This document shows positions 1 through 64,000 of a DNA stretch of 64,000 bases, piece by piece; positions within the stretch are counted from its first letter, which is position 1; every line of letters begins with the position of its first letter. The notes under the pieces were generated by a model. The model ran no database searches, was not told the DNA's origin, and saw nothing but the letters and a program-made list of their open reading frames with translations. The stretch is from an uncultured Acholeplasmataceae bacterium (GTDB lineage: Bacteria > Bacillota_I > Bacilli_A > Acholeplasmatales > UBA5453), in the NCBI GenBank assembly GCA_964552625.1, contig CAZKGV010000007.1:10264-74263 (forward strand). The letters run 5' to 3'. Both the position numbers and the translations under genes were made by a program.

Positions 1-953
1 AGCTTTTTAAGCAAGTTTGTCTCCACATCATACATACCAATAATATTAATAAATTCTGTATCATATTTTTTTAATGTTAACTCGTCAAAATAAATAAATT
101 CATGATTAAAATCTTCAAGCTCATTACTCTGCCTCATAAAATTATAATCTGTTAAATACTTTATCAGCATATAATTGTCAAAATTATATTTTTCCTTAAC
201 CTTTAATAAATAAAAATAAAAATCTTTTAGAGTTCTTGTTAGTACATTTAAAGTATAGTCATTTTGATTATTATATTTTAAAAGGAATTTATTTAGATCC
301 TGTGGAATTTTAAGGACTAGATCTTCTACCGTTTTAATTCCGTTATTGACTAAAAACATTCTTAATTCAGGTGAAACTTTTCTAAACATTGATAAGGTTT
401 GCAATATTATTTTTGAAATAAAAATGTCTGAAATATGTATTTCTTCAATCTTAGAATATTCATCATTTTCTTCTGGAGCTTCTTCTATAACTTCTAAAAT
501 AGGTTCATACTTAATAATTTGAAAGTTAGAATTATTCATTAATTCTTTAAAGTTACTCTGATATTTAGCATATGCAACAAATCTTTCCAAAGGAGCATAA
601 TTATAAAACTTTTTTTTGTAAATATTTAAATTTGATATAACTTCCCATAAACCTAACTTTTGTAACTCAAAAGGAGAAAAACTAGATTCATCTTCAGTAT
701 ATAAATATTCGTAATTTTCATAATCAACATTAGATTCAAAAAATCTGTTCGTTGGCTCGAAATTAAATCCTTTTAATTCAAGTTCTAGTTTTAACCTATA
801 GAACAATTTAATGTTTGATTTAGATAGTCGGCGCAGTAATTCCATATCAAAATATTGGTCTTCTATTTTAATTGCATTCAATTTAAAAAAGTCCATTAAT
901 TCATGCGAATATTCAATTTTGTTTTGATACTTTGGGAAAAATACTTTGTCCAT
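1..953 (-). CDS. Hypothetical protein, C-terminal part cut by the window edge (>317 aa)
   Basis: Manual reverse-complement translation gives ATG at 953-951 with GAGGA about 10 nt upstream. The frame stays open to base 1 (MDKVFFPKYQNKIEYSHELMDFFKLNAIKIEDQYF...). It is absent from the ORF track because no stop lies in the window. No family was recognised. Confidence 0.6.
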   Translation of the reverse strand, partial: MDKVFFPKYQNKIEYSHELMDFFKLNAIKIEDQYFDMELLRRLSKSNIKLFYRLKLELELKGFNFEPTNRFFESNVDYENYEYLYTEDESSFSPFELQKLGLWEVISNLNIYKKKFYNYAPLERFVAYAKYQSNFKELMNNSNFQIIKYEPILEVIEEAPEENDEYSKIEEIHISDIFISKIILQTLSMFRKVSPELRMFLVNNGIKTVEDLVLKIPQDLNKFLLKYNNQNDYTLNVLTRTLKDFYFYLLKVKEKYNFDNYMLIKYLTDYNFMRQSNELEDFNHEFIYFDELTLKKYDTEFINIIGMYDVETNLLKK

Positions 954-986
954 ATCACATAATCCTCACGCAACAATTAAACTTTT

Positions 987-1178
987 TTATATCTGATCAA
1001 TAACTCCATATTTGATAAATAATTCGTTTAATTTCTTTTTCATTTTTATTGAAGGCTTAAATTTTCCGGTTTCCCATCTATTAACAGTAATCGGTGAAAC
1101 AAGTAAAATGTTAGCCAACTCTTCTTGTGTGACAAACATCTTTTCTCTCAATTTTTTAATTGTTAGATCATATTTCAT
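987..1178 (-). CDS. XRE/Cro-C1-type helix-turn-helix transcriptional regulator
   Basis: The segment KKLREKMFVTQEELANILLVSPITVNRWETGKFKPS matches the HTH_3 pattern (Q..LA..lgvs...is.wE.G). The track ORF is 987..1199. The start was refined to the ATG preceded by AGAGG (MKYDL...). Confidence 0.75.
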   Translation of the reverse strand: MKYDLTIKKLREKMFVTQEELANILLVSPITVNRWETGKFKPSIKMKKKLNELFIKYGVIDQI

Positions 1179-1296
1179 ATCATAACCTCTTACTAACATA
1201 TTATTAACATTATTCTATCATTTTTATTATAATTAATAAAGGTTTTATAAATAATTTGTTTTTTCTCTTGTTTTTTATCAAATATAGAGAGTTAAT

Positions 1297-1327
1297 AAAA
1301 AAACTCCACATATTCTTACATGGAGTT
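1297..1327 (-). terminator. Rho-independent terminator after the recombinase operon
   Basis: On the minus strand, a 7-bp stem AACTCCA/TGGAGTT is followed by a T-run, immediately after the stop at 1330. Confidence 0.6.
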
Positions 1328-1329
1328 CC

Positions 1330-2904
1330 TTACTTGTTTACTATTCCATCATAAAACTTAAACTTAATCCTTTTATCCCTATAAACTGTAGCACTTTCAA
1401 CAGTTAACATCCATAGCTCACTATTCCAATCTTTTAGCTTATCCGTTGATTTTTCTAAATTAGCAATAAACTTTTTTATTCGGTAAGACTTCGCTGAGTT
1501 TTCTCTTTTAAGATTTGCTAGTTCTTCTTTTCTTTCCCTTAAACTATCATATTTTGTTCTTAGTTCTTTAAGTCTTTTATCAAATTCATCAATACCACTT
1601 TTAGTTTTTGAATTATCTTGAATAAGTTTATTAATTGATTCTGTTAATGTTATTAGTTCTGCATCAATTTCTTTAATCTCTTTATCAATGCCTTTAGAGC
1701 TTGTTATTAGTTTTAGAACTTCCTTTAAATCATTTTTAACTCGTTCTCTATCCTTTATCGTAATGTTGTAAGCATTTAAAAACTTTTCTTTTATTTCTTC
1801 TTCTCTTAGATGTGGTGTTTTACATTTGTCTTTACCTTCTTCATATTTCTTATTACATCTATAAATTGATCTTCTATATTTAGAATTTGAATGCCATGTC
1901 TTTCTACCGTAATAACCACCACAATCTGCACATTTGATTTTAACTGCAAATATATTAGCTGATGAAAAGCCACCAACCATTTCTCTTCTTCTTTTAATTT
2001 CAATTTGTACCATTTCCCACATATCTTTATCGATAATAGCTGGATGACTGTTTTCCACATAGTACTGTGGAACTTGGCCAGTATTTTTAACCATTTTTTG
2101 TTCTAAGAAGTTTTCAGTATATTTCTTTTGAAGTAATGCGTCACCTTTATATTTTTCATTAGTTAATATCGATAAAACAACATGGGCTCTCCAAGTAGCG
2201 TTAGCTGCACTTTTAATTCCTTGTTCTGTTAAATAATTTCTAATTGCTATAGGTGTTTGACCTTCAACTAAAAACATCCGATAAATTAATCTTACAACTT
2301 TCGCTTCTTCTTCAACGATTACTATTTTACCGTCTTTCTTTTCATAACCTAAAAACCTGCTATAGGCAAAAGATACTTTACCATTTTGAAATGATACTCT
2401 TTTGCCCCATGTAACATTTTGACTAATGGATCTTGATTCTTCCTGTGCAATAGAAGCCATAATCGTTAAGATTAATTCACTCTTAGAATCAAGTGTCCAT
2501 AAGTTCTCTTTTTCAAAAAATACTTCAACACCTTTATCTTTTAACTTTCTTACAAACTTAATCGTATCAAGAGTGTTTCTCGCAAATCTTGAGATTGATT
2601 TAGTAATGATTAGATTAATTTTACCGTCTAAGGCATCTTCAATCATACGATTAAAGCTTGCTCTTCTTTTGGTGTTTGTTCCACTAATACCTTCATCAGC
2701 ATAAACGCCAACAAAGGCCCATTCATATTTATTTTCAATGTAGTTTTGATAGTAGTTTACTTGTGCTTCATAACTTGTATTTTGTTCTTCTGAGTTAGTT
2801 GATACTCTAGCATAAGCTGCAACTTTAATCTTTTCTTTACTATTACGAGGTAACTGTGTTAATGAATCTATTGTTGATGGTATTACTGTTACTTTAGTTG
2901 TCAT
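1330..2904 (-). CDS. Large serine recombinase (524 aa) with zinc ribbon and long coiled-coil
   Basis: The N-terminal resolvase domain carries AAYARVST (catalytic Ser context), ITKSISRFARNT and AQEESRSIS. The recombinase domain is followed by Cys clusters CADCGG...CNKK...CKTPH. After these comes a Lys/Glu-rich heptad-like segment of about 100 aa. Confidence 0.9.
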   Translation of the reverse strand: MTTKVTVIPSTIDSLTQLPRNSKEKIKVAAYARVSTNSEEQNTSYEAQVNYYQNYIENKYEWAFVGVYADEGISGTNTKRRASFNRMIEDALDGKINLIITKSISRFARNTLDTIKFVRKLKDKGVEVFFEKENLWTLDSKSELILTIMASIAQEESRSISQNVTWGKRVSFQNGKVSFAYSRFLGYEKKDGKIVIVEEEAKVVRLIYRMFLVEGQTPIAIRNYLTEQGIKSAANATWRAHVVLSILTNEKYKGDALLQKKYTENFLEQKMVKNTGQVPQYYVENSHPAIIDKDMWEMVQIEIKRRREMVGGFSSANIFAVKIKCADCGGYYGRKTWHSNSKYRRSIYRCNKKYEEGKDKCKTPHLREEEIKEKFLNAYNITIKDRERVKNDLKEVLKLITSSKGIDKEIKEIDAELITLTESINKLIQDNSKTKSGIDEFDKRLKELRTKYDSLRERKEELANLKRENSAKSYRIKKFIANLEKSTDKLKDWNSELWMLTVESATVYRDKRIKFKFYDGIVNK

Positions 2905-4205
2905 TTACTGTTACCTCCTTTGCCTCTTTTTAAATAGTAGACTCTTGCTTCATCTTTCATTTTTTCTGTCCAACTACTACTTCTTGGTTCATATTCCCAC
3001 TCTAATATTTGTTCCTTACCACTAACGATTTGAAACAAGAGCTTATTATCTGGTAGGACGACTATTTGTTTAACTTCTTCTTCAAAGCGTTTTAAATCGA
3101 AGGTTTCTAAATTTAATAATTTGTTAGCTGCTTCAATTATTTTAGCCTCTGGTACTTGTTTAGCATCGCATACACACTTACCTTTAGTTCTTAAAGTGGA
3201 ACACATCCAAACAACATTATATGGTGTCTTTTTATAGGTATATGCTTTACCACATTTACCACATTTGATATAACCTTTAAATAATGTCTTTTTCGTTTTA
3301 TCTAAGTTGATATCTTTAGTTTTTAACCTTCTCATCTTTTGAGCATCATTAAAAGTAACTTTATCGATAATCGCTTCATGAGCATTTAAAACAAGATATT
3401 TATTATACTCACCATTATTAATGCACATGGTTTTGGTTAAATGGTTATCTCTATAAGTCTTTTGTAAGATAAGGTCACCTGTATAGTTATAATTGGTAAG
3501 GATTTTAATGACCGATGAACGATTCCATTTCTTAGTCTTATATGGTTTAATTCCTTGAAGATTTAAGATATCGCATATTCGTTCATCGGCATTTCCTTCT
3601 AAGTATAACTTGTAAATTAGTCTTACAGTTTCTGCTTCATCTTCTACAACATAAAGTTTTTTATCTTTAAGCCTATAACCAAGTGATGAATTACCGCCCC
3701 ATATTAAACCAGCCTTAAAATCTTTACTTATTCGCCATTTCATATTTTCTGATACACTTCTTGATTCTTCTTGTGCGAAGGTTGCTAGAAATGTTAGGAT
3801 CATCTCTCCTTCACCACTGTTGGTATGGATGTTTTGTTCCTCAAAGTAGACATCAACATTTAAGTCTTTTAATTCTCTAACTACTTCAAGTAATGTTAAT
3901 GTGTTTCTTGCAAACCTAGATATCGACTTTGTAATAATCATATCGATCTTTCCAGCTCTTGCATCTTTAAGCAAAGCTTGGAATTCATCTCTTGAATCTT
4001 TAGTTCCTGTTATTGCTTTATCGGCATAAACACCAACGAACTCCCAATTATGTTTACTTTGGATTAGTCTCTTGTAATATGAAACTTGAGTAGCTAGTGA
4101 ATTAAGCATCGCTTCTTTTCCGGAGGATACTCTAGCATATGCAGCTACTCTTATTCTTTTAGGTATTAATGGTATTGCTTCAATTTTGGTAATTACCATA
4201 TTCAT
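2901..4205 (-). CDS. Large serine recombinase (434 aa), no coiled-coil insert
   Basis: It carries AAYARVSS, ITKSISRFARNT and AQEESRSVS, with zinc ribbon CGKCGK...CSTLRTKGKCVC. Its stop overlaps the next recombinase start by 4 nt (ATGA). Confidence 0.9.
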   Translation of the reverse strand: MNMVITKIEAIPLIPKRIRVAAYARVSSGKEAMLNSLATQVSYYKRLIQSKHNWEFVGVYADKAITGTKDSRDEFQALLKDARAGKIDMIITKSISRFARNTLTLLEVVRELKDLNVDVYFEEQNIHTNSGEGEMILTFLATFAQEESRSVSENMKWRISKDFKAGLIWGGNSSLGYRLKDKKLYVVEDEAETVRLIYKLYLEGNADERICDILNLQGIKPYKTKKWNRSSVIKILTNYNYTGDLILQKTYRDNHLTKTMCINNGEYNKYLVLNAHEAIIDKVTFNDAQKMRRLKTKDINLDKTKKTLFKGYIKCGKCGKAYTYKKTPYNVVWMCSTLRTKGKCVCDAKQVPEAKIIEAANKLLNLETFDLKRFEEEVKQIVVLPDNKLLFQIVSGKEQILEWEYEPRSSSWTEKMKDEARVYYLKRGKGGNSK

Positions 4206-4320
4206 AAAGTTTCCTCCTTCCTTTTTTGCGGTACTATATACATCACTTATTAGCCTTCCTTAGTCAAGTCTTTTTCGCTATTAAGTAGACAATCTGTGAT
4301 GCAATTTAAATATCTTTCTT

Positions 4321-4578
4321 TTATCTTCCTGCTTTTTGTTTATTGTTCCAATAATCCCATCTACAACGATCACTACAAAATTGTTTTATCTTCTTACCCT
4401 TTACGGATGTAATCTTGGAATTACAGTTCTTACAGTTTCCATTTAAGAGTTCCACTTCATCAATTTTCTTACAAATAGCTCTAACCTCTTTAACTGAAAT
4501 AGATAGCGTGTTTGAAATTTTTATAAAACCATAACCTTCTTTTTTTAATTCAGTAACTCTTGTTTTTATTGTTTCCAT
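4321..4578 (-). CDS. Small DNA-binding protein with an N-terminal HTH and a C-terminal zinc ribbon
   Basis: The HTH-like segment is LKKEGYGFIKISNTLSISVKEVRAICKK. It is followed by CKNCNS...FCSDRCRWDYWN. From memory, the FCSxxCRxxxW signature occurs in small proteins encoded upstream of serine recombinases in Bacillota mobile elements. A GGAGG RBS is present. Confidence 0.6.
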   Translation of the reverse strand: METIKTRVTELKKEGYGFIKISNTLSISVKEVRAICKKIDEVELLNGNCKNCNSKITSVKGKKIKQFCSDRCRWDYWNNKQKAGR

Positions 4579-4812
4579 AATTTAAACCTCCTTTTAATTA
4601 CTAATGGCAACATTTAATAAATCCTAAATAACCCCCCAACGATTTGTTTGATTTTTAAAGACAAGTATTCATTCACATTTACTTAATAAAACGGTCATTT
4701 CAAATCGTTGAGCCTTTTTAGCAAATAATTAAAACACTTATCTTCTAACCTTAAACCAATCTCAAAATATAAAATCAAATTTTCAAAAATTCTCTCTCCC
4801 ATTTTTTAAAGG

Positions 4813-4860
4813 CCCCCCATGCGGTACCCATCGCCAGTTGCTAAAAGTCTATGAGGGGGG
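4813..4860. other. Hairpin closed by C6/G6 runs
   Basis: CCCCCCAT (4813-4820) pairs with ATGAGGGGGG (4851-4860) around a 30-nt GC-rich loop. A second C6 run at 4632-4637 could pair with the same G6 run instead. Confidence 0.5.
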
Positions 4861-4957
4861 TATGATACTTAAAATTTTTGAAAAACCCTATAAATTTGTT
4901 GTAATAGTTAACCGGTTTTAGAGTTTTTAGGATTTTTGGTTTAGAAAAAAGGCAGTA

Positions 4958-5033
4958 CTGACTGGTGATGCATTTGTTTGGGATAGGGCAGTTACTACGA
5001 TGCCCTTATCCTACAAACGATATGCGTCAGCAG
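4958..5033. other. Long imperfect hairpin (about 76 nt) in non-coding DNA; candidate structured RNA or ssDNA element
   Basis: The arms are CTGACTGGTGATGCATTTGTTTGGGATAGGGCA and TGCCCTTATCCTACAAACGATATGCGTCAGCAG around the loop GTTACTACGA. GC content is far above the surroundings. Confidence 0.5.
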
Positions 5034-5150
5034 TGGAAGGAACTTCATATATATAAGCCTTATTTTCCACTTTTCTTATTTTTGTGAATAAAGGGCATTT
5101 ATCCCTATTTTCGCTTTCCGAATTTTTAGTGAGTGAAGCGGATGTTTTCC

Positions 5151-6269
5151 CTATATTCCATCTTTACTTTTTCTTGATACAACACCACGATTATTTACAT
5201 ATTCATCACTAAATTCGCTGATTCTATTTTTAATCGTTTTATCAGTTACACCTAAATATTCAGCCAAAATAGATACTCTACAAGTTCCATCTTCTTCTAA
5301 ATTAATATCAAAAGCATTGTCAAATTCTAACTTTCTAGATTCCGGAGTTTGTTTTCTTTTTCCACTTTTGGTTAGATTATGTCTCGGATCACCTGAAGCA
5401 TAGTTTTTGGTAAGTAGTCCTTCTTTGTCTACTATATGGATTGGATAATCAAACCAAAAGTTGACCGGAGTAATATTTCTAAACTCTCTTAAACTACTTT
5501 CAAGCCGCCAAGCAGTCATATTCTGATCGTCTAAATAGGCTTGTTTAAACTCTTCTTCTAAAATAAGATCAATGATATCAAGTAATGAATCTGGATCTCT
5601 TGCGAACACTCCGGAACCAGATGCACGATCCATTGCTCTTTTAAATCCTTGTTCGCCTTTAGAATGGTGATGAGAGTAAATAACGGCTACACCTGTTTCC
5701 AAACAAAGCTTATCGAATAGATTAGTAAACTTTGCCATATCGGTTGCTTTATTTTCATCGCCTGTTATTACTTTATAAATAGGATCAATAATAACGACAT
5801 CAATACTTTCACTTTTTGTTCTTTCGATTAAAATTGGCATTAGTTTATCAAGTGGCATTGATTTTCCTCTTAAATTCCAAATAGCTAAATATTCATCTTC
5901 TTCTGGTTTTATACCAAGTCTTTTATAAATTTCAACAAACCTATTAATACAACTTGCTCTATCAATTTCTAGGTTCACATACAATACCTTTGACTTCATA
6001 CACCCAAACTCTAACCATTTAGATCCTTTTGAAAGGGCAATAGCTAACTGCATTAACAAAAAGCTCTTACCGGCCTTAGATGAACCAGATATCAACATCT
6101 TGTGTCCCTTCCTTAAAATACCCTCTACTAACTCTGGTGCTAATGGTGGTAGTTTTTCCAATACTTCTTTTGTTAATGTTATAGTTTTTGGAAATCCGTC
6201 TTCATCTAGCTCCTCATCCATTAAAACAACTCCACTACTTTTCTTTACTTCTTCTTTTTCCATTTCCAT
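5151..6269 (-). CDS. AAA_25/RepA-like RecA-fold ATPase with a C-terminal HTH-like tail
   Basis: The Walker A motif is ISGSSKAGKSFLLMQLA and the Walker B-like motif is VVIIDPIYK, with HHHSKG also present. This matches the pattern of RepA/AAA_25 proteins of plasmids and islands. The strong RBS is AAAGGAGGAAAG. Confidence 0.8.
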   Translation of the reverse strand: MEMEKEEVKKSSGVVLMDEELDEDGFPKTITLTKEVLEKLPPLAPELVEGILRKGHKMLISGSSKAGKSFLLMQLAIALSKGSKWLEFGCMKSKVLYVNLEIDRASCINRFVEIYKRLGIKPEEDEYLAIWNLRGKSMPLDKLMPILIERTKSESIDVVIIDPIYKVITGDENKATDMAKFTNLFDKLCLETGVAVIYSHHHSKGEQGFKRAMDRASGSGVFARDPDSLLDIIDLILEEEFKQAYLDDQNMTAWRLESSLREFRNITPVNFWFDYPIHIVDKEGLLTKNYASGDPRHNLTKSGKRKQTPESRKLEFDNAFDINLEEDGTCRVSILAEYLGVTDKTIKNRISEFSDEYVNNRGVVSRKSKDGI

Positions 6270-6310
6270 TTTTCTTTCCTCCTTTTTGATAAAATGTTTT
6301 TCCTTTCATA

Positions 6311-6560
6311 GGTTAATGGCAAGCAAGTAGTGAAATTCCCGATTTTTTTAGAAAATTCCTATATTTTCACATTTTTAGTAACTAAAACAGATAATCCAAC
6401 TACCTCTTCAATGGTTAATGGCAAGTAGGGTACTGTTTTGCCGGTTAATTTTGAATTTTTGTTAATTTTATGTGTTTTAACAACTTAAATAGCTAACTTC
6501 ACCACTTCCTCAATGGTTAATGGCATGAAGATTATTGTTTTGCCAAGATTTAGTGAATTT
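6311..6560. repeat. Diverged tandem repeat with an exact 102-bp phase (about 2.5 units)
   Basis: The core GGTTAATGGCA starts at 6311, 6413 and 6515. Units 2 and 3 also share CAATGGTTAATGGCA..TGTTTTGCC and downstream T-rich blocks. A related ACTAATGGCAAC lies at 4601-4612, just upstream of the 85-aa gene. Confidence 0.75.
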
Positions 6561-6594
6561 TGTATGTTTTTCATGTAAAAAGTGCGTAAGTAAC

Positions 6595-6630
6595 AAAAAA
6601 AACGACCTATTTGGTGGTAAATAAGCCGTT
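6595..6630 (-). terminator. Rho-independent terminator-like hairpin
   Basis: The minus strand reads AACGGCTTATTT-ACCACC-AAATAGGTCGTT followed by T8. Confidence 0.5.
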
Positions 6631-6656
6631 CCGCATTTGCTTTCTTATAATTAAAA

Positions 6657-6692
6657 GTAATCGTTAAATTGTAGGGTAATCGTTAAATTGTA
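6657..6692. repeat. Two perfect 17-bp direct repeats GTAATCGTTAAATTGTA with a 19-bp period
   Basis: The copies lie at 6657-6673 and 6676-6692. A related triple repeat with the same 19-bp period lies at 14958-15012. Confidence 0.85.
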
Positions 6693-6802
6693 ATAACCAA
6701 AAATTAAAAAACTCTAAAAAAGAGTAGTTTTATGGTTTCTATGTTGTTGGTCAAGTTATAAGTAGAAATGGAATAAAGGGTTATATTCCCTATCTTCAAA
6801 AT

Positions 6803-6832
6803 AAAAAAAGTTTGACACAAATTGTATCAAAC
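6803..6832 (-). terminator. tRNA-Leu terminator (near-palindrome)
   Basis: The minus strand reads GTTTGATACAATTTGTGTCAAAC followed by T7, directly after the tRNA. Confidence 0.7.
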
Positions 6833-6844
6833 AAATTTCTAATT

Positions 6845-6929
6845 TGGTGCGGATAACAGGAGTCGAACCTGCACACCCGAAGGCGCTAGATCCTAAGTCT
6901 AGTGCGTCTGCCAATTCCGCCATATCCGC
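6845..6929 (-). tRNA. tRNA-Leu (anticodon UAG), CCA encoded
   Basis: The reverse complement folds as a cloverleaf with acceptor GCGGATA/TATCCGC and anticodon loop CTTAGGA. It has a long variable arm (CGCCTTCGGGTG) and T-loop GGTTCGACTCC. Confidence 0.9.
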
Positions 6930-6979
6930 GCAAGAAAAATTATAACTTGTTTTTGCGTGATTGTCAATAATGACTATTT

Positions 6980-15290: not shown

Positions 15291-16499
15291 TTATTTTTCT
15301 TTTTTAGACGGTATGCCTTCTTCTTTATTATAAACCGCATCTCTTTGTTCAGTTTTCTCTATTGCTTTTAAATTTAAGTTTTGTGTTGACTTAGTTTGCG
15401 CTTTTGGTTGTTCTTTACGCGGTTGAGTGGGTCTTTGATAAACCGCTTTTCCTGCTCGTTTTTTTCGGAAGAAAAAGAAATAACTGGCAAGAGCCACTAA
15501 AACAAGATAAACGGCAATTGAAATCCAAGTAATATAACGATATTTCCCAAATTTATAAGGACTAACAGTAGTTATACCATAATCACTTAATTCAAAATTA
15601 TCTACATCAATTAACTTTTTAGATAAATATATAATCGAATCATCTTCATCAACTAAAAGTTTGCCATCTTGCGTTTTTATCGTATACCAAAGAGTTTCAT
15701 ATTTAGTAGAAATATTAAAATCTGCTTCAAAAAGAGATGTATCTTTTACTCTTTTTAACTCATAAGATGTGTCATTTGTTTCCCAGTTATTAAAGTTTCC
15801 AACCAAATAAAGTTTTTCATTTTCACCCAACTCCAAATGTGTTACAACTTCAACTTTCACATTATAAGTTTTCCCAGAAAACTCAGGCTCAGCATCAGTA
15901 TTATCCAGCGGAAGCTCAAGTAACTTTTTAACAACTGCTCCTAAAACGTTTTCTCCTTTTACAAGTGAAGAAAAATTTAATTCATTAACATCAATAAAAA
16001 GGCCATCAGTTTTTTTATGTTCATATAAAACAACCGGATCAGCATCTTTGCTTGGAGCTGGATGCGTTATTAAAACACTATATACATCAACATTTTTAAA
16101 CTCAAACCACTGTAAATACCAATTTTCCTTACCAACTCGAATTAGCTGTTGCTTAATCTCATCGTCTGATGTTTCAATTTTTATATCTAAAGTACTTGCC
16201 TGTTTTTCAATTGTTAAATCATCAACTAAAAATACTAAATATGTTTTATGCTCATTTGCTTCTAAAAAAACATGAAAATTAAATGAAAACTCATCTTCTA
16301 CTGCAATGGCTTGTTCTACCCAAGGATCTTTATAGTTTTCAAACAATCCTTTAAAAAAAGATAAGTCATCCTCTTTAATTGCTTTATCGCCTTCATCCGC
16401 AATAAACTTGTTAAAAGCATATCCGCTAGAACAGCTATAAAGGTTTAATCCAATCAATATTACTAAAAAACCAAATAATAATTTACCTAATAATTTCAT
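15291..16499 (-). CDS. Lipoprotein-like surface protein with a CBM48/AMPK-beta-like glycan-binding module and a C-terminal TM anchor
   Basis: The start was refined to MKLLGK (AAGGAG RBS). The lipobox-like segment is LNLYSC. LYLVGNFNNWETN...LWYTIKTQDGK resembles the GxFNNW glycogen-binding module. A TM segment and a basic, low-complexity tail follow. Confidence 0.5.
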   Translation of the reverse strand: MKLLGKLLFGFLVILIGLNLYSCSSGYAFNKFIADEGDKAIKEDDLSFFKGLFENYKDPWVEQAIAVEDEFSFNFHVFLEANEHKTYLVFLVDDLTIEKQASTLDIKIETSDDEIKQQLIRVGKENWYLQWFEFKNVDVYSVLITHPAPSKDADPVVLYEHKKTDGLFIDVNELNFSSLVKGENVLGAVVKKLLELPLDNTDAEPEFSGKTYNVKVEVVTHLELGENEKLYLVGNFNNWETNDTSYELKRVKDTSLFEADFNISTKYETLWYTIKTQDGKLLVDEDDSIIYLSKKLIDVDNFELSDYGITTVSPYKFGKYRYITWISIAVYLVLVALASYFFFFRKKRAGKAVYQRPTQPRKEQPKAQTKSTQNLNLKAIEKTEQRDAVYNKEEGIPSKKEK

Positions 16500-16593
16500 C
16501 GCTATCTCCTTAACACTACATACAATAATAACAAACTTCTCTAATTTTTCCAATAAAAACTCATTTTTACCCGTAAAACCAAATTAAATCCTC

Positions 16594-16621
16594 TTTACAT
16601 AAACAAAAAATAATGTATAAT
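16594..16621 (+). promoter_or_regulatory. Promoter for the tRNA-His/tRNA-Gln pair
   Basis: TTTACA-16 nt-TGTATAAT (extended -10) ends 17 nt before the tRNA. Confidence 0.5.
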
Positions 16622-16637
16622 ATAGTTTGCGGGGTAT

Positions 16638-16714
16638 GGCGGCTATGGTGAAGCGGTTAACACACTGGATTGTGGCTCCAGCATTCGAGGGTTCAAGTCC
16701 CTTTAGCCGCCCCA
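16638..16714 (+). tRNA. tRNA-His (anticodon GUG) with G-1, CCA encoded
   Basis: The acceptor is G-GCGGCTA...TAGCCGC-C-CCA. The anticodon stem-loop is CTGGA-TTGTGGC-TCCAG. Confidence 0.9.
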
Positions 16715-16725
16715 AAATTAAATAT

Positions 16726-16797
16726 AGGCCCATAGCCAAGTGGTAAGGCAACGGACTTTGACTCCGTCACTCGTAGGTTCGAATCCTGCTGGGCCTG
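16726..16797 (+). tRNA. tRNA-Gln (anticodon UUG), CCA not encoded
   Basis: The acceptor is AGGCCCA/TGGGCCT. The anticodon stem-loop is ACGGA-CTTTGAC-TCCGT. The T-loop is GGTTCGAATCC. Confidence 0.85.
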
Positions 16798-16810
16798 TTT
16801 AAAACTATTA

Positions 16811-16833
16811 AAGCGATTATCATCGCTTTTTTT
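16811..16833 (+). terminator. Hairpin terminator, probably bidirectional (serving the tRNAs and the convergent amylase gene)
   Basis: The sequence reads AAGCGAT-TATC-ATCGCTT followed by T6. Confidence 0.65.
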
Positions 16834-16835
16834 GT

Positions 16836-18134
16836 TTAAATTTTGTTTTTCATAGAAAAAATAACAATTGGTTTTTCACTTAAAACAATTTGTTTGTTTT
16901 CTACTTTTACTTGATTTGGATATAAAATATTTTGATAAACCCCATTAGGAAGTAAAATATTTACGCCCCCCTTAATATTGCCAACATTAAATATTCCATA
17001 AGCAATCGAGGTTTCATTTTCATAACTAATTACCGCAACTTCTTGCGGTTGTATGTGAATATTAAAAATACCAGTTTGAAAAAGTGAATCTTTTTTCAGA
17101 TGACTCATCCGGTGAATTAAATTAGTAAGTTCAGATTCCTTTGGTGATAAATCTATTTTATCTATTTCAAACAAGTTTGGTCTTTTTTCTTGCCGATATT
17201 CTTGACCAGCATAAATCATTATTGTTCCTTTTAAAAAACATTGTAGCGCTGTTAAGTTAATAAGTCTTGTTTTATCTTCAACCAAGGCAGCAATTCTTTT
17301 GGTATCATGATTTTCTAAATATCTTAGTTTAATATAGTTTTGAGGAAAAATTGATTCTTGCCTAATTATACTTTTTAACCAATAACCTAAATCATCCTTA
17401 CCCATTATATAATCATTAAACTCGCTGTTAATATCGTAATCATAAAGAATATCAAAAGCTTCATAAAGTTCAGCATCACTTGCACAATAAAAACCACGGT
17501 CACGCAAGTTTTTAACCAAATCCAAATGAACAGACTCACCCAAAAATACTACATCAGGATTTAGTTTTTTAAGTTCTTTTCTCGCTTTTAACCAAAAATC
17601 AAGCGGAATAACTGATGCTACATCAAACCTAAAACCATCTACTTGTAAACTTAGCCAATACTTAAGAACATCAATCAAATAATCCCAAAGCTCTAATTTA
17701 GAAAAATCTAGATCTGTCACATCAGACCAATCTTCAACCTTCCGGAAAAGTTCTCCTTTTCTTTTAAGATACCACTCTGGATTTGTTTGTAGTAGGGTTG
17801 CATCAAAGCTTGTATGATTAAAAACTATATCAATAATTACTTTCATTCCCATTTGATGAGTTTTATTTATTAGTTTAATAAAATCTTCTTTTGAGCCGTA
17901 ATCACTATTAGTTAAAAAGTAATCTTTGACTGAATACGGTGAACCAATACTTCCCTTACGATTTATTTTGCCAATCGGATGAATTGGCAATAAATAAATA
18001 AAGTCCATCCCTAGCGATTTAATTCGTTCTAAATCTTCAATTAAACTTAAAAATGTCCCCGTTTTTGTATGCTGACGCAAAAAAACTTGATAAATATTTG
18101 CGCTTCTTAATTTTAATGGTGTATCTTTTGCCAT
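16836..18134 (-). CDS. GH13 alpha-amylase family glycosidase
   Basis: The conserved regions are DIVFNH, DGFRFDVA, FLGE and YLENHD. Confidence 0.85.
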   Translation of the reverse strand: MAKDTPLKLRSANIYQVFLRQHTKTGTFLSLIEDLERIKSLGMDFIYLLPIHPIGKINRKGSIGSPYSVKDYFLTNSDYGSKEDFIKLINKTHQMGMKVIIDIVFNHTSFDATLLQTNPEWYLKRKGELFRKVEDWSDVTDLDFSKLELWDYLIDVLKYWLSLQVDGFRFDVASVIPLDFWLKARKELKKLNPDVVFLGESVHLDLVKNLRDRGFYCASDAELYEAFDILYDYDINSEFNDYIMGKDDLGYWLKSIIRQESIFPQNYIKLRYLENHDTKRIAALVEDKTRLINLTALQCFLKGTIMIYAGQEYRQEKRPNLFEIDKIDLSPKESELTNLIHRMSHLKKDSLFQTGIFNIHIQPQEVAVISYENETSIAYGIFNVGNIKGGVNILLPNGVYQNILYPNQVKVENKQIVLSEKPIVIFSMKNKI

Positions 18135-18164
18135 AAATATTACTTCCTTTTAATTGATTTTTGG

Positions 18165-18893
18165 TTAAAATGAGATGTAATCTAGTTTTGAAAACACTAA
18201 ACCAATTGGTTTGTTAATAACTAAACTTGCCAACTCTTCTTTGCCTGTTAATGTTTTATTAATAATAACAAGCGGCCTATTCTTAGGATAATAATTTATT
18301 AAAAATGCTGCTGGATAAACAACTAACGAGGTTCCGCCAACAATTAACAAATCAGCATTTTTCATTGCTGTAATGCTTTTATCTAAATTTGTTTGCGATA
18401 AGGCTTCTTCGTAAAGAACTACAGCAGGTTTAATTAACCCCCCACAATCACACAGTGGAACTTCACTTTTTAATATTTTTTCAATACTATAAAACTTACC
18501 ACAATTCAAACAATAATTTTTATGAACTGAACCATGAAGTTCAATCACGTTAGAGCTTCCTGCCATCTGATGAAGACCATCAATGTTTTGGGTAATAATT
18601 GTAATCTGTTTTTGTCTGTCTTCAAGTTTTTTCAGGCCAATATGACATGAATTAGGCTTCGCGTTTAAATAAATCATTTTTTCTTTATAAAACTTGTAAA
18701 AAGCCTTGGGGTTGCTAAAGAAAAATGAACCAGAAATAATTTGTTCTGGTGAAAGTTCTAAGCTTTCATAAGATAAGCCCTTTTCACCACGAAAATCAGG
18801 AATACCAGATTCTGTTGATACTCCTGCTCCGCCAAAAAAGACAATATTATTCGCATTTTTAATTAACTCTTGTAGTATAGTAATTTTTTTCAT
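18165..18893 (-). CDS. cobB: NAD-dependent protein deacylase (Sir2/CobB family)
   Basis: It carries GAGVSTESGIPDFRG and QNIDGLH, with the Zn motif CLNCGK...CDCGG. Confidence 0.85.
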   Translation of the reverse strand: MKKITILQELIKNANNIVFFGGAGVSTESGIPDFRGEKGLSYESLELSPEQIISGSFFFSNPKAFYKFYKEKMIYLNAKPNSCHIGLKKLEDRQKQITIITQNIDGLHQMAGSSNVIELHGSVHKNYCLNCGKFYSIEKILKSEVPLCDCGGLIKPAVVLYEEALSQTNLDKSITAMKNADLLIVGGTSLVVYPAAFLINYYPKNRPLVIINKTLTGKEELASLVINKPIGLVFSKLDYISF

Positions 18894-19804
18894 TATAAAT
18901 TTTGATGGATAAAATATCTTTTTTCTTTTTTAGGATGAACAATCATTTTTATCGCCCTAGGTATAACATCAATTCTAATTGAGCCTTTTGTTGCTAATTC
19001 ACCATCAGTATTCCACTCAATATGATCGCTTGTTTCTATCTCATAAAAAGAACTTTTAAATGTTTTGTTTTTTTCCGTATTATAAAGTCCCCCGGAAATA
19101 AAAAATCCAAATAAACGAAAAAGCATCCCCGGTTCTCTTTTAAAAAATCTTGCTTCTAAAATTCCATCATCAAACTTTGCTTTCATCCTTGCTAATCTAA
19201 ATCCGCCAACCCGATAACCGTTTAATACCAATACAAGCGCACAAGTATTAATAAAGCTTCCACCATCATAGGTCACTTTTACAGGAATTTGATAATCTTT
19301 GAAAATATCTTTAGAGCCTCTAAACAAATATGCAAGAGCGCCAAACTTTTTTTTCAGTTTTCTTTCAGTTACATAACTAACTTTTGCAAATTTACCTGTC
19401 GCTGCAGCGTAAATAAAATAACGATCATTTATTTTAGAAACATCAATGCTTTTGATAATTCCATTTTTTAAAATAAGTTTAACAGCTCTTTTTATATTCC
19501 TTGAAATACCAAGCAAATGACCAACATCATTAACTGTTCCTGTGGGAATATAACCAATAACTGGCCGCTTAGAAACACTCATCAAACCACGAATAACTTC
19601 ATTTAGGGTCCCATCGCCACCGGCAACCAATAACATATCATAGTTTTTCAGTTTAATTGCATAATTCATCGCATCTTCAGCTTTTTGAGTTTGAAAAAGC
19701 TCAATTTCATGACCTTCATTAATAAAAGTCTCTTTAATCCAATTAACAGATGCATTTATTTTACCAAAACCACTTTCAGGATTATAAATAAAGCCTACTT
19801 TCAT
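18893..19804 (-). CDS. Diacylglycerol/lipid kinase (YegS/BmrU/DagK family)
   Basis: It carries the GGDGTLNEV motif, with size and layout typical of DAGK_cat proteins. Confidence 0.8.
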   Translation of the reverse strand: MKVGFIYNPESGFGKINASVNWIKETFINEGHEIELFQTQKAEDAMNYAIKLKNYDMLLVAGGDGTLNEVIRGLMSVSKRPVIGYIPTGTVNDVGHLLGISRNIKRAVKLILKNGIIKSIDVSKINDRYFIYAAATGKFAKVSYVTERKLKKKFGALAYLFRGSKDIFKDYQIPVKVTYDGGSFINTCALVLVLNGYRVGGFRLARMKAKFDDGILEARFFKREPGMLFRLFGFFISGGLYNTEKNKTFKSSFYEIETSDHIEWNTDGELATKGSIRIDVIPRAIKMIVHPKKEKRYFIHQNL

Positions 19805-20052
19805 AACTCATCGGATAAATACCCGAATTCACCTCCCATTTAATGAATACATTAAATAAATATAAAAAAAACAACCCTTTAACCATCTTTTATTATGCTT
19901 GTTTTAGAATGTTTTAGAATTTACTTAAAACTAGCACATCATTAAATCTATTTTACCACAAATGTGTTTATTCTATAATAATTGTTTGCGTAAAACCATT
20001 AAATTCTAATAAATAAATGTTATAATTAAAATATAAATAAAAGGGGGTTTTT

Positions 20053-20724
20053 ATGACAAAACTAATTGGCATCACCTCACGCTTAGTTAATGTTGATAAT
20101 ACCGAAAAACAATTTGTTAATACTCACTATGTAGATCCTTTAATCAAAAGAAACCTTAATACAGTAATGCTAACTCTAAACAATCCCAATATCGAAGCTA
20201 TTTTAATGCTTTGTGATGGATTTTTAATCACGGGAGGCACTGATATTAACCCAACAAACTATAACCAAACAAACCAAGGTTTATCTATTAACACTTCAGA
20301 GTTATTAGACAAACTTGATAAATTAGTAATCATGCACGCTTATAAACATAAAAAACCTCTTTTGGGTATTTGCCGAGGTCATCAAGCCTTAAATGTGTTT
20401 TTAGGTGGCACTCTTCATCAAGACTTACAAACAAAAAACAAGCACCATAAAAGAGTTGTTAATAATCATTTAGTTAACACACTTTTTCACGACTTATTTA
20501 AATTTAATAAAACAATTAATGTCAACAGTTATCATCATCAAGCTATCGATAAGCTAGCTGATGATTTAATTCCGCTTGCTTTTCATCAAGATGAAACAAT
20601 TGAAATGGTTATTCATAAAAATTTACCAATGTTTTCTGTTCAGTGGCATCCTGAACTGCAACCCGATTCTCCTGAATCAAAGATTGTTTTTGATGCTTTT
20701 GCTGCTTTAGTCAACAACAAATGA
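20053..20724 (+). CDS. Class I glutamine amidotransferase, peptidase C26 / gamma-glutamyl-GABA hydrolase-like
   Basis: It carries the GICRGHQ nucleophile elbow and the QWHPE catalytic His context. Confidence 0.8.
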   Translation: MTKLIGITSRLVNVDNTEKQFVNTHYVDPLIKRNLNTVMLTLNNPNIEAILMLCDGFLITGGTDINPTNYNQTNQGLSINTSELLDKLDKLVIMHAYKHKKPLLGICRGHQALNVFLGGTLHQDLQTKNKHHKRVVNNHLVNTLFHDLFKFNKTINVNSYHHQAIDKLADDLIPLAFHQDETIEMVIHKNLPMFSVQWHPELQPDSPESKIVFDAFAALVNNK

Positions 20725-20767
20725 CTTTTTAAATAAATAATAATCCGCCAATTAAAGCCCCAAAAAA

Positions 20768-20799
20768 GCCACTAGATTTTTCATCTAATGGTTCTTTTT
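20768..20799 (+). terminator. Terminator-like hairpin
   Basis: The sequence reads GCCACTAGAT-TTTTC-ATCTAATGGT followed by T-rich sequence. Confidence 0.4.
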
Positions 20800-20821
20800 A
20801 TTGCTTTTTTATTAGTTCCTA

Positions 20822-20962
20822 TTATTTCCCTTTTTTATTTGGGTTCATTTGAGATCCTCTATTGCCATGCACTTGTGAATATTGTCTATTAACACCTGAC
20901 GTATTTTTATTTGCATTTTTCATATTAGATTGATTGTTTTTTGGTGATATTCTTTTTTTCAT
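20822..20962 (-). CDS. Possible small basic N/K/Q-rich protein (46 aa)
   Basis: Manual translation gives MKKRISPKNNQSNMKNANKNTSGVNRQYSQVHGNRGSQMNPNKKGK. The RBS (AAGGTT) is weak. The ORF is below the track cut-off. Confidence 0.2.
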   Translation of the reverse strand: MKKRISPKNNQSNMKNANKNTSGVNRQYSQVHGNRGSQMNPNKKGK

Positions 20963-21092
20963 AATAACCTTGTACACTCAATGTATAGACTATAATAATT
21001 AGCGAGTATACTTATCCTTTCTAATGATTTATATTATAATTTAAATCAAGGCGCCCTTTTTAACATAGAGTGCCTGGGGTTATGACTGCGTT

Positions 21093-21971
21093 TTAGTCAT
21101 TCTTAATTCTTAAAGCTGGACGGACACCGAAGTTAACACAATGGGCACCGAAATAGTGAATAGTGCCTTCATTACCAACATTGAGCACGTAGTAAGAATC
21201 GGAGGAGCTATAAGGCGAACGCAACCACCAAGAACTAGTATCATTATCACCATGTGCATAAACATATCTTGCTCTTGCGTAATCACTTGCTGTTGCTTGT
21301 CTTTTTTCATCATTGTTAAAATAAGTGTATTTCGCTTCTTGACAGCTTAGTAAATAAACTTTATCATTTGTATCATCACATGCATACTCATTCGTATTAT
21401 CGGTTGTTGTTCTTGCACTATTATCTACAAAACTTGTTAATATATTGCTTTTATCTACACTATTAAATGCTTTATTATAAAAGTCATTATTTAACCACTC
21501 TCTTATTATTGAGTGCTCATAATTATTTGCATATATTGTTGTTTCATCTATTGTTCTACTATCTGCTGATATATAGAATTTTTCTTGATCTAATATCATA
21601 TCTGCAAGTAATGTTAATGTGCCATCTTTTTTTTCAAGGATACGCCATTTAATTGGTTCTACTTTAAAGTAATATGTTTTACCACTTATAATAGTTTCTT
21701 CATTACTAAATTTAGGACTTGAACCATATGGATTTGCTGATAGTTTCGCATATTCATTTCCTTCAAATACATAATATCCATTTGAGTTTGTTTGAACCAA
21801 TTTATCTAACTCTTCTATAAGATTAGCATCATCTACCACTGTTTGTGGATATAATCCAAAATAAATATACTCTCCTTCATCATTAGGATTAATACTTACT
21901 ATGCACCCCACTAAAACAAACATAAAACTTAAAATAAATATTAAACTAATTAGCCTAATCCATCTTTTCAT
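21093..21971 (-). CDS. Lipoprotein with a conserved domain of unknown function (I believe DUF6273-like)
   Basis: The start was refined to MKRWIRL (AAGGAGG RBS). The lipobox is LVGC. It carries the motifs FGLYPQT, EPIKWRIL, WWLRSP and GVRPALRI. Confidence 0.6.
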   Translation of the reverse strand: MKRWIRLISLIFILSFMFVLVGCIVSINPNDEGEYIYFGLYPQTVVDDANLIEELDKLVQTNSNGYYVFEGNEYAKLSANPYGSSPKFSNEETIISGKTYYFKVEPIKWRILEKKDGTLTLLADMILDQEKFYISADSRTIDETTIYANNYEHSIIREWLNNDFYNKAFNSVDKSNILTSFVDNSARTTTDNTNEYACDDTNDKVYLLSCQEAKYTYFNNDEKRQATASDYARARYVYAHGDNDTSSWWLRSPYSSSDSYYVLNVGNEGTIHYFGAHCVNFGVRPALRIKND

Positions 21972-21990
21972 TTCAACAAGCCTCCTTAAC

Positions 21991-22180
21991 AAAGTTTAAA
22001 TATATTATATTTTTATTTTACCATTTTTAATATATAAAACAAATTACAAAATTGATATTAATCTCTTTTTATTACTTCAGTGATCAATTTCTCCTATGTA
22101 AAAAAAAGTTTACCGCATCTCTACGATAAACTAACTTGGGTATTCTTGTTGGTCGATACAGGCTCTTGAATCTATCTGAG
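21991..22180. repeat. Diverged copy of the tRNA-Glu 3' end plus its downstream flank
   Basis: Bases 22101-22148 (AAAAAAAGTTTACCGCATCTCTACGATAAACTAACTTGGGTATTCTTG) closely match 26419-26466. The following TTGGTCGATACAGGCTCTTGAATCT resembles the tRNA-Glu 3' half TGGTGACCGATAGGGGATTCGAACC. The AAAGTTTAAATAT... block also recurs at 26121. Confidence 0.65.
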
Positions 22181-22333
22181 CTTATTTTAAAACTTTGATT
22201 AACCTTTTTGTCAGATATCTTAAATCTTATTATTAATAATGTGTTTTTCTGTTAAATCATTAATTTTTTTTAATTTTTAGCAATTTTAAAAATCTTGTTA
22301 GTTTCAATTTTCGCTAAAACAGCATCTCATAAA

Positions 22334-23164
22334 TCAATCTGTATGCCCTATAAAAATAGAGGCTTTTTTTGTTTTGATCAATAAAACGCTTATTACTACA
22401 AAAACCAACATTGATCCAATCAAGTAAAAAACATTAAAAACAAAGTCATTTCCGAAGATGGTGATTGTATGCCAATTATCAAAAGGCATATTATAATAAT
22501 TAATAAATGCTTTAGTATGAAAAAAATACTTGCTAAAAAAAGAAAATTTTGTTTTAATTTGGCTTCCAGTCATTGATTCAGCCATTATATAAATAAAGCA
22601 AAGTTCAAATATTAAAGTAAAAACATAGATAATTATTGTATATAATTTTGAAGCCAACATACTAATTAAGTATAGGATATTGCTCATACAAAAATATTGT
22701 AACAAGTATATTAATAAAACCACACTTAAATATGGAAATAAATCTAGTAACGATACATATTTCAACATGGGCACCGTATTTATAACAATGTATATTAAAA
22801 TTACGCCTGTAACCTGTACTATTATTTTTTTTTCAACATCTAAAATAAACTTAAATGCACTCTTTTTTCGGATTAAAACAAGCAATGATGTTTTGTTTAT
22901 ATCGTACGTTAAAAAATGAAAAATATTAACTAACATAAATATTGGTACAATCATGTAAAGTGCCATTTGGCCAATATTTAGTTGTTGAGGATCAATGGGG
23001 CCGCCAAAAACTGTAAAAACAGCATATTGCGCTATTTCAAAATTCTGTAACTCCAGGATTACAAGTTCTTTCATTTGTGTGTTTAATATGTAATAATTGA
23101 TAACCATCATTATAACTGAAAAAATAATAGTTAACACCAGGGATCTTTTATAAAAGATTCTCAT
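22334..23164 (-). CDS. Polytopic membrane protein, probable ABC-2-type permease subunit
   Basis: It has about 6 hydrophobic segments and overlaps the upstream permease-like gene within the ABC ATPase operon. Confidence 0.5.
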   Translation of the reverse strand: MRIFYKRSLVLTIIFSVIMMVINYYILNTQMKELVILELQNFEIAQYAVFTVFGGPIDPQQLNIGQMALYMIVPIFMLVNIFHFLTYDINKTSLLVLIRKKSAFKFILDVEKKIIVQVTGVILIYIVINTVPMLKYVSLLDLFPYLSVVLLIYLLQYFCMSNILYLISMLASKLYTIIIYVFTLIFELCFIYIMAESMTGSQIKTKFSFFSKYFFHTKAFINYYNMPFDNWHTITIFGNDFVFNVFYLIGSMLVFVVISVLLIKTKKASIFIGHTD

Positions 23165-23960
23165 TTTTCTTTTTCTTAATCAAGATTATTAGCATGAATA
23201 CAATAAAGTAAGTGAATACAATAATAATGTATTTAAAAAAAGTTGCTGAAAGATTATTAAGTGAGAATATATTATAATCAAAAAACAGTTTATTCAATGG
23301 GCTACTTTTATTTAATGATACTAATATTTGAATCCCTAATGGGACACCAATATAAATTGCAAAAGACATGATAAAAGGAAAATAGTATATAAACAAGACA
23401 GAAAAACAACTTAATAATGAAATAAAAAATGTTGACACGATAAAATATAAAAATGAAAAAAGCAAATAGTGTTGAATAACCATAATTTGCAAATTTGTTG
23501 GAGCATTATTTAAAAAGGTCATCACCAAGTATAGTTCGTTATTAGGATTACTTCGAAAAACAATAGATAATACTATGACATTTAAAATAGTACACAGTCC
23601 TAATATAATAAACGTCGCAATGAAAGATGCAATCATTTTAGACATTAAATATTTTTTTCTGCTTGTTCTTAATTGAACATAACGATAATATCCATTTTTC
23701 TCGCTATTAATTGAAATTGAATATGAGAACATACATATTATTGGTATTAATACATTGAATCCTGTGAGAAATAAATTACCGATCCCATTTTTACTATTTA
23801 AAATACTGGAATTATATAGTGATTGTACTAATGAATAATCAAGTCCAAAGTTATTATTAAAACTCATAGAAAATCCAAATAAAAAGAAAATAAAAACAAA
23901 TGCTAGAAGAATCACAAAAAAAGAGCTTTTAGTTATTTTAATTAGTTCGTTTTTAATCAT
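23148..23960 (-). CDS. Polytopic membrane protein, probable ABC-2-type permease subunit (LanE/G-like)
   Basis: The N-terminus is MIKNELIKITKSSFF, followed by a TM segment. It has about 6 TM segments and overlaps both neighbouring genes. Confidence 0.5.
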   Translation of the reverse strand: MIKNELIKITKSSFFVILLAFVFIFFLFGFSMSFNNNFGLDYSLVQSLYNSSILNSKNGIGNLFLTGFNVLIPIICMFSYSISINSEKNGYYRYVQLRTSRKKYLMSKMIASFIATFIILGLCTILNVIVLSIVFRSNPNNELYLVMTFLNNAPTNLQIMVIQHYLLFSFLYFIVSTFFISLLSCFSVLFIYYFPFIMSFAIYIGVPLGIQILVSLNKSSPLNKLFFDYNIFSLNNLSATFFKYIIIVFTYFIVFMLIILIKKKKNENLL

Positions 23961-24687
23961 TGTTTATCCCTGCCCAATACTTATTTAATATGCTTTGTTT
24001 AAGTTCAATATAATTATCTATTTGATCTATACCTATACCTTTTTGGTAATAAATATCTACCATTTGTATCTCTTGAAAAGTAAAACCTTTTACATAATCT
24101 GAAGTATTATTACTACTAGATACATCTTCGTAATCGTTTAATATGATAGTTTCATCGGATACATTATAAACTGAATAATAGCGATTAAACTTATCACCGT
24201 TATATTGTATTCCACTTAATTGATAGATTGTTTTGCCATTTGTAAAAACTGATACATCTGTAAATTTTTGGAGAAAAAAGATATACTTATAACCAATAAA
24301 TAGTGGTTTATAATGATAATTAGTATCATATTTATAAACGTCCAACTCATAAGAATATGATAGATTTCCATTGCTAAATAGCAAAAATCTTTCATCTGTA
24401 TTTTCTATTTTTATTTCATAAAATAATACGCCTTGAAATTTTTTGAGTTCAACCACTTCTCCAACTAAAACTATCTCTGATTGTTCCTCTAAAGATAATA
24501 AGAATTCTTGTGGATTATCTATTTCTTGCTTTATAAAATCTAAATCATATGGTATATTTTCCATGATATTCTGAAATTGAAACGCAGTAAAGCTATTTTT
24601 AGTTAAGTTAGACATTATTAATACAAAAACTATTGCAATTAAAAAAACTGAGAGTGCTGTTACCTTAACAATCTTCATTATTATCAC
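23953..24687 (-). CDS. N-terminally anchored extracytoplasmic protein, unknown function
   Basis: It has a single N-terminal TM segment and a beta-rich, Tyr-rich domain. No family was recognised. Confidence 0.5.
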   Translation of the reverse strand: MIIMKIVKVTALSVFLIAIVFVLIMSNLTKNSFTAFQFQNIMENIPYDLDFIKQEIDNPQEFLLSLEEQSEIVLVGEVVELKKFQGVLFYEIKIENTDERFLLFSNGNLSYSYELDVYKYDTNYHYKPLFIGYKYIFFLQKFTDVSVFTNGKTIYQLSGIQYNGDKFNRYYSVYNVSDETIILNDYEDVSSSNNTSDYVKGFTFQEIQMVDIYYQKGIGIDQIDNYIELKQSILNKYWAGINND

Positions 24688-25315
24688 CTATATAAGGAAA
24701 TTGAATGACTTCATCATATAATACATCAATCTCATTATGCTGATGAGAAGATATTATAATTACTGCGCCTTTTTCTTTTACTGATTTTAGATAGTTTATA
24801 AGCAACTTTATGGATTTTTTATCTAAAGAATTGGTGGGTTCATCTAATATGATAACACGAGGGTTTTCCATGATTGCTTGTATTATCCCTAATTTTTGTT
24901 TCATTCCTAAAGAATACTTTTCAACAGGTTTTTTGCTCGTAGGATCTAAATCTAACATCGTCATCAGTCTACTGATTTCATCATGGTTTATTATCTTGTT
25001 AATATTTGCGAGCATTTTAAGATTTTCGAAACCACTTAAATAGTCCAGCATAGCTGGAGTTTCAATTAAAACACCAATGCTTTTTGGAAACTCTATTTCA
25101 GAGTACAATTTTTGGTTTTCGTATTTAACTATTCCAACAGTGGGTTTGAGAAAACCTGATAAAATCTTCATAAAAACTGTTTTACCCGATCCATTGCTAC
25201 CTACAAGACCATAAATTTTTCCACTATAAAATGCAAAACTTAGATTCTTTATAATTGTATCGTTCTTAAATTTTTTTGTGATACCGATAACTTCGATTAT
25301 AGGTGATTTTATCAT
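24665..25315 (-). CDS. ABC transporter ATP-binding protein
   Basis: The Walker A motif is GSNGSGKT, the signature is LSLGMKQK and the Walker B motif is IILDEP. Confidence 0.85.
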   Translation of the reverse strand: MIKSPIIEVIGITKKFKNDTIIKNLSFAFYSGKIYGLVGSNGSGKTVFMKILSGFLKPTVGIVKYENQKLYSEIEFPKSIGVLIETPAMLDYLSGFENLKMLANINKIINHDEISRLMTMLDLDPTSKKPVEKYSLGMKQKLGIIQAIMENPRVIILDEPTNSLDKKSIKLLINYLKSVKEKGAVIIISSHQHNEIDVLYDEVIQFPYIGDNNEDC

Positions 25316-25361
25316 ATTAATATATTCCTTTCTTTACAGCAGAATAAAGGAGGACTAAGAT

Positions 25362-25778
25362 TTAGTAAGTTATTACAATAACCCTAACATCGTATTCGTT
25401 ATTCTCACTGTTTCCATTCTGAATTGCAAATTGCAACGCAGTTCCCTTACCTACAGATCTACGGCCAAACTCCTCGCGTATCTCTTCATCAAAAGAATTT
25501 AAATAAGCAAAATGACTTGCTCTATCCCATCCCCACCACACTTTTTTATCAATGCATGCATATGCACTAAAGTTTAATGCGGTACTACTTTTCGCAATAA
25601 CATCAAAATATTGCTTACTACTGTCTTTTTGATCCCCAACACGTGTATAAGCGTAACTTTGCCATGGCCTTAATTTAGTAGAAATATCCTTTTCTTGTCT
25701 AGCAAAAACCTTCACTCCAACAATCAAGGAAAAAATTAAAGCCAGTACCATACTTATTGCTATTACTTTATTTTTCAT
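25362..25778 (-). CDS. Small secreted protein, unknown function
   Basis: It has a signal peptide (MKNKVIAISMVLALIFSLIVGVKVFA) and is the first gene of the ABC operon. Confidence 0.5.
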   Translation of the reverse strand: MKNKVIAISMVLALIFSLIVGVKVFARQEKDISTKLRPWQSYAYTRVGDQKDSSKQYFDVIAKSSTALNFSAYACIDKKVWWGWDRASHFAYLNSFDEEIREEFGRRSVGKGTALQFAIQNGNSENNEYDVRVIVITY

Positions 25779-26417
25779 CTTATGTCTCCAATTTAATAAC
25801 CCCCACTTTATCCCAAGTATAATTATATCGTATAATTAAATTATAGTAAAATTATATTTATTATTTATTATTTTATGAACAATATTACTAACCTTTATTA
25901 AATTATTCTTTCAGCTCCTATCTCTTTATAAATGTATTTTACATTTATCAAAAAATTTATTTTTCAATAAAGTAATTAGTTATATTTCCTTTTTATTCTA
26001 GTAATAATTCTTAAAATATAATTTACTAACTTTGAATCTTTATTTTTTAAAAAAATAAGTCTTAAAGCGACTAAATCAATGTAACCTTCTATTCTTTTTA
26101 TATAAACAAATCTCTTTATTAAAGTTTAAATATGATTTGTTTTATTTTATCATAGTTTAAATGTAAATTAAATACCCAGATTTGCTTAAATCTCTTTTTG
26201 CCGTTACTGAAGCAAATGTTGTTTACTTTACTATTATATCCTTAAAAATATTGTCTCTATTTGCTTTGCTATTCAAAACATCAAAATTTATAAAAATATA
26301 AATGAAATTTTTTGATTTTTTTTGAGAAGACATATTGTGCTTCTTGGTTTGACTTCAATTATTCTTGCGAATTAGTAAGTTTTTAGCTTTCCTATGTTCA
26401 CTTTTTTCCTGTGTAAG

Positions 26418-26448
26418 CAAAAAAGTTTATCGCAGCGCTACGATAAAC
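26418..26448 (-). terminator. tRNA-Glu terminator
   Basis: The minus strand reads GTTTATCG-TAGCGCTG-CGATAAAC followed by T6. Confidence 0.65.
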
Positions 26449-26463
26449 TAACTTGGGTAATCT

Positions 26464-26539
26464 TGGTGACCGATAGGGGATTCGAACCCCTGAATGCAAG
26501 CGTGAAAGGCTTGTGAGTTAACCGCTTCTCCAATCGGCC
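26464..26539 (-). tRNA. tRNA-Glu (anticodon UUC), CCA encoded
   Basis: The acceptor is GGCCGAT/ATCGGTC with one G-U pair. The anticodon stem-loop is CAAGC-CTTTCAC-GCTTG. The T-arm is AGGGGTTCGAATCCCCT. Confidence 0.9.
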
Positions 26540-26609
26540 AGCTAATAATTTTGTGTACACATTTTGTGCAGTTTTTAAAACCAAAATAGATTATTAATAA
26601 TCAACTACA

Positions 26610-26702
26610 TGGCGGAGCAGGAGGGATTTGAACCCTCGCACCGGCTTTCACCGATCTACACCCTTAGCAGGGGCGCCTCTTCAGCCTCTTGAGTACTGCT
26701 CC
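26610..26702 (-). tRNA. tRNA-Ser (anticodon GCU), long variable arm, CCA encoded
   Basis: The acceptor is GGAGCAG/CTGCTCC and the anticodon loop is CTGCTAA. The variable arm is GATCGGTGAAAGCCGGT. Confidence 0.9.
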
Positions 26703-26778
26703 AAATGCGCTATAATATAATAACGTATTTTTGCTCATTAGTCAATAGAAAAAGTGCCCCTAAAAGCATTACTGCTTC

Positions 26779-28959
26779 TTATTCTTTATTGGGAACCATT
26801 GAAAGTGATAATTTTCCTTTTTTTGGATCTACGCCAATAACCCAAACTTTAATAATATCACCAACTGAAACAATATCATTCGGATTTTTTACAAATCTAG
26901 TACTCATTTTTGAAATATGAACTAAACCATCTTCTTTCAGTCCACAATCAACAAATGCTCCAAAGGCAACCACATTTCTAACAGTACCTTCAAGCTCCAT
27001 TCCAATTTTTAAATCTTCTATATTTAAAATATCACTTCTAAGCTTAGGAGCTGTAAATTCATCACGCGGATCTCTAAGTGGTTGTAAAAATGCATCAAGA
27101 ATATCATTTAAAGTATAATTATCAACGTTTGTTTTACTCTTTAATTGATTTCTATCCATAAACTCAACAATTAGTTTAACGTCTAGTTTGCCAAATAAAT
27201 CCGGTGTTATATTATATGTATTCATAATTTGGCGAGCAACATTATAACTTTCTGGGTGAATCGAAGTCATATCAAGTCCTTCATCACCATCAATAATCCT
27301 TAAGAAACCTGCAGCTTGTTCATAAGCTTTTTCGCCTATTCTAGGGACTTTTAAGAATGATTCTCTTGTTTTAAAGGGACCATTCTTTTCCCGGTAAGTA
27401 ACTATGTTTTCTGCCATTTTCTTATCAAGGCCAGAAACATAGTTCAATAACGATTCTGAAGCAGTATTAACATTAACTCCCACTTGGTTAACGGCGTTAC
27501 TTACCACAAAATCTAGGGCATCAGATAACTTTTTTTGACTAACATCATGTTGATACTGGCCAACTCCAATTGATTTTGGATCAATTTTTACCAACTCAGA
27601 AAGCGGATCTTGCAAGCGTCTAGCAATTGAGACTGCACTTCTTTCTTCAACTGAAAAATTAGGAAATTCTTTTCTAGCAAGCTCACTTGCTGAATATACA
27701 GAAGCGCCTGACTCATCAACGATAACGTATTTTGTTGGTAGTTCATATTTTTTCAATAAACTTGCAACAAAAGACTCTGTTTCTCTTGAGGCAGTTCCGT
27801 TTCCAATTGCGATAATATCAACATTATGTTTTTTGATTAGTTGTAAAATGATTTTTTCTGATTCTGGTCTTCTTGCTTCAAAGCCTTTTTCACCAATAAA
27901 CTTTTCATGCGGATAAATAACATCTTTTGCTAAAACAGTTCCTTGTTCATTAACTACTGTTAATTTACAACCAGTTCTAAAAGCTGGGTCAACTCCTAAA
28001 ACTATTTTGTTTTTCATTGGTGGCTGCAATAATAAATTTTTTAAATTAATCGAAAAAATCTCGATTGCATCTTCTTCTGCCTTTAAAGTTAGATCAGCTC
28101 TAATTTCCCTTTCAATTGAAGGATAAATTAATCTTTTGATTGAATCAGCAATAAAAAGTTTCATATAAGAGTTAACAATTGATTCTTTATTACCAATTAT
28201 TTTTGTTTCTAAATAAGCTTGCATTTTTTCTTTATCAGCATCAATACTAACACCAATTATTTTCAAGTTTTCTGCTCGATTAAGTGCTAAGACTCGATGA
28301 TGAGCAATAGAATTAACCATTTCTTCATAATCATAATATTGTTCAAAAATGCCTTTTTCATCCAACTTTTCTGCATCTTTTCTGGCCTTACCAACAACAA
28401 AACCATTCATTGCCATTTCAGTTCTTAACGCTTTTCGGTAATTAGCATCATCACTAATTTTTTCAGCAATAATAAAACCGGCACCTTCGGCTGCTTTGCT
28501 AGCACTTTTGACATTTTCATTTAAATATTTTTCAGCTTCCTCTAATACATCACCCTCTAAAGGAAAACTTTCCATCCATTTTGCCAAAGGTTCCAATCCA
28601 TGCTTAATCGCTTCAGTCGCCTTTGTCTTTCTTTTTTCTTTAAAGGGGCGATATAGGTCTTCAACCTCAACTAATTTAGTTGCTTGATTAATTTCTTGCT
28701 GTAGTTCTTCGGTTAACATTCCTTTTTCATCAATTAAACGAATAACATCTTCTTTTCTTTTTTGTAAATTAACACCATAACTCCATTCTTTATGGATTTC
28801 CTTAATAAACTCTTCATCAAGCCCACCGGTTACTTCTTTCCGGTATCTAGCAATAAAAGGAATAGTATTTCCTTCTTCTAGCAACAACAAAACTTGCTCA
28901 ACTTGATTTCTTTTAATTCCTAGGCTTTTTGAAACCTCTAATATAATATTTTTTTCCAT
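26779..28959 (-). CDS. tex: Tex-like transcription accessory protein (S1 RNA-binding domain)
   Basis: The N-terminus carries GNTIPFIARYRKE. It has a YqgF-like centre and a C-terminal S1 domain (GTVRNVVAFGAFVD). Confidence 0.9.
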   Translation of the reverse strand: MEKNIILEVSKSLGIKRNQVEQVLLLLEEGNTIPFIARYRKEVTGGLDEEFIKEIHKEWSYGVNLQKRKEDVIRLIDEKGMLTEELQQEINQATKLVEVEDLYRPFKEKRKTKATEAIKHGLEPLAKWMESFPLEGDVLEEAEKYLNENVKSASKAAEGAGFIIAEKISDDANYRKALRTEMAMNGFVVGKARKDAEKLDEKGIFEQYYDYEEMVNSIAHHRVLALNRAENLKIIGVSIDADKEKMQAYLETKIIGNKESIVNSYMKLFIADSIKRLIYPSIEREIRADLTLKAEEDAIEIFSINLKNLLLQPPMKNKIVLGVDPAFRTGCKLTVVNEQGTVLAKDVIYPHEKFIGEKGFEARRPESEKIILQLIKKHNVDIIAIGNGTASRETESFVASLLKKYELPTKYVIVDESGASVYSASELARKEFPNFSVEERSAVSIARRLQDPLSELVKIDPKSIGVGQYQHDVSQKKLSDALDFVVSNAVNQVGVNVNTASESLLNYVSGLDKKMAENIVTYREKNGPFKTRESFLKVPRIGEKAYEQAAGFLRIIDGDEGLDMTSIHPESYNVARQIMNTYNITPDLFGKLDVKLIVEFMDRNQLKSKTNVDNYTLNDILDAFLQPLRDPRDEFTAPKLRSDILNIEDLKIGMELEGTVRNVVAFGAFVDCGLKEDGLVHISKMSTRFVKNPNDIVSVGDIIKVWVIGVDPKKGKLSLSMVPNKE

Positions 28960-28999
28960 TGCTCCTCCTTTAATAGTCGAAAAGGGGTTTTTATCCCCT

Positions 29000-29566
29000 T
29001 TACAACTTGCTTAATTCGCTTTTTATCGCAAGCACATTAACATAAACATCTTTTGTTTCTTCACCTTGTATATGAATTAATACAGGAATATCTGGTAAAT
29101 AGTTTTGTTCTATTTGTTCTTTTATTTCTGGGTGCTCATTATAATTTATTACAAAAATAGTGTAATCTTTATCATCTTTATTAAACTTATCTTCTAACAT
29201 TAAAGCTATTTCATCGCATCCTTGACACTCTTCGAAATTAGGATTATAAACAAAAATATAAATATCGTGTTTAATTAAAGATTCATCTAATGCTTCTTGT
29301 TCTTCATCAGTTAACTCAGATTTTTCAATTTGATTAATTAAATATTTATATTGATTAACTGAAAGATGAACAATATCAGGGAATTTATCATCTGCTACAG
29401 ACTCATCATCTTTAGGTTTTAAAGCAAAAACTAAAACCAACACAACAACTAAAACTAACGTAAGCCCAGAAGAAATATATAGAGCAATAGCTGATTTTTT
29501 CTTCGGTTGTTGTTTTGGAGCTGATTTTTTTACTGTCTGACTTTTTTTCCTTTTTAACTTTGACAT
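29000..29566 (-). CDS. Membrane-anchored thioredoxin-fold-like protein with a CxxC motif
   Basis: It has a basic N-terminus, one TM segment and a CQGC motif in a short alpha/beta domain. Confidence 0.4.
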   Translation of the reverse strand: MSKLKRKKSQTVKKSAPKQQPKKKSAIALYISSGLTLVLVVVLVLVFALKPKDDESVADDKFPDIVHLSVNQYKYLINQIEKSELTDEEQEALDESLIKHDIYIFVYNPNFEECQGCDEIALMLEDKFNKDDKDYTIFVINYNEHPEIKEQIEQNYLPDIPVLIHIQGEETKDVYVNVLAIKSELSKL

Positions 29567-29624
29567 TAAATTAACCTCCTAACACTTTTTTAATTATACA
29601 TAATTTATTGACTTTATACAATGT

Positions 29625-30575
29625 TTAATTACTATTAGCAGAATTTTCTTGTAAATTTTTGGCAATATTTATTGCTAGATTCTTAATTTTTTGCAGCCGG
29701 TGATTAATTCCACTTTTACTTATTTTATCACCAGTTACTTGCTCATAAATTATACTCAATTCTTTTAAAGACGCTTCTGGATTATCTTCTCTTAATGAGA
29801 TTATCTCTTTTAATGCTGGTTCAAGTAAATCAACGTCTTTATAATTTTTAATAAACCTTATTTGCATTAATTGTTCCTTTGCCGCATTTAAAGTTTTTTT
29901 CTCATTAGCAACCTCACAATTAATAATGCGATTAATCGAATTATTAAAATCTCTTTGAATTCTTAAATCCTCAAATTTAAAAACACTTTCATACGCGCCT
30001 ACTACTTTTAAAAAGCCACTTACTGCGTCTGCTTCTTTAATATAGATAACTAATCCGTTTCTTCTTTTAATAATTCTAGCATTTAAATCATATTGATTCA
30101 TTAACTTTTGAATAAAAACAGCATTCGTCTTTGATTTAGTAAATATTTCCAAATGATAACTCGGTTTAACAGGGCTATTAACAGATCCACTTGCCAAAAA
30201 TGCTCCGCGCAAATAGGCTTGTTTTTCTTTGGCAGTTCTAATAATTAAATCATACTCACCAATGCTTTCATCTAAAAGACTTGTTTCTGAAATAATATTT
30301 TGTGTTTGACTGTTAATCACAACAACCATTTCATTTTTATTAAAACTAGTCTTTTTGCTCATTATTTCCATCTTAGCATTATATAACGTTTTAACTAATT
30401 TAAAAAAATGTCTTGTAATCGCAATATTTTTTGATTGAAAACTAATTGTAATACCTTGATTATTTACCGTTACTTCACCTTGAAGGTGTAAAAGAGCTGA
30501 AAATTCAGCCAACATTTCTTCTTTACTTATATGAAGATGAATCAGTTCTTCTTTTACACTTCTTGCAAAAGTCAT
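29625..30575 (-). CDS. whiA: DNA-binding protein WhiA
   Basis: The motifs are FARSVKEEL, AYLRGAFLASGSV (LAGLIDADG-like) and a C-terminal HTH (ISKSGINHRL). Confidence 0.9.
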   Translation of the reverse strand: MTFARSVKEELIHLHISKEEMLAEFSALLHLQGEVTVNNQGITISFQSKNIAITRHFFKLVKTLYNAKMEIMSKKTSFNKNEMVVVINSQTQNIISETSLLDESIGEYDLIIRTAKEKQAYLRGAFLASGSVNSPVKPSYHLEIFTKSKTNAVFIQKLMNQYDLNARIIKRRNGLVIYIKEADAVSGFLKVVGAYESVFKFEDLRIQRDFNNSINRIINCEVANEKKTLNAAKEQLMQIRFIKNYKDVDLLEPALKEIISLREDNPEASLKELSIIYEQVTGDKISKSGINHRLQKIKNLAINIAKNLQENSANSN

Positions 30576-30576
30576 T

Positions 30577-31488
30577 TTAATCCCACGTTTCTAGATATTT
30601 TAAAATATTTTGAACAGCAATTACGCCATCATTTGCCGCTGTAAGAATTTGTCTGATTTCTTTATCTCTAACATCGCCAACCGCATATATTCCTTTTATG
30701 CTTGTTTCCATTTTTGGATTTGTTAAAACATAACCATACTCATTTAATATATTTAGGTTTTTAAATATTTTAGTTTCAGGCTTTAAGCCAATATATTCAA
30801 AAACACCATCAGTTTTAATAGTTAACTCACTTTTGTTTTGCCTATTTATTTTAACTCCTATAAGCTGGTTTTCATCATTTATGACAAACTCAGTAATCAA
30901 AGATTCATAATAAACATTAACATTTTCTTTACTTAAAAGAATATCAATAGCCTTTTTATCAGCAGTAAAGTTTTTCAAATTTTGAACAACTGTCACACTT
31001 TTTGCCAAACTAGCCAAATAACTAGCTTCTTCAACCGCGCTATTACCTCCGCCTACTACAACAACATCCTTGTTTTTGTAAATAGGTCCATCACAAATAG
31101 CACAAAAACTAATCCCTCTTGAGATTAAAGCATCTTCATTTTTTAATCCTAGTTTTCTTGGCGTTGCACCAGTTGCAATAATAATTGCTTTTGTTTCGTA
31201 AGTATTATTTGCAGTAACTACTTTATTTGCTTTCTGGCTAATAACTTCAATAACTTCATCAAATACGTATTCAACACCTAAAGCAAGCCCATGATTAAAC
31301 ATTTCAAGTGCCAAATCAGCGCCACCAATCTTATTAAATCCCGTATAGTTTTCAACTTCTAAAGTATTAATCATTTGCCCACCAGGAGCTCCTTTTTCAA
31401 TAACCATACATTTAAGGTTTGCTCTTTTTGCATATATGCCTGCAGTTATTCCTGCTGGACCTGCACCAATAATAATTAAATCATACAT
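30577..31488 (-). CDS. trxB: Thioredoxin-disulfide reductase
   Basis: It carries GAGPAG, the redox motif CAICDG and GGGNSAVEEA. Confidence 0.9.
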   Translation of the reverse strand: MYDLIIIGAGPAGITAGIYAKRANLKCMVIEKGAPGGQMINTLEVENYTGFNKIGGADLALEMFNHGLALGVEYVFDEVIEVISQKANKVVTANNTYETKAIIIATGATPRKLGLKNEDALISRGISFCAICDGPIYKNKDVVVVGGGNSAVEEASYLASLAKSVTVVQNLKNFTADKKAIDILLSKENVNVYYESLITEFVINDENQLIGVKINRQNKSELTIKTDGVFEYIGLKPETKIFKNLNILNEYGYVLTNPKMETSIKGIYAVGDVRDKEIRQILTAANDGVIAVQNILKYLETWD

Positions 31489-32516
31489 TACTTTTTATCC
31501 TTTTTTTTCATTTTTGAACGCTTAAAAATATTTATTTTAAAATATTCAAGCGCATCCTTTTTATTTTCATTAACAACATCGAGATAATAAGGAATATCTC
31601 TTTTGATGAAATTCTTTAAGATGATATATCCTACTCCACCAACCGCAAAAAGTGTTAAAGAAAACAATACATTCACTCTAATATTTCCAATCATCAATGG
31701 ATCTGTTCTAAATGGTTCAATTAAAAGTCCTCTACCAAGACCATACCAAACTAAATAAATCCCTATTAAATCACCTAATTTAAATAACTTTTTTCTTCTT
31801 ATAATTAAAATAAGGATTAAACCAAGCAAGTTCCATAAACTTTCATACAAAAATGTTGGATGATAATATGTACCGTTAATGTTCATATTTTCTAAAATAA
31901 ATCCCGGAATAATATATTTTAAAACATTATATGCATTCTCAGTCATTGCCCCGCCATGAGCTTCTTGATTAAAAAAGTTACCCCAACGACCTAAAATTTG
32001 CCCAATTAAAAACCCGGGAGCTAAAAGATCAATTACCGCAAAAAGATTCATTTTCCTTACTTTTGTATATATAACAGTAAACACCAACGCAGTTATAACA
32101 GCACCATGAATCGCAAGTCCGCCGCCGGCAATATTAAAAATTGCTCCAAAGCTATCAACCGGTTCAAAGATTACATAATAAAGTCTTGAACCAATTACCG
32201 CTAAAGGCACAGCAATTAAAATCCCATCCATTAAATGATCAGAATTAATATTTAAAAACCTAGCCTCACGAAAAGCTAGAATTGCTGCAAAAATGATGCC
32301 TGTTAAAATAAAAATAGCATACCAAGCAATACTTACATCACCAAAAGAAACTGCGATGTTACTATAGGGTGGGGTTTTCCCAGCCATCCCAATAATTAAC
32401 AACAAAATAAATACTCCTACAAAACTACTTCCCATAATTAGTGGTTGTTTGTAGTTAATTATTTTGTTAATAAATACATTTTCTTTTTTTATTTGGTTTT
32501 TTTCATTTTTTTTCAT
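31488..32516 (-). CDS. lgt: Prolipoprotein diacylglyceryl transferase
   Basis: It carries the GRWGNFFNQEAHG signature and is polytopic. Confidence 0.9.
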   Translation of the reverse strand: MKKNEKNQIKKENVFINKIINYKQPLIMGSSFVGVFILLLIIGMAGKTPPYSNIAVSFGDVSIAWYAIFILTGIIFAAILAFREARFLNINSDHLMDGILIAVPLAVIGSRLYYVIFEPVDSFGAIFNIAGGGLAIHGAVITALVFTVIYTKVRKMNLFAVIDLLAPGFLIGQILGRWGNFFNQEAHGGAMTENAYNVLKYIIPGFILENMNINGTYYHPTFLYESLWNLLGLILILIIRRKKLFKLGDLIGIYLVWYGLGRGLLIEPFRTDPLMIGNIRVNVLFSLTLFAVGGVGYIILKNFIKRDIPYYLDVVNENKKDALEYFKINIFKRSKMKKKDKK

Positions 32517-33432
32517 TTTCTTTTATACTCCTCATAACTTCTCGTGTTAAATTAAATGCTGCATGATAACCCAAATATTTTAACTTCTGATTCATTGCTG
32601 CTGATTCAACCAATAAAGCGACATTTCTTCCCGGAAGAACGGGAATGGTAATTTTAGGAATATCAGTATCAAAGTATCTAATTGTATCTGTTTCCAGTCC
32701 TAATCTGTCATATGATTTAAAATCTTCCCATTTTTCCAACTCAACTACCAACCTAATTTTTTTTGACTCACGATATGCTCCAACACCATACATCGAAACA
32801 ACATCAACAATCCCTATTCCTCTTACTTCTAAATATCGTTCTAAAATTTTAGGAGCAAAACCAATAAGTACACCCACATCTTTTTGAAAAACATCAACTC
32901 GATCGTCGCTTATCAAAATATGGCCAAGTTTAATTAACTCCAATGCTGTCTCACTTTTCCCAATTCCACTTTTCCCAATAATAAGTGTTCCCATTCCATT
33001 AATATCCATTAATACACCATGAATAGTCTTTCTTGGCGATAGGTGATCTTGAAGATAACTAAACAATTTGGAATTTAAAGCGGTTGTGCGGAGGTTGCTT
33101 TTTAAAATTGGAATATTATACTCATCACCCAGCTTAAGAAAAACCTCACTTACATCAACATTAGTAGAAAAAACAATTGCTGGTGGTTTTAATTGATAGA
33201 TTTGTTTAAGTCTTTTTTGTTGAATTTCTTTACCAAATTGATTGAAAAACGCAAACTCTTTTGAACCAATTAAAATAACTCGGTTTTTATCGAAAAAATC
33301 CATATAACCAGCAAGCTCAATTCCCGGTCGAGAAATCATCATTTCTGTAACTTCAACTTCTAAACCCGCTTTACCAGCAAGTATTTTAAGCTGATTTTCT
33401 TTTACTATTTGAATTACTTTAATCCCCTTCAT
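32503..33432 (-). CDS. hprK: HPr kinase/phosphorylase
   Basis: It carries the P-loop GKSGIGKSE. The gene order hprK-lgt is conserved in Bacillota. Confidence 0.9.
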   Translation of the reverse strand: MKGIKVIQIVKENQLKILAGKAGLEVEVTEMMISRPGIELAGYMDFFDKNRVILIGSKEFAFFNQFGKEIQQKRLKQIYQLKPPAIVFSTNVDVSEVFLKLGDEYNIPILKSNLRTTALNSKLFSYLQDHLSPRKTIHGVLMDINGMGTLIIGKSGIGKSETALELIKLGHILISDDRVDVFQKDVGVLIGFAPKILERYLEVRGIGIVDVVSMYGVGAYRESKKIRLVVELEKWEDFKSYDRLGLETDTIRYFDTDIPKITIPVLPGRNVALLVESAAMNQKLKYLGYHAAFNLTREVMRSIKENEKK

Positions 33433-33958
33433 AGTTTCCTCCTTGTTACAAAAAAGAACATTTTAATATAATAATTAAGAATAAACCTACTTAAGAAAAA
33501 CAATAAAACAACAATAACCATTTGGTAAGTTTGGTTAAACTCAATACTACCAAGAAATACTACACAAAAATAAAAAAGCGGAATCAAATAAACTAGATGA
33601 ATAAGCCCCAAACTTCTTTTAACTAAGTTAGGTATAAACTTCAGTATCAATAGTTTAATATATATTTCAAAGAATGTAAACATAAACACCCCTAAAAGGT
33701 ATTTAACCAAATCCGGTGTTTTCCCTAAAGTTGTTAGTCCCATAACTGCTGATAAAGTTAAAAAATTAACCAACAGCATTAAAAAGTTATGAATTAAAAA
33801 ATTAGGATGAAGTGCATAGGAAAAAAGGGCTCTAAATTTAGCTTGTTTTTGATAAATTTCATCCTCATCTAACATTTCTTTTAATTTTTTTTCTAACTCT
33901 TCAACCCTTTTTCGTTCTTCCTCGGTTAAATTGTTATTGTCATTCTTTTTTTCTTCTT

Positions 33959-33962
<4 letters not shown>
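33429..33962 (-). CDS. Membrane protein, unknown function
   Basis: It has an acidic coiled N-terminus followed by 4 hydrophobic segments. Confidence 0.5.
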
Positions 33963-38807
<4,845 letters not shown>

Positions 38808-38823
38808 TTACATTGAAAAAAAG

Positions 38824-40020
38824 TTATTTAAAACACTCTTTAATAAATCTTGAAGACTTATTGTCTTTTATGACACTAAATAAATATAATTCTTTTTTTG
38901 CTCTTGTAATTGCCACATAAAAAAGCCTTCTTTCTTCTTGGATATTTGCATTTCTCATCGGTAGATTTCCTTCTTCCAAACCAATAACTATAACAACCTC
39001 AAACTCTAATCCCTTTACTTGATGAATAGTAAAAAAAGCTATCTTTTCAAAATATGTTTTTTCTAATTCTTCTTTAATTTCTTTTGCTAAGTAATGATTG
39101 CGATAAATAATAGCAATTTGTTCTTGTTTAAACCCAGCTTTAAGTTTTTCTCTAATAATAGACAAAATAGTTTGGGCTTGATTTTTAAAACTTGAAAAAC
39201 TTCTTATATTAATCACGCCTGCTTTTTTATTAAATGAAAACAGTTTTATCTTAAACGCTTGATTATTTTTTGTTATTAAATTATTAGCCAAATCAACAAT
39301 GTTTGCTGCCGAACGATAATTTAAATCCAGCCAATATATTTTCGCTTTAAAATATTTAATGTATTCATCAATTACTCTTTTGGAAGCTCCCCTAAATGTA
39401 TAAATGCTTTGATTAGGATCTCCCACACAAAAAATATTGTTTGCTTCTGTTTTAAAATGCTTAATTAAAGCGAGTTGAATTACTGATGTATCTTGAAACT
39501 CATCAACAAAAATATATTTGTATTGCATATTTAATTTCTTTTTAAATGTTTTATCTTGATTAAGTCTTCTGTTAAATATTATTTCTAAATCAATAAAATC
39601 CAATTTGTTTTCTTTTTTTAGTGTTTGTTGATATTTATTTACAAGTAAAGACTTCTTTTGATTTCTTTTTAATACTTCTATTTTTATCAAATCATCTTTT
39701 GTAAAACCGTATTCAATTAATTTGGCCTCTTCAATAATTTCAATATTTTGCAAGTCTTTAATCATTTTATAACAAAATCCATGAAATGTAGTTACTAATA
39801 TATCATCAGCAAATGATAATCGTTTCTTTAAAACATAAGCACTTTTTCTTGTAAAAGAAATTGCCAATATATTTTCTGGTTTAACTTTTTCACTAATTAA
39901 TCTTTTTATTCTTTCAACAATTACTCTTGTTTTTCCGCTTCCTGCTCCAGCAAGTAAAAAAATAAAGCGGTCATTGGCAAAAACCGCTTTTCTTTGATTA
40001 ATATTAAGCAAGTAGATCAC
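38824..40020 (-). CDS. Compact UvrD/PcrA-like SF1 helicase (about 395 aa) lacking most of the 1B/2B accessory regions
   Basis: It carries motifs AGAGSGKT, DEFQDT, VGDPNQSIYTFRGA, YRS, HQVKGLEFEVV and YVAITRAKKEL, compressed into about 400 aa. The likely start is a TTG at 40011, downstream of GAGGTGATC. Confidence 0.75.
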   Translation of the reverse strand: MIYLLNINQRKAVFANDRFIFLLAGAGSGKTRVIVERIKRLISEKVKPENILAISFTRKSAYVLKKRLSFADDILVTTFHGFCYKMIKDLQNIEIIEEAKLIEYGFTKDDLIKIEVLKRNQKKSLLVNKYQQTLKKENKLDFIDLEIIFNRRLNQDKTFKKKLNMQYKYIFVDEFQDTSVIQLALIKHFKTEANNIFCVGDPNQSIYTFRGASKRVIDEYIKYFKAKIYWLDLNYRSAANIVDLANNLITKNNQAFKIKLFSFNKKAGVINIRSFSSFKNQAQTILSIIREKLKAGFKQEQIAIIYRNHYLAKEIKEELEKTYFEKIAFFTIHQVKGLEFEVVIVIGLEEGNLPMRNANIQEERRLFYVAITRAKKELYLFSVIKDNKSSRFIKECFK

Positions 40021-40047
40021 CTCATTTAAATATATAGATCTATTGCT

Positions 40048-40254
40048 TTATTTTTTCTTTTTATTGTAATTCTCCAACCATAAGATAATTTCGTTTACTG
40101 CTAAATGGTGTGCTCTAGTTTGACAGTGTTGTTTATCGCCTTCAGTTTTTGTAAAAAGCCTTGTTTTAATTGATTTCGCATTTTTTAATACTTTTACACT
40201 TTTTCTTAAATGACTAACCGGGACAAGATGATCAGACTCTCCTGCCAACAACAA
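40048..40254 (-). pseudogene. C-terminal remnant of an alpha/beta hydrolase
   Basis: The remnant is 68 aa (LLAGESDHLVPV...H...WL), typical of the Asp/His end of alpha/beta hydrolases. There is no ATG, and only about 40 nt separate it from the pcrA stop, so the N-terminal two thirds are missing. Confidence 0.5.
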
Positions 40255-40294
40255 AATGTCGCAAGTAATTTAATTATCGTAAAACATATTTTTT

Positions 40295-42376
40295 TCAGTT
40301 TTCTAACTTTTTAATTGCTGGATGACCTTTTTTAAATATTTTAATTCCATAATCGATCCCAAAAGCAACTTTAATTATTTCTTCTTCTATTGCAACTACA
40401 ACACCTAAACCATATTTTTCATGATTTATCTTATCACCCAAATTGATTTCTTGTTTACTAGTTTCAACAACTCTTACTTTAAATTTAGATTTTTTATTAT
40501 TAACATCAAAACCAATAATTTCTTCTAAAAAACGACTCGGTTCCATCTTTCTTACTTCACCAAAACGAAATCTTTCGTTTGTGTGAGAAATAATCAACCT
40601 TTCTTTTGCTCTAGTGATTGCGACATAACAAATTCGCCTTTCTTCTTCTAAATCTTTTTTTGACAAACTAGCTTGCGCCACCGGAAATATCGACTCTTCT
40701 AGTGCCACAATAAAAACAACCCTAAACTCAAGACCTTTAACTTGGTGAACTGTTGCTAATTTAACTGTGTTTTCGCCTTTATCTAAATCTAGATCCGTCT
40801 TTAAAGACAGTTCATCTAAGATAAAAGTTAAAATCTCAAGTGGATTACCTTTTATTTCCTGTTCACCCATATAAAAGATTGCTTTTAACTCTTCAATATT
40901 CTCAAGTCTATCCTTAGATTCGTTTCCCTCTAGTTTTAACATTTCTTGATAACCTGTAAGATTGCTAACAATATCAATCACATCTATTAAGTATTTAGTT
41001 TGATTAATTTGTTTTTGGAGTTTAAAAATCAACTCTTTAAATTCTAATAACCTTTGATTTACGCTATAAGAAATATCTGCCTCGCTTATTGCCTCAAAAA
41101 GACTAACTTTAAACACCTTAGCATAATTTTCTAATTTGGCAACCGTCACTTGACCAATTTTTCTTCTTGGCATATTAATTATTCTTTTTAAGGAAATATT
41201 ATCATGAGGATTAAGCGCCACCCTAATATAAGCAATAATATCTTTAATCTCTTTTCTCGCAAAAAAAGATACTCCCCCATAAATTACATAAGGAATCTGA
41301 TATTTTAAAAAAGCCTCCTCAAAAACTCTACCTAGTGCATTGCTTCGATAAAGCACAGCAATCTCATCATACCGGTAACCATTCTCAATTAAAATTTCAA
41401 TAGCTTTTGTAACAAAATAGGCTTCATCACGATCAGTAGCTCTAGTTTCAATAATTACTTCTTTTCCATCTCCCAAGCTGCTTTTTAATTCTTTTTCTGT
41501 TGAGCGAAATAAATTATTAACTATTAGCTTGTTAGCCACATTTAATATATTCATTGTTGAACGATAATTATGATCTAAGATAACAATTTTTGGATTAAAC
41601 TCTTTAATAAAATATTTTTGATTTTCATAATTTGCTCCCCGAAAAGAATAAATGCTTTGATCAGGATCACCAACAACAAATACATTTTTTCTTTTGCCTG
41701 CTAAAAGTTTAATTAACTCATATTGTTTATAATTAGTATCTTGAAACTCATCAACTAAAATATATTGATAACGTTCATTGTACTGGGCTTTGATAGTTTT
41801 CCTAGTTTTTAATATTTCAATTGCATATAAAATTAAATCATCAAAATCAAGTGAGTTATTAGCTTGAAGATAGTTATTATAGCCTTGATAAATTTTATAC
41901 TCTTCAAAATCAAGCGAGTCAAACTGTCCGTTTTTATATTTAGAAAAATAATCTTTTAAGCGATTAGAATTAAATAGGTTTGAATCATAGCCTAACTCTT
42001 TAACTGTATCCCTAATAATTTGTTTTGAATCATCTTCATCTAAAATTAAAAATCTTCTGCTAAAGCCTAAGTCTAAATTATCAATTTCATCTCTTAAAAA
42101 CCCAGCACAAAAAGAGTGAAATGTTGATACTTTCAACTCCATTGCTTTATCGCCAATCAAGTTAATTACTCGACTTTTCATTTCAAAGGCTGCTTTATTG
42201 GTAAATGTTACAGCTACAATATTATCCGGTTTAATTCCTTCAGCAATCATATAAGCAATCCGGTATGTTAAGGTTCTTGTTTTACCACTACCTGCACCAG
42301 CAATAACAGCCATAGGACCATCTATTTTTGTAACTGCATTTAATTGTGATTCATTTAATTTAGTTAAATCTAACAT
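40295..42376 (-). CDS. pcrA: ATP-dependent DNA helicase PcrA
   Basis: It has the full SF1 motif set (AGAGSGKT, DEFQDTN, VGDPDQSIYSFRGA, VHQVKGLEF, YVAITRAKE) and a C-terminal Tudor-like tail. Confidence 0.9.
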   Translation of the reverse strand: MLDLTKLNESQLNAVTKIDGPMAVIAGAGSGKTRTLTYRIAYMIAEGIKPDNIVAVTFTNKAAFEMKSRVINLIGDKAMELKVSTFHSFCAGFLRDEIDNLDLGFSRRFLILDEDDSKQIIRDTVKELGYDSNLFNSNRLKDYFSKYKNGQFDSLDFEEYKIYQGYNNYLQANNSLDFDDLILYAIEILKTRKTIKAQYNERYQYILVDEFQDTNYKQYELIKLLAGKRKNVFVVGDPDQSIYSFRGANYENQKYFIKEFNPKIVILDHNYRSTMNILNVANKLIVNNLFRSTEKELKSSLGDGKEVIIETRATDRDEAYFVTKAIEILIENGYRYDEIAVLYRSNALGRVFEEAFLKYQIPYVIYGGVSFFARKEIKDIIAYIRVALNPHDNISLKRIINMPRRKIGQVTVAKLENYAKVFKVSLFEAISEADISYSVNQRLLEFKELIFKLQKQINQTKYLIDVIDIVSNLTGYQEMLKLEGNESKDRLENIEELKAIFYMGEQEIKGNPLEILTFILDELSLKTDLDLDKGENTVKLATVHQVKGLEFRVVFIVALEESIFPVAQASLSKKDLEEERRICYVAITRAKERLIISHTNERFRFGEVRKMEPSRFLEEIIGFDVNNKKSKFKVRVVETSKQEINLGDKINHEKYGLGVVVAIEEEIIKVAFGIDYGIKIFKKGHPAIKKLEN

Positions 42377-42450
42377 AGTCCTCCTAAATAATACTGGTTC
42401 ACCTTAATAGTATTTTAAAGAGATAATAACTTTAATACCCCTTTTATTTG

Positions 42451-44067
42451 TTATCTAAATGAGCTTTTTAATTCCACTATTCTGTTTAAAACAACATCTT
42501 TTTCTTTACTATCTTGAATAAAATAACCGATTCTAAGTAACTGAAACTGACCCTTAATATCTAAAAACGCTTTTTCCACAAATCCTTCTTTTTTTTGCCA
42601 AGAATTAGGATTTATTCTCTCTAAAAACGATTCTTCTCCATCAAAAACTAAGGGACTAAAAAGATTAAAAGTAGCTTTAACTGCAGTTGTTTTTTCTACA
42701 AAACTAATAGTTCCATTTGGTTTTCTTGCACTAAAGCCTGAACCGCTTTTTGTTTTAGGATCATATGTTACTAATATTTCACTAACATTACCGTTTTGAT
42801 CATATTTAACATCATGACAATGAATAAAATAAGCATTATATAACCTTACTTCTAACCCCTTAGACAACCTTTTCCAACGTTTATTAGGCTTTGTTTCAAT
42901 AAAATCATCTTGATCAATATATAAATGTTTAGAAAAATATATTGTTTTTAGACCTTTAGACTCATCAAGTGGATCTAGTGGTACTTTTATTTGTTCAACT
43001 AAATCGTTTGGGTAATTTGTTATTGTTACCTTAAGAGGATTAATTACCCCCATTAATTTAGGAGTTTTTACTTGAAGATCTTCTCTTAAATATGCCTCAA
43101 GCATATCAATAGAAACTGTTGAGTTGTTTTTTGAAAGTCCAGTTGCTAAAATGAATTCTTTTATTGCTTCTTTGGTATATCCTCTTCTTCTTAAGCCTGA
43201 GAGAGTTGGCATTCTAGGATCATCCCAACCGGTTACTTTTTCCATTTCAACTAAGCTCTTTAAATATCTTTTACTCATAACCGTATTTTCAATATTAAGC
43301 CTCCCAAACTCGATTTGTCTTGGAACGCTTTCCATTAATGTTTCTTTTACTACCCAATTATAAAGCGGACGATGATCTTCAAACTCTAAACTACATAAAG
43401 AATGAGTAATACCTTCAATAGCGTCTTCAAGTGGATGCGCATAATCATACATTGGATAGATGCACCACGCTTTACCCGTTCGATAATGAGATTGAAAAGA
43501 AACCCGATAAATAACAGGATCGCGCATATTCATATTTGGGTGGCTCATATCAATTTTTGCTCTTAAAACTTTTTCACCTTCTTGATAAAGACCATTTTTC
43601 ATATTTTCAAAAAGCTCTAAATTTTCTTCAATGCTTCTGTTTCTATATCTAGAGTTTACTCCTGGCTCTGTAATTGAACCTCTTGTTTGCGATATTTCTT
43701 CAGCACTTTGATCATCAACATAAGCAAGGCTTCTTTTAATTAAAACAATCGCTCGCTCATACATTTCTTGAAAATAATCACTAGCAAAAAAGACTTTATG
43801 AGGCTTAAAACCCAACCATTTTATATCTTCTTTGATTGCGTTAACGTAATTAATATCTTCACCTTCTGGATTAGTATCATCAAACCTTAAATAAGTTTTG
43901 CCATCAAAAAGTTTTGCAAGCTCAAAATTAATCGTTAGTGCCCGCGCATGTCCAATATGTAAAAATCCATTTGGCTCTGGAGGAAATCTTGTGATAATAT
44001 GATTATGCTTTTTGCTTTCTAAGTCTTGAATCATTATCGTTTTAATAAAATTTGAATATCTTTTCAT
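42451..44067 (-). CDS. glnS: Glutamine--tRNA ligase
   Basis: TRFPPEPNGFLHIGHA (HIGH) and VMSKR (KMSKS) are present. A long collinear similarity to E. coli GlnRS was recognised by eye (LRFDDTNP, LRAKIDM, MRDPV.YR, WCIYPMYD, EGITHSLC.LEF). Confidence 0.85.
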   Translation of the reverse strand: MKRYSNFIKTIMIQDLESKKHNHIITRFPPEPNGFLHIGHARALTINFELAKLFDGKTYLRFDDTNPEGEDINYVNAIKEDIKWLGFKPHKVFFASDYFQEMYERAIVLIKRSLAYVDDQSAEEISQTRGSITEPGVNSRYRNRSIEENLELFENMKNGLYQEGEKVLRAKIDMSHPNMNMRDPVIYRVSFQSHYRTGKAWCIYPMYDYAHPLEDAIEGITHSLCSLEFEDHRPLYNWVVKETLMESVPRQIEFGRLNIENTVMSKRYLKSLVEMEKVTGWDDPRMPTLSGLRRRGYTKEAIKEFILATGLSKNNSTVSIDMLEAYLREDLQVKTPKLMGVINPLKVTITNYPNDLVEQIKVPLDPLDESKGLKTIYFSKHLYIDQDDFIETKPNKRWKRLSKGLEVRLYNAYFIHCHDVKYDQNGNVSEILVTYDPKTKSGSGFSARKPNGTISFVEKTTAVKATFNLFSPLVFDGEESFLERINPNSWQKKEGFVEKAFLDIKGQFQLLRIGYFIQDSKEKDVVLNRIVELKSSFR

Positions 44068-44148
44068 CTAATCACCTGCTAAGAAACATTATAACCTAAT
44101 AAGCAGAATTTTTCATCTGTTTTTCATCTAGAAATAGCAGCCATTAAT

Positions 44149-44176
44149 AAAAAAAGCCATCCATTTTATAGACGGC
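44149..44176 (-). terminator. Terminator after tsaD
   Basis: The minus strand reads GCCGTC-TATAAAATG-GATGGC (one G-U pair) followed by T7. Confidence 0.55.
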
Positions 44177-44229
44177 ATTATCTCTTTTTGGTCCTCTTTT
44201 AACTAAACACACTAATATTTAGGTTTAGA

Positions 44230-45222
44230 TTATAAACTTAAAGTTGATTTCCCGCTTAATTGAAAATTTTTAAGTGGTCCTTCTTTTTTAAAATGATAAT
44301 ATGCTGCTACACCAATCATCGCTGCATTATCGGTACAGTATTTAATATCAGGAATCATAATATTAACATCTTTTATTTCTTCATATGCCCGTTTTTTTAA
44401 CCGCGAATTAGCCGCAACTCCACCAACAATAACCACTTCTTTAACTTGATATTTTTTAATTGCTTCTTTAAGTTTAAAAAGCAGAACATCAATAACTGAT
44501 TCTTGAAAAGAAGCAGCTAAATCATTAATATTAAGGTGCTCATTTTTTCTATTGGCATGATAAACAATGTTATTTACAGCACTTTTAAGGCCTGAAAAGC
44601 TAAACTTAAAATCGTTTTTATCTAAATAAGGCCTTGGTAGATTATAGGTATCTTTACCTGTTTTAGCTAACTCATCAATAATAGGACCTCCCGGATAACC
44701 TAAACCAAGCATCCTACTAACCTTATCATAAGCCTCACCAACTGCATCATCTAAAGTTTGGCCTAAGACTTGAAAATCCATATGACCTTTCATATAAACA
44801 AGTTCAGTATGTCCCCCACTTACAACCAAAGCAATCAAAGGAAACTTTAAATCATGCTCAATATTACATGCATAAATATGCCCTGCTAAATGATTTATTC
44901 CAACAATTGGTTTATCATGAGCAAACGCAAAAGCAGTTGCCGCGTTGATTCCTACCAAAAGAGCTCCAATTAAACCTGGGCCTTCTGTAACAGCCACAAG
45001 ATCAATGTCTTCTACCTCAACAAAGGCCTCTTTTAAAGCTTGCTCAAAAACAAGCGTCATGCTTTTAACGTGATTTCTGCTGGCAATCTCTGGAACAACA
45101 CCACCGTATGCTTGATGAATTTTGATTTGCGATAAAACAACATTGCTTAAGACCTTTTTACCATCCTTTACAACACTAACGCTTGTCTCATCACAGCTTG
45201 TCTCAACAGCTAAAATAATCAT
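44230..45222 (-). CDS. tsaD: tRNA N6-adenosine threonylcarbamoyltransferase
   Basis: It carries ETSCDET, the metal motif HLAGH and GGVAAN. Confidence 0.95.
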
Positions 45223-45224
45223 TT

Positions 45225-45650
45225 TTATAATCTCCTAAGATAAAAAAACGCGTCACAATCTTTATAATACTTACTAATAACTCTTTGTTTAATAAAGCCA
45301 TGTGACTCATAAAGCTTAATTGCTGCTAAATTATCTTCTCTAACTTCTAAACTAATTATTTTCACATTGTTTTTTTTAAAATAATTAATTGCAAAATTTA
45401 GCAATAACTTCCCATAACCTTTTCTTCTAAATTCGTCTATTATGCCAAAATCAAATATTTGGCCATTTTCTCCGCTTTCCCACAATATAATAAAACCAAT
45501 TCTATCATTTTTTTCAACTATAAAAACACTAAATGTTTCCTTAGCATTAATATAATCTTTAATCATTTGATAATCAAACTTTGATCCCATTTCTTGATTA
45601 CTTAACTGATAAATAAAATCAAGATCAGTAATATCAGCTTTCCTAATCAT
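45225..45650 (-). CDS. rimI: Ribosomal-protein-alanine N-acetyltransferase (GNAT)
   Basis: It carries the GNAT motif [10 protein letters not shown] and sits between tsaB and tsaD. Confidence 0.8.
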
Positions 45651-46227
45651 GATTTATTTCTGCTTGTGGCCTTTTTAAATATTTGGGTTCAAATAAATGG
45701 ATATCTTTAATTTCTTTTGCTTTTTCCATAATCTTTTTTAAATTAACTTCATAATGAAAATCATCAATCATTACTGGTTTTGCTAGTGTTTTAATCGCTA
45801 GTTTTTGTAAATCTTCTGTTTTTCTCAAGCCTTCTTCCAAAAGTGTTAAAGTATCATCATAAATACCGCAAAAGACATTACCGTTTCGTGCATCAATCAT
45901 TGGTGCTTTAATAAAGTTATAGCCACTTGACAAAAAATAAAGACTCGAAACAGCAAAAAGTTTTATCCCTTTAGTGTAAGCCAACATTTTAGCAACCATA
46001 ACACTAACTCTTAATCCTGTATAAGAACCCGGCCCATAACCAACATAAATTTTGTTAATATCATCAATTTTAACATCTTTTCTTTTTAACAACAAATCAA
46101 TTATATCAATAATATATTTAGCGTGATCTTGTCTGCCAATTCTAACGCTTTTTTCAATTAAACGCCCATCTTTCCCAATCGCAACAAACAAAACGTTGGT
46201 TGAAGAGTCAATAAATAATTGTTTCAT
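45643..46227 (-). CDS. tsaB: tRNA threonylcarbamoyladenosine biosynthesis protein TsaB
   Basis: It carries GPGSYTGLRV and sits in the tsaE-tsaB-rimI-tsaD order. Confidence 0.85.
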   Translation of the reverse strand: MKQLFIDSSTNVLFVAIGKDGRLIEKSVRIGRQDHAKYIIDIIDLLLKRKDVKIDDINKIYVGYGPGSYTGLRVSVMVAKMLAYTKGIKLFAVSSLYFLSSGYNFIKAPMIDARNGNVFCGIYDDTLTLLEEGLRKTEDLQKLAIKTLAKPVMIDDFHYEVNLKKIMEKAKEIKDIHLFEPKYLKRPQAEINHD

Positions 46228-46670
46228 ATATACTTAACCACACTTTCATACCTTTTACCAAAAGCTTGAAATATTAATTTTCTTGTTTCATCAGAGATAT
46301 ACTTAAAAGTTACTAACAAATATTCTTTTGGTAAAATTGATTTAACATTAAATGGCCACTCAATTACAGTTATCGCATCACTGTAAATGTAGTCTTCAAT
46401 ATCAAAATCACTTGCTTCTTCTTTTAGTCTGTATAAATCAATATGGTAAAATTTAGTTTCATCACTAATATATCTTTTTAAGATTGTAAATGTTGGACTA
46501 TTAATTATCTGATTAATATTTAAGGCTTTACCAATTCCTTTTGTAAATGTCGTTTTACCGGTGGCAAGTTCACCATCTAAAAGAACAACCATCGAAGGCT
46601 TTAATAAAAGACCTAGCTGATAGCCTAAATAAAAAGTTTCTTTTTCACTATATGTTTGTTTTTCTTTCAT
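46224..46670 (-). CDS. tsaE: tRNA threonylcarbamoyladenosine biosynthesis ATPase TsaE
   Basis: It carries the P-loop GELATGKTTF and HIDLYR. Confidence 0.85.
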   Translation of the reverse strand: MKEKQTYSEKETFYLGYQLGLLLKPSMVVLLDGELATGKTTFTKGIGKALNINQIINSPTFTILKRYISDETKFYHIDLYRLKEEASDFDIEDYIYSDAITVIEWPFNVKSILPKEYLLVTFKYISDETRKLIFQAFGKRYESVVKYI

Positions 46671-46741
46671 CTTAATTCACCAAAAAATATTTTATCATAT
46701 TGTTTTTCTATTTAATACCTTTATGCGTTGAAAAAAGGGTT

Positions 46742-48055
46742 TTATAACCCTTTAATTTTCTCTTCTAATTCGCGTTTTAATTCTTCAAAAGACGGTTTAC
46801 CCAAAAGGGCAAACATATTCTTTTTATAAGATTCAACTCCGGGTTGGTCAAAAGGATTAACCTCAAGTAAATATGCGCTCATTGCACAAGCTTTAAAAAA
46901 GAAATATACCATATAACCATACATATATGGATTAATCGTCTCAAGCTCAATTACAATATTTGGTACGCCTCCATCTTTATGAGCAAAAAGTGTTCCTAAA
47001 AAAGCTTTTTCATTAATTTCATGGAGATCTTTTGATGCTAAATAATTTAGCTCATCATAATCATTTTTTAAATAAGGGATTTGGACATCAACAGCCGGTT
47101 TTTTAATTTTAATAACTGTTTCAAATAAGTTTCTAGGCCCTTCTTGAATCAATTGTCCTAAAGAATGTAGGTCTGTTGAAAAAGTTGCGCTTGCCACAAA
47201 TAAACCCTTGTTTTTTTTACCTTCTGATTCACCAAATAATTGTTTTAACCATTCACTAAAGTATTTAAACGTCGGTTCATAACTGATAAACATTTCAATA
47301 GTTTTCTTTTCTTTATATAACCCATATCTCAATTTAGCATATTCATAAGCAGGATTGTTAACACTTAAATGATCATAATAGGCCTTTTGTGCACCTTGTA
47401 AAATTAAATCTATATCAATACCTGCAGCACAAATCGGCAGCAAGCCTACCGCAGAAAGCACACTAAATCTACCACCAATATTTTTAGGAACCTCAAATGT
47501 TGGATACCCCTTTAAATTGGCAAGCCTTTTTAGTGTACCATCAGTTTTGTCTGTGGTTACATAAACTCTCTTATTAGCTTCTTTTTCGCCATATTTTTTA
47601 ATAAGCAATTCATTTAACAATCTAAATGCCAAAGCTGGTTCGATTGTTGTTCCACTTTTTGATATAACATTAATCGAAAAGTCTTTTTGTTCTAAATATC
47701 CAATAACTGATTCCATATAAATACTGCTCATTTGATAACCCGCAAAAAGGATTTCTAATTCTTCATTTAAAAAAGGTTTCTTTAACATTTCAATTGCTGA
47801 TTTAGCTCCTAAATATGAACCGCCAATTCCAATAACAACCAAAACCTGTGAAGTTTCTTTAATTCTTTTAACAGCTTCTTTAATTTTTTCTATTTCTTCT
47901 TTATTGGGGTTTATTGGTTGATCAACCCAACCTAAAAAATCAGCACCTTCACCAGTTTTCTCATGAATCATCTGATGAATTGCTTCAACCTTTTTTTCAT
48001 TAACATATCTTTTACTTAAAAATGAAGTCGCATGTTCTTTAATTACTTTAATCAT
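46742..48055 (-). CDS. pgi: Glucose-6-phosphate isomerase
   Basis: The motifs [17 protein letters not shown] and GESEGK are typical of the short Bacillota-type PGI. Confidence 0.9.
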
Positions 48056-48395
48056 CTTTTAAATATCCCTTTGCTTGTCTAATCCATTTAGGAAGAGCTT
48101 TTTTTATAGGCACAAAACCAATTGGCAAATCAGAAACGATAACCGCTTTTCTTTTTTTACATTTTTTAAAAGAAAGCTTCATCTTTTTAGTATTTAGGTC
48201 TACTTCTAACACTTGAACAGTAATTTTATCGCCAACACAGGCAAAAAGCTCAATATCTCTAACAAATTTATCCGAAAGTTCTGAGATATGTATTAAGCCA
48301 ATAAAATCATCCTTTTTTACAAACAAACCATAATTAACTATTCCTGTTACTATTACCTCTATTTCTTGTCCTACTTTAATCATAGTCATCTCCAC
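48048..48395 (-). CDS. S1 domain RNA-binding protein (YugI/GSP13-like)
   Basis: It has the S1 fold pattern [19 protein letters not shown]...GLIHISEL. The start is ambiguous within the first 5 codons. Confidence 0.7.
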
Positions 48396-48536
48396 TTATT
48401 ATATTATATCACTATAACGTGAAAATTATTGTAAATTATAATAGATTAAGAAAATAGATTAATTAGATAATCCTAAACCATAATTAAAAAACATATCCAA
48501 AACTGAATATGTCTTTTTTTTAAAAACTTAGCGAAA

Positions 48537-49202
48537 TTAAAATATTGCCGCTCTTGCTTGTTGCTTAACTTCTCTAGAAGTTGCAAAAGGAATTCTCGTT
48601 GAATATCCTGATCTTGCCGCAACAATTCTTTTAGTTGGCCATGTGAAAACGTCTGTGTTCCACTGTCTAACTGTGTCGTTATACACTTCTCTAGCTGCAG
48701 TAATTTCTCTTTGAAGATAGTTGTTTTGTTGCATCGCATCAGCAATAACTGCTTGGCTCTTTAAATCTGGATATGCTTCAAATGCCAAATTAATTCTTGA
48801 GTAAGTAGAATCTACTTGCTCAGCAACAACATTACGGTCTTCATCATTAGCAACACGTCCACCGCCTCTAAGCGCCGCAACTGCAGTCATAACTTCTTTA
48901 TCTAGTTTTGTTGACCTTTCAACTAAACCAACGACATTTTGAAGAATGACAACACGTTGCTCTAAATAGTTATCTATTTGAGAAGCGTTGTGTTGAATTC
49001 TTTGTTGAAGTTTCGCTAAATAATCTCTAGCCTTAATCTTCATAAATAAAAAGATTATACCTGGAATAATAAGTAGCCATAAAAGGATTTCAAATATTAA
49101 AGATCCTACACCCACTTCAACTTTAATCTGTTTGTGAATAACGTTTACATCCTGTCCTTCTTCTTTTACCGGACCTACTAATTCGTCAAGTTCGTTTGCC
49201 AT
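48537..49202 (-). CDS. lemA: LemA family membrane protein
   Basis: One TM segment is followed by a LemA-type helical domain (NYLEQRVVILQNV...AALRGG...FEAYPDLKS...LQREI...E..I..AR..YN..V..WN). Confidence 0.85.
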   Translation of the reverse strand: MANELDELVGPVKEEGQDVNVIHKQIKVEVGVGSLIFEILLWLLIIPGIIFLFMKIKARDYLAKLQQRIQHNASQIDNYLEQRVVILQNVVGLVERSTKLDKEVMTAVAALRGGGRVANDEDRNVVAEQVDSTYSRINLAFEAYPDLKSQAVIADAMQQNNYLQREITAAREVYNDTVRQWNTDVFTWPTKRIVAARSGYSTRIPFATSREVKQQARAAIF

Positions 49203-49205
49203 AAT

Positions 49206-51086
49206 TTACGCCTCCTTTTTCTTGTTTTTTTGATTGTACAGCAAAGTATCTAAATGATTTATATCTAATGGATTTAATTTTGTATCCGTCGTATATGCAA
49301 TAATATTTCTTCTAAATTCTAATTGATGATTCGCTAGTGCGTTTTTACTTAAAAATTGGGCCCAACCTTCTTTTGCCATGATTTCTTTAATATAAGTGTT
49401 TCTATTTAAATCATCAGCAGTCTTAACAATGACATTACTTTGTTTACTAACTGGCTCATATCGATACCAATAAACTGGAACATTATGAAAATAGCCATCA
49501 CCACCACGCATTCTTACATATTCTAACTCTTTAAATGCTTGAAATCCGTGAGCTGTTACTTCTAATTCATCCGCACCTTTAATCGATGAGACTAATCTTG
49601 TTTTTAAGATATTATAGGTATCTGAAGCTGGATGTTTAAACTCTGATGCTTTAAAATAATTAACGATTGCTTCATGTTCCCAACAAGACACATTTGACTC
49701 ATAAAAATCTTTGTAGATATATTCTTTGGCTTTATATTGTTGATAAAGCGGAATTGCTAAAAGCGGAGCAAATGAAAAATAAATGGATTTAAAATAAGAG
49801 TTATTATAATCATTAAAAAGCTTTTTTGTTTTAGCAAAATCATAAGTTATATATTTGTTAGGATTAGTATCAATATCAGCTTTTACTAAATGCGCTGGCG
49901 CGATTGTATTTAACATTCTATTTTTAATAAAACTAAAATCATCGCCAAACCCAACTTTATCATCTTTAATAATTTTAAGCATTTGCCTTTGAGCCAGCGG
50001 AGTGAAAAGCAGACGAAATTGAACTTCATGATTTCTATCTGTTGCGCCAAAAAGCACATCAAATTCTTCATCGGTCATTGCCGTAAAACCGCCACCTTTA
50101 GTGGTTGTTTTTCTAACTTTTTTCTGGATTTTTCTACTGCCTTTTTTAACCAGTTTCCCAACTTGTTTTTCCGAAAGTTTTTCTGCTTTTTTAGGCGTTC
50201 TACTAAAAGATAAATCAGGAGCAGCTTCATTACCATAGATTAAAAAACTATCAAAATAATATTCGGGATTTGGTTTTTTTAGTCTAGCAGTTAAAACTTG
50301 CGTTTTTCTTATACTAGTGTAACTGCCATCAGATTGTCTAACTCTCTGGGTCCAAGAAATAGTCAGTGTTCCAGTATATATTTTTGTTCCCATATAATGG
50401 TTTGCTTTTTTCCCGAAAACAAACGGATTACCTAATATTTCACCACTTTGAGAAAATAAAATAGAAACATCGGGATTAGAATTATCAGGTAGTTTATATT
50501 TGTTATGTAAAATATCATATCTTTTAGGGTCAAAATATTTATCCATTTTAATTAGTGGCATCGTTTTTTCAACTATTTCTGCTGGCATCCCCCAATCAAA
50601 CAAAGCATTTAAACTGCTCATTTGATCCCAGGCAATTTTTAGTTGTTCTTCATACTTTTTCTTTAACTCAACCAAGAAATCTTGCGTATTTTTAAGAATT
50701 ACATTTACCTTTTTTGATAAAAGAAAAATAAGTCCACCGCCAAGGAGAAGACTACCAAGCGTAATAGCGATATCAGCACCCTTATTTACCACTTCAACTC
50801 CTTTAATTAAAGCAAGAAAAAATAAAAAACCAACAATAAAAGATATTATTATAATGACAATTAAAAATGTTTTTAAGTTTTTAAACCTTTTTATCTTTTT
50901 ATCCGTAAATTTAATATCTTCTTCATGTTTTTTAACTTGTTTGACTGTTTTTTTATTTTCATCTTCATCAACTTGCGCTTTTTCCGCAAGTTTTTCAAAA
51001 TATTCGCTTACATTTTCTTTGTGTATATTGCGATATTTCGACTCATATTCACGAATTGGCTCATAAATATTGGTAGCTTCCATCAT
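49206..51086 (-). CDS. Two-TM membrane protein with a large uncharacterised C-terminal domain (626 aa)
   Basis: It has a coiled N-terminus, 2 TM segments (about aa 74-125) and a domain of about 500 aa with no recognised motif. Its stop lies 3 nt before the lemA start. Confidence 0.6.
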   Translation of the reverse strand: MMEATNIYEPIREYESKYRNIHKENVSEYFEKLAEKAQVDEDENKKTVKQVKKHEEDIKFTDKKIKRFKNLKTFLIVIIIISFIVGFLFFLALIKGVEVVNKGADIAITLGSLLLGGGLIFLLSKKVNVILKNTQDFLVELKKKYEEQLKIAWDQMSSLNALFDWGMPAEIVEKTMPLIKMDKYFDPKRYDILHNKYKLPDNSNPDVSILFSQSGEILGNPFVFGKKANHYMGTKIYTGTLTISWTQRVRQSDGSYTSIRKTQVLTARLKKPNPEYYFDSFLIYGNEAAPDLSFSRTPKKAEKLSEKQVGKLVKKGSRKIQKKVRKTTTKGGGFTAMTDEEFDVLFGATDRNHEVQFRLLFTPLAQRQMLKIIKDDKVGFGDDFSFIKNRMLNTIAPAHLVKADIDTNPNKYITYDFAKTKKLFNDYNNSYFKSIYFSFAPLLAIPLYQQYKAKEYIYKDFYESNVSCWEHEAIVNYFKASEFKHPASDTYNILKTRLVSSIKGADELEVTAHGFQAFKELEYVRMRGGDGYFHNVPVYWYRYEPVSKQSNVIVKTADDLNRNTYIKEIMAKEGWAQFLSKNALANHQLEFRRNIIAYTTDTKLNPLDINHLDTLLYNQKNKKKEA

Positions 51087-51207
51087 AGCCTCCTTTTTAA
51101 AAAAATTAAATTAAAGAAATTTATAACCATTTAAATAATAGCATAAACAATAATATTAAAATAGTGTTAAGTTAAATTAAATTGCATGAATTTATTATTT
51201 TTATAAT

Positions 51208-51238
51208 AAAAAAGCGGTTATTAAACTTCAACAACCGC
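51208..51238 (-). terminator. Terminator overlapping the nfu stop codon
   Basis: The minus strand reads GCGGTT-GTTGAAGTTTAAT-AACCGC followed by T6. Confidence 0.5.
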
Positions 51239-51448
51239 AATAATTCCAGGCACATTTTCCAATAACAATGTTTCAATGCCATCTTTTAAAGTTGCGTCAA
51301 TTAAAGGACATCCCTGACATGCGCCTAGCATTTTCACATAAACGATTCCATCTTCAATGGAAACAATCTCAATATCGCCTCCATCACTATGTAAATAAGG
51401 TCTAACCCTGTCAATAAGTTCTCTAACTAATTTTTCTGTTTTATCCAT
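51221..51448 (-). CDS. NifU/Nfu-type Fe-S cluster assembly protein (C-terminal NifU domain)
   Basis: It carries RPYLHSDGGDIE and GACQGC. The start was refined to MDKTEK (GAGGAG RBS); the track ORF extends to 51541. Confidence 0.8.
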   Translation of the reverse strand: MDKTEKLVRELIDRVRPYLHSDGGDIEIVSIEDGIVYVKMLGACQGCPLIDATLKDGIETLLLENVPGIIAVVEV

Positions 51449-51510
51449 AATTATCTCCTCTTGTTTATTATACCTATTTGAACACTTAGGGGCAACAAAT
51501 ATGTTTTTAT

Positions 51511-51777
51511 TTAAATCCTTTTTAAAATATAATAACCACAATTATAGTTACAACTTTCATTTAAATATTTATAAATATCATTAATATTTGGCTCTTTTTT
51601 TAAATCTTGATAAAAGCCTTTTAATCTGACTATTTCACTGGAAACATCTCCGACTATATAATCATATTTATCGTAGATTTCTGCTACATAACGATCTTGA
51701 AATTTGACAATATCAAAAGCATCTTTATAGTTAGTTGAAAGTTCAAATAATCCGACTGTTGTTTCTACTTTTTTCAT
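51511..51777 (-). CDS. YutD-like protein (DUF1027)
   Basis: NYKDAFD...RY...YDYIVGD....VRLKGFY matches my recollection of the YutD family. The start was refined to MKKVETT. Confidence 0.55.
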   Translation of the reverse strand: MKKVETTVGLFELSTNYKDAFDIVKFQDRYVAEIYDKYDYIVGDVSSEIVRLKGFYQDLKKEPNINDIYKYLNESCNYNCGYYILKRI

Positions 51778-52871
51778 ACATTCTCCTTTTTCAATAAACA
51801 AATTGCCTCTGCAGCAATCGCCTTTTTTTGACCAACCGCATCAAGTTTTTCATTAGTTCCCGCTTTTATGTTTAATCTATCTTGATTTATCACTAAAATC
51901 TTAGCAATAACCGCCTTCATTTTAGGAATATATTTGTTTAGCTTAGGTTCTTCAGCATATACAGAAGCATCAATGTTTTCAATTAAAAAACCCTTTTCTT
52001 GGAGTTTATTTACACAAAACTTTAAAATCTTTTTAGAGTCAAAGTCTTTATAAGCAATATCATCGTCGGGAAAATGCGTCCCTAAATCTCCTTCGCCTAA
52101 AGCACCAATTATCGCTTCAGCAATAGCATGTAATAAAACATCTGCATCACTGTGACCCAAAAGTCCAAAACCACACTTTATTTCAATTCCTCCTAAAAAG
52201 AGTTTTCTATTTTTATCAATTTGATGAATGTCATAAGCATGACCTATTTTATATTTGGGCATAATATATTTTTTTATATCCTCTTGTGTTGTAATTTTTT
52301 CATTGTTTGTCTCATGGAAAAACAAACCAATATTTGAATCAAAATAATTTATATAAAGACTAATATCATCAGTATAATCTTCTTCTTTTTTTAACATATA
52401 CGCTTTTTTAATCTTACTTGTCAAAAAAGCTTGTGGAGTCTCAGCTTCCATCAGTTTTTTTCGATCAACTATTGACAAATCGGTTCGATAGATTGTCGAA
52501 GTTATGGCTTTTACCGGTAGAACTGCATCATATTTTTTTAACAGATCTTTAACTCCTAAAATAAGTTTTTCACTCACAAATGGGCGGGCCGCATCATGAA
52601 TAAGCACATATTTGGTATTTACTTTACTAAGGCCATTTTCTACAGATTCGCTTCTGCTGCTTCCCCCAACAACAACTTCAATATTTTCATATGTTTTAAA
52701 TTCTTGATAATCTATTTTGTTAACAACAAACACGACCTTAAATCCTAACTTTAAAAACTTATCTAAAGAATATTGATAAATGGGTTTATTATTAATCATA
52801 TATTTGATTTTATTTTCTGGTAGATTAAATCTTTTTGCTTTACCAGCTGCTAAAATAATTGCTGTATACAT
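51774..52871 (-). CDS. ispDF: Bifunctional IspD/IspF (MEP cytidylyltransferase / MEcPP synthase)
   Basis: The N-terminus carries AAGKAKRF and HDAARPF (IspD). The C-terminus carries GHAYDIH and GHSDADVLLHA (IspF). Confidence 0.9.
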   Translation of the reverse strand: MYTAIILAAGKAKRFNLPENKIKYMINNKPIYQYSLDKFLKLGFKVVFVVNKIDYQEFKTYENIEVVVGGSSRSESVENGLSKVNTKYVLIHDAARPFVSEKLILGVKDLLKKYDAVLPVKAITSTIYRTDLSIVDRKKLMEAETPQAFLTSKIKKAYMLKKEEDYTDDISLYINYFDSNIGLFFHETNNEKITTQEDIKKYIMPKYKIGHAYDIHQIDKNRKLFLGGIEIKCGFGLLGHSDADVLLHAIAEAIIGALGEGDLGTHFPDDDIAYKDFDSKKILKFCVNKLQEKGFLIENIDASVYAEEPKLNKYIPKMKAVIAKILVINQDRLNIKAGTNEKLDAVGQKKAIAAEAICLLKKENV

Positions 52872-52879
52872 ATTATTTC

Positions 52880-53392
52880 CTAAAGTATTTCATCCATCGC
52901 AATATCATGTACCTCTACATCGACATCTAAGTTTTTCATTGCTTGATGAACAATGCCAATTTTATAACCAAAATGATTTTTAAAATATCGGTCATAATAA
53001 CCCGCTCCATGACCAATTCGGTAATTTTTTGTTGTTGCAACGCAAGGAACTAAATAAAGGTCAATAAATTGTTCTTTTTTATGCAATAACGTCGGTTCTT
53101 TTAAACCAAACTTGCCTAACTGAAGTTCTTTTAAATCGTTAACTTCGCGAAAAGTTAAATCTTTGTTTTCTGTTTTAGGAAAATAAAACTGCTTTTCCGG
53201 ATATAAAACAAGCAAAGAAGTTAAATCGATTTCACCTATTAATGGATAATAAATTCCCACCTTTTTTGCAGTAATAAATTGTGGATTAATTTTAAGAAAC
53301 TTTATTATTTCTTGTTTTCTTTTAATTAAATCCTGTTCTTTTAAATTAGCAAAGAAATCTCGCGCTATTTTTCTTGCTTTGTTTTTATCCAT
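52880..53392 (-). CDS. 5-formyltetrahydrofolate cyclo-ligase
   Basis: It carries the GHGAGYYDRYF signature and is about 170 aa. Confidence 0.8.
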   Translation of the reverse strand: MDKNKARKIARDFFANLKEQDLIKRKQEIIKFLKINPQFITAKKVGIYYPLIGEIDLTSLLVLYPEKQFYFPKTENKDLTFREVNDLKELQLGKFGLKEPTLLHKKEQFIDLYLVPCVATTKNYRIGHGAGYYDRYFKNHFGYKIGIVHQAMKNLDVDVEVHDIAMDEIL

Positions 53393-54959
53393 TTAAATCA
53401 CTGTAATAACAAGCATTTAGTTTGAAATCTTTATGTCTTGCCATATTAAGTGCTTGTTCAGCGAAACTAATCAACTCGCTAGCATCTTTGCTGTCAGTAT
53501 AAGATGAACTAACACCTAGCAAAACTTCAATTTCAGCTGAGACTACCCCATACTTTAATGTTAAATTTAAAAACTCGTTGTTTCCCTTTAATCCTGTTCT
53601 TAAAAGTTCCATCTTTCTTGGATCAACAATAGAAACCGCAAAAACAATCCCAGAGATTCTAAATATTTCACTTGAATCACTCATAAAGCTTGTTTTTAAT
53701 TTCTTTATATACTCACTAATTAACATATTGCCAACTTCGCGTCCATACTTTTTATTTATCTCTGGTATATTTGATAAATCAAAAAGTGCTAATTGAAAAG
53801 TCTTTTTTTGATCAAGCAATGTCTTTAAATGAAAATTAAGCTCTTTTTCTGTTTTTAAATTATCGATAGTATCAATACCAACCTTAAAATAACCTTCTGC
53901 ATGTATTATATTAAATGCTCCTAAAATAATATTAGATGACTTGTCTTCAAAGATTCTTTTCCCTTTATCGCTTGCCCAAATATACTTACCATCTTTTAAA
54001 AATCGATATTTTGTTTTAAAGGATTCTTTTTTAGTTGTCAAACTAGATAGTGTGCCTAAATAACTATTTAGATCCTCAGGATAAATATATTTTTGAAAAT
54101 CTTCATACGCAATGCTGTGAGTTTTTAAACCTGTTTGCTTCAAAAAGTTTTCACTGCCCCAAAGATATTTTTCATCTAAGTCAATATAGTATAACGCTTC
54201 TTCTGTTAGTTCCATTGTTGTAATATATTTAATTCTTAATGATTCTAATTCGTTTTTTGTATTTACAAGCTCTTTTTCAATACCAACTAAATTGAAATCA
54301 CTTTGTTTTTCACCAATATTGATTCTTCCTTTATAAATACCCATAATAAATATTGGTTGTTCGACCATTGTAAACAAAACACTGTTACCTTTATAGTTTT
54401 GAAAAACCATAGTATGTAGGTCTAATTGATCTTTTTTAACTTCTTTTGGATAAGAATCATAATAAGTTTGCAAACTCCGGTTAGAAGTTTTAACATCATC
54501 AAAATTAGTAATTCTAATTGATTTATTAAAAACATCAAATAAGTTTTTCCCAATTACATCCTCTAATTTAAAACCAAGTTCTTCTAACACCCCTTCGCTC
54601 ATCTCTTTAATTTTTCCCTTTTGGTCAACAACATAATAAGCATTCCACTTAGTTGCCTTAATTGAATTTAAAAAACTTTTGTAATGTTTTTTAAAAAACG
54701 TTAATTTCATAATATAAATAAAACCAACCACCAATAATAAAACTCCTGTTAAAATACCCTGCCCCAAAAACAGATAAAAAAACCAGTTTTGTTTTTCAAA
54801 AGTTTTATAAAAAGGAATATAAACCAAAAAAACCACAGCATTAATAAGTGCTAAAATTAATGAAATGTGGTGGTGTTTGTCATCTATAAATTTAATTAAA
54901 TAGACAAACAAAAAAATTAACAACGCTAATAAAAAAGGCATTAACGGTATTAATGACAA
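53385..54959 (-). CDS. Membrane sensor with two PAS-like domains and a degenerate GGDEF domain
   Basis: It has 4 N-terminal TM segments and PAS-like segments (YYVVDQKGKIKEMSEG; YRFLKDGKYIWASDKG). The C-terminal GGDEF-like fold reads LALFDLSNIPEINKKYGREVGN...FRISGIVFAV, so the GGDEF position reads SGIVF. Confidence 0.65.
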   Translation of the reverse strand: MSLIPLMPFLLALLIFLFVYLIKFIDDKHHHISLILALINAVVFLVYIPFYKTFEKQNWFFYLFLGQGILTGVLLLVVGFIYIMKLTFFKKHYKSFLNSIKATKWNAYYVVDQKGKIKEMSEGVLEELGFKLEDVIGKNLFDVFNKSIRITNFDDVKTSNRSLQTYYDSYPKEVKKDQLDLHTMVFQNYKGNSVLFTMVEQPIFIMGIYKGRINIGEKQSDFNLVGIEKELVNTKNELESLRIKYITTMELTEEALYYIDLDEKYLWGSENFLKQTGLKTHSIAYEDFQKYIYPEDLNSYLGTLSSLTTKKESFKTKYRFLKDGKYIWASDKGKRIFEDKSSNIILGAFNIIHAEGYFKVGIDTIDNLKTEKELNFHLKTLLDQKKTFQLALFDLSNIPEINKKYGREVGNMLISEYIKKLKTSFMSDSSEIFRISGIVFAVSIVDPRKMELLRTGLKGNNEFLNLTLKYGVVSAEIEVLLGVSSSYTDSKDASELISFAEQALNMARHKDFKLNACYYSDLNG

Positions 54960-54971
54960 AATACCAACTCC

Positions 54972-55157
54972 TTATTTAATATAATAAACTAACGCAACAA
55001 TAACTGCCATCAATATAAAAGAAATTAATACTCTTAACCAAATGTGTTTATTCATAAATGAGATAAACTTCTCTGATATATTAATTGAGGCAATCACTTT
55101 AATGGGATTAAATAGTACTTGAATAAATATTTTGAAAAAGTTTTTTATTTTTCTCAT
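54972..55157 (-). CDS. Small membrane protein (61 aa)
   Basis: It has two hydrophobic segments and lies immediately downstream of cdaA. Confidence 0.4.
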   Translation of the reverse strand: MRKIKNFFKIFIQVLFNPIKVIASINISEKFISFMNKHIWLRVLISFILMAVIVALVYYIK

Positions 55158-55169
55158 GATTGTCCTCTC

Positions 55170-55901
55170 TTATTTTAAATACATGTTAATGTATTCATAC
55201 ATTTTTTCTTTATCATTTGCTCGAATCATAATTCCTTCAATAACAATCGATACATTTCCTGTTTCTTCAGAAACAACCAAAGTAAGCGCATCAGTTGATT
55301 CGCTAATACCCAGAGCTGCCCGGTGCCGGGATCCCATAGTTTTATCTTCTTTTTCCCGCTCACTTAAATCATAATAAGCACCTGCACACCGAATTAAATC
55401 CCCTTTTATAATCACAGCTCCATCATGCAAAGGAGTATTGGGGGTAAAAATATTAATTAATAATTCTTTACTAACAGCCGAGTTCATTATAATCGCTTTA
55501 TCAGCATAAACGTCAAGCGAATTATGCTTTTCAATTGTAATTAAAGCACCAATTTTTTGGCTTGCCAAATACATTACCGCCTCAACAATTTGGGTCTTTG
55601 TTTCTTGTGAGCCAATTGAAGCCACCTCTAATAAATCTTTCGACCACCCAACCTCAAAACCCTTTCTAATGTCTGGTGATTGAATTACAATCAAAAACAC
55701 CGGTGCCCAAAAACTAACTTCCTTTAAGACTCGGTAACTAATCATAAGCTCCAATTTCCAAGCTCCCCATGTGAGTAGATAAACAAAAGCGATAATTAAA
55801 AACAATTTTAAAACCTTTTTTGAACTCAAAAAGAAAGATAAGAAAAAATAAATAATTATCCATAAAACATAACTATCTAAAATAATTTTATAATCCGGCA
55901 T
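55170..55901 (-). CDS. cdaA: Diadenylate cyclase CdaA (DisA_N domain)
   Basis: It has N-terminal TM segments and the motifs GALITIE, PLHDGAVII, GSRHRAALG and VVSEETG. Confidence 0.9.
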   Translation of the reverse strand: MPDYKIILDSYVLWIIIYFFLSFFLSSKKVLKLFLIIAFVYLLTWGAWKLELMISYRVLKEVSFWAPVFLIVIQSPDIRKGFEVGWSKDLLEVASIGSQETKTQIVEAVMYLASQKIGALITIEKHNSLDVYADKAIIMNSAVSKELLINIFTPNTPLHDGAVIIKGDLIRCAGAYYDLSEREKEDKTMGSRHRAALGISESTDALTLVVSEETGNVSIVIEGIMIRANDKEKMYEYINMYLK

Positions 55902-56001
55902 ATTTTCACTCCTTATAGATTATTATATCATAGAAAATAAGCCTTTTTACAATTCTTTTAGTTTTAAAATAGATAGTTTTTTATATTCTCGAAATTATGA
56001 A

Positions 56002-56019
56002 ATGAATATTAATATTCAT
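56002..56019. promoter_or_regulatory. Perfect 18-bp palindrome ATGAATATTAATATTCAT in the divergent intergenic region
   Basis: The palindrome was read directly. It lies between cdaA and the flavoprotein-EAL gene. Its function is unknown. Confidence 0.3.
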
Positions 56020-56190
56020 CTTTTTATTCTCAAAAATAAATTCGGTTTTAGACATCCTATATTAGATTGTCTATTTAATGGCAAATGCTTAATTGTTTTT
56101 CTTTTGCTGATGATAAAATAATAGTGTATGATAAACTGGATTTGCTAACCACAAAATTAATGTAAATCTTGTTTTAGGGGGAATTTAACG

Positions 56191-58278
56191 ATGGAAAAAA
56201 ATCATCAATTATTTGATATTGGGATAATTGGCGCTGGTATTGGAGGTTTAACTGCGGCTCTTGAAGCTGGACAAAATGGTTTAAATGTAGTTTTATTCGA
56301 AAAAAGAAATCTTGGTGGAGTTGCATTTAATGGCGGAGATATACTATTAAGAAAGTTTTATAATTATCTTAATGATATTTCTTTGCTCCACTTAGATACT
56401 CACCAACAGCCTTTAAAATCACAATCAATAAAAGAATTATTGGCCTTATTTAAACATAACCAAAAACAGCACATTGCTGATTATATTGACTTGTTTGCTG
56501 GCTTAAAAAACATTAAAGTTGTTTACGATAAAGCTTCTTTAATTAATCAAAACACCATTAAAACAAGCAATAAGACTTATAAATTTAATTCTATTGTTTT
56601 AGCTTATGGGCAAACACCACGACTACCAAAAATAAAAGGGTTAGAGGAATCCTTAAAAAGTGGTTTTTTACGAAAAGCACACGAGCTTGTTGATGTAGAA
56701 AATGATTTTAACAAGGTTGCCATAATCGGCTCTGGGAGAATCGCTTTTTCACTCGCATCTTTTTTATCTAGTGTTGGTGTTGATGTTTATGTTTTAGCTA
56801 GAAACGGTTTTTTAAATCATTTAGATGATGATATTAAAAAAATTTATTTAAATTTAATTCAAAAAGATAATCTCTATTTAATAGATAATACTAGTCTTAC
56901 AGAAATTAAAAATCAAACAATATACTATCAAAAAGATAATAAAAAGGAAAAACTTGAAGTTGATGTTGCCCTTGTTGCGATGGGGTTTAAACCCAATAAT
57001 AACATTATAGAAAACCTAAACTTCGCTATTGATTCACAAGGTATAATCACGAATGATTTTTTACAAACCAACTACCCAAACATCTATGCGGTTGGTGATT
57101 GTAACAACAAAGACAAATTTAGCAGTTTAGCTATCGCAGAAGCTATTACGGCCATTAATCATATTTCAGGTCACAAAATACCGCTTGATTACAATAATTT
57201 TGTGAGAAACAATTTTCTTACTTACCAATATTCTAGCTATGGCAACACTGAAAAATATTTAATTAATCACAAAATTCCTTATTTTAAACTAGCTTTTTAT
57301 CCAGAAAAACAAGCCGATTTCAAGCAAAATGTTAAATATGTTAAAATATTAATCCATAAATACACTAGAGCTCTTTTGGGACTTTCTGCTGTTGGCTTAA
57401 AACTAGATAATGAAATTAACGCAATTATTAATGTAGTTAACAATCCCATTCACAAAACTTATGAAAATAGATACTCAATTTTCTCTAATGCTCATTATAT
57501 TGGCAAATTATTAATCAACATGTTAAGAAAACATGATGCTGGAATAATTAATGATAACTTAGTTAATGTCTATCAACCAAAATATGATACTCAAACTTTA
57601 AAAATTGTTGGCTGTGAAGTTTTATCGCGCTTTAATGTTGATGGAAAATATCATAATCCTATGCCTTTTATTGACGCCTTTGAGTCAAATGAAACAATTA
57701 TCAATCTTGATTTAAAAGTATTAGAAAATTCTTGTAAAGTCATTAATGAATTAGAATCATTAAATCTAATTGATGATGATTTTACTATATCTATTAACTT
57801 ATCTCCTTTAACACTTGATACTGTTACCATTGAAAAACTTAAAGAAATAGTCTTAGCTCATAATGTTAAAAACTCAAGAATAACATTTGAACTAACCGAA
57901 CGAGTTACAAAAGAAAAAATAGATTTATTTAAAGCAATCGAAAAGCTCAAGCAATGCAATGCAAGATTAAGCATGGATGATTTTTCTGTTGGTCATTCTT
58001 CTCTTGCCCTTTTAAAGTATTCTTTGCTAGATGAAGTTAAAATAGATATGAGTTTACTTCCCAAAGATCAAACCGATAAAGACGGAGAAATAATCTATCA
58101 AAAAATGGTTGCTATTTTAAAACAATTAAACGTGTCAATTGTTGCTGAAGGTGTAGAAACAAAATATCATTACAATTTAGTTAAAAAATTGAAGGTTGAT
58201 GAAGTGCAAGGGTATTATTTTTCCAAACCGCTTACCAAAGAAGAATTGTTTTCTAAGCTTAAAACCAAAAAGCAGTAA
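56191..58278 (+). CDS. Fusion protein with an N-terminal pyridine nucleotide-disulfide oxidoreductase-like flavoprotein module (no redox cysteines) and a C-terminal EAL domain
   Basis: The N-terminal module carries GAGIGG, a second Rossmann motif GSGRIAFS and YAVGDC. GGVAFNGGDILLRK replaces the canonical GGTCLNVGCIPSK. The C-terminal EAL hallmarks are YQPKY...GCEVLSRF, INLSP, FELTE, DDFSVGHSS, VKID, VAEGVET and VQGYYFSKP. Confidence 0.8.
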   Translation: MEKNHQLFDIGIIGAGIGGLTAALEAGQNGLNVVLFEKRNLGGVAFNGGDILLRKFYNYLNDISLLHLDTHQQPLKSQSIKELLALFKHNQKQHIADYIDLFAGLKNIKVVYDKASLINQNTIKTSNKTYKFNSIVLAYGQTPRLPKIKGLEESLKSGFLRKAHELVDVENDFNKVAIIGSGRIAFSLASFLSSVGVDVYVLARNGFLNHLDDDIKKIYLNLIQKDNLYLIDNTSLTEIKNQTIYYQKDNKKEKLEVDVALVAMGFKPNNNIIENLNFAIDSQGIITNDFLQTNYPNIYAVGDCNNKDKFSSLAIAEAITAINHISGHKIPLDYNNFVRNNFLTYQYSSYGNTEKYLINHKIPYFKLAFYPEKQADFKQNVKYVKILIHKYTRALLGLSAVGLKLDNEINAIINVVNNPIHKTYENRYSIFSNAHYIGKLLINMLRKHDAGIINDNLVNVYQPKYDTQTLKIVGCEVLSRFNVDGKYHNPMPFIDAFESNETIINLDLKVLENSCKVINELESLNLIDDDFTISINLSPLTLDTVTIEKLKEIVLAHNVKNSRITFELTERVTKEKIDLFKAIEKLKQCNARLSMDDFSVGHSSLALLKYSLLDEVKIDMSLLPKDQTDKDGEIIYQKMVAILKQLNVSIVAEGVETKYHYNLVKKLKVDEVQGYYFSKPLTKEELFSKLKTKKQ

Positions 58279-58328
58279 TATATTCCCTAAATTGTTTAAA
58301 CTATAATTTATTAAAATATTTCAGCACT

Positions 58329-58352
58329 AGCAGCATTAAAACTGCTTTTTTG
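58329..58352 (+). terminator. Terminator after the EAL gene
   Basis: AGCAG-CATTAAAA-CTGCT is followed by T6. An extended -10 (TGTTATAAT, 58351-58359) for hflX comes next. Confidence 0.55.
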
Positions 58353-58410
58353 TTATAATGACTATGAAAGCCAAAATAGACTTTATTATTGAAAAAAAAT
58401 GAGGTAAGTT

Positions 58411-59664
58411 ATGGATAAAGCAATTTTAGTTGGACTTGAACTTGGTTTGTATGATACCAAAGTTTCGCTAAACGAACTGCAAAATATTGCCAATGCTTTA
58501 AATATTTCAGTTGAAGCTGTTATAACCCAAAAATTAGCAACACCTAATGTTAAAACTTATGTGGGCAGTGGTAAATTGGAAGAAATTAAAAAAACGATTG
58601 CTATTTTGGATATAACTATCGTTATTTTTGATGATGAGCTATCCCCTAGTCAAATAAGAAACTTAGAAGATATTCTTGATGTGCAAATAATTGACCGTAG
58701 TTTTTTAATCTTATCAATTTTCACCGAACGCGCTAAAACAAAAAGCGCTCTTATAGAAGTTTCGCTTGCTCAACAAAAATATTTACTTCCAAGACTTGTT
58801 GGAATGAGAAAAAGTTTATCCAGACAAGGCGGAGGCTCATATAACGCTAAAGGTCCTGGAGAAACAAAGCTAGAATTAGATAGAAGATTAATTGAAAAAA
58901 ACATTGTTAAACTAGAAAAATCATTGAAAAAACTCAATCGCCAAAAACAAACAGAAACAAAAACAAGAAGAAAAAGCGGTATTCCTATTGTTAGTTTAGT
59001 TGGTTATACTAATGCTGGCAAAAGTGCCACTTTAAACGCAATAATCAAACATTTAGAACTTACTACTGGAACCGTTTTTGAAAAAGACTTGCTGTTTGCT
59101 ACTTTGGATACAAACGCTAGACAAATAACAAAAAAAGGATATCCTCCTTTTATCTTAAGCGATACAATTGGCTTTTTATCAAGACTACCTTTAGCTTTTA
59201 TTAACTCTTTTAAATCAACTTTAAGCGAAATTAAAAACAGTGATTTGATTATTCATATAATTGATGGTACAAGCAAAAATTTGCAAACCCATTTATCAAC
59301 AACTCAAGCAGTTTTACAAGAATTAAGTGTTAATTATATTCCCACAATAAATATCTACACAAAACTAGATCTATTATCACAAAAAGAAAAAAACGACCTT
59401 TATATTTCTAATAAAACTTTAGAAAATATTAATACTTTAATTGATTTGATTTATTTAAACCTTTTTGGGAAAAAACTGTTTGCAAAACTTCATGTCCCCT
59501 ATAATAAACTAAAAATCATGGAATCACTTAACAAAAACACTGAGGTTTTAAATATCACATATGATGCCAAACATGTTATTATTGATACTAAATTATTTGA
59601 AAAACAATTACCTGTTTATCGAGACTATATCTATAAAACCGTTAATTCTAAGTCTCTTAAATAA
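58411..59664 (+). CDS. hflX: GTPase HflX
   Basis: It has the HflX N-domain, then G1 GYTNAGKS, and DTIGF. Confidence 0.9.
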   Translation: MDKAILVGLELGLYDTKVSLNELQNIANALNISVEAVITQKLATPNVKTYVGSGKLEEIKKTIAILDITIVIFDDELSPSQIRNLEDILDVQIIDRSFLILSIFTERAKTKSALIEVSLAQQKYLLPRLVGMRKSLSRQGGGSYNAKGPGETKLELDRRLIEKNIVKLEKSLKKLNRQKQTETKTRRKSGIPIVSLVGYTNAGKSATLNAIIKHLELTTGTVFEKDLLFATLDTNARQITKKGYPPFILSDTIGFLSRLPLAFINSFKSTLSEIKNSDLIIHIIDGTSKNLQTHLSTTQAVLQELSVNYIPTINIYTKLDLLSQKEKNDLYISNKTLENINTLIDLIYLNLFGKKLFAKLHVPYNKLKIMESLNKNTEVLNITYDAKHVIIDTKLFEKQLPVYRDYIYKTVNSKSLK

Positions 59665-60617
59665 ATATTTATAATTTGATCAAAGTGCTTTTTACTTTCT
59701 AGTTTTGCCAATTTTATTCTCGCTGTTTTGCTTTTTTGAAGTCCTTTAAAATACCAAGGTCCATGGCTTCGCATTTCTAGAGTAGCTATTTTTTCTCCTT
59801 TGTATTTAATTAATTCATCATAATGAAAAGTTAATACCTCGATAACTTCGCTAACCGAAGGCTTTTTATACTCTTTTTTATTTAAATAAGCATTTATTTC
59901 AGCAAAAATAAAAGGATTGCCCAATGCTTTCCTACCTACCATTATCGCATCTACATTAGTATAATCAAGCATCATTTTAGCAGAAGGACCATCAATAATA
60001 TCACCGTTACCAATTACGGGAATGCTTACTACTTCTTTAACTTTTTTAATAATATCCAAATCAACTGCACCGCTATACATTTGACTTCTGGTTCTACCAT
60101 GAATAATAATTGCATCAGCACCAGCAGCTTCCGCTTTTTGAGCAACTAAAACAGCATTAATTGAATTTTTATCCCAACCACTTCTTATTTTCACCGTAAG
60201 CGGCTTACTTATTACTTGTTTAACTGCCTTTACAATTTGATAAATCTTTTCTGGATCTTTAAGAAGAAAAGCTCCGGCTTGAGATTTCTTTGCTACCTTT
60301 GGTACCGGACATCCCATATTAAGATCAATAATATCAGCATCGGTTTTATCATTTACATATTTTGCTGCAAAAACCAAATCATCGATATTGCTGCCAAAGA
60401 TTTGCTGAGCATATGGATGAGAGTCTTTATCGTTATGAAGCAAAAGTTTTGTTTTTGTGTTATTATAAAAAAGTCCTTTATCAGATACCATTTCTGAAAA
60501 GCACAAACCTGCACCATATTTTTTAGCAATTTTTCTAAATACTTTATTAGATACTCCTGCCATAGGTGCTAAAAAAACTTTGTTTTGGATTTCTACTGAG
60601 CCAATTTTTAATGACAT
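59631..60617 (-). CDS. dusB: tRNA-dihydrouridine synthase
   Basis: It carries LAPMAGVS, NMGCP and HGRTR. Confidence 0.9.
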   Translation of the reverse strand: MSLKIGSVEIQNKVFLAPMAGVSNKVFRKIAKKYGAGLCFSEMVSDKGLFYNNTKTKLLLHNDKDSHPYAQQIFGSNIDDLVFAAKYVNDKTDADIIDLNMGCPVPKVAKKSQAGAFLLKDPEKIYQIVKAVKQVISKPLTVKIRSGWDKNSINAVLVAQKAEAAGADAIIIHGRTRSQMYSGAVDLDIIKKVKEVVSIPVIGNGDIIDGPSAKMMLDYTNVDAIMVGRKALGNPFIFAEINAYLNKKEYKKPSVSEVIEVLTFHYDELIKYKGEKIATLEMRSHGPWYFKGLQKSKTARIKLAKLESKKHFDQIINIYLRDLELTVL

Positions 60618-60696
60618 TTAATCACCAAAATAATTATATCATAGTAAAACTTTTTTAGATTAAACATAGATTACAAAGGAGACTTAATTAGATATT

Positions 60697-61581
60697 ATGA
60701 AAGATCATGTCTTAATTGCAACAGCATATAACAATGAAGCCCGAATCTATGCTTGTAGCACAAAACATTTAGTTGAAAAAGCGCGAATAACACATCAAAC
60801 ATGGCCCACATCTACTGCCGCTTTAGGTAGATTATTAACCGCTGCAGCAATGATGAGTTTTTTCAACAAAGATGACTCAACTTTAACTTTGCAAATTAAA
60901 AGCGATGGTTTAATTAAAACAATAACTGCCCAAGCAAATATCTTAGGTGAATTAAGAGGTCTAATTGATAATAAAGAAGTTTACCTTAAAGATGAAAAAA
61001 ACAATAAACTTGCTGTTGGAAAAGCAATTGGTCATGGTTTTTTAACTTTAGCAAGAAACCCTGGCCTAAAATCAAGTTTTACATCTTCTGTTAAACTAAT
61101 CTCAGGCGAAATAGCCGAGGATTTAACTTATTATTTTGCGGTTTCCGAACAAACTTTTTCAACTGTTGGTTTAGGAGTACTAATAAATACTGATAATAAA
61201 GTTAAGCAAGCTGGTGGTTTTATAGTTCAATTAATGCCTAATGCAACAGAAAAAACTATCTCAGCTCTAGAAAAAACAATAAAAACCATAAGTAGCGTTA
61301 CTGATTTGTATGATTCAGGCTTAAAAACAAATGACCTTATAACCCTTTTAGCTAACAATCAAGAAAAAATCCTTGATAAAAAGGATATTGTTTATCGCTG
61401 TGGTTGCAGTAAAAACTATTATTATAATTCTTTAAAAAAATTAGACCTTATCACTTTAAAGTCACTTATTCAGGATGATGAAAAAATTGAAGTTGTTTGT
61501 CATTATTGCAATGAAAAATATAATTATTCTAAAGATGAAATTAACAAGTTAATCCTCTTAAAACAAAAAGAACAGCGTTAA
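60697..61581 (+). CDS. hslO: Hsp33 family redox-regulated chaperone
   Basis: It carries the C-terminal zinc centre CGCS...CHYC. Confidence 0.9.
   Translation: MKDHVLIATAYNNEARIYACSTKHLVEKARITHQTWPTSTAALGRLLTAAAMMSFFNKDDSTLTLQIKSDGLIKTITAQANILGELRGLIDNKEVYLKDEKNNKLAVGKAIGHGFLTLARNPGLKSSFTSSVKLISGEIAEDLTYYFAVSEQTFSTVGLGVLINTDNKVKQAGGFIVQLMPNATEKTISALEKTIKTISSVTDLYDSGLKTNDLITLLANNQEKILDKKDIVYRCGCSKNYYYNSLKKLDLITLKSLIQDDEKIEVVCHYCNEKYNYSKDEINKLILLKQKEQR

Positions 61582-64000: not shown

Follow-up and report, generated by a model that had tools for sequence, protein, structure and literature searches.

An Lpd-like flavoprotein module that lacks the redox-active cysteines, joined to an EAL domain in a single protein

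In the window (the whole stretch of 64,000 nucleotides that was analysed), which stems from an Acholeplasma-like bacterium, a gene on the plus strand joins a module that resembles pyridine nucleotide-disulfide oxidoreductases to an EAL domain. This raises the question of what a flavoprotein without its redox-active cysteines can contribute to an enzyme of cyclic dinucleotide turnover. An earlier note, made from the sequence alone, had suggested that a flavin- or NAD(H)-binding module was re-purposed as a redox or nucleotide sensor that controls the hydrolysis.

The fusion gene and its family

Both Pfam domains of the protein, Pyr_redox_2 and EAL, are encoded within a single reading frame (56191-58278, plus strand) that starts with ATG. 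The gene and its flanking signals are:

56191..58278, plus strand: whole gene for the 695-aa Lpd-like flavoprotein-EAL fusion (ORF list, Pfam, 13 full-length homologues alike in architecture)
56176..56182, plus strand: Shine-Dalgarno-like AGGGGGA, 8 nt 5′ of the ATG, seen in the sequence
58329..58356, plus strand: terminator-like hairpin with T-run, 51 nt past the stop codon (consensus scan, a weak type of evidence)

The expected architecture was recovered by the profile search, with matches to Pyr_redox_2 (E 1.5e-48) and to EAL (E 2.9e-46). The N-terminal families were solely of the Pyr_redox/FAD Rossmann type; no PAS, BLUF or LOV domain was matched by Pfam in the 695-aa protein, nor a GGDEF domain between the N-terminal module and EAL.

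HMMER was run exhaustively over 1.84 billion representative proteins and revealed about 11 full-length representatives of the fusion and 6 fragments that span the junction or lie close to it. All fusion members form one family, whose sources are Acholeplasmataceae, Erysipelothrix-like and Bacilli MAGs. The reading frame is continuous and the junction co-linear in 13 full-length sequences that were assembled independently and share 29-45% identity with the window protein. There was no independent Pyr_redox_2+EAL fusion among the best matches: the scores run from 438 to 266 bits and are then directly followed by single-domain proteins or junction fragments. A stand-alone cysteine-less Lpd-like relative was likewise absent from the best 150 of the 1.84 billion representatives, and each of the best single-domain matches inspected has a CxxxxC or an HPHPT motif. 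The module therefore appears to be restricted to EAL fusions.

Selection was assessed for two independent pairs of family members. The dN/dS ratio was 0.10 and 0.11 for the N-terminal module, and 0.14 and 0.06 for the EAL domain. Values of about 0.1 in both modules argue that the N-terminal part is not a decaying relic. Mean identity within the family amounts to 33% for the N-terminal module and 42% for EAL, the interface domain being the least conserved part with 28%.

The earlier note knew of no description of this domain combination, and our text searches of the literature found no paper on an Lpd-like/EAL architecture. The pairing of an Lpd-like flavoprotein with EAL is rare and undescribed, and belongs to the broader kind of sensor-EAL phosphodiesterases.

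Cofactor sites and the former disulfide centre

The N-terminal module and the linker that follows it comprise these features:

56215..57129, plus strand: Pyr_redox_2 region, residues 9-313, FAD- and NAD(P)H-binding Rossmann domains (Pfam E 1.5e-48; Foldseek TM about 0.8 against GR and Lpd)
56230..56247, plus strand: FAD dinucleotide-binding GxGxxG, here GAGIGG, residues 14-19; E37 closes beta-2
56314..56355, plus strand: former redox-disulfide segment, residues 42-55, GGVAFNGGDILLRK, canonical GGxCLNxGCIPxK (alignments to MerA, GR, Lpd and canonical Lpd-like proteins)
56728..56751, plus strand: NAD(P)H-binding GxGxxA, here GSGRIAFS, residues 180-187, followed by VLARN at 201-205, which resembles NADPH-type MerA
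57085..57105, plus strand: GD motif of the FAD domain, YAVGDCN, residues 299-305; N305 is family-specific
57196..57444, plus strand: remnant of the interface (dimerisation) domain, residues about 336-418 (Pyr_redox_dim sub-threshold, E 8.8e-4)
57445..57558, plus strand: linker, residues 419-456, a low-confidence loop followed by a long helix, 433-456 (AF2 secondary structure and pLDDT)

According to the AF2 model (pLDDT 90.2, pTM 0.85) and Foldseek, the N-terminal 440 residues adopt the complete fold of a class I flavoprotein disulfide reductase. GR, Lpd, MerA and STH were matched over the entire target length with TM about 0.8. The assignment of an FAD/NAD-binding fold to this region by the earlier note thus agrees with the profile search as well as with structure prediction and fold search. 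The motifs that it had read there are found at the same residues (GAGIGG at 14-19, the segment at 42-55, GSGRIAFS at 180-187 and YAVGDC at 299-304).

Conservation is most pronounced around the flavin. All 13 full-length family members keep G14, G16, G19 and E37, and the family shows no variation at the further FAD-motif positions G42, G43, N47, A138, G140, Y299, A300, G302 and A314. In the GD motif, position 303 is D or N, and only one of 16 sequences lacks N305. The family-specific conserved FNGG[D/E] and G[D/N]xN stretches flank the flavin site. The NAD(P)H motif (G180, A185, E187, D212, R204) is conserved for the most part: G180 is invariant, A185 is retained by all but one of 14 sequences and R204 by 10 of 15. 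Variants of this site (GGST, GSNF) exist in some members, the central Gly of the second Rossmann motif being S or N in three of them, and R204 is swapped in 5/15. S187 is unique to the window protein, the family having a conserved Glu at this position. In the pairwise structure-sequence alignment the VLARN of the window protein falls on the VLARN of MerA.

The Pfam score for Pyr_redox_dim was 19.9 bits versus a cut-off of 25.3, while the fold of the interface domain is present in the Foldseek comparison, in which about 455-470 columns were aligned with full-length GR and Lpd. The best NCBIfam equivalog (NF004945) reached 184.8 bits where its cut-off demands 494, and the models for MerA, GR and SthA also remained far under their cut-offs. 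On the basis of the motifs and the model, we infer that the N-terminal module binds FAD and NAD(P)H.

The situation is different for the disulfide centre. In pairwise alignments with MerA, GR and Lpd structures, A45 and D50 sit exactly at the positions of both redox cysteines, and the window segment reads GGVAFNGGD. Within the family, position 45 is A, S or T and position 50 is D, E, N, G or L; not a single member has CxxxxC. The C-terminal His-Glu dyad (HxHPT..E) is replaced by variable sequence across the family. As judged from its sequence, the module no longer has what the reduction of a disulfide substrate requires, since neither the redox cysteines nor the His-Glu acid-base pair is left. 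The term cysteine-less, used in the earlier note, is correct for the CxxxxC segment and does not extend to the whole protein, which has four cysteines (C304, C475, C515 and C589), none of them conserved. One family member is entirely devoid of cysteine, and no position of the family keeps one. Thiol-based sensing elsewhere in the protein was also considered and was rejected because the family has no conserved cysteine.

The EAL domain and its genomic surroundings

57544..58230, plus strand: EAL domain, residues 452-680 (Pfam E 2.9e-46; DosP EAL aligned end to end)

The EAL domain scored 158.2 bits with PF00563 (gathering score 31.3), the match running from position 8 to position 236 of the 236-position profile. 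The catalytic residues of EAL enzymes (ExL, R, N, ExxE, DD, KxD, EGxE, Q) are known from the biochemistry of RocR and TBD1265. This set is complete in the window protein (E476, L478, R480, N536, E567, E570, D596, D597, K617, D619, E653, E656, Q673) and invariant in 16 family sequences, with the sole exception of E570, which is K in fragment P0092. The hallmark residues listed in the earlier note are correctly aligned, within EVLSR (476-480), INLSP (534-538), ELTE (567-570), DDF (596-598), KID (617-619), EGVE (653-656) and QG (673-674). The top PDB match of the domain is DosP (E 4.5e-29), with the catalytic residues all aligned, and the c-di-GMP phosphodiesterases DosP, Lmo0131 and MucR align with it end to end. 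Loop 6 reads DFSVGHSS and matches the canonical DFG(T/A)GYSS in 5 of 8 positions. The family form is DDFS[V/I/A]G[H/N]SS versus canonical DDFG[T/A]GYSS, and the variant DDFSxG[H/N]SS is also present in ordinary GGDEF-EAL and SBP-EAL proteins. As far as its residues tell, the EAL domain is apparently an active c-di-GMP-degrading phosphodiesterase.

The only GGDEF domain in the window (53385-54959, minus strand) is degenerate, with RISGIVF in place of the motif, so that the claim of the earlier note that no intact GGDEF cyclase is present stands for the 64-kb window. Besides this domain, a search of the window for EAL, GGDEF and Lpd paralogues returned only a TrxB-like ORF (30580-31494). GGDEF and EAL genes are present in the genomes of relatives, and the GGDEF proteins encoded there have intact motifs. 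For Acholeplasma laidlawii, 14 GGDEF/EAL proteins were reported (PMC2408644).

The gene cdaA lies 290 bp upstream of the fusion gene on the opposite strand and is divergently transcribed. Neither cdaA nor the other genes of the window, the PAS-GGDEF* gene, hflX and dus, have counterparts near the fusion gene in nine related loci. The neighbours vary from locus to locus, and gene context therefore lends no support to a particular function. A link to c-di-AMP through the divergent cdaA can be dismissed as a family property, this adjacency being unique to the window among the loci compared. At gathering thresholds Rfam gave tRNAs only in the window, with no c-di-GMP riboswitch or other element near the gene. 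Genes for MsrA or MsrA-GAF recur near three loci, and NAD(P)-linked dehydrogenase genes adjoin the fusion gene in two (Aldedh in L051, AlaDH in L001); both observations are suggestive only.

Possible function and related systems

We consider it about an even chance (probability roughly 0.5) that the protein is a soluble (cytoplasmic), probably homodimeric c-di-GMP phosphodiesterase that senses flavin and NAD(P)H. Re-purposing of the N-terminal module, as put forward in the earlier note, is supported by the invariant FAD motif, by dN/dS of about 0.1, by the loss of the cysteines and of the His-Glu dyad, and by the extreme rarity of the combination. Its role in control is the part that we infer, namely the sensing of the redox or nucleotide state and its coupling to the phosphodiesterase, as well as dimerisation, signal path, direction of regulation and substrate.

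Such a protein could work as follows. The N-terminal 440 residues would derive from a dihydrolipoamide-dehydrogenase-type enzyme of Firmicutes that retained FAD binding and probably also NAD(P)H binding. The balance of NAD(P)H and NAD(P)+ against O2 or another oxidant would set the oxidation state of the flavin; alternatively, nucleotide occupancy itself may be the signal. Either of them would lead to a conformational change of the dimeric flavoprotein core. In canonical disulfide reductases the C-terminal active-site segment reaches the flavin of the partner subunit. In the AF2 model of the window protein, the low-confidence loop of the linker stands at the place of the ancestral His-Glu active-site segment, and helix 433-456 enters the first EAL strand. 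The former active-site segment would thus now lead into the linker helix, which may relay the conformational change to the EAL domains at the C-terminus, and the geometry of the EAL dimer would then determine how fast c-di-GMP is hydrolysed to pGpG.

Other readings of the same data have to be weighed. The two modules could be uncoupled, with the N-terminal part acting as a cysteine-independent flavoenzyme (NAD(P)H oxidase, diaphorase, quinone reductase or STH-like transhydrogenase) to which EAL is tethered for co-localisation or co-expression. The conserved FAD and NAD(P)H motifs and selection as strong as for a true enzyme are in agreement with this, as are STH among the structural matches (9n4y), SthA among the NCBIfam matches (E 8.7e-35), and the NAD(P)-linked dehydrogenase genes next to the gene in L051 (Aldedh) and L001 (AlaDH). 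Nevertheless we regard it as unlikely, considering that no stand-alone cysteine-less version of the module was seen among the 150 best-matching representatives, that variability at position 50 and in the former active-site loop suggests no defined site for a second substrate, and that EAL is nearly always the output of an N-terminal sensor module, as in the closest EAL relatives. Somewhat less probable still is a pseudoenzyme that binds no cofactor and merely serves as dimerisation scaffold for a constitutive or transcriptionally regulated EAL phosphodiesterase. In favour of a scaffold, none of the ancestral catalytic residues is left and conservation is lower in the N-terminal module than in EAL; in addition, a promoter region of its own and a terminator-like site make transcriptional control of the gene possible. 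However, the invariant residues are precisely those that bind FAD and not those of the weakly conserved interface, and the strength of purifying selection over 440 residues is hard to account for by dimerisation alone.

There is also a small chance that EAL does not hydrolyse c-di-GMP in vivo, and instead acts on another cyclic dinucleotide (c-di-AMP from CdaA, or cGAMP) or is a non-catalytic c-di-GMP receptor. The nearby cdaA, the absence of an intact GGDEF gene from the window and the departure of loop 6 from the canonical sequence fit with this view, and a Vibrio EAL structure deposited as 'cyclic di nucleotide phosphodiesterase' (6ifq) is among the PDB matches. Another substrate is at odds with the lack of cdaA adjacency in all nine related loci (0/9), and a pure receptor with the invariance of all metal-binding and catalytic residues. 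The end-to-end alignment with known c-di-GMP phosphodiesterases and the intact GGDEF proteins of relatives also speak against this reading. That adjacent genes were joined by sequencing error, in assembly or gene calling, is hardly credible: nothing was found in favour of such an artefact, and it is ruled out by the 13 co-linear full-length sequences together with several fragments that cross the junction.

Returning to the flavin- and NAD(P)H-sensing phosphodiesterase, a more far-reaching claim, which we make tentatively and with less confidence, is that it may represent the first case of a c-di-GMP enzyme that takes its input from an entire two-Rossmann flavoprotein of enzymatic origin, with NAD(P)H as the direct reductant. 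No intermediary would then stand between the pyridine-nucleotide redox charge of the cell and c-di-GMP turnover, and the active-site loop that once served the partner subunit would have been recruited as signalling linker. Acholeplasma-related bacteria have no cell wall, and their second-messenger signalling has been little studied; the family enlarges what little is known of c-di-GMP signalling in Acholeplasmatales and Erysipelotrichales. Redox input into c-di-GMP networks is known only via small PAS-flavin or heme domains and disulfide switches, which are coupled to NADH/NAD+ in an indirect manner, as in RmcA (PMC12540587, PMC8846402). If our reading holds true, the protein would provide a simple soluble two-module system for testing direct coupling of pyridine nucleotides to a second messenger, a clear case of a core metabolic enzyme (E3/Lpd) converted to a signalling domain, and a possible component of synthetic switches that respond to NAD(P)H.

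The protein has FAD, NAD(P)H and interface domains as well as GxGxxG, GxGxxA, ATG and GD motifs in common with class I pyridine nucleotide-disulfide oxidoreductases, the closest matches in sequence and structure being GR (6b4o), Lpd (6uzi and 1ebd) and MerA (4k7z). It differs from Lpd, GR and MerA by the replaced redox cysteines, the unconserved His-Glu dyad and the C-terminal extension by EAL. SthA/UdhA and AIF-type flavoproteins, which belong to the same flavoprotein superfamily (STH structural match 9n4y), operate without a redox-active disulfide, and AIF sets a precedent in that NADH induces a conformational change and dimerisation. Unlike the window protein, they have no fused nucleotide-signalling domain, and a score of 120 bits with the NCBIfam model for SthA (cut-off 465) places the window protein outside that family. 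DosP (PdeO) of E. coli, an O2-sensing EAL phosphodiesterase, is likewise a cytoplasmic phosphodiesterase with a gas or redox sensor; in DosP, however, the sensor is a heme-PAS domain, a degenerate GGDEF lies between sensor and EAL, and homology is limited to the EAL domain. Flavin-based redox control of c-di-GMP enzymes has precedents in RmcA, AxDGC2 and CdgF (PMC12540587, PMC8846402). RmcA (PAS-FAD, PDE), AxDGC2 (PAS-FAD, DGC), CdgF (PAS-flavin) and BlrP1 (BLUF-EAL) follow the logic that is proposed here, in which an N-terminal flavin module sets the C-terminal c-di-GMP enzyme via dimer geometry (PMC12540587, PMC8846402). Whereas their PAS or BLUF domains comprise roughly 100 residues, the flavin module of the window protein is a 440-residue two-Rossmann unit, and since this flavoenzyme fold has an NAD(P)H site of its own, direct reduction by NAD(P)H is possible.

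Architecture of the fusion protein

G+C content is about 29% over the whole window, and the standard bacterial code gives clean reading frames. AGGGGGA is located 8 nt before the start codon of the fusion gene, a 290-bp intergenic region lies upstream, and a terminator-like hairpin follows at the 3′ end. On account of these signals the gene looks monocistronic.

56191-58278, plus strand: fusion gene, 695 codons, ATG start
about 58329-58346, plus strand: terminator-like hairpin and T-run, 3′ of the fusion gene

The Pyr_redox_2 plus EAL architecture that an earlier note had read from the sequence was recovered with Pfam: both profiles match this one 695-codon ORF, Pyr_redox_2 at residues 9-313 (E 1.5e-48) and EAL at residues 452-680 (E 2.9e-46, profile positions 8-236 of 236). 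The model of the dimerisation domain stayed below threshold. The top NCBIfam models for the N-terminal part were dihydrolipoyl dehydrogenase, MerA, glutathione reductase and SthA, all with scores of at most one third of the equivalog cut-offs.

Aligned pairwise in HMMER with the structures of MerA, GR and Lpd, the fusion protein has A45 and D50 precisely at the positions of the two redox cysteines (GGVAFNGGD versus GGTCxNVGC in the canonical structures), in agreement with the cysteine-free redox segment noticed earlier. The best PDB sequence match to the module is the C136A/C141A mutant of MerA. When the fusion protein was aligned with canonical Lpd-like proteins in MAFFT, nothing in it corresponded to their C-terminal acid-base segment HxHPT..E. 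We built an AlphaFold2 model on 78 homologues (mean pLDDT 90.2, pTM 0.85). In Foldseek it matched GR, Lpd, MerA and soluble transhydrogenase over 450-470 columns with a target-normalised TM of about 0.8, which bears out the proposed FAD/NAD-binding fold at the N-terminus; this search found no solved structure with both modules. Model confidence is low at residues 422-426, the place of the old active-site loop, and a long helix (433-456) leads directly into the first EAL strand. The N-terminal module keeps the whole fold of a flavoprotein disulfide reductase and has lost the chemistry of the disulfide.

The EAL domain has E476, L478, R480, N536, E567, T569, E570, D596, D597, K617, D619, E653, E656, Q673 and G674, and all of these are invariant across the family, with the sole exception of E570, replaced by K in one fragment. 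It aligns end to end with the active phosphodiesterase DosP (E 4.5e-29), and likewise with Lmo0131, MucR, RocR and others. The single deviation is loop 6, which reads DDFSVGHSS in the fusion protein versus the canonical DDFG(T/A)GYSS. This variant is conserved in the family and shared with ordinary PilJ-GGDEF-EAL, GGDEF-EAL and SBP-EAL proteins, which are also the nearest relatives of the domain. Judged by its residues, the EAL domain looks catalytically competent.

Distribution and conservation of the family

When 5.8 billion proteins were searched through a word index, both domains occurred together in just five, the query among them. We built a profile from these five and ran it without prefilter over all 1.84 billion 50%-identity representatives, which yielded about 11 full-length representatives and 6 junction-spanning or junction-proximal fragments. 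Scores fell from 438 bits straight to about 266 bits or less, where fragments and single-domain proteins are found, and no independently arisen fusion of Pyr_redox_2 and EAL was visible among these representatives. The best single-domain matches inspected were ordinary Lpd-type proteins with CxxxxC or HPHPT motif, and therefore the cysteine-less module seems to exist only together with EAL. The MAGs bearing the family are labelled Bacilli, Acholeplasmataceae, Erysipelothrix sp. UBA3377 and Staphylococcaceae (the last on a short contig). LigA of the window has 58-60% identity to Acholeplasmataceae/Acholeplasma sp. proteins and at most 64% to anything else; the window belongs to an Acholeplasma-related lineage. 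The fusion proteins form a small family, being neither a one-off nor an artefact. Assembly artefact as the origin of the fusion is refuted.

Conservation was read from a 16-sequence family alignment with a per-position table. At the FAD site G14, G16, G19, E37, G42, G43, N47, A138, G140, Y299, A300, G302 and A314 are invariant, and position 303 is D or N. The NAD(P)H site is mostly retained (G180 and D212 invariant, A185 and E187 each in 13/14). The Glu of the GxGxxAxE motif, which in GR pairs with the active-site Lys, is replaced by Ser in the window protein alone (S187, window 56749-56751) and is present in the other 13 sequences covering the motif. An Arg after beta-2 of the NAD(P)H domain is found in 10/15 sequences; NADPH-dependent MerA has it too, and the VLARN stretches of MerA and the fusion protein align. 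The former cysteine positions hold A/S/T and D/E/N/G/L, the former His-Glu stretch is variable, and there is no conserved cysteine anywhere in the alignment, one member being cysteine-free. Next to the flavin site, on its flanks, are FNGG and G[D/N]xN, whose conservation is specific to the family.

In pairwise comparison, family members share on average 33% identity over the N-terminal module and 42% over EAL. For two independent close pairs, the Nei-Gojobori method gave dN/dS of 0.10 and 0.11 (N-terminal module) and of 0.14 and 0.06 (EAL), values that are approximate because dS is near 1. The N-terminal module is kept by selection, and it is the cofactor-binding residues that are selected.

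Gene neighbourhood and other genes of the window

Upstream of the fusion gene, and divergent from it, lies cdaA, followed by two ORFs in what is the usual place of cdaR in Firmicutes.

55170-55901, minus strand: cdaA, diadenylate cyclase (TIGR00159 at 185 bits)
54972-55157, minus strand: 61-aa membrane ORF, following cdaA in the same orientation
within 53385-55901, minus strand: 524-aa TM-PAS-PAS protein with degenerate GGDEF domain, following the 61-aa ORF
60697-61581: hsp33, 2.4 kb downstream of the fusion gene

The GGDEF domain has RISGIVF for RxGGDEF and GREVGN for GHxxGD, so that the earlier statement that the window holds no intact GGDEF cyclase stands. Close to cdaA, this possibly GGDEF-derived protein may regulate c-di-AMP synthesis or be a crosstalk point. 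Downstream of the fusion gene are hflX, dus (minus strand), hsp33, maf and tilS. In nine related loci the gene is accompanied by none of these window neighbours, and its surroundings change from one locus to the next; the fusion gene would therefore be a free-standing regulator. Neighbours in related loci (L-numbered contigs from MAGs) include:

Aldedh (the L051 gene listed below) and LplA
two-component system
GroEL with GGDEF and PAS-GGDEF-EAL genes
phosphate-type ABC transporter and YbeY
L001 8830-9798 and L050 369-1337, minus strand: MsrA-GAF (PMSR+GAF) fusion, divergent, immediately upstream
L048 4863-5360: MsrA (PMSR) gene, 2.6 kb upstream
L051 310-1671: aldehyde dehydrogenase, 69 bp upstream, same orientation
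L001 7733-8833: alanine dehydrogenase, two genes upstream

NAD(P)-linked dehydrogenases thus adjoin the fusion gene in two loci (L051, L001), and in L046 and L051 a gene for lipoate-protein ligase (LplA) follows downstream at a distance of about 2.5 kb. The recurring methionine sulfoxide reductases and NAD-linked dehydrogenases hint weakly at redox physiology. A link to oxidative stress is likewise hinted at weakly by the MsrA-GAF/PMSR neighbours and hsp33 of the window.

The genomes of relatives do carry c-di-GMP genes. L002, from an Acholeplasmataceae MAG with a family member, has a membrane-sensor GGDEF gene (4840-6308) with intact RYGGDEF and a frameshift near 5943, possibly an assembly error or a pseudogene, and a PAS-GGDEF(degenerate)-EAL gene (15862-18357) with canonical loop 6 (DDFGTGFSS). 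For Acholeplasma laidlawii 14 GGDEF/EAL proteins were reported (PMC2408644). The Rfam matches of the window that reached threshold were tRNAs only, with no riboswitch, and the 64 kb hold no canonical Lpd. Further ORFs are:

30580-31494, minus strand: 303 aa, sole other Pyr_redox-type ORF of the window, of thioredoxin-reductase size (phmmer E 1.4e-18 to the N-terminal module)
42451-44067, minus strand: class I aminoacyl-tRNA synthetase with tRNA-synt_1c_C and C2 anticodon-binding domains
48537-49202: LemA-family gene
49206-51086, minus strand: 626-aa ORF directly upstream of the LemA-family gene, no Pfam match at E ≤0.001

We take the anticodon-binding domains of the synthetase to be GlnRS-type, not bacterial GluRS-type; a true GlnRS would be unusual for a Bacillota/Mollicutes genome.

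Proposed working and comparison with known systems

The anatomy that the fusion protein has, and the selection pattern on it, are best read as those of a homodimeric flavin/NAD(P)H sensor controlling an EAL phosphodiesterase. Class I reductases are obligate dimers: one face of the flavin takes up NAD(P)H, and the opposite face is contacted by the C-terminal segment of the partner subunit. Stripped of its catalytic residues in the fusion protein, this segment may have been turned into a linker that leads to EAL. Regulation of EAL domains runs via dimer geometry, as for BlrP1 and RmcA (PMC8846402, PMC12540587), and a change in flavin oxidation state or nucleotide occupancy would therefore be well placed to be relayed to the EAL dimer. 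We infer this whole signal path, from flavin or nucleotide to EAL dimer; what the sequences show is the anatomy and the selection pattern.

Rival readings, besides the assembly artefact, are a cofactor-free scaffold for the N-terminal module, a different substrate or a receptor role for the EAL domain, and an uncoupled bifunctional enzyme for the protein as a whole. For the sensor reading, which the earlier note had put forward, the sequence gives partial support; the sequence-level predictions of that note, down to the position of each motif, all held.

The CxxxxC disulfide and the His-Glu dyad both define the Lpd/GR/MerA functional family and both are missing, so that the fusion protein is a homologue by fold and not a member. 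Variant loop 6 excepted, it has all sequence-defined features of active EAL phosphodiesterases, and we classify it as a sensor-EAL phosphodiesterase whose input module is novel and derived from an enzyme. No published description of this architecture was found in full text, where coverage of subscription journals is poor and an earlier mention is possible. The mechanisms given in two reviews of redox and flavin inputs to c-di-GMP signalling (PMC8846402, PMC12540587) are limited to PAS, BLUF, heme, hemerythrin and disulfide types. The architecture is rare and conserved under selection, and the proposed link between NAD(P)H/flavin redox state and c-di-GMP is directly testable. The proposed working is the same as for the flavin-regulated c-di-GMP enzymes RmcA, AxDGC2, CdgF and BlrP1, but unlike these the fusion protein is without PAS or BLUF domain, and its flavin module has its own predicted pyridine-nucleotide site. 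It would thus extend a familiar design principle and overturn none.
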